From: Macrostomum lignano
Lineage: Eukaryota
DNA length: 64,000 nucleotides
Assembly (NCBI GenBank): GCA_002269645.1
Contig: NIVC01002406.1
Coordinates: forward strand, 62,001 to 126,000
Reading direction: 5' to 3'
Each line of letters begins with the position of its first letter. Within the stretch, counting starts at the first letter, position 1. Shown here piece after piece: positions 1 to 64,000 of the stretch. The notes beneath the pieces were generated by a model, which made no database searches, was not told where the DNA came from, and saw only the letters and a list, made by a program, of their open reading frames with translations. Both the position numbers and the translations under genes were made by a program.

Positions 1-3000
1 AGTGCGGTAAGCCGAACCATTTTGAAAAGCAGTGCAGATCCAAAGTCGGAAGTCAACACCACGTAGCGAAGACTGAAGATGTGCTGACGGCAGATGTCCT
101 GGCGATTGCGAACACCCTCTCAACCAGAGGAGGATCCTGTCCAACCATTCAGCTGCCGTGCTCCGTCAAGGGTAAAAGCAGGCAGATTCAGTGTCAACTC
201 GATAGGGGGGCCACTGTATATGTCATGTCGAGCAGCTTGTGGAGAAGTTTGGGTAAGCCGCGGCTGCAACCCAGTGAAGCTGTACTGATTGGCTACACGG
301 ACGACCATAAGTTCGACCTTCTAGGCCAACTCGAGCTACAAGCTGTCTGGAACGGTGGTCTGATTCAAGTCACGTTCTATGTTGTGGCATCCAACAGAAG
401 CTTCGCCTTATTGGGGCAAGATATAGTGCACATTGACCTGGAGGCAATATCGATTGGGCACTCACATGTGCTGGATTCCGGATAGGAGATGCCCGAGATC
501 GACGCTCAGACCAGGTTCAAGGCGCATCTACAGCTCAAGGATGACGCCACACCGAGGTACATGAAAGCACGCTCAGTTCTGTTTGATTTAAAGGACAAGC
601 TTCGATCAGAACTTGATGAGCTTCTGAGGGACGGAATAATTGAACCCGTGAAGTTCTCTAACTGGGCGTCTCCTATTGTACTCATCCAGAAGTCAGATGG
701 CGGTATTCGATTGTGCGTAGACTACAAGCAAACAGTAAACCCTCAGCTTGTGAACGACAGTTACCCATCGCCAACCCCAGAGGAGGCTTTTTCAACTGTC
801 ACCGGTTGTCATTTCTACTCTATTTTGGACCTGAAGAAGGCGTACCATCAAATAGAGCTGGATGAAACATCAAAGGAGTTGACAGTGATGGCCACCCCAT
901 TCGGGAATTTTCGCTTCAATTGGTTAGTCTTTAGCATCAAAACAGCGCCATCAATTTTCCAGCGGTTTATCTCTGAGGTGATTCTAGGCATCCTGGGGGC
1001 CGTGGCGTATGTCGACGATATCCTGATTGGCGGCCGAACGAAGCAAGAGCTCAATCAATGAGAGTCGGCAGTCAGAAAGCAGCTGGCATGCTACAAGCTC
1101 AAGATCAACGAGTCTAAATGCCAGTTGGTGAAGAACCGCGTCCACTTTCTCGCCTTCATCTTAGAATCTGGCATAATAAAGCCAAGTGAGGAGAAAGTTC
1201 AAGCCATCCGGGAGATGACAGCTCCGAAAAGCATTGCCAAACTGGAATCATTTCTAGGAATGATAAACTTCTCCGGTCGATTCATTAGAAATCTGGCTGA
1301 ACTGATCGAGCCTTTATCAAGGCTGAGGCGGAAGGATAGCGAGTTCGTGTGGACTAATGCAGAAGAATCTGCCTTCCAAAGGATCAAGGTGGCCCTGACT
1401 GAAGAGACCATGCTGGCGACCTATGACCCAAGTAAGCAGCTTGAACTTGAGTGTGATGCTTCACAAGTTGCAATCGGAGCAGTTCTAAGTCAAGAAGGCA
1501 TGCCAATAATATTCGTCAGCAAGGTTCTGTCACCAGCAGAAAAGAAGTATTCGCAGATTGAGCGAGAGGCTCTGGCTATTGTGTGGGCGGTCCGTCGTTG
1601 TCACCGGTTTCTATTCGGACGCGAGTTTTTGCTGGTGACGGATCAAAGGCCACTTACCTTCATCTTTGGCCACGACAGCCAGCTACCAGAGCGTGTGTCG
1701 GCGCGTCTTCAGAGGTAGGCAATCACGCTCTCTGGATACAGTTACACTATCACGTACAGAAGATCAGCCGAGATGAAGTCCGACGCACTATCGAGATTGG
1801 TTAAGCCGACGAGCACAGCGACCACTTACCATGTCAGACACGCCCCTGTCTGCGAAGGAACTTTGCTGAGTCTACAGGAGTTAAGGTGTCACAGCCGAAA
1901 GTGTCAAGAACTAACGAAACTAGTTGACGCTATCCAGACAGGACGTTTCCATACAGATGAGGTCAGAGCATACAAACCTTTAGCTAGTGAACTTTCTACC
2001 CAGGATGGCTTAGTAATTCGAGGAAACAAGCTAGTTGTCCCCGTGACGCTGAGGAGTAGAGCGGTCTCTGCAGCACACAGTGTGCACCTCGGCATTGCAC
2101 GAACCAAGTCATTGCTTTGGGAGAGCTACTGGTGGCCAGGCATGGACAAAATGGTGGAACTGCAGGTCGGGAGCTGCAGTGTTTGTAGAATGGCCAAGCC
2201 TCAGAACAGAAATTTCAGGACCTCGTGGCCCGAACCGGAAGGACCATGGACGAGAGTGCATATGGATTTCGCAGGACCTATAGAAGGAAGTTATCTTCTT
2301 ATACTGGTGGATGCTTACTCGGGCTATCCGGAGGTACACCTGACAAAAGACATGCTATCATCAACAGTTGTGAGTAGGCTGCGATGAACGTTCTCTCAAC
2401 TAGGGGTACCAAATCAGCTGGTGTCAGACAACAGCCCAAGCTTCGTCAGTGATGAGACCCGTCAATGGCTGACAAAGGTCGGTGGCAACTTGATCACAAC
2501 GCCGGCGTACCACCCTCAAAGTAATGGTTTGGCGGAACGTTTCGTGCAGACAATTAAGGAGGCCATCAAAGCAAACGGACTCAGTCAAGCAGTTATCGAT
2601 TGCTACCTGTTGTTCTATTGAGCATCTGGTGGGAAGAGCAGAGCATCACCCGCAGAACTGCTGTTCGGCAGAAAGATCCGAGCACCACTGCTTTCCAATA
2701 GGCCAACCTGGGCACCTAGCGAGCATCTAATCTACAAAGCCAGCCAACGGGCTCAAGAAGCTTCACTAGTTTGCCCAATGGGTTCAAACATGGCCACTAT
2801 CAAGGTGGGGCACGATCTGTACAAGAAGGCCCACCTGGATCAACTCCAGAGGCATAGTCCCATGCAAGTCGATAGTGAAGCAGCAGAGATCAACACCGAG
2901 GCTGACGCAGACCAAGCCGCCGGGGCGCGAGCATTGGACAGCAGTCAGAACGTTGGCAGAAGCTCCTGTGTCATTTCTGAAGACTTACAACTGCTACCAC

Positions 3001-3205
3001 CACCCACCGAGGACTCCGGAACACAGCCCTCACAGCAGCATCAACAGCTGCTAACGCCTGGTTAGCTGGAACTGACGCCTGAGGAGTTGGGCCCCAGGAG
3101 AAGTCGCCGTCTGTGTGGGAAGTCCCGCGTCAACTACAAGGAGTGAACTTGCAAGTACATCTGAACTGTTAGAGTGTGCAAGTTCATTTTGTAAAAGAAG
3201 GGAGG
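1..3205 (+). mobile_element. Ty3/Gypsy LTR retrotransposon, internal region (end of gag, pol, PPT), degenerate; runs off the window start
   Basis: Domain order is CCHC knuckle tail (CGKPNHFEKQC at 3-35), protease, RT (YVDD), RNase H (CDAS), integrase (HHCC, DFAGP, SDN, SNGLAER), which is the Gypsy order. PPT aaaagaagggagg at 3193-3205 is followed by TGTTG, the probable 3' LTR start; the LTR end could not be defined. Confidence 0.93.
3..3146 (+). pseudogene. Single-frame gag-pol reading frame broken by six in-frame stops
   Basis: ORF pieces 81, 489, 1125, 1773, 2421 and 2778 all lie in the same frame. Premature stops at 483, 1059, 1716, 2385, 2619 and 3063; natural end PRRSRRLCGKSRVNYKE* at 3146. 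The protease site reads LDRGA instead of D-T/S-G. Confidence 0.88.
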
Positions 3206-3439
3206 TGTTGCATACTAGCCTTAAATATAAGGGAAAGTTTTATTTATTATTATTGCTACATACGAATAGCCATGTCGAGCCATAGACTCTAATGAAAAGC
3301 TATGGCTACAGGTCGTGAAGCAATCCAAGTTGATGAGCTTGGGGATAATAAAACGAGAAAGATCAAAGCTGATCATATTTAAGACGAGCCAGACTTGCAT
3401 ACCATTGCTACAATCATCGTGTGTGGCTTCTTCAAGACA

Positions 3440-3690
3440 TAACAGAGAGCAGAGAGAAGAGAGGAGAGAGAGAGGGGGAGGAGAGAAAGAACAGAAAGAA
3501 ATGAAAAAAGATGAAAAAAGAGAAATGAGATATAAGAGAGCAAAGACAAAAAGAAGGGAAGTGAGAGAAAAGACAATACAAGAGATGAGAGAAGAGAAAG
3601 AAGAGATGAGAGATGAGAGAGAAGACAGGAAACAAAAAAAGAAGATGGAAATTTCAAAGGATGCAAAGGACATAGGAAGAGGCAGAGATA
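3440..3690. repeat. GA-rich low-complexity tract
   Basis: Runs of gaga/gaaa seen directly; they account for the spurious E/R/K-rich and L/S/F-rich ORFs. Confidence 0.85.
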
Positions 3691-6019
3691 GAGGCCAGAG
3701 TTTGCCTGACATTCTGCATAGCATCCCAGCCAATAATATCAATGCTTGCTGCTTCAAATCCTAATTTTACACGAATGTATACTCTATTTTATGTTTAATT
3801 CCATCTTAACTATTAACAAGTTTTTGTTTGAGTTTGACCTTAGATGTTAGAATACATGCAAAAATAATTATGGGGAATGGAGTTCCCGGGTTTAAAATCT
3901 GCAGGTTTCAACAGCTTGTATTATATAAAAAGCAAAGCTGCTACTCACAACAAAATTATTTTAGTGCAAGGTAAAAAAATTGCACAAATAAAAACCTAAG
4001 CTGATTGTTATTAGTAAATGAAGAAACAAATAAATAAATTCAATCTAGTGTCCTTTTTTCTTGTCATCATTTTTTCTTTTTTTGTTGTGAGTTTTTTCAA
4101 AACTTTTAATGGCTATAAAGCAATCAGATATAGCCATAACTGACAAATGAAGTATTAATATAAAGTCAAAAATATAATTATTTAAAGCAGAATTGAACAT
4201 TTTTATATTATTAGGCCTACCAGATTGTCAACAATCCAAAAAACTTAGATTTACATAGAAACTTAGGTTCTTGCATATTATTTGTGCATTTGCATAAAAA
4301 ATTCAAATTTACATAGGCCTAGCTACACAAAATTTGCATAGATATATAATAGCAACATTGATAAAAAGAATCATAATCATACATAATAACATATACACTA
4401 TACCATTAGTTTTGGAATCCCTTTGTGCAACTCTGTCTCTAATATGCTTTTTACTGATTTAATTTTTTTTAGCTTGCTTAGGCATTAGGCTAGGTCTATA
4501 AAACTCAAAAATTGCCAACTTCACAAAAATTTTTTTGACAAATTGTTCTAGCTAGGCCTAGGCGTTGAGTTTCCTAGAAACATTAAGTGCCCTAGGCTAG
4601 GGCTAGGCCCAATCAAATTCATTGAACCATATTTTACTAAATGACCTTCAAATAAATCATCTTGGTGGCTATTAGAAGAAAAATGATGTCTAGTACAACT
4701 TAACTACCCATTGTAGCAACTTTAATGAGAATAATCCATGGTTGGGACAACTTTGGTAATTGGGCCTATTGCTGCAGCTAGGCTAGGCCTACAGGATTGA
4801 TTGAATAAACAAGCCCTGCAAAATGCAGACCCATTTGTTAAATTATTTTTTTATTGTTTAGGTGATTCAGTGATTCTTGCGTTCCAGGACATTTCGTCAT
4901 CCGTCATTTCGTCAACTGTATTTTGTCAACAATTGAGACATTACGCCTTACGGCAACCGGACATTTTGTTTAAGCCAAAATTATTCGTCTGTCATGTCGG
5001 CCGTTAACATTAACATATTTAGATTTTAGTTTGCATTTTTAGGTTTTTAAGGCCTTTAGGAGATCAAAAATATCAGCTATACAAACATTATAAAATTAAA
5101 CAAAGGAACAGAGCAACTTTGTTATGTTAAGCAATAGGGCAAACAAAAACCGTCACGGCTTTTACAAAGTTACAGCAGTAATTCACGGGTTTACGTAACC
5201 TTGCACTTCACCGAAAAGCTATGAGGCCTTTTCACTTCGAAAGCAGCTAGAAATTTTAGGACATGGTGGTCATTTGGTCATATGAGGCAAAAAAACTTGC
5301 TAAATACGAGGTGTGTCTCAAAAAAGTGGGAAAATTGATACCTCAGACTTGAGTTAAACTTTTGATGCTATACAGGCACAGGGGTAAAGCTCCGGTATTC
5401 AAAAAATAGCAACCTAGCAAAATCATGCAGAATTTAATGCAAAATGCCGTGACTTTAACAGTTCCTTCATCTTCTAAGTTTTAAGTTTTTTTAAAGCTTT
5501 TTCTTAAACTTTTTTCCGGTTTTTTTTTTAGAATGCCGGACTTCGGTAACGGAAGTTACTTTTTGATAAGTCCTGTCCTCTGGTACTTAAACATGAAATT
5601 TTAGGTGCCAAACAGTCAATTTAGCACTAAATAACAACTCCTTTGCAAGTTTTCTAACAGCATAACTAGCAGTACTCCAGGACGCTATACACTCGTGATT
5701 CGTGGAACATCTTTTGAAGGCCGATTTCTTCATTTCGATGTTCGTGTGCAGGACGACAAGAGTGATGCATTCTAAGAAGGTTTTGAGTTTTAACTCCTTT
5801 GAGGCTAATTTTCGTTGTCTAATTGCAGCGCAAAGACACTATAATCAAGTTATTTTAAAGTCTTGCGCATTGGTCCATCTATCAAATTCCAGCCATAATT
5901 TAGTTGCCCGGTATCTTTTTTGTTAAGTGATAACTGGTATTTCTAATTGGCTCCCAGAATATTATTGTTGATTCTAAATGAGTCAGCAATACAAAAGTAT
6001 AATTACACTACTGTAAAAG

Positions 6020-7054
6020 CAAGGACTTCTAGACTAACAGGACGTAAAACTCAAAGATCGTGCAATTTTTTGGAGGCCACGATTTCCTGGAATAAATACA
6101 CTGCGAAGATAGGAAAAAATCTGTTTTTCGTCACAAAATCTGTGATTGTATTTGATCTGGGGCAGTGAAGACTACCATTCTTTTAATTTAACATGCACAA
6201 CATGTTACTCTATTATATTTTCATATAGCTGTGTAGTGAAGTTTTCATTTTCATATTGTTTTCACTTTATTTCATAAGCCCAAAGTTGCAAACTCACAAG
6301 TGGCATTAGCCAAACTTTTTGTGTTGTTCTTTTTAAAATAAAGTATAAAAACATTGCAAGTAGGTACTCTTAGTCTTAAGCCATTATTGTAGGTTTAGTA
6401 ACTATACTAATTCTTAGGCCTACTAGAACTAGACCTATCACTACACTATCTAGCCTAATAAGTAATTAAATTTAGACAATGATTTTTTTATTATATATAG
6501 ATTACCAATACATAGTTTCATATGGTTGGTTACCTAGGCTTGAGAAAGCTGTATTATCAGTTTTTAAGCCAAGCCTATATTTAAGACTAAGATTTAAGAA
6601 GAATAGACTTAATCACAAAAATAGGCCCTAACCATTTTTACTAGGTATCTATAAGAAAAAGCATTGATTAGTATTTTTATAATTTTTATTTTAAAGGCTA
6701 AAAATATTATTATATTACAAATTTGAATAGCTTTTCTTTTCTTGAATTTGATATTTGGCTAGGCCTAATGCCACTTGTGAGTTTGCAACTTTGGGCTTAT
6801 GAAATAAAGTGAAAACAATATGAAAATTAAAACTTCATTACATAGCTATATGAAAATATAATAGAGTAACATGTTGTGCATGTTAAATTAAAAGAATGGT
6901 AGTCTTCACTGCCCCAGATCAAATACAATCACAGATTTTGTGACGAAAAACAGATTTTTTCCTATCTTCGCAGTGTATTTTTTCCAGGAAATCGTGGCCT
7001 CCAAAAAATTGCACGATCTTTGAGTTTTACGTCCTGTTAGTCTAGAAGTCCTTG
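6020..7054. mobile_element. Non-autonomous DNA transposon with 290-bp TIRs and 8-bp TSD, P-element-like termini
   Basis: 6020-6309 and 6765-7054 are near-perfect reverse complements. Termini are CAAGG...CCTTG. tgtaaaag is duplicated at 6012-6019 and 7055-7062. The P-superfamily call rests on the termini and TSD length. Confidence 0.88.
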
Positions 7055-8967
7055 TGTAAAAGTACAATACTATACAAGCACAATACTATATTATATAAAG
7101 GGCGACAAGAGAATGGCCCACACAAACTGAGTCGCCTGAAGTATTCTACACTGATCATTGTGACGCATATTGGACAAAAATTATCTCCATACATATTTCT
7201 GAAGAGTCAGAATCAATATTTGAAAATCAGCCTCCAAATTTTTTATGCGAATCGTCCTGGTGTACAGTGAATTTTTGTTTTGTAAAGGTGTTTTTATTCA
7301 CTCAAATTTTGACGCGATAATAACAAAAAAAACATTATGTAGCATCTTTATTTGAGAAATAACATCATGTTTAACTCCAGACCAACACATGTTTTTGTTT
7401 TTTCACGAAGACATGTTTAAGTACTTTTTAATTGGCAGTTCTTTAAAATTAGAAAGGACCGGTAACGGAAGTACCGGAAGTTACTTTTCTTTAAAAGTAC
7501 CGGTACCGAAACAAGTGCCAGAAGTTACTTTCCTTGGAACCGGAAGTTACTTAACTGGAAGTTACTTTTTCAGAGTAACTTGCCCAACACTGAATGGGTG
7601 GCGTACGTGTTTCATCGCGTCGAAAAGACGATAATGCTGAGTTCGGTATTTCTCCTGATTTGATTTTGTTTAGATTGATTGATTGTACTCATGATTGATG
7701 TTTAGTGTTTCATCAAAAGAAAGTACAAACGCCAGTGCTCGTCTACTCTCAGTGTGTAGAAAGGGTATGTGAACTTAATTACATGTACATGTACTGTATA
7801 TGTAAGAGTCAAAATGGAGCCTGAAGCATTGGATCCTGATTTCTCTACGCCAATCCCTTCATTTGGAGCCAAATAGCTCCCGTTTTGCCGAAAACCCGAC
7901 CACTTTAGCATTTGGGGATCGCTATGTCTATGGGGAGAAATGGTATAGTACGAGTATGAAATGCATAGAATACCGTCATATTTGCGAAGGGCGGCTGCCT
8001 AAAACCATATTTGTTCTATGTAGGCCTAGCAGTATAATTTTCGTTCCCACGCGTATGCTCGTGTTGAAAATAGGGAGAGACAGTGCAGTGGAGGCGCTCG
8101 CTTCACTTTTCTCTCGCCCGCCTCTGCGCGGGCCCAAATTAGGATGCATGGCCATTGCCTCTCGGCTGGGCTGTAGAATGCAGCAGTCTGGGCCCAGAAA
8201 AACCGTGCTTCGAGTTCAATTCTTTGTTATCCGACGCGAGCAGAAGGTGCAGGCAGGACCCAAAATCCTACTTGTTACAAATTAGATAAATGGGGATTTC
8301 ATGTGAACTTAAGGCTCTAGAAAGAGCCTGAAGCATTGTGAATCCCGATTTCTCTACGCCAATCCCTACATTTATCCCAGAGTTCAGTCATGGAAGCAGA
8401 TTTTGTACAACCCTGCTTCTGTTTCTTCTGCTTCTGTCTTCTGGTGCTTATATCTGTTCTTCTCTGTTCTTCTGCTGCTTCTGCTTTTCTGATGCTTCTG
8501 TTCTTTGTCTCTGCTGTTGCAAAAGTTCTGTCTAATAATTGGTTGAGCTACTTATAGTGTCATGGGTTTGCCTTGGTGGTGTAACTCTACCTCTTAACCC
8601 TTGATATTTTGAAGGAAATAACATTTTGTCAAAATTCAAACATCAAAATTCAAAAATCAAAAATAAATTTGTTTCGTAGTCAGCCCGAGGATCAATTTTC
8701 CCACTATTTTTGTGACACCCTACTTGTGTCAAAAAATGCACCTACTTGTACTCGTATAAATTCCATGCTTTTGTATATGGTAAAGATTATGTCATAATCC
8801 CAAGTGGCAAAAGTTTGCTAGAATCTAGTTCGAAGTTTCGAAGTAGAATTTATTGATAGGTCGAAATTTGGGCCGTCCATACTATAGCTTTCCAGTGAGG
8901 TGAAAATGTGAAAAAAAGCCTATGAACGACTAGCTTTCCAGTCAGGTGCACGTAAACCCGCGAATTA

Positions 8968-9971
8968 GAACAATAAGAACAACAACAAAATACGTGACCC
9001 CACATGCAAAGTCACAGTTAGAGCAGGGCACGTCAGATGGCGCGCCGCAGAGCCTGGGAGCGAACGAAGTCCGCTCCGTTGGCAGTGTCGGGCGCCCCAG
9101 CGTCGCACAGCAGGCAGTCCACGTATCGACGGGATCGGGCCTGATCCCTCCTGAACGGGCCCTGCAAGGTGAACAGCATGATGTCCTGAACAGGTTTGAG
9201 GCAGTAGCCCTCGGCCCGGATCACGTGGCCCGCCAGTTGAAGTCGCCGCCGCCGCAGGATGATGGACGGGCGCTGCAGCTTGGCCCGATCGTACAGGGCC
9301 TCGGTCCCGACGCTCTCGTCAGCTCGAAAGGCCGCACGGAGCAGCCCTGAGTGCGCCGAGTCCAGCTGCCGCTCCAGCATAGCCGTCAGCGTCCACGTCT
9401 CGGCGTTGTATAGCAGGACGGTTTCGACCACCGCCTGCACGCCACAGCCGAGCCCTCTGGCGGTCGGGCAGCGCATCGGAATGGAGGACGGCTTGGATCG
9501 AGCGAAAGGCCGCCCAGGCAAGTCCTCTGGTCTGGGGCACCAGACCGCCGAGGTAGGTGAACCGCTGGCAGCGTGCGAGCCTGGTCGTCGTGTGCCCGTC
9601 TGCGCCGCGGCACGTCAGGTCCGCTGGGATGTCGGCCGGCACAGACAGCACCTCGGTCTGAAGCGTGTTGACAACCAAACCGACACTCGATGCTACCTCG
9701 ACCAGCCTGTCGATCTGGCGCTGGGCGCCTTCAAGGGACGAGGACAGGAGGACGAGCTGTCGTCGGCGTAGCAAGTACGCTCAGGCGCTTTTCGCCATGG
9801 CGGCGACCGATGCGTCTGCGCAGCAGGAAGCTGTCATTAGCCGAGTGGAGTGCGGTCCGAAGCACCCAGTCCAGCAGCAGCACGAAGAGGAACGGCGTTA
9901 GCGTGTCGCCCTGCAGAACTCTTGATGAAGTATCGAACAGGTCAGACAGGCCGTCCGCCGTCACCACAGCA
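8968..9971 (-). mobile_element. 5'-truncated RTE-like non-LTR retrotransposon (C-terminal RT region), frameshifted
   Basis: Minus-strand pieces VLQGDTLTPFLF, FTYLGG, VETVLLYNAETWTLT and RRLQLAGHVIR. (TTG)n-like tail near 8968-8990. Possible TSD gcgaatta at 8960-8967 and 9972-9979. Confidence 0.85.
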
Positions 9972-11224
9972 GCGAATTACTAACTCTGTGAAAGACGTAA
10001 CTGTTGTTGCTATGCTGCTTAGAAAAACCAAGTTGATCTGTTCTTCTATTCTAATGCTTTAATGTTTGTTTAGTAAGCTTTTTTCAACTCGAGCGCTAAG
10101 CATCACCTAAGCAATGAGAAAATAATTTAACAAACGATATTCTGCAGCTAGGATAGCCGCCTGCGCTTAAAGGCGTAAAAATTGCTAACTTGCAGAATGA
10201 AATACAAAATTCCACCAATAACATGCGCGGTGAGTGCGATTAAAGCCTGCGCAACGTGACGGTCAGGTGGTAGTGAGTGTGTGGGGTTTGCGATCCAGTT
10301 GTCAATATTCAAGACTTAAAAGTTGCTGACAGTAGCGGATTTAAGGAGAGGCGCACTGGGCCCCCGTTCAAAATTTTCTGGATCCGCACCAAGGTTTGCT
10401 GTTCAGATCGTTCTCCATCTCGTCAAGGATGACGAAATCATCAGTTTAGCATTATTAAAAAATATGAAGTGGCCAGCAGGTATTTTCTAGCTGGATACTC
10501 ATAATAATTTGCCATCATCCAATCGGTGTAACGGTGGATGACAAGGCTTTCTAACGTGGATAACTACGAGCGTATATGCACTTCAAAACCAAAACCGCGC
10601 AAATGTACAATTGTTGGAGACTGCTAAAACTTGAAACCAAAGCTAGCTGCCTTCTGTAAGGGGCCTACTGGAAACCATGCAGCTATTAGGGTGGCGCCAC
10701 AGATGCTATGAAAGGGATGACAAATCGGCTAGCAGAAGGCGCCATCTATTTTTGTCAGACTCTTCATTGCACGGTGTGGGTAACGTGGCTAACCCAAATA
10801 GCCCCCCATGGCTTCGCCACACTGCAGAGCCAAATGCAGCGGTGGCCGCCATACATGTAACATTAGTATTGCGTGTTTCGAGTTCTGTCAAGTTAACCAG
10901 GTTGCTAACGACAGCTATAGCAACATCCACGACGAACCTGCCGGATTCGAGCTACCTTGCCACGTCGGCGTCGGCAGTTGGGAGCAGCAATTAGAGAAGT
11001 TGGTATCAACTTTGTTGCAGCAGAGCTATTAGGCCATATGAATAAAATGAGCAACTGCTCCAACTCAAGCATTTACTCGGGCCTGTATGAGATTTTTCTC
11101 AACAGAATTTGCTCCGATTTCAGAGCAAATACTCTGAGATTGAGCAATTACTCAGGTCAATAAGAATAAAACTACTACCATAGACTAATTTTCTGAGTAA
11201 TTGCTCAGAAGCCTCCTGGCAGAC

Positions 11225-11482
11225 TCAAGAACGAGTCGCAGTGTAAAAAGCAGATAAATCGTCAAAGCTAAACTCCTGAAAGCTAAAGCTAATGTTCGAA
11301 AGTCTCTTGTTGATCTTCTTGCAGGTTAGATTTACTCCATTATCCTCCAGGTCCTTTTGTATAGAGCTGAATGCTGCGTTCTTCTTCTCCATTGTGCCGG
11401 GCGTCTTGCTTTTGTCGAGGACGACGGGGTAGCGAGAGACAACTTTTACGAACAACTCGTCTTTGGCGTCACTTCCGTCCAT
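11225..11482 (-). CDS. Myb/SANT-like DNA-binding domain ORF (Harbinger-associated type); possibly a first exon or a fragment
   Basis: ELFVKVVSRYPVVLDKSKTPGTMEKKNAAFSSIQKDL...TCKKINKRLSNI matches the Myb/SANT-like/MADF pattern. Good start context ccacgATGG. Confidence 0.6.
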   Translation of the reverse strand: MDGSDAKDELFVKVVSRYPVVLDKSKTPGTMEKKNAAFSSIQKDLEDNGVNLTCKKINKRLSNISFSFQEFSFDDLSAFYTATRS

Positions 11483-11619
11483 CGTGGCCCAAAGAAGTCG
11501 TACGACTGGAAGTCTCCGTAAGGAACAAAAAATCTAGATGTTTGCTTCTGAACTTAAGCTTAGCGCATGTAACCTCAGTAGAATGCATGAGGGGGCTTCT
11601 GGGACAAAATTTTTCACAT

Positions 11620-11810
11620 CCTCCATAATCCACCTAAATCCATCCATATTATCCCCGACAGAATCAGAAAAAAGGGGGGTCGCCCTTGCTCCGAAAACTT
11701 CGAATATAATCCCCCTAAATCCATCCATATTATCTCCGACAGAATCAGAGCTTAACAGATGTCCTACTCGCTCACAAAACGTCATCCATAATCCCCCAAA
11801 ATCCATCTAT
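11620..11810. repeat. Imperfect direct repeats of about 82 bp at the left edge of the Maverick
   Basis: taatcc.cctaaatccatccatattat..ccgacagaatcaga occurs near 11626 and 11708, with a partial third copy. Confidence 0.75.
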
Positions 11811-11999
11811 ATTATCAGAGCATAACAAGTGTCCTACATAATCCATTGAAATCCACCCATAGCATCTTCGAAACAATCAGAAAAAATCTGCATTCTTCTC
11901 CCCACATTCAATTCGCAATGCGAAACCAGATCCCAAAGACTTTAAATCATCAGCGCAGGGTGCTCATCTTCCGAAAAAAAATCTAAATTTTCTCTAAAA

Positions 12000-12242
12000 A
12001 TGTTTCCAGCTGTCTCTCCAGGTTCTTATTACAAAGCGCACGAGCCTAATTACAAGAGTAAGTACCGATGCAAACTTGAATGCAGCGAATACATGAGAAA
12101 ATATTGGCCCGGCATTGATATCAATGTCCCTAATATTAATCTAGCTCTCCAAAGACACTGGTTTCATAAGTATGGAGTAACCTACGTAAAAGATTACGAC
12201 AGCTATTATAACTTTGCAGAAATCATTAAGCAATTGCGTTAA
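12000..12242 (+). CDS. Hypothetical 80-aa protein in the Maverick left arm
   Basis: Clean ORF with the same AAAAATG start context as the other Maverick genes; no recognisable domain. Confidence 0.45.
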   Translation: MFPAVSPGSYYKAHEPNYKSKYRCKLECSEYMRKYWPGIDINVPNINLALQRHWFHKYGVTYVKDYDSYYNFAEIIKQLR

Positions 12243-12498
12243 AAAACATACTGAGTTCATTTATTCGCAAGTATATTTACAAAAACAGGAGGAAATAAGG
12301 AGGAAAGAGTAGACACTGAGTGTGCAGGGCTATCCGGCTGAGAATTTTCTTCCGCGACGTGCAAGCTAGTTGCAAGGCTGGAAATGAATGAAGGTAGAGA
12401 AAGAACAAGATATTGTAGATCCTCGCACAATCCAAAATCGATATTCTTCGGATCCAGAATAATATTGATTTTCCTCCCGGTCATTTTGTGAACAGCAC

Positions 12499-12940
12499 TT
12501 TCCTGTATTGTCAGGAATTCTTGTATTGTCAGGAATTCCTGTATTGTCAGGAATTGGCACGAGTTTAAAAAAAATCCTGGAGATCCAGGAAAGTGTTTAG
12601 AAGACTACTATGAGTAGCTTACATTGATAAAATCCTGGAAAAAATCCAGTAAGAGACTTTCCTGTATTGTCAGGAATTCCTGTATTGTCAGGAATTGGCA
12701 CAAGTTTAAAAAAATCCTGGAGATCCAGGAAAGTGTTTAGAAGACTACTATGAGTAGCTTACATTGATAAAATCCTGGAAAAATCCAGTAAAAGACTTTC
12801 CTGTATTGTCAGGAATTCCTGTATTGTCAGGAATTGGCACGAGTTTAAAAAAATCCTGGAAAAAAAATCTTGGAGATCCAGGAAAGTGTTTAGAAGACTA
12901 CTATGAGTAGCTTACATTAATAAAATCCTGGAAAAAATTT
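12499..12940. repeat. Three tandem units of about 139 bp, each built from 18-bp cctgtattgtcaggaatt sub-repeats and small hairpins
   Basis: Unit contains cctgtattgtcagg, tcctggagatccagga and ctactatgagtag; copies seen directly. Confidence 0.9.
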
Positions 12941-13570
12941 GTTGATAACTAAGAAGTGAATCTTCATCAGCAACAAATGATCGGCGAAGTTCGTCAAACA
13001 CCATTTCGGTTCTCATGGCATAGTTGCGAACCTGGGTCTCCTCGGCCGCTCTTGAACGAATTCGCTGGTTCTCAACTTTTTCATTGAAGAAATTGTGGAG
13101 AACTTCTTGAATTCGCTCTGACGCCTGTTCGTCGGCATCTAATCCTTCAACAAGGCGACCGTGGATATTTTCTAGGTCGGTCGAGTAGAACGTAATTTTT
13201 TGTGAACTAAAAACAAAGATTTAATTAAAATAAGAGATTTTTCAATTCTCTTATTAGAATTCTATTAATTCTATTAATTCTAGAATTCTATAGAATTCTT
13301 AGAATTCTATTCTACAGGATAGAATTTCAGTAAGTAAAAAAATGAATAAACTTACAACATAATGAAATCAGCAGCCACAACGGTGCAGTATTGCGTGACG
13401 AAGAACGTGTCCGAGCAAAATGAGCTGAATTTTCTTGCTTGCTTTAACTAGCTTTCGAGCGATCGATTCCCTCCACCCGCTTGAAGACCCAGGGCTACTT
13501 TTCTCAACTTTTAAAAATGCAGCTGTTGCGTTTGGCCGGGGCTGAGAATAATAGTTAAACCCTTCCCGAC

Positions 13571-14059
13571 TCAAGCGCCCCTCTGTACCCCCAGCTCTTT
13601 CAGCAGTCTTCCTAGTACCTTGTTAGGAGCGCACAAAATAAACCCTTCGCCCTCTCTCCCCACGCACCCACCCTCTCTCCCCAAACACCCACCCTCGGCG
13701 TTTATTCCCAACCCCAACTTTGTCTTACCAAAAATAACAGCTTTAACTAGCTTCCGAGCGATCGATTCCTTCCACCCGCTTGAAGCCCCTATATTGTCTA
13801 GTCTCCTAAGCATTTCTTTGTCCCAGCGATTCTTCTCCCCAGGAAAATCTCTATACTTAACGTCGTGCCACATGCAGACAGAGTCTAGCTCGTTCACAGG
13901 CTCATGCCCAGGATTTGGATTATTGTTTTTATCTAACTGTATTTCAAGTGGATTCAAAGGCCCACAATATTTGTACCCGGGAATTGTCCAGCCTTTGTTT
14001 GGTTGAGGAAGCTTTTCTATCAGTCCATGTGAATCTAACTTACCACCAGAGCGTTGCAT
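13571..14059 (-). CDS. Parvovirus VP1u-type phospholipase A2 domain protein (Maverick/adintovirus PLA2X-like)
   Basis: Ca-binding loop PGYKYCGPLN and catalytic helix NELDSVCMWHDVKY (HD dyad) match the parvoviral PLA2 motifs. Confidence 0.88.
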   Translation of the reverse strand: MQRSGGKLDSHGLIEKLPQPNKGWTIPGYKYCGPLNPLEIQLDKNNNPNPGHEPVNELDSVCMWHDVKYRDFPGEKNRWDKEMLRRLDNIGASSGWKESIARKLVKAVIFGKTKLGLGINAEGGCLGREGGCVGREGEGFILCAPNKVLGRLLKELGVQRGA

Positions 14060-14088
14060 TATTTTATTTAAAATTTTCTTTTTAAAAA

Positions 14089-15123
14089 ATGACAGATCAG
14101 AAACTTAAAAAACTCTACTACAGCGACAAAGGATTCTTTGTAGGCAAAAATGCCGTTAGTAAACTCATGGAGCTGAGTAAGGAACCAAAAGCTACAGTAG
14201 AAAAATGGCTCTCTAAGCAGGCTGTCTTTCAAGTCTATTTCCCACCAGTAAAATTTGAAAGGCCCCATTTCAGTATTTATAAACCTAATGAGGCGCACCA
14301 AGCAGATCTTCTGTTTCTCCCCAATGACTCAGGCTACAAGTATGCTCTTACAATTACTGACATTGCCCCCAGATATAAGGAAGCTCGCCCACTAAAGACT
14401 AAACAATCAGAAGCAGTTGCAGCCGCACTCCAAGATATTTACAAAAACTCTCCGCTCACACACCCCCAAACCCTTATGACAGACCCGGGTAAGGAATTCA
14501 TGGGTGCAGTCAAATCCCTTATGGAAAAGAAAAATACGAAGATTCGCTACGGAAGAACAGACCTGCACAGGGACCAAGCGTACGTTGAGAGATTTAATTT
14601 AACTCTAGCCAAGAGACTATTCACTAAGCAGACAGCGCAAGAACTCAAACTGAGTGCGGGGCAGTACTATACCAAGTGGAGAGAAAGACTCCCCACTGTT
14701 ATAGAGCAACTGAACAATGAAGTCACACGTATGACTGGATTGAAACCGTCCCATGCAATTAAACAAGACACTGTCGAACTTAAGGCATCTCATAGAACAG
14801 ACAACACACACAACACACACAACACGCACAACACAAAACACACCTCGAACTACCCTAAGCTTCCAGGAGTTGAATCACCATACATACTGACAAACTCTGA
14901 GTTTCTACGCTTTTTATATCTACCTGGAGAGCTAGAGAAAAACACCAAAAGAAGAGCTACAGATCCATACTTCAGCCTTGATGTACATAAAATAGACAGA
15001 CATTTTACCTCCGACTCCGGTGACTATTACTTTTTATCTCAAGCCTTTAACCCTAAATCCCCCACGCGGTCATTCACTAGAGCTGAACTCCTAGTGATAC
15101 CAGCTGACACAGAAATTAATTAA
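14089..15123 (+). CDS. Retroviral-type (rve) DDE integrase of the Maverick, intact
   Basis: HQADLL, LTITD, LMTDPGKEF and QAYVERFNLTL motifs. C-terminal RRATDPYFSLDVHKI. No chromodomain seen. Confidence 0.93.
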   Translation: MTDQKLKKLYYSDKGFFVGKNAVSKLMELSKEPKATVEKWLSKQAVFQVYFPPVKFERPHFSIYKPNEAHQADLLFLPNDSGYKYALTITDIAPRYKEARPLKTKQSEAVAAALQDIYKNSPLTHPQTLMTDPGKEFMGAVKSLMEKKNTKIRYGRTDLHRDQAYVERFNLTLAKRLFTKQTAQELKLSAGQYYTKWRERLPTVIEQLNNEVTRMTGLKPSHAIKQDTVELKASHRTDNTHNTHNTHNTKHTSNYPKLPGVESPYILTNSEFLRFLYLPGELEKNTKRRATDPYFSLDVHKIDRHFTSDSGDYYFLSQAFNPKSPTRSFTRAELLVIPADTEIN

Positions 15124-15139
15124 AATATTAAAATAAAAA

Positions 15140-15472
15140 ATGGCAAAGATTGAAACCAGAACCATCAATAAACTCAATAAAATCATTGAATCAAAGAGAC
15201 CAGGTCTTATATCAATTAAAGGTGCCAAAGTAAAAATCGATCCCGTGCAGCAAATAGTTCAATGTAATGAACAAAGACACAGCATCACAGATGAAAAGTC
15301 AGGAGGAATCCTACCATTAGCAGCTCTTATCCCAATCATTGCAGGCGCTGTAAGTGCCGCAGGTGGTGTAGCTGGAGGTGTAGCAACTGCTGTTAAAGCT
15401 GGGAATGATAGAGCCCACCAGCTAGAATTGCAAAAGATTGCAAGAGACAAAGGCAGGAGATGGGTGCCCTGA
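15140..15472 (+). CDS. Small basic protein with an adenovirus pX/mu-like hydrophobic C-terminal segment
   Basis: KSGGILPLAALIPIIAGAVSAAGGVAGGVATAV resembles adenoviral pX (GGILPLLIPLIAAAIGAVPGIASVA), judged by eye. Confidence 0.65.
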   Translation: MAKIETRTINKLNKIIESKRPGLISIKGAKVKIDPVQQIVQCNEQRHSITDEKSGGILPLAALIPIIAGAVSAAGGVAGGVATAVKAGNDRAHQLELQKIARDKGRRWVP

Positions 15473-15713
15473 TTTTGATGATTGTGATGATCATGATGAT
15501 TGTGAGCATGAAAATTCTGTAAGCAAGTCTGACATTGTCAAAGCCATCATGACACTGCACAATGCTGGGTTTACAATAATGCGCATGTGATGAGGTTTAA
15601 AACCCCACTTTATCCAGCTTCATAAACCTAACGCTACTTATAGGATGTAGAAACAGTTCAACTTTTCTATCAGGGTGGTCACCCTCAAAATGTTTTTTAT
15701 ATTTTCGAGAAAA

Positions 15714-16115
15714 ATGCCAAAAGCCAATCCAGCAAGAGATTTAGTCAACAAATATTTTTCGTCTCATTTACCCTACCCTACAACCTTACAAGACGTCTCA
15801 TTTCAGGACAAAAGTAATTTACTAAGAAAAGCATGTAAACAAAAGTTTAACACCGACCCTGGTCACCTGGGAAGCTATGAAAAACAGTTGGAAATCATCA
15901 ACCAATTAGAATCCAACCAGTATGCGCCTATACAAAATCCTGCAAAGGAACACCAAGAGAGGAGTCGCAACTTAGTTAACAAATATGAAACTCTCACTGG
16001 TGAAAAAGCAAAGTACCCACAAAATAAGCAGGAACAAGAGAAATTAGAGCAATTAATCCACTTAAAAGAGTCGGAGCTTGCCATTGAACAGATTAGTTTT
16101 GCACAGAGGAAGTGA
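15714..16115 (+). CDS. Maverick hypothetical protein, truncated by the LTR insertion
   Basis: Likely start at gagaaaaATG (15714). The stop codon is the TGA formed by the first three bases of the LTR (16113-16115). Confidence 0.55.
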   Translation: MPKANPARDLVNKYFSSHLPYPTTLQDVSFQDKSNLLRKACKQKFNTDPGHLGSYEKQLEIINQLESNQYAPIQNPAKEHQERSRNLVNKYETLTGEKAKYPQNKQEQEKLEQLIHLKESELAIEQISFAQRK

Positions 16116-18100
16116 TGGGTTTCGACCTTCGGGTCCCTTGTTAGGAAGCCTTCGGGCCTCAGGCCCAGAAGCAAATCACTTAGAGACCTGGCCCCCCACT
16201 CCTGTCAGATGGTCAGCCCCATGGTAGCTTGATCGTGTGGCGAGCAGTCTAGGTCCTATAGCTAAGAGAGGGACAGCGAGAGACAAGCAGGGAGAATTTT
16301 GAAGGTATAAATTAGCTAATCCGCAGACTAAGCTAACTCGCTGCCACCAGCTCGTGCGTCCTGGCTCACCACACCGGGACTCTCGAAATCGGGCTTCCGA
16401 CTAGAAGGGGCTTTGCACTTACCTGCCAACTAGTGTCTTTTTGCTGTCTATCTCGAAGTCATAGCCGATGATAAGGGACACTGCTGGGACTAGATCGCAT
16501 TGGCCATGCAGGTACAGAGGGGACTTGTGCAGGGGATTCTTGCAGTGGCGAGTCTATGGGGTAGCTACATGTACTATTACATTGCTAAATACGAAGATAT
16601 GTACTTTTGGCCTTCAACGCGCCAACTAGCCTCTCATAGCGCTGATGATAGACTAACTCGAACTTCAGAGACCGCATGATTCATTACCCGAGCCGCTTGG
16701 CTAACCTAGAGTGCACAAAGTACATCTCTGGCGCCGATTCTGCACTTCTGGCAGTTTTGCTCACTGATTTGGTAGATTGATCGACTGAGAACTGCCTGGC
16801 CATTGGTCCACTGTGACCGGCGCCTACTAGCTTAGCCACTCATCTGAGCCATCGGCGAACAAGGAAATAAAACCGATAAAAATAACTGTTAGATTTAACC
16901 TTCTCCTTAGATCACTTCACACCTCAGATTGAATTGGAGTTTCAGACTACTAGTAGTATTATTAAGTGATTTCTGCCTCAGTAACAGCACTACTGAACAA
17001 AATGAGCAAAAGTGTGCGCCTAATTCAGCTACTGAAACAGGGGACAGATAGGGGATCACCCAATCAAGCAAGTCTAGGTAGCCTCTCACCCAACCAATCA
17101 GAAACTCAACAGCCGGAGACCAGGAAATCCACAGTGACCGAATCGGCTTGATGCTTCGCAGCTGTAGACTCGGGATGATGCTGACACAATCTTCGCTGAT
17201 AGCTAACAGGTGATGATCTTCGCTTGATGTTCGCTGCTGACGACCGGGGGATTCGTCCTTGATGATGATGGGGGGAAGTCGCAATCCGGGGATCAAGAAA
17301 CGACGGTCGCGCTCCGGGAACCAGAAGTTGCGTGCTGGGCCCGAGCAAGAGGATGCGTCCGAGCGGGCCAAAAACTCCGGTTTAAATAGCCGCCAACTGG
17401 ACCGCAGTTTGTTATAATGGAACACGTCGATTCTGATTGGCTGAGCCGTTTTGTTAAAATGAGCGCCAAATTTTCTGATTGGCTAAGCTTGTTGCTACCC
17501 AGAATCACGTGACCGAGAGATCCTATCAGTTCCCACAGGGTCGTAAAAAGATGACAGGTGCGGCCATAAATCACTCAAAATCGCAACAAAATGATTTATG
17601 ACTTTTCGCGTAGGATTGACAGAAATTAATGAAAAAATATACATTAGAAAGCTCTTATTAAATAGAAAGTGAAGATAATGAAGAGAAATCGCTAATCGCT
17701 AATCCCAAAGTACTTTTAGGGGTAAAACGCATAGCTGTCAAAGCTGTCACACGCTTGAGTGAATCCGAACAATAGGCTCTGACCTCATAAATCTTGATGG
17801 CCTGTCAAAATGATGAGAAAAAAGCTACCGCCCGCATCCTCTCAGACCATCTGGCGCCCGTCTCAACACTGAGTGAGGCGCAGGTGGCTGTCAGACCAAC
17901 TTCGGAAGCGATGATTTACGACCCAAAAAGCTACGCCTATGTTATTATGACTACTAGTATGGCCAGACATTATATCTAGTATAGATTCTATGACAATTTG
18001 CAGAAAAAAGATAAAAATGCCCCTTGCCCACTGTTAGTAGGCAAGTAAGTTTAGAGCCCATGTGCTAGCGCGGGATTTGGGAAAAAGTGCGTCCTCATCA
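16113..18100 (-). repeat. 3' LTR, 1988 bp, TGATG...CATCA
   Basis: Inverted terminal pentamers, and homology along its length to 40153-42199. Minus-strand TATTTAAA at 17381-17388 with CCAAT boxes upstream (17436, 17477). Confidence 0.88.
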
Positions 18101-18115
18101 TATGCCCCCCTATTT
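18101..18115 (-). other. Polypurine tract
   Basis: Minus strand reads aaataggggggcata immediately before the LTR TGATG. Confidence 0.65.
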
Positions 18116-20131
18116 GTGAGTTAATCGCAGATTAACTCAAAAACAAAGAAGAAAAATGAGCGCAGTTTTGTACAAAATCGCAGCTAGCACATCACAAAGT
18201 TAGTAAAAATAATAGTTACTCACAAATAGGTACTAAAATATTAAATTAACACGCATCCCAAGAAAGGAAATCCCGAAAGAGAAAGAATTTGGGGAAGGGA
18301 AAGAATGAAATAAGAAAGGGATCAAAAGAAAGGTGCTTAAAAATAGATATCGCATTTGCCAATACAGTATTAAGTGCGAGATACATGTAAGGGAATAATA
18401 AACAGATAAATTATTGCCGCGCGAGAAGACATAGTTCAAAATGTGCGAGATGGGATAAACAGCGCATGTTCAACGAGACTAAGCTTCATTGTTCGCGTTC
18501 GAGTCAGTCTCGATTCTACCTGTTAAGCCTCTTGATGGCTTAATTCTTTTGCCGCGCGGCCGACCCGAGCCAGGATGGGCGAGGAGCCTGGGAAATGCGT
18601 TGCACATTCTCCCCTTCCGCCTGTGGAATCCACGTGCCAGGGGTTGCCGTGCTCATCTGACGGCTGCTGGCGAATGGCGACCCTCAGAGGATTAAGGGAC
18701 CCTCGAGTCATCTTTGCTGACTGGCTGAGACGCTGCTGGGGAGGATGACCTCAACCGCCTCGAGTTCGCAGGGAGATAAAAGCGACTGACCACTCGGATC
18801 ATCCGCAAATTATCATTTGCATCTCCGAGTCCTGCAACTCTCGCAACAACGTTTCGCGCGCCAGCCAAAGCCTCGCCACTGCCGCATTTGCTGACTTCGC
18901 ACCGAGCCAGACCAGCCTCCGTAGACCTCCAATCTCCAACTGGTAAGTCTCATCTCAGCTTTGCGATACTCTACCGTCCACTTCCACTCAATCAGACAAT
19001 CCCAGACCCATCCCAAAGTCTCAGCAACCTTCAGGGTACACTCCCTCCTGCTCATTTGCCCATTCAGTGCTGTGTAGGATATATATACTTTGAAATGTAT
19101 TATGAATAGAGTTTCAGATAAGAGGCAGAATAATTTTGAACACTAGTGTTATATTTTAAAAGTTCTTTCGAAGATTTTTGTCTTCAAAACTCCGCTTCAA
19201 TCGCATTCTCTTCCAAGTTTAGTTCACACAATACTATTTTGATTCACACTCAGTATTACTACGTATCAGTAGTATCGCACGGCCGCGAGTTAAGTTTTCG
19301 AATACAATAAAGAATTTCGTATTAATTCAGGCGGACCACTTGTACTTTATTTAAGATTTTACTAGCTTAATCATTCCTAATATCCACCTATATTAATCAT
19401 CTAATCTGACCTAGTACTAAATTTTGCTTACTATTAGTCTCTTTCTTCGCTTCGGCTCAGTGAGTTTAGTAACACGAGAAGTCCTACATTTCAATTTTAA
19501 CTCAGGCCAAGAATCAATTCCAAGGCTGGCATTGCATGTTCTAATTTTGAAAACATTCATGTCAAACTAGGCAAAATAAACAAGCAATCACATACACGCA
19601 CACGACACATAGTTTCCGCCACCATTTGATGAACTTTCTACGAAAAAGGAGAAAAAACGCAAAACACTACTGATATGGATACAAATAGCATGACACAACA
19701 TTTATAAAATGAGCAAGCAAGAAATTAAGCATTTTGATTTTACGCACATGTAAAATAATGACACAACATAGAAATAAATACGCGGGAATAAATAGTAAAG
19801 CAACAGTGAATATAAATATGGAAATGCATTTTCAAAGCACCAGGGGGGTATTTACAGGGGGATCAGGGAGGGTACCAAAGACATTATGAGAAAGCAATTG
19901 TTCACGCAATAAGAGGATATATTTACAAGGGGCATAGCAGCACAAAAAGAAAAGAATAGGGGGTTGAAATTTTGCTTTGGCATGACAAAAAATTTGGTTG
20001 AGAATTGAACATGAAAATAGAGGCACAGCTCGCCTACTAACCACTACTTAAGCCGAACGGTTTGAGAAAAAATAGTTTAAAATGCTTTTTCCCTAATTAA
20101 AATTTGTTCATAACCGTTCCACCTTCAATTC

Positions 20132-21307
20132 TCACACTTCTTGGTTGGCGTCTTGGCTTCTCTGATACAACACCGCCACGCTCAGTTCCCAAATCTTCCT
20201 GTCGGCATCGAGGGCGGCAGGCATCTTGAGGACCGAGCGCGGGGGGTCCTCACCGCGGTGGAACACATCATTAAGTAGGTCGTAGACGATTCTCAAGCGG
20301 AGATACCCAGCCTCGCGCACCAGCGCATTGTATAGCTGGTTCCTCTCGAGCTGCTCGGGCGCCAGCAGCCAGAAACGCTCGTTCGCCGGGACAATGATGA
20401 GGCGTTCGCGAAGGCGTCGAGGGCAGGGCTGCAAGAGTGGCAGGCCGCCCCAGTTCTCGGCAGCTTCGCCGACTGCCAACACCAGCACTGTTGTTGCCAG
20501 GCAGTCTTGCAGCGCTAGCTGCGCGGCCCACTCGCCCACTTGATGAGGCGCATAGACGTACAGCGCTTGCGTTAGATCGGTGGCTAGAGCGAACAGCCCA
20601 TCGTGGAAGACGATGACGTTGGTGCCTCGCAGGCCCAGCACAAGTCTGGCGTACATCGCCATCTGCAGAGCCGTCAGATGGACCTCGTGTCGGCTCAGCA
20701 TGGAAACGATGTTAGCCGCCGCCGCAGGGGAGAGGCCGTAGTCGACAGCCGCCGGACAGGGGAAAGTGAGCAGCTGGGCCAGGTAGAGCACCGCCCGGCC
20801 TGGGTTGCTCAGCTGCAGCGGCGCCAGCCGCTGGGTGAGATTCGGCCACCTCGTCGCTGTTGGCCACGGTCCCGCTCTTTCGATCTCGCGGAAATGCCGA
20901 CTCAGCGCTTCGTAGGCTTCGCCGAGGATCACCCGCCATAGGCTATTGTCGACGTCAGCCCATGAGTAGGCCAATTCCGTACCCATCATTGTTGCCGCTC
21001 GAGCATGGGCGGCTCTCAGGGAGTGTCGCTCGTTGATCGCTTGCTGGGCAGCGGGCGGCAGAGTGTAGTGCAGTGGGCCCTCTCCATGCAGGCGGGTGCC
21101 CAGCTGTCGTAACACCCGCTCCTTCACGCTTTGCTCGAGTTCTTCATACCTCTCTTCACTCTCGCCTTCTAGGTGTCGCAGACCATTCAGAATGGCCGGC
21201 CGCTCACCCGTGCTTCCCAGCCCGCCTCGGCTGTGCGGACTAGTAGCGCCGGATGACAGCGGTGAGTGAGCTTCCTCTTTGATAGCATTAACCGAAAAGG
21301 CTTCCAT
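20132..21307 (-). CDS. Intact 391-aa accessory ORF of the LTR element; C-terminal half possibly SGNH/GDSL-hydrolase-like fold
   Basis: Long uninterrupted GC-rich ORF with aaaATGG start and TATAAA at 21412-21417 on the minus strand. Alternating beta/alpha pattern (VIVFHDG, TVLVLAVG, LIIVPA, NQLYNALVREAG, RIVYD). The fold call is inference. Confidence 0.7.
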   Translation of the reverse strand: MEAFSVNAIKEEAHSPLSSGATSPHSRGGLGSTGERPAILNGLRHLEGESEERYEELEQSVKERVLRQLGTRLHGEGPLHYTLPPAAQQAINERHSLRAAHARAATMMGTELAYSWADVDNSLWRVILGEAYEALSRHFREIERAGPWPTATRWPNLTQRLAPLQLSNPGRAVLYLAQLLTFPCPAAVDYGLSPAAAANIVSMLSRHEVHLTALQMAMYARLVLGLRGTNVIVFHDGLFALATDLTQALYVYAPHQVGEWAAQLALQDCLATTVLVLAVGEAAENWGGLPLLQPCPRRLRERLIIVPANERFWLLAPEQLERNQLYNALVREAGYLRLRIVYDLLNDVFHRGEDPPRSVLKMPAALDADRKIWELSVAVLYQRSQDANQEV

Positions 21308-21756
21308 TTTCGCAGATGCACAAAGTTCTCTCTTACAGAAAAAGAATTATAGCTTAGCAGAATGCTTTAGCTCGCAGAAAATCGAATTGATTTACAGTTA
21401 AAGTGTTTCCCTTTATATCCGGAAAACATCAGATAACAGCAAACAAGGGGGGGTGACTCCACGCCGGAGTCTCCCTCCAATTGATACAAATCATTTGGGG
21501 CGCATAGTAGAAAAAACTCATTATGAGGGCCAATAAAACATTTGGGCTCAACAGACCGTCAACTTTTAGCGAGAGAGACAAAAAGCAAGGGTTACAATGG
21601 GGGTGCATGGGGTGCACGAGGGAGGGAAGAGAGAAGAGGAGAAGACTGGGGGGGAGAGATGAGGAATCCCAACAGACTAACTGGGGATGCCAAAAATAGC
21701 CACGGCGGATTCTCCTAAGTGAATTATAGACTCTTCAGAATTATGTTAATTAGACT

Positions 21757-22387
21757 ATGAGCTCAAAACAATTAAGAATTTCGAGCTAATTCCAATCCTG
21801 ACAGCTCTAACTCTTGTTCTATCCTTGACCTGCATTTACTTCTCCGCCTATCACTCGCAGAGGGAGCGCTGATCCTACAACAGAGCCTTGTGCTCAATAA
21901 GAAAATTCTGCACGGCACCTTCTCAGTACTCCCCACCGAGGTGGTGACCCGCGCTGACGGCCAGCGAGTGCTCTGTCCTCGCGCCGGGGTCCTCGCGCCA
22001 CCCCTCATCGAGACCACGTTCACCTGCCGGGGTCAAGCTGAGCCAGCTCAAGGAGGCAGGGGTCGCGGTCGTGGCCGAGCTCGCGGCAACAACCATTCCA
22101 GCAGCTCATCGACCCGACTCGCGACTGTGGCAGCCTCCACTCCCTACGGAGCGTACAGTGCGGGCTCTCCAGGCGCCTCGCCGGTGGTGGCCCTGGACTC
22201 CATCCAAGAGGAGCCGTCGGGCACGCCAGCCGCCACCCAGAACGCTGCACCCGCTGCCGCCGACCTTATGGTACAGCTGCAGGAACACGCCACCATGCTG
22301 CAGACAGTGCAGCACGGCTGTCCGGATCACAACCGGACGGTCGAGCTTCTGCTGCAGGCTGCCTCACGGCTCAGCGAATTACACTAG
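21757..22387 (+). CDS. Antisense accessory ORF of the LTR element (RG-rich; probable 1-nt frameshift near its 5' end)
   Basis: Frame is open from 21776 to 22387. The ATG at 21757 joins it if one A is removed near 21774. AATAAA at 22509 follows the stop. Confidence 0.5.
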
Positions 22388-22688
22388 CTTCCAGACTCAT
22401 ACGCCTACCCTTTGTGTCCATTGCTGCACCATTACTACTATCCATAAATTACTTCTCTAAACAAACTACTACCGTATTAATTTCTTTGTGCCAATATTTC
22501 TGTTCTTGAATAAACTGCTTTTCATAACTTATCATTTCATTCATAATTTTTCTTAAATTCCTAACTATTATTACTGATTAATTTGACCTAATCACTCTAG
22601 AAGTCCAACCTGTTATAATACTTTAGCCAAAGAGGGGTGGGCAAGGGGAAACCGAGTTGGGCCCCAAACCTCAAAGTTCGCAAGGAAG

Positions 22689-23183
22689 TCAACAGAATGG
22701 GAGCATTTGCCCCAATACTAGTAAATTTCTAGTGTGATAGTCCAAGACAGCAGGCGCGGCTGCCAGAAAAGAGTTGCCCAACAGAGGCCTCGTGGCGGGG
22801 TCACTGGCGACTAAAAACATTACTGGCATGGTTTCAGCCCCTAGGGTGACAATCAGCTTGGACTGACCCACAATCTCTAATCTATGCCCGCTATAGGAAT
22901 AGATAGAGACTGTAGGGGCTTCCAACCTGTCCATGTCATCATTAGTGGCCGCCACAAAGTCTCTGAAGGGCAAGATGGAGACTGCCGATCCAGAATCAAT
23001 GAGAATTCGGAGTGGCAATCTCTCCACTTGAACTTTCACATACACGTCAGCTCGAGAGCTTTTAAATGGCATAGCCTTCCTGGGAACAATGAAGTCGGGT
23101 ATGCAATTCACTTTCCTTTTGCCACCATTTGCTAAATTTGCCCTTGAAAGTCCAGAAGAGGGGTGAGTGTGGGCGCCACCCAT
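22689..23183 (-). CDS. Retropepsin aspartic protease in the -1 frame relative to gag, ending in a stop with no RT downstream
   Basis: LIDSGSAVSIL active site and PLLGNSFL C-terminal motif. The frame is open back to the slippery site at 23195-23201. Confidence 0.9.
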   Translation of the reverse strand: MGGAHTHPSSGLSRANLANGGKRKVNCIPDFIVPRKAMPFKSSRADVYVKVQVERLPLRILIDSGSAVSILPFRDFVAATNDDMDRLEAPTVSIYSYSGHRLEIVGQSKLIVTLGAETMPVMFLVASDPATRPLLGNSFLAAAPAVLDYHTRNLLVLGQMLPFC

Positions 23184-23201
23184 CCCTACTCTCAGTTTTC
23201 C
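23161..23201 (-). other. Putative -1 ribosomal frameshift signal (G_GAA_AAC plus downstream stem)
   Basis: The heptamer sits directly before the gag stop in the correct phase, and the protease is in the -1 frame. Downstream gggatgggtg...cactcaccc can pair. Confidence 0.65.
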
Positions 23202-31658: not shown

Positions 31659-32329
31659 CTAAAATGTTCTCAGGCCTTGTTCTTAGGCCTGTTAACCGGT
31701 TAACAGGCCTCGTTTTGAGTTCTCAGGCTTCGTTTTTTAGTGAGGTTTGGCCATAGACTATTGTTCCACTAGAAAAGAAGGAGCCTAGTAATTTAGTGTG
31801 AACCGTCATATCTGTAGGTTAATCTTTATTCATACCCCCGATGAGCACTTGCTCAGACTCAGAAAATATTCTCACGATTGAGCAATTGCTCCGACTAGAG
31901 TTTGAGAATGTTCTCCTGAGCAATTACTCTTTTTATTCATACGGGCTATTGTCGCCAAACAAGCTATTTAGTTGACGTTAAATGAAAACAAGCTGCACCA
32001 GGTCGGTGGAGCTTATAGCTCCATTTAGGCGATGGAAAATCATGCTTTTCCAAATGGGTCTGACTCTAGATTCTAGAAACCAAATAGATAGTGTGTACCG
32101 ATATTAATTACGAGCTAGAAGTCAAAAAGCGTCACTTGGCGTCGAAGCACATCAGAGATGTTGTCCGAAAAATTCAAGTGAATTCTGTGAGTTGACACAA
32201 GGATCGAAAAAGTTTATTAAGCACTTTTAATCATTTTGGTTTAATTTTCATTACGTGTTGACTGCCTTCTAACTCAAACTTTTACTTCAAGTAAGTCACC
32301 TCGTTTTCGAGTTTTACCGATGTCACAGA

Positions 32330-32820
32330 GCAGCCTCTGATCCTGCTTTTTTAGCCGGGTTCACGGCCTCTGCCGGAAATGGAGCGAATGGCGCTCCGCA
32401 TCCAACATCTTCAGTTCAAACTCGAGTACCGCACCGGCGGATGGAACCCGTGAGATCTTCTAAGCGATGTCGATGTCAGTCGATGTCAACACGTCTGTCT
32501 TGCGCGATCGGTGAAACTCTGGACGCCTCCTAAATCACCGCAATGGTCGAAATTGCTGTCCCCAGCGGTCTATCTCTAGAGGACTTGAAAAGAGCCACCG
32601 GAAGCGACATGGACATCCAGCTTGCCATCACCAGCATCAAGACACGGCATTGGTACCAGCACATCAGCACGCAGCGAAAATTTAAAGAAATCGAACACCT
32701 TGCTGTGAGAAAGCGATGGAATTTTACTCTGCGGTAATTTGATCGTCGTGCCTTCATTGCTGCGGCAGCAGGTCTTGACACTTGCACACACCGGACATCT
32801 TAGCGCCCTGCGGACTCTCC
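32330..32820 (+). pseudogene. Degenerate Gypsy pol fragment (RNase H end to integrase zinc-binding region)
   Basis: ERMALRIQHLQFKLEYRTGGWNP*DLLS and IVVPSLLRQQVLTLAHTGHL. Confidence 0.78.
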
Positions 32821-33005
32821 GCTGGAAAATGAAGCCTTACATGATATATTTACATAAAATTGTATATTCGCAAATTTGCTGTTTGTTATCCACGTGCAGC
32901 AAAACATTTACATGTATTAATTAGATTCGATTCAATTTTATATTGCAAAAAATCTCTGATTAAGTCACCATCACCATTTGTGTGCTGGGGCGCTGGGGTC
33001 CGCGC

Positions 33006-33797
33006 TCAGAACTGGCCAGGGGTGCGGGCTCTGCCCCGGCCTGTGTCGTTTCCCGACGGCTGATTGCATTTCCTGGCGATGTGGCCGCGGCGGTGGCAGT
33101 TCCAGCAGGTCACCTCGCGCTGTCTCCTCGCACTGCGAATCGCGCAGGAGTCCGAAACCTCTGAGCCCAGCTTCGCCGCCAGGTCTTGGACCGTCGCCTG
33201 CAGTGAGCTGACCGTAGCCCTCAGTTCTGCCGTCTCCGCGCTGCCTGCAGCTCCGGCTGCCGCTGCAAGAGGCTGCTTGAATCCGTCCGTGGTGGCAGAA
33301 GGCAGCTCCAGTAGCAGTTGTGCCCGTGCGAGAGCATCACTCACGGTCTTGGCTGACGCGTCCGCTCTGATCTGCTTGCTGATGTCCACCGGCAGTCCGC
33401 GGATGAACTGGTGAGTCAGCATGGTGGCCGTTGCGCCTGCCTCGCTGATGCCAGCGTCCTTTAGCAGCTGCTTCAGGTGATAGAGAAAGAGCCGAGGAGA
33501 TTCGCCCGGCAGCAGCTTCCGGCTCTCGAATGCATCCAGCGCTGAGAATTGCTGGCTGTCCGGGTGAAATGCCTGGCTCAGAGCTTTGGTCACTTTGCTG
33601 TAGTCGCTCTTGCTATTCTCGTCGAGCTCAAGAAAAACAGCCAGAGCCTCACCATCCAAAAACGTTGGCAGGTGCAAATGCTTGTCATTTACCCACTTGT
33701 TGGCTGCCGCGCACAGCTCAAACCGCTGGAGCCACTCCTTGAAGTTGCCTGAGCTGAACGCCCTGGGAATCGCACGGTGACTGCCGCCCTCTGCCAT
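33006..33797 (-). CDS. gag: Gag with CCHC zinc knuckle
   Basis: Starts MAEGG right after the PBS. FKEWLQRFELCAAANKW; CWNCHRRGHIARKC. Confidence 0.88.
   Translation of the reverse strand: MAEGGSHRAIPRAFSSGNFKEWLQRFELCAAANKWVNDKHLHLPTFLDGEALAVFLELDENSKSDYSKVTKALSQAFHPDSQQFSALDAFESRKLLPGESPRLFLYHLKQLLKDAGISEAGATATMLTHQFIRGLPVDISKQIRADASAKTVSDALARAQLLLELPSATTDGFKQPLAAAAGAAGSAETAELRATVSSLQATVQDLAAKLGSEVSDSCAIRSARRQREVTCWNCHRRGHIARKCNQPSGNDTGRGRARTPGQF
33014..33054 (-). other. -1 frameshift signal: G_GGA_AAC, 6-nt spacer, 8-bp stem, possible pseudoknot
   Basis: Canonical slippery heptamer in the gag frame. ggccgggg pairs with cccctggcc. Loop ccgc could pair with downstream gcgg. Confidence 0.75.
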
Positions 33798-33802
33798 AGT
33801 AC

Positions 33803-33814
33803 GCTCTGCTACCA
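33803..33814 (-). promoter_or_regulatory. Primer-binding site complementary to initiator tRNA-Met
   Basis: TGGTAGCAGAGC lies 2 nt after the LTR terminal CA. Confidence 0.85.
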
Positions 33815-34266
33815 CTTGTAACACGCGGTATTTGGCAGCACCAAAAACACGAAGGCCCCGTGAGGCAGTGATCGCTTTATTTATGCAAGTTGAAGTTAAG
33901 CCTGCGATGTACATAGACAGCGAACGTACATTAAATCAATACGATGATTCAGCTAATTATTTGTCACGATTGCTAACAGTTCAGACTGCCTCTAAGGCAA
34001 GGAATAAAATATTACACTTGGTCACTTCAAAAATCATGCACATTTACACAACATACTCGTTTACTCTACGATGTGGATAAAAACTAAAGTGGTCTATTGT
34101 TTCGACTATAAGAATTTAGCTTCTAGACTCTAAACTAGCCATCTATAGTGTCCCTCTTCGGGGCGGCCAATACGAAAGGGACTAAAATTATTAATTTGAA
34201 TCCTTTAAAATGAAAGAAGATTTTCTTAAAAGCATTCCTTCTTCAGTTTTATAAATCACCTCTCTT

Positions 34267-34817
34267 AGCCTTGACATCTCAGCAATTCCTTCCAAGCCTC
34301 GACATCAGCAATTCCTTCCAAGCCTCGACATCAGCAGTTCCTTCCAAGCCTCGACATCAGCAATTCCTTCCAAGCCTCGACATCAGCAATTCCCCGAAGC
34401 CTTGACATCTCAGCAATTCCCCCCAAGCCTTGACATCTCAGCACTTCCCCTAAGCCTTGACATCTCAGCAATTCCCCCCAAGCCTTGACATCTCAGCACT
34501 TCTCCCAAGCCTTGACATCTCAGCAATTACCCCGAAGCCCTGACATCTCAGCAATTCCCCCCAAGCCTTGACATCTTAGCAATTCCTCCTAAGCCTTGAC
34601 ATCTCAGCAATTACCCCGAAGCTCTGACATCTCAGCAATTCCCCCTAAGCCTTGACATCTCAGCACTTTCCCCAAGAGTTGACATCTCAGCACTTCTCCC
34701 AAGCCTTGACATCTCAGCAATTCCCTCAAGCCTTGAAATCGCAGCAATTCCCTCAAGCCTTGACATCTCAGCAATTCCCCTTAACCTTGAAATATCAGTA
34801 ATTCCCCCCAAGCCTTT
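34267..34817. repeat. Minisatellite with a 26-29 bp unit (ccaagccttgacatctcagcaattccc), about 20 copies
   Basis: Seen directly. Confidence 0.95.
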
Positions 34818-35430
34818 CTAGAAATCTTAGCAAATCGACTATAGAATTTCGTTTTTACATCTTGACATCTAAGCGAAGGGCAATACAATTGGCGCAAGTT
34901 TTAAAACAACTTTCTAGTGCAGAAGCAACTTAAATTGGAAACGTGTCTTGACCAGTTAAAGAGACAAAAAGAGGAATAGCAACAATTTTTAGTCATAACT
35001 ATGAGTGAAGTACTTAGCTACTTGAAATTCGTCCTCTAGAAAATGAAGAAAAGAATTTATCTCTCTTCAGTGGCACGTCAGAACCCTTCTTGCCTTGATA
35101 GCTACACCACTAATGCAGTCGTGCTTTTGGATAGAAATTGTGAATTTTTGCGTACGCCAAAGACATAAGATGAATTAAAACGCGGCGCGAGGCGACCCCG
35201 AATTCGCTCAACTTCTACAGCGAGACTATACAGCACTTGCTCATAAAGCACAGTCACACGGCAAGCCATTTCATATTGTCTTGCCATCCTACCCATGCAT
35301 TCTGTCTCTTTGGTGGAGAAAAATATAAAACGATGCGCTCTGCCTTTTTTGACTTGCCAATTATTTCTCACTGAGGCATTCATTTTTAGAGCCTCTGCTG
35401 AATGCTCTACTGAAGAGGTGAAAAAACTGC

Positions 35431-37812
35431 ATGGAGCAACAGATTTATCAGCAGACGGTGGTGGCCGCGCCAGTGGTTGATCGCCAGTTCAACGAAGAGT
35501 GCCTTGAAGCACACAATGTCTATCGAGCGCTGCACGGTTGTCCCCCGCTGGTTTTCTCCGCCAAACTTGCCAGACAGGCTCAGAAATGGGCGGAGCAGCT
35601 GGCTATCGCTGGCTACCTGAAGCACAGTCCCAATGCCGCTGGAAACTTTGGTGAGAACGTGGCCTTGAAGATGGCACTCAGGAGTCGCGACTATCGCGGC
35701 AGTCAGGCTGCAGCCCAGTGGTACTCGGAGATCGAGATGTTCAACTTTGATGGCGAGGAGAATCAATCCAGATGCGGTAAGCAGTGAAATCGAGAAAATT
35801 GAAACATTAAAAAACAATAATATATATTTTTAATTTACTGAGAGTATTACATAATTGCACCTCTTGTTCTAAAATTATTTCTTGCTCAAGAAATCGATAA
35901 TCCGTTAGATATGGATGATCAAATTTTAGCGAGCAATAGCTCTGGTCTTTATTAATTTATCGATTCTCTAATTTCAGGGCACTTCTCGCAGGTCGTATGG
36001 AAGTCGACTCGCAAAGTTGGCTTTGGCAAAGCAGTGTCGGAAGAAGATGGGAAAATGTTCGCGGTGGGACACTACTTCCCACCTGGCAACATGCTGAACT
36101 GCTGGGTAGCTAATATCCCGCCGCCTCTATCCGGACAGATCAACATACCCAGCCACGAAGACATAAGTGAGACTTAAACTTGTTTTTGGCAATAGACAAT
36201 CAACCTATTTTTGTTGAAACGTGCTGCAACATGACACGCAGCCTTATATTAAGCTTAAATTTTACGCTGCCAATTCATGACTCGATTTTCAGTGGGTGCT
36301 GACGTGTCCCAGTCCGCTACGAAGAAGTTCAGCTCCAATCAATCGCTGGTGGATGACTCGAACCCTGCAAGCCGTCTTCTACTCACAGCATCACAGGAGT
36401 TTGGCGATTTGACGCAATTTGAACCCAAGCCAAAGGATTCGCAGGATCGGCAGGTTGGCAGCTTCTGATCAGATTCTTTGAAACGTTTTGGAAATTAGTT
36501 TAACCAGGGACGCGATAGTTGAAGTAACGGTAGTGCACGGGTTGGACTTGTAGTTTTTTGCCATAAAGTGATACTGATAATTTTAATCGATTTCATACTA
36601 TCCTTCTTTAGATCGGAAAATCCACAAAAACGCGAATACTAAACGGCGAAAAGTCTTTGATTATCACCGTGACCTTCATGCGTCCCGACGGTAGTCGCTA
36701 CCAAGTTACTGATCAGATTGCAGTACAGGATTCCTCGGGGCTTATACCCACTGGCAACCGCCACCACCACCACCACCACCATGAGGTTTATGACGATGAT
36801 AATGACGGCGAAGACACCAACTGCACCGGATTCTCGCCCAGTAGATTTGCAGCCGAGATGCTCCAGGCGCACAACAAACTGCGAGAGCGGCACAAGGTGC
36901 CTGAGCTGCACCGTTCCGACTCACTAAATAGCCTGGCTCAGAAATGGGCTGAGCAGCTGCTGCTGGACGGAAATTCGCTTCGCCGATGCGAGTCACCTGA
37001 GGCCCGCAGTCTAGGCCAGAGCGTGGCGCGGCGTCCGGGCAGCTGGACAGCCCTGCGGCCAGCTCCGCCTGGGCTGGGACCGGCTGCTCAGCTGGCGAGG
37101 CAGTGGTACAGCGAGATGAAGGGTTTCGACTTTTCCAGGCTTGGCGACGAGACACGTTGCGAACTTAATGGAGGTGATGTTTCTTGCATTTTTCTTCTAA
37201 ACGTATACCTGTACAATTAGATGGATGAAATCTGTCCTAAATCCTAGCTTTGTCATCCATGCATGTTTTCAACGACAATTAGCAACCTAATTTGCTGCAG
37301 AAAATTCTTTTTTCACAACTGTATTTCATTTAATTTTAAGTAAAACAGGACAAACCTGCAGACTGCAAAAACAAAAAACGGTAGGCGCGAAAAGTTGGAG
37401 CTATAATTACAGGCGTTTAATTTCTATATTTCTATTCTAGAGAATTCTAGTGGTTTCTGGGATTTATTTGCCATTTATTGCACTTTTACGTATGGGTGGT
37501 GTTTTTGCTGCGTCTTCAGACTTGTTTACTCAACGGTACAACCAGGAAAAACTTGAAGACTTATTAATTTTGTAATTGTATTGATCTTGTAAAAAACGCA
37601 ACAACATTTTCACTGCAGGTCACTTCACTCAAATGGTGTGGCGGGCAACCAAGAAGCTGGGCGTTGGCTGTGCAGTTGACGCCAACACCGGGAACGCATG
37701 CGCCGTGTGTTTCTATCACCCCTGCGGCAACATAGCCGGCCAATTTTCCGACAATGTCCCTCCTCCATACGATAATGGACTTGATAAAGGACTTTCAACT
37801 CCGGAATCTTGA
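35431..37812 (+). CDS. Host gene: tandem CAP/SCP-domain protein, GAPR-1/GLIPR2-like; exons 35431-35776, 35978-36166, 36293-36453, 36612-37173, 37619-37812
   Basis: All four GT-AG introns keep the frame. Domain 1: HNVYRALHG, GENVA, QWYSE, GHFSQVVW, YFPPGN. Domain 2: HNKLRERH, QWYSE, GHFTQMVW, YHPCGN. An in-frame stop lies upstream of the ATG. Confidence 0.9.
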
Positions 37813-38334
37813 CATTACTCGGTACTTTTTTCAGGTTTCCAAGCTATCTCCAGAAGTACACGTATGCTCACTAAATTTGAACTGAAAACAGTCTATAATT
37901 AATATCAAACTTTTAACCTGATATAGAATGCACATCTATACATATGGATGGAAATTATCATTTGCCTATACATGTATAGCCTTATAATTACGAGCGTATA
38001 TAATTTTTACTCACTGAACCTGCGCTGAAGTCTGCGCTGATATATTTCTACGCTGCAGAGCCGGCATTGGCCGATTGTGTGAAATTCCTTCCATGCCAAG
38101 CTATTATTATGCAAAAACAAATTATTTTTAAAGCATAAATAAACTTTAAAAATGCTATATATATAGTTCCCTCTATAATTCAATAGAGTAATCTAGGCCA
38201 TAAATCATCAGACTCAAGGTAATAAATGCAGATCAATTGTGCGTGTAAAGTTAGTTAGCTTTTTAATTGGGGCAAGGAGAGAGCACGAGAACGATTGATC
38301 CACACCAATATGGACACGCTCTGTAACCCGCGCG

Positions 38335-39900
38335 AAGCACATTCACTACTGAGAGCGCCAGAGGATTTCGCTCGCCGCGGCCCTGGCTTCTTAGGCAGTG
38401 GCCAAGTAACATCTGACGACGTTTACGGATAGTGCAGCTGAGCGCGGGAACACCAGCGCGAGTCATCAGGTCCCTAGTCGGCACAGTATCAGGGTAGTGC
38501 ACGCCCAGGGCATAGCGGAGCAGCGACCTGTAGTGAGCATCCAGGGCTTGCTGTCGCGTCGCAGTCATTGGCACAGCCTCCATGCCATATAGGAGAATCG
38601 GCTCAACGGCAGTGCAGAAAAGGCGCATCTTTAGGTCGTCGCGACGGTTTTTCGATCCGAAGTTGTAGCTATCAACCAGTGCGCTGAGCATTTGCACAAA
38701 GCTGGCATCAGCAGCTTTGACATTTATTTTTGCTCTGACAGCCAGGCCGCTATTAAGGCCTTGTCTTCAATCAACCTCTCAACCAAGTCAGTTTCAGACT
38801 GCCTCAAAAGCTTGCAGACCCTAGCGATTCTTAACAGGATCAATGTTATCTGGACACCAGGCCATAGCAACATCCTCGGCAACGAGCTTGTGGATCAGCT
38901 TGCCAAGCGGGGTTGCACCCCTGATGGAGCGCAACGCTCAGTCAAGTTACCTTCTCCGAAGTCATCGCTCAACCGCGCCATTCAAGATTGGCTGAACCGC
39001 CAGCATCAGACTCACTGGGACAGCTGCTCCGAATACCGGCAAGCACGAAAGGCTATGCCTGCCATTAACCGGAAAGTATCCGAATATCTAATCTTCTTAA
39101 GTAAAACTGACCTGAGGGAGATGTGCATGGTCATTACTGGCCATGGCTTCTTCCAGAGAACAAAATGGCTGCTCCCCTATCTGCCCATTCTGTGATTTAG
39201 AAGAGGAAACCTCGACGCACCACGTCACTTTCTGGCCGCACTTCAACGAGGCGCGGAGGCGTCACCTCGGTCACCCGCTAAGGCTTTGACGAGCTCACCA
39301 CTCCGGACCGGATCCGTGACCTACGCGCATTCGTTCGGGATTCTGGGCGGATGAAGATCGCAGACGCCACTTTCGCGAGCTCTTCTGCTGCCGGCGAGGG
39401 GTGGGCGCAGCCCCAAGGCTAACGCCTTTCTGTTTTTAGCTTGGGGTTGCGATAGGGGCCTCGCGGCCTATTCGCGGCGCTCTGCCCCCCCCCCTCCCCG
39501 TCGGTAGTAAAAGTAGTAGGTCGTCGCGAGCGGTTGAATTGAAGACGCTCCTGAGCATGCGTGCCGCATGCCAGGCCTGAGTCCTCCTGTCAGAGACAAT
39601 GGTGTCGGGGCTCAGGACAAGGGAGCCGAGGTAGCGGAAGTCCTCGCACACCTTGACGACTTCTCCATTTGGAAGAGCTAGCGCAGGGGTAGTTGCAGTG
39701 CCCACGTGGAGCACCTCAGTCTTGGATGCGTTGATCACCAAGCCAACTCGGGTGCCCTCTTCGTAGAGTCTAGACAGAGCCCGTTGGGCAGCAGCCGGAT
39801 CGCGACACAGAAGGGCAATGTCGTCAGCATAGGCGAGAGCAGGCAGCGAGACGGCGGGATGTCGGGAGCTTCGGCGTGAGACCAGCACATAGCTGGTGAC
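38335..39900 (-). mobile_element. RTE-like non-LTR RT fragment split by a nested LINE
   Basis: LAYADDIALL and FRYLGS in 39517-39900 continue as RDDLKMRLFCTAVEPILLYG in 38335-38644. Confidence 0.82.
38645..39516 (+). mobile_element. 5'-truncated RNase H-bearing non-LTR retrotransposon with a 13-bp TSD
   Basis: VFRSEVVAI, FCSDSQAAIKAL and WTPGHSNILGNELVDQLAK motifs. (AGT)n-like tail. taggtcgtcgcga is duplicated at 38632-38644 and 39517-39529. Confidence 0.88.
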
Positions 39901-40152
39901 CACCACTAAGTACATGTGAATTAGCTCTCGCGGCAGGGCTCACGCGCAGTCACGGGTTGTTCTGATCGAGTTTCGCAGCATGTTGTATTACATGCATGTA
40001 CATGATGCGCCAAGCAGTCGGATCCTCGGCTAAACGTCGGGTAATGATCGGTAATGCAGACATCTCCCAGTTAAGCCTAACATTTGCCATGCCGGAATAT
40101 TAAATAATCAAAGTCAGGTAAAGAGTCGACTCGGCGATTGCGCTAATACATA

Positions 40153-42199
40153 TGATGGGTGTAGCTTCGGGCCTCGGAACTCAGAAATGAATCACTTAAA
40201 GCTCCGGCCTCTCACTCCTGTCAGATGGTCAGCCCCGTGGTAGCAAGATTGTGGGCGAGCAGAAAGGTCCTATAGCTAAGAGAAGACAGCGAGAGACAAG
40301 CAGGGAGAATTTGAAAGGTAGAGATTAGCTAATCCACAGATTAACCAACCCGCTGCCACCAGTCCGTGCGCCCCGGCTCACCAAACCGGAGCTATCGAAA
40401 TCGGACTTCCGACTAGAGGGGCACTGCACTTACCTGCCATCTAGTGTCTTTTAGCTGTCTATCTCGACGTCATAGCCGAATAGAAGGGACACTACTGGGA
40501 CTAAGATCGCATTGGCCATGCAGGGACAGAGAGGACTTTTGCAGGGGGTTCTTGCGCTGGCGAGCCTTTATACACGCTGGCGAATTCCCAGAAGTACATG
40601 TACAAGTACACGTAACTGCACACCTTTGGCACTAAATGTGTTAACGCGTCGACAGATAGCGATGATGTAGGTGTATTGCCGCATTTGGAGACCTTTAGAC
40701 TAACATTTAACTCGTTTTAGCCGCTTAGCTGCCTGAGACTGTGCGAAAGCACCAGTCTGGCACTTAGGTTGCATGCATGCTTATCATGATTGCTTAGATC
40801 GACTGATTGACTGGGAACTGTGCCGCTTCCGGTCCACTGTGACCTCTGCCCCTAGATCTAGCCACTCATCTCAGCTGGCATTGCGAAAAAGAAAGAAAAC
40901 ACTAAGTCTTTAACTTCCAGATTTAACTTTCTCACTTAATGCGCAATCCTAAACACCTTAGATTGAATCAGAGCAAATGGCTACTTTTAGTATTATATGA
41001 AACTTCTGCCTCGAGTTTGGCACGCAAAAAGCAAGTAAGCAAAAGTGCAAATCCTATCAGACTATAGGAAGGGGTCAGACAAAGGGTGCACCCAGTTAAG
41101 CAGGTCAAGAAAGCCTCTCACCAAACCAATCAGAGGACCTAACTGCCGGTAGCCAAGGGATCCGCAGAGACCGAAGCGCTCGGATGGGATGCTGCTGCTG
41201 ATCTTAACTGACGAGTGCCGCCGGTACTCTTCACTTGCCGGTTGTCGTTGCTGCTCTCAGATCACTGCCGGGAGATATTGATTATGCTTCTCAGGGGGAA
41301 CTTAGCTGTTGAAGCCGAAACTGCCGGGAGAAGGGGGATCAGGTCGGCAGGACCGCAGGGAGAAGAGCCTGAAGGCAATATCAGGCCAAGTCGAGCTCCC
41401 GAGACGGCAGGGTTACTTTCGAGCGCGGGTCGAGTTGCCGCCTTTTATAGCTCTCATGTGGCTGATTTGTTATAACGCGCGCCGAATTTTCTGATTTAAA
41501 ACGTATCTTGGCTGAGAGCTTTCGTTAAAATAGGCGCCGAATTTTCCGATTGGACGAGCCGGGGGCAGTCAGGTCGTCTCTGATTGGCTGAGCTCAAGAC
41601 CCCAAAACCCACCCCACCAGGTGGCCTTCAGACCCCAGGGAAGTTGACAGGTGCGGTCATAAATCATGTACGTGCAAAGCATAATAAAAGTCACTTGTCT
41701 TGACATCCTGGCGCCAAGAGTGACTGCAAAACGCCCATAAATCAAGGGAGAGGGTAACAGAGCGAGTGGGGAGAAAGCTGGAGAGACCTCTTTGACCCAG
41801 ACAGGCTGGAGCCAAAAGTGACAGCTAGACCATCATAAATCACTAAAAATAGTGAAAAAGTCACAAATCACTGAATCAGGGGGGTCAGAATGAGATCAAA
41901 AACATTCCTCCCAGACTTAGTGTCGCCTGTCTAGACTGTTAGAGGTTAGAGGTCAATCCGTCGATCAGACCCAGACAGTCTGACCTTCAAAGATGCGTAA
42001 ACAACCCAAAATTAGAATCCTAAGGGAAGTACATTGAGTATCTAACATAATTAATAATAATGTCAATAATTAGTGTAGAACCCAGCCTAAGATGAGAGAA
42101 TAGGGAGAAAGTCCTAAGCTAGCCTACTGACAGTAGGGGAAAGAACGCATCGGAGCAAAATGTGCGGTTTTAAGATTGAAAAAAGATGCGTCCTCATCA
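40153..42199 (-). mobile_element. Solo LTR (2047 bp), related to the LTR at 16113-18100
   Basis: TGATG...CATCA termini. 4-bp TSD cata at 40149-40152 and 42200-42203. Minus-strand TATAAAA at 41443-41449. Confidence 0.9.
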
Positions 42200-42439
42200 C
42201 ATATACATGTACATTATGTATATAATCGATGAGCAAAAATTGAGAATTGGGTGAGCAGCTGGGCGCTAATGACTGAGCTTTTTCGGGAGAAAGCTGCCTT
42301 CTAACAGATATATAGGCAGTTCACCCTTGACATCTGACGAGTGCAACAGCATCTGGCTTTCAAATATTGGTTCTTCATGCAATCCCGGATCGTTCATCTT
42401 GAGCTTCATGTACACGAAATAAAAAGCAATTATTGAATA

Positions 42440-42620
42440 AGTCCAAATATGAACTGATTCACTAACTTGGAACTGTTCCTTTAACTTCTGCTAAATTTTC
42501 TGCAACGTCAACACAGGATTTGTCTCAATTGCATCGAGTAGTAGTTGGTCCTGAGGCTCCAGCAACTTGCCTAGACGCGATTGCCACCGTTTCGCAGGCG
42601 ACGTACAGCGCTATGCCGGA
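42440..42620 (-). pseudogene. Possible IS630/Tc1-type transposase HTH fragment
   Basis: KLLEPQDQLLLDAIETNPVLTLQKI*QKLKEQFQVSES resembles the P.xTL.E....L...F.V helix pattern. Short and degenerate. Confidence 0.3.
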
Positions 42621-42989
42621 ATGGTTAGATTAGATTAACCTTAGATTAACTTAGATAGACCTACAGATTAGATTACATTGAAACCTTGCAATTAATTTTC
42701 CTTCAAATGTTCACCTCTGCCGAGTAAATCTACACAAGCCAATAATCGACAATCGACAGTCTATCAAATTAAAAGGTTAAATTCTGGGGCTGATGTTGCT
42801 CCTCCGCAACAGTACTAGTTGCAAAAGAAGCTATGGACCAAACTGATGCTTGTTGGACCAAATTAAAAGCCGCTGTGCCAGCCTTGCTCCCTTACATTGG
42901 CAAACGTATCTTGGATGAAATTCAATGCGCGTAAGCCCAAATGGACCGCAAAAATAGCTATATTGCCCGATGAAAACGTTACCGTGACA

Positions 42990-43560
42990 AGAATCGTATT
43001 AGAATCGTTTTAGTGATTCAAATACGCGTCAAGTGATTCAAATGCGCTTCAAGTGATTCAGAAACGATTCTTGTGATCCTAAAACGCTTCTGGGGTGGGT
43101 GAGTGAGTCGCACCAATTTTTCTGATGGCTAGAATCGTTTCTGAATCGTTTTTGAAGCGTATCTGATGCGTTTCAATTCTTTGCAAGTTTCTGCAGCGTG
43201 TTAGAATGAAAGTATATGTGCTGCTGCTGCACAGTATTATCCCGATGAAAACGTGACTGTGGCCTAGAATCGTAAATGAAGCGTTTGCGTCGTATTTGAA
43301 TCGCTTTTGAAGCGTTTTGGAGTTGCACTGGGGGATAGGAGGGAAAGTAATTCTGTGTGATTCAAAACCGACGAGATGTCACGGTACACGTCGTAAAAGA
43401 CGCGCGTTTGAAGCGTTTCTGAATCACTTTGAAGCGTTTTGTGGAAACGCGTCAAAAACGATTCAGGTGACGCGTTTTAGCGGCGTTTCTGAATCGCTTC
43501 TGACTCGCACTTGAATCGTTTGAATAGAGCTATCGCTGAAGCGTATCTGACGCGTTGTTG
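42990..43560. repeat. Degenerate array of gaatcg/cgattc and gaagcg motifs in both orientations
   Basis: Seen directly; cccgatgaaaacgt is repeated near 42966 and 43241. Confidence 0.65.
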
Positions 43561-43822
43561 ACGCGCTTTTGACTCTGAGTTGTAATTTGAGTAAGTTTTT
43601 CATATTTGAAGCATTTCCGGTTCCCTTTTGCTTCTTGTAGTCCTTATAGTATCATACTTTCTAGGAAAGGAATTGCTACAAGAACTGTGCACACGTGGAG
43701 TCGTTTAATCCGAGAAATAAAATTTATCAGTATGTGTCCCGCGGCCGCTATCCATTAAATTGTTTAATCCTGAATCGAAATACACTAGCTATCAGCTCAC
43801 TACTGCCTGTGTAGCTAACTAT

Positions 43823-43978
43823 CAGTAGCGCAACCAGAAATTTTTTGAGGGGGGCGGATTCTGAGGGTAAAGTCCCGGGAGGGGGGCAGAGGGTGGCTCT
43901 GTTTTTTTGCGAAAATTCACTTGGTCCCCCTTTTGATTTTTTTTCGGTCCCCCGCCCCCCCCCCTGGTTGCGCCACTG
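43823..43978. mobile_element. hAT-like MITE (156 bp)
   Basis: TIR cagtagcgcaaccag / ctggttgcgccactg. 8-bp TSD ctaactat / ctaactgt. Confidence 0.75.
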
Positions 43979-44473
43979 CTAACTGTGCTATCAGCAAAAA
44001 AGATAACAAAGAGCCCACAGAGCACCCAAGATCCATTAAAAAATAAAATAAAGAATAGCAAAACACAAAGTACACAAACAGAAATTTCTTTATGTGGAGT
44101 CAAAACATTTAAAGATTAATAAAGCTAAAATAAGTGAAACCGATGTATAATTTTTAGTCAACGAGCAGTAAAATATATAGTGTAGCATATAGCTGAGCAC
44201 AATAAGAAAAAAGTCATGGAAATCACAAAAAAATTACATTTTCAGCTAATATGGTCTGCAATGTAATAAACATGTAAAATTCAATTATTAAATGCAAAAC
44301 TTTAATTTTCTGGCTATGTGCAGTTGAAATTAAAAGAACAATGAAATTAGCATGTTATTGTTATTAAAGAGCACATTGACAAAGCAGGTTACACACAATG
44401 TTGCCAAAACATAAAAATTACTTAATATAAAAATTAAAGCACTTGCACTCCAATGATCCAGCATCCTCAGTGA

Positions 44474-44772
44474 CATACATGCGCAACAGTCGGCCGAGTC
44501 GGCCGATCCGGCCGACCGATTTGGCGGCCAACCAAGGAAGTCGCAAAAATGCCCACCCGAAAAAACACCCAAGTAGTAGTACTAAGTAGCTGACGAAGCA
44601 TTTTGGATTAATAAGACAATCATAGTTACTCCTGCCGTTTACCCAAAATTGCATTAGTTTTGCTTTAGGTTTTTTTTTACATGTAAGTCGCAATTTTGGC
44701 CAAAAACTACGTCGCATTTTTGTTAAAACTAAGTCGCACGGCCGACCGAATTTTAGAGGTTGCGCATGTATG
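44474..44772. mobile_element. hAT-like MITE (299 bp)
   Basis: Perfect 14-bp TIR catacatgcgcaac. Perfect 8-bp TSD ctcagtga. Internal cggccga and aagtcgca repeats. Confidence 0.88.
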
Positions 44773-47700
44773 CTCAGTGAACAGGCACAAATTAAAATAA
44801 GAAAATCACATCTTATAGTTAATAAAAAGAATTTTTTTAAAGTTTTATAATAAGCCTGGCTACACACTAAATAGAACAATTATGCCACAACACAAATTGG
44901 GAGCATAGAAAACACAGAAAGAACTAGCATGTCAGTCTAGATAGCCAATCTATGGCTACAGACTCTTTTTTAAAGTAGTCATACTAGTAAAAACAACTCA
45001 ACCTTTTTGGAAAGCAAAGCATTTTGCACCTCACAGATTAAAAGTGTACATATATAAAATTATATGGCTGAATTGCATTCTAGATATAATTCCAATATAA
45101 TTTAACAATAGTCAACAATCAATACTAATAGCATTGACTAAATTGCAAAAGAAACACATTTTATGAAAAAAGAAACTTTATATGGGTTCACATGAACTTG
45201 AAAAAGCAATCCTTGCCATTTCACTTTAGATCAAGATTTTAGTACATAGGGATTAAAAGCCTCTGTTTTGGAAGTACATGGTGGAAGCCTTTGTCTTTTC
45301 TCCAGCCAGACATGAATTGGACTATAGTAGTAAGCCTGAAAAGTCGTGCATTTTAAACAATTAGAACATTGATTAGATTATAATTAAAATAAAAGAAAAT
45401 AGATAACAATGAAAGTCATTACTTTTTTATTGATTTTAATATGATTGTATATACAATTTTTCCATAATTTAATAGCATATGTGACATTGCTAGTTTAAGT
45501 GGTCCCGAGAGGGGCCGTTGGACTATAGTTTCCCTTGCTATTTCTCATTTTAATTTCTCCAATAGTTTATTTTAACGTTTACTTGTAGTAGCGTGCAAAT
45601 AATCTGTATCAATTGCTAATTCACTGTGTATTTGGTAGGCCTTGCACTCGTCTGTGAATTTTGGCACGATCGATAATTTCAAGTTCTCTCGCCAGCCAAT
45701 GAAGGCTCTCCGTGTTTACGCTACCCCCTTTTGCGCTCTTTATTAGCACCCCCCCGCCTGGCGGCGGGCCCCTCACCTTCGGCCCTCCTCCTGCCTTCTG
45801 TCTGGTTTCGGGCTGCCTCGAGCCCCCCTTATCTCTCGCCACGGCTCCTCTGTCTGGGCCAGCCTGTTTACACTGCCTGCCACTGTCTGCCACGGCTAAC
45901 GCCAATCTCACCACTACGCATCTGCCTCTTCTGTGCTCATCGCCGTTACTCACCACGTTGCATCGCATTGCATCACTCGCCTGCCACTCGACTGCAATTT
46001 CTAACTCACCTTCAATTCAAAACCATTGTTGCAGCCGCCAGTGTCCCAAAGCGCAATAAGTTCTGTATTGACATTAACCAATTAGAATATTGATCTCAAC
46101 AATAAATCAACTATGGCAGTTCCCTGCCTTGTACGCCAAGTGCTCCACTACACAATCCGCTTCTCAAGACTTGACTCGATTCATTTTGGGACTACGACTT
46201 ACGACAACTCTCGTAAAATGGCCCTTCTAAGGGTCATAGCCCCTATGCCAAATCATGTGACAGTATAATATTGTATTATCAATATCTATCAACATATAGG
46301 CCCTTAGTAATAGGGCCTAATATAATTATTATACCTACTAAATAATACTTATAAGACCTATAAAATATATATCATACTCTAAAGTTCTATATTTGTTACG
46401 CATACATTATATATAATAGAATTAAAACTTCAATAATATGGACTATGGACCTTACTTTAGTCTTAGAATAAAAATAAAAATATTGAATTAACCAAGCACA
46501 AAAAACAAATATAACTAGTCTAATTAATCAAGTTTGCCTTTAAAATATATATGCTATATTACCTAGGCTAAAATATGCAAATGTAGAGCTATACATGGCA
46601 TATAGGCCTTACAAACAATAGCCCTAGCCTTATATATACAAAGGAAACTTCCTTTGGCTTAGGCCTATTGTTTAAGACATAAGTAGTAAACAGTAAACTT
46701 GAAAGTGTTAGGCCCCTATCTATTACAAAGCAAATGTATGCAAAACAGGCACATAGGAAAGATCATTTTGAGAAAGAAGTAGGCCCATTGCTACGGTCAG
46801 TCAGTTTTGTTTGGATTAGATAATGAATTTAGCAGAGTGCTCATTATTACATTAAGAATGAAAGGAGAACTTTGATACATTATTTTTTATTACTAAAGAA
46901 AAACTGCCACAATAATATTATCGAAAGCGAGCTTTAACTTTTGATCTTCTTCTATACTGCAAAGGTGTTTTTGTAATAACATAAAAATTATTTAGTTATG
47001 TAATATAATCTTCACGCCTTGGCAACAAAAGGTATGATTTTTTCATTCAAACACATTGCGAGCAGAATCTACTGACCCATTTATTTGCTTATACAAATAA
47101 ACAAAAATTTTCGCATGCTTGCTGGTTCTAACGCAAGTAGTCGTTATATATTTATTTAAAATGCATTAAATCGAAATTAATTTTAAAGTTAGTTGGACAA
47201 TTCTGTAAGATGTTTGTATTTTCAAGGTGGTACTTTTTTTATTTAAACTTTTTTCTCGCAATTTTCTCGCTCGAAAAAATTTTAACTTAAAGGAATTGTT
47301 TCAAAATCTCTCAAAATTCTACATTCTGCCATGAAAAATCAACGTTTTTTTACTTATTAAAGAGGAAACGGTGTAAAAACATGTTTATGTGATAAAAAAC
47401 CTCCATTATTTCTTCAGCTCGTATTTTAGTTACGGGAGTTGCGAGTTTATTACATAAAAATTACGTGAAATTGTCAAGCGGGAGAGGTAAGGAAACATTG
47501 CACCCAGTTTCGCGGGTCCAATGGCAATATACTCCATCGCAACATTGTCGCCTATCCATGCTGCTCTAAAATACAAATGGTGGCGGTTCTACTGAAGACA
47601 CTATAATTTGATTCTGTCTGAGCCATAGAACCTAACAATTGTTTTCGTTAATAACGTAACAAAGTGTTTATAGTTTTTTAAAAAATGAAAACTTATCCCG

Positions 47701-47823
47701 ACGGTCCGGCCCCCGCTGAATGACCGGTTTTTCAGTTCCAGTTCCCGATCAGATAAAAATAACAAAAAGATCGATTTAGCAGAAAACACTTGGATGTAAA
47801 ACGATTTTTTTGTCGAAACTCAA

Positions 47824-48126
47824 ATTTACCATCTGAAATCTGTGTATATATAAAAAATCTGCTTCACAGACCGTACTGTTGCTTCAGTGCAGGTCTCCAA
47901 TCTTGCATAGCGTGATGTTGAAACGTCAGTAACTGCCGAATTTCGCATACAGGCCAAATCATTCTACCCCTAGAACTACGAAATACGAAACAGCGACTGT
48001 TAACCAATTTTATTTTTGCAATTTACCATCTGAAATCTGTGTATATATAAAAAATCAGCTTCACAGACCGTACTGTTGCTTCAGTGCAGGTCTCCAATCT
48101 TGCATAGCGTGATGTTGAAACGTCAG
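47824..48126. repeat. Direct duplication of about 105 bp
   Basis: atttaccatctgaaatctgtgtatatataaaaaatc...gatgttgaaacgtcag occurs at about 47824 and about 48021. Confidence 0.85.
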
Positions 48127-48204
48127 AAACTGTACGATTTCGTAGCTACAAGGGTTTGTAACTTAATTTGTAAAATAACCAGCTTATACTCGTAGGTAAT
48201 TATA

Positions 48205-49593
48205 GAACAACAGCAACAAAAAATACGCAGTCACCCCAATAGTCAGTGGAGGGAGCGTCAGATGGCATGTCGAAGCGCCAGCAGGCGAAGAATCAATTGT
48301 CCGGCCCATTAATCAACAGTGTCGGGCGCCCCAAACGTTGCTCAGGATGCAGTCCACGTATCTCCGTGTCCTCGGTCGCTTGAGCCCGCCTGAACTGTTC
48401 AAGCAAAGTGAGCGGCAGGATGTCCTGGACAGGCTAGGGCAATAGCCCGGATCACGTAGCGCTTGTCAGTTGGAGTCACCGTCTCGCTGCAGGATGGTAC
48501 ATCCTTGGACAGGACGCTTTTGTCAGCCTGAACGCATGGAGCAGCCCCGCGGGCCGAGTGATCCAATTGTTTAGCTGTTGCTCCAGCGTGGCCGTAACAT
48601 CGGGACGCTAGAATTCGCGCGACTGGATTTCGCGCGATCTGGCATTCGAGCGACTGCATTTGCGCGACTGGAAATCGCCCGACCTGGAATTGAAGCGCGC
48701 GACTTCTTTCTAGCGACTGGATTTCACACGACTGGATTTAAATCCAGTCAATCGAAATCCAGTTGCGCGAAATTCAGTCGCGCGAAATCCAGTCGCACGA
48801 AATTCTACGTCGCGCGAAATCTAGTCGCTTGAAGTAAGTCGCGAGAAATGATGCAGTCGAATTCAATTTCAAGTCGCCTAAAATCATCCGATTCGCGCAA
48901 AATCCTGGTGCGCAGAAGACAATTAGCGCAAAATCCAGTAGCGCGAATTCTAGCGTCCCTTGAACATCCACGTCTCTGCAGCGTTGTCGAGCAACACTGA
49001 AAGGACGTGTCGAACAGCCGAGCCCTCTGACGATCGGGCAGCGCTTTGGACTGAGGATGACGCGAATCGACCGGTAGGCCGTCCAGGCAAGTCCTGTCGA
49101 TCTAGATCTGCGTCGCCGAATTTCGTCCTCAACGTTGGGCAATCAGACCGTCGAGGTGAACCGCTGACAGCGCGCGAGGTTGGTCGTCTGCCCATCTGCG
49201 CCGCGGCATTACGCTGTGGTGACGGCAGACGGCTTGTCTGACCTGTCTGAAACTTCGTTTAGGAGTGCTACACAGAGCGACACATTCTAGCGCCGTTCCT
49301 CTTCGTGCTGCTCCTGGCATGGATTGTGCAGCTTAGGAACGGACCCTCTAGTTCAGCAGGCGACGGCTTCCTGCTGCGCAGACACATCGGTCGCCGCCAC
49401 AACGAGAAGCGTCTGAGCGGTTCTGGGCTACGCCGAGACCTCACACTCCTGTCCTCAACTGTTGATGGCGCACAGCGCTAGATTAAGGTTGGTCGAGGTG
49501 GCATTAAAGCGTCGGCCTATTTGTTGACACGCTGAAAGACCGAGGCGCTGGCATGACCATCTCAGCGAGCCGATATCCCAGCGGAGCTGACAT
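48205..49593 (-). mobile_element. RTE-like non-LTR copy related to 8968-9971, with an inverted 5' segment and an inserted MITE
   Basis: 48205-49210 matches the 3' part on the minus strand. 49212-49593 matches the upstream RT part on the plus strand. Confidence 0.8.
48602..48959. mobile_element. MULE-like MITE inside the LINE
   Basis: TIR gggacgctagaattcgcgc. Internal gcgcgactgga repeats. Degenerate 9-bp TSD cgtaacatc / ttgaacatc. Confidence 0.78.
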
Positions 49594-52500
49594 ATCACCA
49601 TACAGCGATATGATGGCGTCAACTAGCTGCTGGGGACTCGACAGGTTTGTAGGACAAAAGGAAGTGTTACTCTTAGCACTGAATCAAATTCCATAATAAT
49701 TAAAAACCCTAAAAAATGTTGAGTAAAGGCCAAGACCTTTCACAGAGTTGTAACTCCTTTAATTTCCTATTTTTCCGAGGTTCATTCTTGCGCGTACAGA
49801 CTCAATTCATATGCAGTTATTTCCAGCTTGTACATTGTTTCATTTTACGAAATTGTACCTTTAAATGCATAATCACATGCAAGGGCCGCGTCATCATACG
49901 GGACAGGGGCTGACATCGGGACAACTGTGCATATGTTCCCCCCTGGCCTGAGTGAAAGCTATGAAAAAGCGAACAAAATGAGTGTCTTTGTGGCAATAAA
50001 ATTGAGTGTTAAAAACACCGATATAAAAAATAATGTAGGAATTTCGTCACTAAGAATTCTTGACTTTGTCTCCCACAATAAAATCCATAGCGACGCGCTC
50101 ACGCCCCTGATCACATGCAAGTTAAGAATTACATCTAATTGTGCAACATATTTACATGTTTAATATTTGATCAATTAGATTTGTAAGGTCTGTAGAGAAA
50201 TTACAATTAATCAATTCAAGGTGCACTATTGGATTAATTTACGTATTGACTGTATTAAGTTATTGATAGAATTTTTACGACAATTACATGTATTCTTCTG
50301 GAGAAGTAACATCTTAATCTTATAAATTACATGTATCCTATCTTATATTTTTATCTCAATATTTTTATTTCACATGTAATATTGAAAACTCATGCTTTAT
50401 AAGGACTTTTAACTTTAAAGAATTTTTTGGCGTCAATTGAAACCATTATTTGAATTGCTTTTAGTTCATTTATTAATTTACCACAGTATTTTTTATTTCA
50501 AAGTAGTTGTAGTTAACTTAATTGTAGTTAACTACTGTCTTTATCAAGTGTAAAAAAACGAAAAAATTTTTTATAAATGTCTACTAGTTTCTTTGTTTAT
50601 TCATTCTACATATTAATTTTTATCATATTTAAGAAGAGTTCGTACTTCATATTGTTATCGTCTCATTATCACATACAACGATAATGATAGATCGAGCTGA
50701 GACTCCGAGATCGAACCGTGGTTTTTTGAATATTCGCCTCTAGTACTTGTTTCTACCATAAAATATAAATAATACAAGAAAACGTTTAATTAACATTGTA
50801 TTTTATTGTTTTTTAAAACATTAATGTCAACTTCATTCTTAAACCAGTAAACATTTGTTTTAATATGCGTTGTAACATATTCCGTTACGGCGGGATTTTA
50901 AAGTACGATTTGGGGGGTCGTTCTTGAAAGCTAGGTCACAACTTTTTGTTATTGCAAAAAAAGTTTATACATCGACCAATAATCGTACAAAAAAATTCTT
51001 TCGACAATTTCTGTAAGAAGCTGCTACTAAAACCACAAGAAAACTTGAAATTGAGAAGAAATCAAGGCTATTTGTTATTCTTTGTTGCGGAAAATAAACG
51101 ACAAAAATATTAAAGAGAAAATAAAATTTTCTTCCATTTTTATTTTAAATATGCGGTTAAATTTCTTTTGCAAAAATAAAAGAACAAGAAATTGACAAAG
51201 GAAATGTTTTTGAGCACAGCATTTTGTTACTCTGCTCTAAATCCCAGACATTTAAAATTATAGTGTGCGAAAAAGTGCGAAATTATTATAGCATGCACTC
51301 GAAAGAACTTTGATCAGTTTAACTAATCACTGAATTAAGAAGTCTAAATAAGTCTTGAAAGGTTGAATTAAAAATCAAGTTTTCACTATGTATCTTTTCA
51401 AAGGCAAGATGATTCGACAAATAAAGAATGTTCATTTTTACCTTGAATAGAATTGTTCATTTTTACATTAAATATAATAAAATCTAACTAATAATAGAAA
51501 AAGTCAGGGAACTATCCTTGAACACCAAAAAGCACATTGTGGATTTAATATCGACTGCATGTTCCTTAATAAAGGAATTCGGATACTATTCGGATACTAA
51601 TTCGGATACTTCGGATACTCGGAAACTTGCTTGATTTTACTTTAAGTACTCATTACATTAATACTTATACCAAAGCTACATGTACTTAAAATAAAAAATT
51701 ATAGTTACTTATTAGACATTTTACTCCAATTAACTTAAAATAATTCAAATTTATTTTAATTAATTCATTTTTTGAAACTTTTTGGAAAATAGACAAAATT
51801 GAATTATTTAATTAATTACCAAAAACCTACTAGCTTAACTAAAATAGCAATTAGTCTTTAAGAAAATATTTCACTTGTTAATTGAGAAAAATGAGGATGT
51901 GCGAGGTGTAAAAATGCGAAAGAGCATGCAGGAAACAGAGACAAACAAAAATGTAGGTAAAAGACACTGCACATGCACATAATATAATAACCAGACATGA
52001 TGCGGACACTGAAACACCAGTAGCAATGACGCCCAAGCTTTTGATGATCACAAGCGAAAAGGCAAAACCCAGCCATCAATCAAAGAAGTAGACTATAGCA
52101 CGCATCTTGAGTGCATCACGCATTTTTTGCAGAGAAGCTCGAAAATTAACATTGTATTCTGTGCACAACCACCAACTGCGACAGGGTCTGCCGGGGGATT
52201 TGTGGGCACGCGGTCGCGGATACAAATCGGAGGAGTCGCTGACCATTCTGAAATTACAAGCTAGTACATGTAATTTTGTGTATTAATATATTTAGCCCGC
52301 TTTATTTCTATGCTCTCGTCCGCCTCTCGTTAATGCATCCCCAGACTCATGCAATAATCAAACTTATGATCGAACTATGCATGGCTTCCGTCCCTCGCTT
52401 TGAATCTCTCACCTCCCCATAGTTCCATCAACCTTACCGTAGTGGCTTCCTATGCAAAAATCATCCCTCCGCATCTTACACAGGCTACTTCAGGCTGTAG

Positions 52501-55500
52501 ACTGTACTACACTATTAATTAGTTGCGCTAAGGAATCTACATGTATTTGCTCGCAGCGCAGCGCGCTGCTCAAATAAGGTTAGATCCATCTAGATATTCT
52601 AGTAATTTCAGGTTTGTCCATAGACTAGAGCTCATGAGATAAGAATTCCATTAACTAGTACATTTAATATGAATGAACTGCGTGTGTGTGCTGTACATAC
52701 ATATGTATAATATACGAGTAGTTTATGGGCCAAATTATTGTGTGGCACAATTCTTGGCATCACTCAGCAGGCACAAGATGCAGTTAAGCAGCGCACGAAA
52801 ATTCTACAAAAGAAATTGAGCCTGGTTGAGGTGATGCGAGGAGACAGATCCACACAATCTCAGTGAATACACCAGACTGCACCAGATACGAGTCCAGTCG
52901 AATGTGCGCACTGGTCTAAGCAGCACACGCATGTCCTCCTGACAATGACGGCACCTAGCTTCGTCCAAGCCTTTGCCAGCGTCACTGACAGCGTCAATAC
53001 TACCATGCAGTGCCACCTGCAGCACCGACAACGGCAATTCCTCCAGTTAGCCCACAACAGTGGCTAAACTGAGGGACAGGGAACCTACCCGCAGAAGACA
53101 CACACATACACACACAGCACCGGCAGCAGCACTCTGACAGCATACCTAAAGCTCCATGAGCTCAGTTTTCAAGCATTGAAGAAGCAGAAGCAGTCATCTT
53201 GAATCCAGGGATCAGGAAGAGTGTTGCATGTCCGACATGTGCTGTTTCCGTGGCAAAAGGTGATGGAGCAAATTAATCAACACTTACTATCTAGCTCGTA
53301 TTAAGACTAAAAAACTGAGGCAAGCTGGGATTAAACCAAGGAAAATTTTTTACTATACTTTTTTACCATATACTTTTACTATACTTTTATAGTATAGTAG
53401 AGAGGTACTCTATTTAAATGCAGTAAGAAGTGAAACAAATTTATATATTTAATTATTAAATTAAATTAATTCAAGGTAAATAACTAATTTAACCAATTTA
53501 TTAGGAGTATTTAATATTATAATAAATTGATTTTTATACCTTACACGAAATAAGCTCTACATTCATTTCTTAGCTTGGGGCCCATCTGTATAAGGTCAGT
53601 TTCTTCAAAATGCTGATTAATTAATTAAGGCCTGTTGTCTTTACTTAAATTTATAAGGGCATCTTAGAAGTTAATATTACTATATAATACATGTATAATA
53701 TTATTACTATATTACAATAATATAGTTGCAATTTTAATGACTATTGAATAAGTCTAAATGCTTCCCCTATTGACTTTAAATATATGGTATCTTTCCCTTC
53801 AGAAAAAATTAGCATAGAATGACTTGATGAAAACAAAAAAAATCATTTCGAGATACACATTTGTTGATCATTCAGGTCAAATTTCAAGGTCCAGTTTTGC
53901 ACATGTTTCTCTGTAGCTTGGTTACAAGGATTCTAATAAAAATATAATAAATATGTCCAATGAACTAACTGATACATAGCCAAATTGAAGTATTTTCAAA
54001 AAAAAAATCATTTGCTCAGTTTACTTTACTGGATATCTGTGTAAAATTTCAGCTCAAAAGGTGCTCCATGGAGAATGCTAGTGTGGTTACAGGATATTTA
54101 TTTTGTGCTTCAAAGTAGGAGTTTATTGCAATGCATGGTTGCTTTTAATTATTTTTATCAACAATAGTGCTCTATTTCATAACAATTTTTTACAAAAAGA
54201 TAATAAGACATGTTTTTCTAATTATCTGCATCAAAATGTATCATTTTAAGTGCACATTCTAGACGTCAGCTGAAAAATACATTTTGTGAGATAAGAAGAG
54301 GCTATCCCACCGGAAATGCTAGGCGTACAGTTAAGCGTCTATAAAATAATTTATAGTGCAGTTTATTAAGCTTTAAAAAAATCTTAAATTAAATTTATAT
54401 AAGCTTTCATTTTAAATGTAATATAGCAAGGTTTCAACACAACAACAACTTTTTTTAGCTACAGACATCTTGTAGTATCAAAAATTAACATCGGTGAAAT
54501 GATTGAATTTGAATTTTTTCATCGCTAATTATCGTTTAATACCGCCAGATGATTAAAAACACTTTTGCATGATAAAGTTCAACCCAAAAATTATCTTTAT
54601 TCACAGATAAAAGTGTCCTATTATTTTCAATATGGCAGTAACAATAGTAAATGTTCGGAAAATTGTTAAAATTTTTGCTCCTCCTAGAATTTGCGAACGA
54701 CCCTGGGAACTAAAACTGAAAAACCGGTCATCCCCCGCCCAGGATGGAATTCTTGTATTTCTTAAGTCAAACGGAATTATGCGATTTTTTTATGGTGCGC
54801 AAAATATTTTTTATTGGTCACATTTTTTATTTTGGTACTTAGCACGTGGCAAAATGGTAAAAACAAGTTTTTTAATGGCTTAGCTACTGCCTAATGAAAA
54901 ATAACGAAAAATGCATTCTAAGAAAATGTAGTGATTTGAATTTTCGTCCAAATACGTATGTCAAGAGAATGTTACGAGTTTCTACTTTTTATAGAATTTT
55001 GTGCCTTATTTAGTTTTTACTTTTTATTCTTTTTTTCTTCGTGATCTTAGCTAGTAGGATTATCTTTTGCAAAATTTAATATCTCAAGCGCACTTTTGCA
55101 TATATTAAGAATTAGCAATTTTGTCTGAAATTCTGCGACGCATTTTTCCGGATTTTTTGACGCAAAATCGCATTTTTTCGCGCAATCTGGGTTTTTTTTT
55201 CGCCAGAGATAAGGTGCGAAATCGCACCTTGTGCCAAATTTCAAGGTGCGATTTTAAGGCTCAGAGTGCAATTTCTCTTGAGTCTTGTTTAGAATGTGGG
55301 GGTTTCACGAGAGATATTCAGACAGACATTCGAAACGATCGTCTGTAACTTTAAACAAAATTGACCCGCTTCAACCATCTTTTTGGCAAATACTTACGCA
55401 AGTGTTGGGCGTCGAATAAGCTTTAATTTATTAACTGAAGTAAAAATCCTTCTGACATGCATTGATTTAAAAATTGCTTAGCAACACTAGCTCTGATTAG

Positions 55501-55582
55501 AAATCGCTTTACTGTTGACTAAAATTGTTTTGATCGTAGCAGCCTAAAAGCAGATACTGGATTTAAAAATGCTTCGATTTAC

Positions 55583-55970
55583 TCTATACGCATGTCTCAG
55601 CTTTAAAATGACACCTCAGGCGTCGCAAAAGACAGCTTTGATGCTGAGATATTCGACACTAAACATGCATTGCTTTGCGCAATCTCACATTCAGAAATTT
55701 CACTGATTTTTTGTCGATATTTGTGCAGTTGCCATGTCCTTGTTTTTCATCAGAATCTTGTCAAATTCTAGTCATGTCTATACGCATGTCTCAGCTTTAA
55801 AATGACACCTCAGGCGTCGCAAAAGACAGCTTTGATGCTGAGATATTCGACACTAAACATGCATTGCTTTGCGCAATCTCACATTCAGAAATTTCACTGA
55901 TTTTTTGTCGATATTTGTGCAGTTGCCGTGTCCTTGTTTTTCATCAGAAACTTGTCAAATTCTAGTCATG
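55583..55970. repeat. Near-perfect 194-bp tandem duplication
   Basis: 55583-55776 is repeated at 55777-55970. Confidence 0.92.
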
Positions 55971-58629
55971 TCCAGTTTAAACCTGGACTTCTCTTAAACT
56001 GTCTTAAGTATTTGATTTTTAATGATTCCTGCCTTTATATTGCATAGATTGTACCTGAGTCAGTGAGTCTGTGAGTGTACATTTGTACATATGGCAACCA
56101 ATCATGACTTTTTCACCGCTTTGCGGTTCAAATAAATATACGAGTGTACGAGAAACATGTTCCAACTGTTATTGAGAGAAATTGACGTCGCGTTTATTAA
56201 CAGTCAGTGGCAATTAATATGAAGCAAATAGTTTATTGTTATGTTTTTACTTTTTTTTGCGTGGCAATTCTGCTATCCAAATCGGAATGAGGTAAGCGGT
56301 GGGAATAAAATAAAAAGGAAGAATTTTTTCTACTGTTGTTGCAACCCAATAGCTATATGTACTTCAAACTTTTTAGATTGAACAGGCGATTTCTAATGTA
56401 CTGCTAAGCTTTCCAATCCCTACGGACTACAGTAGCAGTTCTTAACTTTTTTTCTGTCTTGACTTCTAGACTCGGAATTCGGAACAACCTAAGGAGCCGC
56501 ATGAAAATATTTAATTGGATAAAGATATTTTCTAAAAACAGCTCAAGTCGTGACACATCTTCTTCTCACCTCAGTCCATCAACTGCTGCTCCTTCTGAGA
56601 CCAAAGCGATCGTGAAAGTAAAACAGATCAGTTTAGATCCCATGGCCATGAATACAACCATTTCAATTGTGAACCTGCTTCGCTTACTCGAGCACTAGCC
56701 TTCCATTTGATGCCATTAGCTCACTTAACTCTGAAATAGTTCAAGGACGGTTCCAAATGTTGAGATCTGACGTAGAAGCAGTCCAATTTGTGGAAATTTA
56801 TCAACTGGACTCCATGAATCACTCCAATGAAAGGCGGCGAATAGCTGCAGAATGCGTAAACAAGTTTAAGTGAGTCACAAAAACCCCATTTACTGTAACT
56901 ACATACACTTGTACGTTAGCAAGGCTCCATGCGATGGTTAATAAATGGAGAAGCAGACAAGCATCTGAACAAATATTGAATAAAAATCAGTGAAGTTTCC
57001 GAATGTGAGTTTCCCAGTGAAAAATGATTTATGGATTCCACGTGGGTTCCATGTGGCCATGTGGAATTTAAATGTTTCTTTTATTTTTGCAAATTAATGA
57101 ATTAAAGATTACATAATGGTATGCAAAGTATTTTTTATGCATTAATTTTCTATTTTTACTATCCTATTGTAGATGTGGATTTTACAAGGAATTCATTAGA
57201 AATACGCGTATATTGATTCAACATGGAATCCACTTCGATAAAAATACTGAGATATACTACATTCAGGTGTTTTTATAAAATTAATTTAATAAATTATTAT
57301 ATTTATGTGATTTTAAGTAAAACTTAATAACTTTAAGCTAAATTATTATCGAAAAATTAGACACTGTTTGTTAAAATAGACAAAATAGAAGTGGACAGTA
57401 AAAAATGTTTCGTGCTTTTTAAAATTAAATTTATTTTATTTTTATTCGTCAATGTCTTGGTTGGTTCAAGGCCTTGAAAGATAAATTGCCTTGTTTATGG
57501 CTATTTAAGCACCTTATAAATTTTAGTAGGCCTAACCTATAGGCAATAAGCCCCCTACTTATAAGGCCATGGTCTCCTCTAAGAAATCAGATAAATCAGT
57601 ATTTTTTCCTAGATAGGCCTACTTTTGGTAAAATCCATGATAAAATTATTTATCCAATTTCTAGGAATCCCATGGCCATGCCCATAGTTTAGATACTCAT
57701 TTTTAACTTCAATAGGCCTATAGAAGCTCATAATTTCCTCTTAGTCCTACCTACCTATCTGTTGGTCCCTGGACATTTCGGTGACAGGACGTTTCGGTGA
57801 CAGCCTTTTCGGTGACAATTTAGGACGATTCGGTGAAAAATTTAGACGATTCGGTGACACGTTTTAAAAATGGAAGTTAATTTTGTCTGTAAGATAATAT
57901 AAACTCATGAACAAGACTTAATACTCAAAACTCGTCAGATTTTATTGCTTTGCGTTGATTTCGTAACTGACTTTGTTATATCTTTACACTTAAATAAAGG
58001 GTCATCTGCATTTCTAGATAAAGGTCAGTCGGCTGAGGCGACACGTCAAAGAGGCTTTTCATATTACCAATTCCAGAATCTGAATCGGTTCGGATCTTCC
58101 ACGAAAAACAGCAGTATAACTATTTAATTCTGTTGAATGTTTGACTGCCTTAACAACCTCACTTAGCAAAATTTTTTACTTTCTTCTTGGCGATTGTCAT
58201 TCAATAATAAAAACTTTATAGCACGTATCTCCCTCTAGTTATGGAGACAAAAAGTTATACTTTACAAATTGGTTTTGGTTCTGGAACCAGAACAAGCAAT
58301 ATGAAAAGGCCCAAAGTCGCTTATTTTACACACTATAGCAGCATCATTTTTGCGACACTATCTGGATATATACCTGTGTTCAAGGCAATTCGTGTTAAAA
58401 ATGTACATGTAGCCATGAGTCGCCTGGTCGATCTACTGTATTGATGCAAACAAAAGTTGTGGTTGTAGTTTGTTACTCTACTATCAGGGCTATGGAGAGG
58501 GGGCTGGGACATTCCATGCTTTATCCCCCTGCACCGCGACCCCACTTTAATTTGTTGACCTGTTATGATGGAAATCAATAATTTCTGCATGTTTTACGGC
58601 GACAAAAAATAGCGCCTGCGGCACCAATT

Positions 58630-58775
58630 GAAATTGTGCCTGCGGCGCTGAAATAAGTGCAGCTACAGCGCTAAAATAAGTGCAGCTGCGGCGCTAAAAT
58701 AAGTGCAGCTGCGGCGCTAAAATAAGTGCAGCTACAGCGCTAAAATAAGTGCAGCTGCGGCGCTAAAATAATCGC
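58630..58775. repeat. Tandem repeat of about 24 bp (gcgctaaaataagtgcagct...) inside the MULE
   Basis: About six copies seen directly. Confidence 0.85.
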
Positions 58776-59437
58776 TGGCAACATCGATTCTAAAAAAAAA
58801 TGTTGAAAATAATAATTGCTGACCATATTGACCAGGAAAGTCAAAGGAAAGACGGGGAAAGGACGACGTGAGGCCACATTAAGTTTTTAAATTGCATAGT
58901 TTGCTTTTCAGAACTTGCTTTAAACGTTTGTTGCTATGCTACGTAAATAGGCAATTCCAGTATTTAATCTTTCGTCATTGTTAGATGGTTGATTAGCACC
59001 TTTGATGGTTCAGTGTTGCAAAACAGTAAAGCTCGTTAAGTGAACCAATTGGGCTTAGTGGATCGAATTTTGATATCTACATGTACGAGTATTTAATTAC
59101 TAACAATGCTAATTCTGGAATGCCAAGCACCAATGATTTGGTTACGCGATAATTGCTACCATGCTAAAGCAAAATCATTGCTAGCAGAGAAGCATTGCTC
59201 GTACGGTGATATAATGTTTGTTTTTGACACGACACGACATTAGGGTTAGCAAAGCAGAACAACGGATTGCGTATGAAATATGAATGCGGATGAATTTATA
59301 AAGACTCGTGGTATCTGAGGCGCCAATACGACTATATAACTTCTAGCAAACTCGAGCGATAGTTCTTCGAATTCTAGACGCATGCATATTCACAGCTCTG
59401 CTGGTTCTTACCTTTAATCAGTCAAAATAGTTATTTC

Positions 59438-62400
59438 ATGGACGATTACTGCCCAAAATGCAGCCATGCTGTTAGCGGCCGCCAACATGCACTTAACTGT
59501 GATAGATGCAAGTTTTGGTATCATCGACTCTGTTTAACAGGTAAGATTCTAAACTTCGCTATTTTGCCCAACTTTTTCGTGTTTAACAGAAAAAAGGTAT
59601 TCCATCATAAATTCTACATGTAACTTCGCCGAATTTCACTTTCCCATAATTTCATTTGCTCGTAATATCACTCCCAATTGCATCTCAAAGCAATTGCATA
59701 CACGGATGCGTGTAGCCAGTAAGTACATGTACGCTCGTAGCTACAGTCCATGCCACGCCTTTTTGTTATCATTTTAGGGCGCGCCAGCATCTCTATGGCT
59801 AAATATCGTGAGTTACAACGCCGCAGCTCCTTTAACTGGTGCTGCCCAAACTGCAGTTTAGCGGGCAATGAAGCTGCAGCGGATGAGGAAAGTGAGCAGG
59901 TTGCTACAGCCAGCGAATCTGAGGATGAGGCTGCAGCGGATGAGGAAAGTGAGCAGGTTGCTACAGCCAGCGAATCTGAGGATGAAGCTGCAGCGGATGA
60001 GGAAAGTGAGCAGGTTGCTACAGCCAGCGAATCTGAGGATGAAGCTGCAGCGGATGAGGAAAGTGAGCAGGTTGCTACAGCCAGCGAATCTGAGGATGAA
60101 GCTGCAGCGGATGAGGAAAGTGAGCAGGTTGCTACAGCCAGCGAATCTGAGGATGAAGCTGCAGCGGATGAGGAAAGTGAGCAGGTTGCTACAGCCAGCG
60201 AATCTGAGGATGAAGCTGCAGCGGATGAGGAGGTTGTAGCTGATGATGGCGGGATGATTCACGATCTCTATGAATCAGTTAGTGACCCAGAACCCAGGCC
60301 AATAGTTGAGCGAGGTCAAGAGTTAGAGACTTTTGAAGTCATGCAAGACGGAGGCAGCCGAGGGAACGTTCTTGTAATATCGTCGAATGGGTACTCCTAT
60401 GGCCTTCATCGTCGGCGTGGTGCTCGTGAATATTATCGTTGCACTCAGCGCAGTCGTCATACCCCTTGTTGTGCTACTCTAATTCGCAGTGCCGGTGAAG
60501 AGTTCAAGCATGGGAAAAGCGGGCACAGCCATGCACCAACCCTTGGTGCTTCTGCTACTCGAAAGATTTATCGAGACGTAAAAGTTGCTGCCTCAACGGA
60601 TGTCTTTAAGTCTGCGGCACAGCTTACAGATGATAGACTACTGCGCGAACTCACTTCCTCCACGGCAGCGAACTTGCCGAATCCAACAAATCTAATTAGA
60701 GCTGCAAACCGGTTTCGCGAAAGAGGACGGCCAGAGGAGCCTAAGGATTTAAACTTCCAACTGCAGTTGGAAGCCTTGCCCAATGGATTTCTCAGAAGTG
60801 ATGTCCAGGTTGGAGGAAGACGACACTTAGTATTTGCTACTAATCATCAATTGACACTACTGAGTAGTGCCCACGAGTTGTTCATGGACGGTACGTTTTC
60901 AATTGTCCGACGGCCATTTGTGCAACTTTACTCGATTCATGGCTTTTTCCGTGCTGAAGGACATCTGAAACAGGTGAGCATGCAATAGGTCAATATTACG
61001 ATCGTACTAAGCTCTAATATACGGAATTCGAATCCCTGGAACTATATTTCTGTATGAATCCTAATGAATCACACAACATCACGTCTTCTCTTCACTCTTC
61101 TCTCTTGTCTCTGTTCTCTTTTCGCCTCTTTCATCTCTCCCCTCTCTTCCCTCTCCCTCTCTCCCTCTCTTCCCTCTCTCCCTCTCTCCCCTCTCTCCCT
61201 CTCTCTCCACTCTCTCCCCTTTCTCCCCCCTCTTTCCTCTCTTCTCTCTCTCTACCTTTCTCCCCTCTCTTCCCTCTCCCTCTCTCCCTCTCTTCCCTCT
61301 CTCCCTCTCTCCCCTCTTTCCTCTCTCTTCTCTCCCTTCTCTCCCCTTTCTTCTTCTCTCCCCTCTCTCCCTTTTCTTCTTCTCTCCCCTCTCTCCCTTT
61401 TCTCCCCTCTCTCTCCTCCCCTCTCACCTTTCTCCCCTCTCTCTCCTCCCCTCTCACCTTTCTCCCCTCTCTCCCCTCTTTCCTCTCTCTTCTCTCCCTC
61501 TCTCCCTTCTCTCCTCTCTTCTTCTCTTCCCTCTCTCCCCTCTCTCCCTCTCTCCCCTCTCTCCCTCTCTCCCCTCTTTCCTCTCTCTCTTTTCTCCCCT
61601 CTCTCCCGCCCTCTCCTCTTGCTTCTCTCTTCTCTCTATAAGGGAAAGAGAGACAGGCGGATGTTGTACATGATTGCATGCTATATACATGTGTATGTAC
61701 TGTATCCATGTATTGCAATTACCGCCGTTTTAAACTAATGGCAGGTCCCATTAGCGTTTGTCCTAATGTCTGGAAGAAAAAAGCGCGACTACAAGGCAAT
61801 CCTGCGTGAAATTCGGAGACTAGTTCCTAACATGGATCCGAAGAGTTTTGTCCTGGATTTCGAGCACTCTGTGTGGAAGGCGATCCGGAGGGTCTTCCCA
61901 AATGCTAGTGTTCGTGGCTGCAATTTTCACTGGACTCAAGCAGTTTGGCGCAAAGTCCAGAACATAGGACTTCAACAGTCCTATCAAGAAGATGAAGGCA
62001 CGCAAAAGTTCGTCCGGAAAATTATGGCCCTGCCTTATTTGCCCGCGGACACTATTGTGGCAGCCTTTGACGAGCTTCGGACAGAAAATGCCGTTGAAGC
62101 TGACGAACGTCTAGTTGAGCTCTGCAATTACGTTAGCGGCACCTGGCTAACGGAGGGCCATCAATGGACTCCAGGAGACATTTCTGTATTTGGCCAGCCA
62201 ATACGAACCAACAACGACTTAGAAGGCTGGCACTACCGCCTTAATCGCAAAGCGGGACGACGGAACCTGCACTTCTACCTGCTGGTACAACTTATTTATG
62301 ATGAGGCTGCCTTAGTACCTCTTCAATCTAATCTGCTGTCTAGAGGTATGCTTTCTCGTGAACAGCGGAAGACGTATAGAACTGTTCAGTCCCGTCTGTT

Positions 62401-62485
62401 CCGATATTGGGCAGAGTTCGATTCTGGCAACCGAACGGTACGACAGCTTCTTCGAGCCTGTGGTCGGCTGTGTAATCCGAAGTGA
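59438..62485 (+). CDS. PHD-finger + FLYWCH + MULE DDE transposase, 679 aa; exons 59438-59540, 59778-60973, 61745-62485
   Basis: Spliced length of 2040 nt stays in frame. PHD CPKC..CDRC..HRLC..CPNC; FLYWCH-like YYRC...C...H.H; catalytic MDGTF, LDFE, GCNFHW and NDLEGWH. Confidence 0.9.
59870..60231 (+). repeat. 57-bp coding tandem repeat x6.3 (EAAADEESEQVATASESED)
   Basis: Near-identical in-frame units seen directly. Confidence 0.95.
61085..61635. repeat. CT-rich microsatellite in MULE intron 2
   Basis: Seen directly; source of the spurious L/S/P and E/R/G ORFs. Confidence 0.92.
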
Positions 62486-64000
62486 TCGAACCCTCTCAGG
62501 ACAACGGCCTGCAGCATGTGCTGGATGACGGCCACAGGCACAGAGAGGAATCTGTTGGACGGCCGCCTGTGCTAATGCAATAGCTATCTCTCTGTTATAG
62601 CGCGAACTTAGAAAAGTTGTTTACTACATGTATAACGATCTTTCAATTCACTCAATCATGTATTGTTAATCATTTCGAATAGGATTTTTCTTCCATGCTA
62701 TAGTTTTATCGCCAATTGACAATTATTTTACTTTCAGCTTTTCGTTGTAAATTTTCTAAGACCATTAATTCATGGCAATTTTTCTGTTGTAAATATAAAA
62801 CCCATTATTAAAATCCACTAATCACAAATCGCTATGCCATGCATATTTTTCATGTTTTAATATTCGATATTTGTGGAAATTGAGTCGCAATACTAATAAA
62901 TGCTCTAAATATTAAATAAATTATGTTATTTTCTTCCTTAAGCTTGAATATAAGTGTACTATACATGTATGACAGTACAAATGTCTGATCTTACGCAACA
63001 ATCAACCATGCAACCATGCAATATGCACTGTAGCTACTTATATTCATATGAATGTGAACAATAATTAACTAACAATAACTGTTAAAATATACTCGTAAAA
63101 ATGTTATGCTTTTTGACATAAATTTGCTCGACTTTGCAAAAATCAATAGGCCAGGGTAGGCCTATTGCCAAAATTCTTACTTTCATAAAATAAATTTAAG
63201 TGTTATAAATTTAAGTGTAGTGATATAACAAAGCCAGTTACGAAATCAACGCAAAGCAATAAAACCTGACGAGTTTTGAGTATTAAGTCTTGTTCATGAG
63301 TTTATTATCTTACAGACAAAATTAACTTCCATTTTTAAAACGTGTCACCGAATCGTCTAAATTTTTCACCGAATCGTCCTAAATTGTCACCGAAAAGGCT
63401 GTCACCGAAACGTCCTGTCACCGAAATGTCCAGGGACCCTATCTGTTTATATGTATGCTTATTAGGCCTATTTTAAGCCGTAACTATCAAGTTATATATC
63501 TTTCTATTTTAATTAAGGTTAGGACTAGCTTGACTTTGTGAATTGAGTAGTCAATCTAGCTATTCAGTTAAATCTATTAAATAATGATTTTCTGCAAGAA
63601 AGCCTGTTAGCATCTTTTGGACTTGTTGCATTTTTAAAAACAATGTTATAGATCTAATAAATAGGCCTAAATTCTTTGCAATTATACTTGCAACTTGCTT
63701 TTGGCATAACTAGCCTAGTAGCTAAGGTTATTATGAATAAATAATGATTATTGTAAATTTGATCAGATATAGGGCTAGGCCAAGTCTAGAATTTAATAGC
63801 CATGGGGCATAATGCCTATTTAGACTTAGGCCTCATGTTTTATCATACTAGCAAATAAATGGAACTTGCATTGTTTTGCCTAAAAACTATATGGTCTAGA
63901 ACCAATTTTAAAATAAAAAAATTAAATCTAAAAACATATATAATAATAATTTCTATACTCATTATTTTATTGGTATTTCTATTTATTGACTTAGGCCTTG

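Follow-up and report, generated by a model that had tools for sequence, protein, structure and literature searches.

The window (the whole stretch of DNA that was analysed, 64,000 nucleotides) contains a minus-strand open reading frame (ORF) of 391 codons that lies downstream of a gag-like and an aspartic protease frame (table 1). As claimed in an earlier reading of the DNA letters (the original prediction), the frame is intact from ATG to stop. None of 2000 base shuffles of the ORF DNA contained a stop-free frame of 391 codons (median longest 144, maximum 390 in one shuffle), the codon-position GC content is 0.70/0.46/0.70, and the GC content rises to 0.61–0.65 across most of the ORF compared with 0.32–0.43 in its 3' flank. 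On these three grounds the ORF looks like a real gene. The TATAAA predicted about 105 bp upstream was found 110 nt upstream of the ATG. With 66 occurrences in the window when both strands are counted (0.52 per kb per strand), the hexamer is so frequent that it is weak evidence alone. An AATAAA is located downstream of the ORF at 19351.

Table 1. Features of the element, its optional block and the adjoining host site (positions in the window; residues are those of the 391-aa protein)
Feature	Position	Strand	Remarks
Candidate 3' LTR (TG...CA)	18102..19040	−	Multi-copy; left end about 18082-18102
PPT-like run	19041..19053	−	Directly before TG at 19040
Optional block, 2,344 bp	20079..22422		Both frames (391-aa ORF, 203 codons) inside; sister copy carries 22 other letters instead
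Orphan 391-aa ORF	20132..21307	−	ATG at 21307, stop at 20132, no internal stop
N-terminus of ORF, disordered	residues about 1-35		
Helical region, predicted	residues about 35-225		Low-confidence models
Acidic-then-basic helix, predicted	residues 41-76		Inside helical region
Alpha/beta domain, predicted	residues about 226-388		Low-confidence models
TATAAA, candidate internal ORF promoter	21412..21417	−	Hexamer start 110 nt above ATG
Opposite stop-free frame, 203 codons	21776..22384	+	GC-rich, RG-rich stretch; lies between protease and ORF
Aspartic protease frame (DSGS), in −1 frame	22689..23201	−	Pfam gag-asp_proteas E 5e-4, below cut-off
Slippery-site-like heptamer	23195..23201	−	Directly before gag stop; in register for −1 shift into protease
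Gag-like ORF, 449 aa	23192..24541	−	PNMA E 0.037, below cut-off; no CCHC knuckle
PBS-like stretch	24542..24559	−	Directly upstream of gag ATG; TGG two letters after CA; no tRNA assigned
C-terminal part of presumed Polinton/adintovirus-type DNA polymerase B	24564..25817	+	Host site, not element

Neither half of the ORF matched Pfam at up to E 10, and nothing was found in NCBIfam or PHROGs. Against PDB sequences the best match had E 0.31 in one search and there was none in another. Homologues were absent from the 90% clusters for both the whole protein (lengths 215–685) and residues 205–391 (lengths 102–328), and an exact look-up of the protein and the searches of viral contigs, phages and plasmids were all blank. 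Two HMMER hits among 1.84 billion representatives were rejected as long bacterial repeat proteins in which many weak stretches add up, and the sole metagenome locus matched was rejected as an alternative frame among bacterial genes. The ORF is without detectable homologue in the searches that were run.

It is highly improbable that the ORF encodes a divergent envelope or fusion protein. Its location 3' of the protease would fit, as would one borderline hydrophobic stretch (best 19-residue hydropathy window 1.64, residues 261–279). However, this stretch overlaps a predicted core strand, the N-terminus is hydrophilic and, judged by eye, lacks a signal peptide as predicted, and the hydropathy and motif scan found one N-glycosylation sequon, three cysteines and neither an R-x-[KR]-R furin site nor a C-terminal transmembrane anchor. 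The view that the ORF is not a classical env therefore stands.

The gag-protease element and its host site

The gag-like ORF has an RG-rich N-terminus and contains RG-rich and RD-rich stretches. A search for longer relatives of its residues 80–330 found none, which is weak evidence. No significant hairpin was found downstream of the slippery-site-like heptamer (z −0.02). The protease frame stops at 22689, where reverse transcriptase (RT) would begin, and a tblastn search for RT, RNase H and integrase in 18000–24600 with the window's own frames gave nothing better than E 0.8. Rfam and ARAGORN returned nothing within the window. A contig from a second organism (organism B) matches 22476–24564 with 62 differences and 7 gaps and includes the protease stop together with some 210 letters of non-coding DNA beyond it, showing that the gag-protease-stop layout and the non-coding tail are common to both organisms. 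By its gene content the element is a gag(-protease)-only, TR-GAG-like element without RT, RNase H and integrase, with gag and protease matches to Pfam that are below the curated cut-offs.

Since no pol remnant was found in 18000–24600, the ORF sits where pol is missing and not behind pol. It does lie 3' of the protease, but the label "env position" given to it is misleading. The description of the ORF as lying between the protease and the 3' LTR stands for the protease only: no LTR pair flanks the element in the window, the 3' LTR is a candidate, and the 203-codon plus-strand frame, previously unmentioned, lies in between. The PPT-like run and the TG next to it suggest a 3' LTR from 19040 to about 18102; such sites have a density of 0.22 per kb per strand across the window. 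A joint from 24564 to this LTR is not among the joints listed (15 of 50). The organism-B contig extends 1,920 letters beyond 24564, and the depth table gives no sign of their placement on 18102–19040. The broader claim that the ORF is an accessory gene of an LTR-type element holds.

Where the 5' LTR would be, the element adjoins the C-terminal part of a DNA polymerase B gene (polB), which is presumed to be such from its sequence motifs and from neighbouring Pfam matches. The usual sequence upstream of this polB piece appears as loose ends at 24564 in two sequencing runs (X6 and X11), and none of the contigs listed bridges the junction between the element and polB. Polinton/adintovirus-like genes flank the insert on both sides (13571–16115 and 24564–30493) and comprise a PLA2-like gene (E 4e-13), an rve integrase, protein X/mu (E 2e-7), the polB C-terminus, an adenain-like protease and an A32-like ATPase. 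This Polinton-like element has a very high run depth, is interrupted at 16113 and 24564, and its N-terminal polB part is missing in the window. The gag-protease element is nested in the Polinton-like element.

A repeat from 16113 to about 18080 was considered as the LTR of the element and rejected on account of a depth more than 100-fold that of gag; it is a different, far more abundant family. The repeat is about 2 kb long, contains no long ATG-started ORF, is also present in organism B and reaches roughly 1,500–3,000 times the lowest local depth in run X1. A copy is found at 40165–41600 (73% identity over 40165–41178), two CCAAT boxes and a TATA-like site on the minus strand are common to both copies, and a 16573→16113 joint suggests tandem forms.

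Other parts of the window contain further mobile and host sequences. Pieces of other LTR elements are located at 489–2387 (plus strand), where RT, RNase H and integrase are divided among individual ORFs (RVT_1 E 1e-15), and at 33006–33914 (minus strand), where another gag, which has a zinc knuckle, was found. Exons of a host CAP/SCP-domain gene are found at 35431–37220 (plus strand, CAP E 6e-13), with an array of 27–28-nt tandem repeats upstream at about 34250–34810. An element at 57764–63438 has inverted arms of about 230 bp (96–100% complementary) that enclose FLYWCH-containing frames and frames which we take to be MULE-like, a 57-nt coding repeat and a CT-rich tract. A MITE-like 290-nt inverted repeat (99% complementary, arms 455 nt apart) is located at 6020–7054.

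The 2,344-bp block and its sister copy

Contigs that join 20078 to 22423 with 22 unrelated letters between them were found in two of the four runs compared (X1 and X6, from two studies), at depths of 171 and 24, respectively, which are near the lowest depths of the region. The joint reveals a sister copy from which 2,344 bp are absent, including the ORF with its upstream region and the opposite 203-codon frame. The right border of the block is bridged by one contig in each of the two runs (X1 record 3, X6 record 28), and the block-bearing form is therefore real there. The depth over 20912–22446 is 218–241 in X1 and 26–47 in X6, compared with 383–647 and 71–104 over the 3' half of the ORF and 2357–3112 and 388–419 over most of gag, all of these being summed contig depths and not copy numbers. 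In both DNA runs the depth of the region reaches its minimum over the 5' half of the ORF, so that the complete block may be present as roughly a single copy. Variants without gaps were identified for the 3' half of the ORF, one of 367 nt with 9 differences in X11, which may be an RNA run (record 11), and one of 217 nt with 5 differences in X6 (record 24).

The main rival to a functional role is that the block is passenger cargo, a young piece of another element that was captured or recombined and does nothing for its carrier. This is a serious alternative, although on balance we consider it unlikely. It would account for the roughly single-copy depth over 20912–22446 next to the far higher depth of gag, for the absence of the block from one sister copy with 22 unrelated letters at the joint, and for the organism-B contig, which departs from the window at 22476. 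On the other hand, the ORF has a strong codon-position bias, its own TATA and the downstream AATAAA, and its 3' half exists in gap-free variants. Furthermore, a gain of the block here and its loss from the sister copy account equally well for the joint. A nested DNA transposon as the origin of the block was rejected because the block has no terminal inverted repeats (10/40 matches in a comparison of its ends), and the lack of such marks also speaks against the cargo explanation.

The second frame of the block displays a codon-position GC content of 0.68/0.53/0.66 and its middle is predicted to be disordered. It gave a single low-complexity match to Pfam, below the cut-off. The frame has no early ATG but acceptor-like AGs at 21860 and 21926, and its expression would require splicing or a non-AUG start. 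A leader exon could come from the candidate LTR, which has a plus-strand TATA-like site (18775) and a donor-like site (18942).

Fold of the C-terminal domain

The secondary structure of the protein was taken solely from low-confidence structure models, in which the C-terminal domain is a five-stranded alpha/beta domain. All five sequence motifs on which the proposed SGNH/OSK-like fold was based are present (starting at residues 231, 273, 303, 323 and 339, span 231–343). Their order, together with the order of strands and helices in the models, fits an SGNH-like domain by eye when compared with SGNH motifs. A captured SGNH domain that lost its Ser, Asn and His is the most likely option, with a probability that we place slightly short of even. 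The fold is neither shown nor excluded, with no confident model, no SGNH chain among the fold-search matches listed, no Pfam match up to E 10 and scores against a bacterial SGNH profile that stayed within those of shuffles.

The ORF scored −1.4 bits against an SGNH profile built from bacterial sequences only, without retroelement or OSK sequences, and 325 of 1000 shuffles scored equal or better; with hhalign, 89/150 and 81/150 shuffles scored as high as the ORF. As a control, the 21 best-conserved columns were masked in 15 held-out bacterial SGNH domains, and every one of these domains still outscored at least 199 of its 200 shuffles. The G-D-S of block I with the catalytic Ser is absent, as predicted, its counterpart by eye being HDG at residues 235–237, and the G-x-N-D of block III is absent from the ORF, which has GEAA at 280–283. 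The spacing between blocks I and III is 45, whereas its median is 65 among the bacterial SGNH domains considered (52 of 65) and it is 52 in the LINE protein ZfL2-1 ORF1p according to the residue numbers given for that protein (PMC3905857). The predicted absence of DxxH was incorrect in that DVFH is present at residues 347–350. This sole DxxH is not at the usual catalytic spacing for block V, however, as it lies 67 residues after G280 compared with 77–138 in 52 of 65 bacterial domains, and the residues at a distance of 79 from the block III equivalent read VLKM. Judged by these motifs, the protein does not belong to the active SGNH/GDSL hydrolases.

A C-terminal domain from another alpha/beta family, for example a dead or active HAD phosphatase, is an improbable alternative. 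The nearest named ESM Atlas clusters of both the whole protein and residues 205–391 are Salt_tol_Pase, ISN1 and Hydrolase_3 (0.75–0.80), which we take to be HAD-type, and the stretches VIVFHDGLF and VLAVGEAAEN presumably resemble HAD motifs I and IV. Atlas scores below 0.9 are leads only, however, with shuffled proteins reaching 0.8 a third of the time, and 571 of 1000 shuffles scored as high as the ORF against a HAD profile of 22 sequences. The D-x-D nucleophile of motif I is absent (FHDG at 234–237, with a His at the position of the nucleophile Asp) and the two motifs are just 45 residues apart. The fold searches with both low-confidence models gave no SGNH chain and no canonical HAD-core match among the matches listed, an absence that excludes nothing; one HAD-type phosphatase at rank 43 of one search matched on helices only. 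Two outcomes that the original prediction had named as contrary evidence thus occurred in part, in that no confident model was obtained and one sister copy lacks the ORF.

The strongest form of the original prediction, an Oskar-like RNA-binding domain that takes the RNA of the element into the germline, is very unlikely. No family of Pfam, in which the OSK and LOTUS models are presumably included, matched either half of the ORF up to E 10, neither OSK nor an upstream LOTUS. The fold is putative, a domain that has lost its catalytic residues need not bind RNA, and the net charge of residues 225–385 is −2, so that the C-terminal domain is not basic.

Possible role and comparison with known systems

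It was observed directly that the frame is intact, that the searches gave no homologue, that RT, RNase H and integrase are missing and that a sister copy lacks the block. Building on these observations, we tentatively favour an explanation in which an optional block of a pol-less gag-protease retroelement carries the ORF as an intact gene whose product is a soluble, non-catalytic binding adaptor for the particle or RNA, although we would not give it an even chance. The element would make Gag and, via a −1 frameshift, Gag-protease, and an autonomous partner would supply reverse transcription and integration. The ORF would be transcribed from its own internal TATA promoter. The helix predicted with low confidence near its N-terminus (7 acidic and 2 basic residues in 41–58, 2 acidic and 4 basic in 59–76) may oligomerise the protein, and the similarly predicted alpha/beta domain may bind a ligand, membrane or partner protein rather than hydrolyse a substrate. 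The near-neutral charge of this domain (−2) would count against lipid or RNA binding specifically. The protein is probably dispensable because a copy exists without the ORF. A bolder version, in which pol was replaced by a bidirectional two-gene module whose products, a catalytically dead SGNH protein and an antisense protein rich in RG, jointly direct the RNA or the particles to germ cells or stem cells as an independent Oskar-like invention, is a long shot.

Extra ORFs are common in LTR elements and most are without known function; from this perspective the ORF is one more orphan of moderate interest. More notable is that a pol-less element retains a frameshift-linked gag-protease layout that is common to a second organism. 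In addition, natural copies with and without an accessory block occur in one species, so that their expression, silencing and copy success can be compared directly.

The closest parallels to the layout are non-autonomous elements. The TR-GAG elements of plants are described as LTR retrotransposons with only gag or gag and aspartic protease (PMC6022998), as is the case here, and the rotifer element TelKA2n kept an extra ORF although most of pol is gone (PMC5408684). Unlike these, the present element resides in an animal-like genome, has its protease in the −1 frame and carries an optional block with two frames, and its terminal repeats were not seen as a pair. Plant Retand elements are reported to carry extra ORFs in antisense orientation that are located between pol and the 3' LTR (PMC11963269). 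The 203-codon frame similarly runs in the opposite direction within the 3' portion of an LTR element, but it is predicted only, belongs to a different kingdom and has no sequence link to Retand.

The acidic-then-basic helix recalls the LINE protein ZfL2-1 ORF1p (PMC3905857), in which a dimerising coiled coil with acidic then basic heptads is combined with an SGNH domain that binds acidic phospholipids via a basic face, with a proposed role in RNP assembly on membranes. The guess of an oligomeric binding adaptor is based on this likeness, the orphan protein being predicted to carry such a helix ahead of its C-terminal alpha/beta domain. ZfL2-1 ORF1p is, however, an active SGNH esterase that replaces gag, whereas the orphan ORF occurs together with gag, has no catalytic triad and is close to neutral in charge.

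A search of the literature for a dead SGNH accessory ORF in gypsy elements, with a coverage mostly outside subscription journals, listed no paper whose title or abstract appears to describe the present layout. The nearest case is the GDSL/SGNH ORF3 of the Vesta LTR elements of bdelloid rotifers, which has intact catalytic residues and no transmembrane segment, together with the catalytically dead GDSL derivatives of Athena-L (PMC5408684). These are soluble non-env extra ORFs near the 3' end that are present in some families only, which is also true of the orphan ORF. Vesta-type ORF3s are located behind a full pol, have invariant S, G, N and H in LTR elements and were identified with HHpred. 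The present element, by contrast, has no pol, and its ORF is without the catalytic residues and has a putative SGNH fold.

The precedents named in the original prediction, SGNH ORFs in Ngaro elements (amphibian elements, 10.1101/2021.08.05.455354) and the dead OSK domain of Oskar (10.1101/2025.05.02.651258), are confirmed by both sources and illustrate SGNH cargo in retroelements and a dead SGNH domain, respectively. Unlike Oskar, the ORF has no detected similarity to any Pfam family and, unlike in Ngaro, its surroundings showed neither a tyrosine recombinase nor split repeats. If its domain is a dead SGNH domain, the ORF would represent an LTR-element case of the reuse of SGNH as a binding module, beside Oskar and Athena-L.
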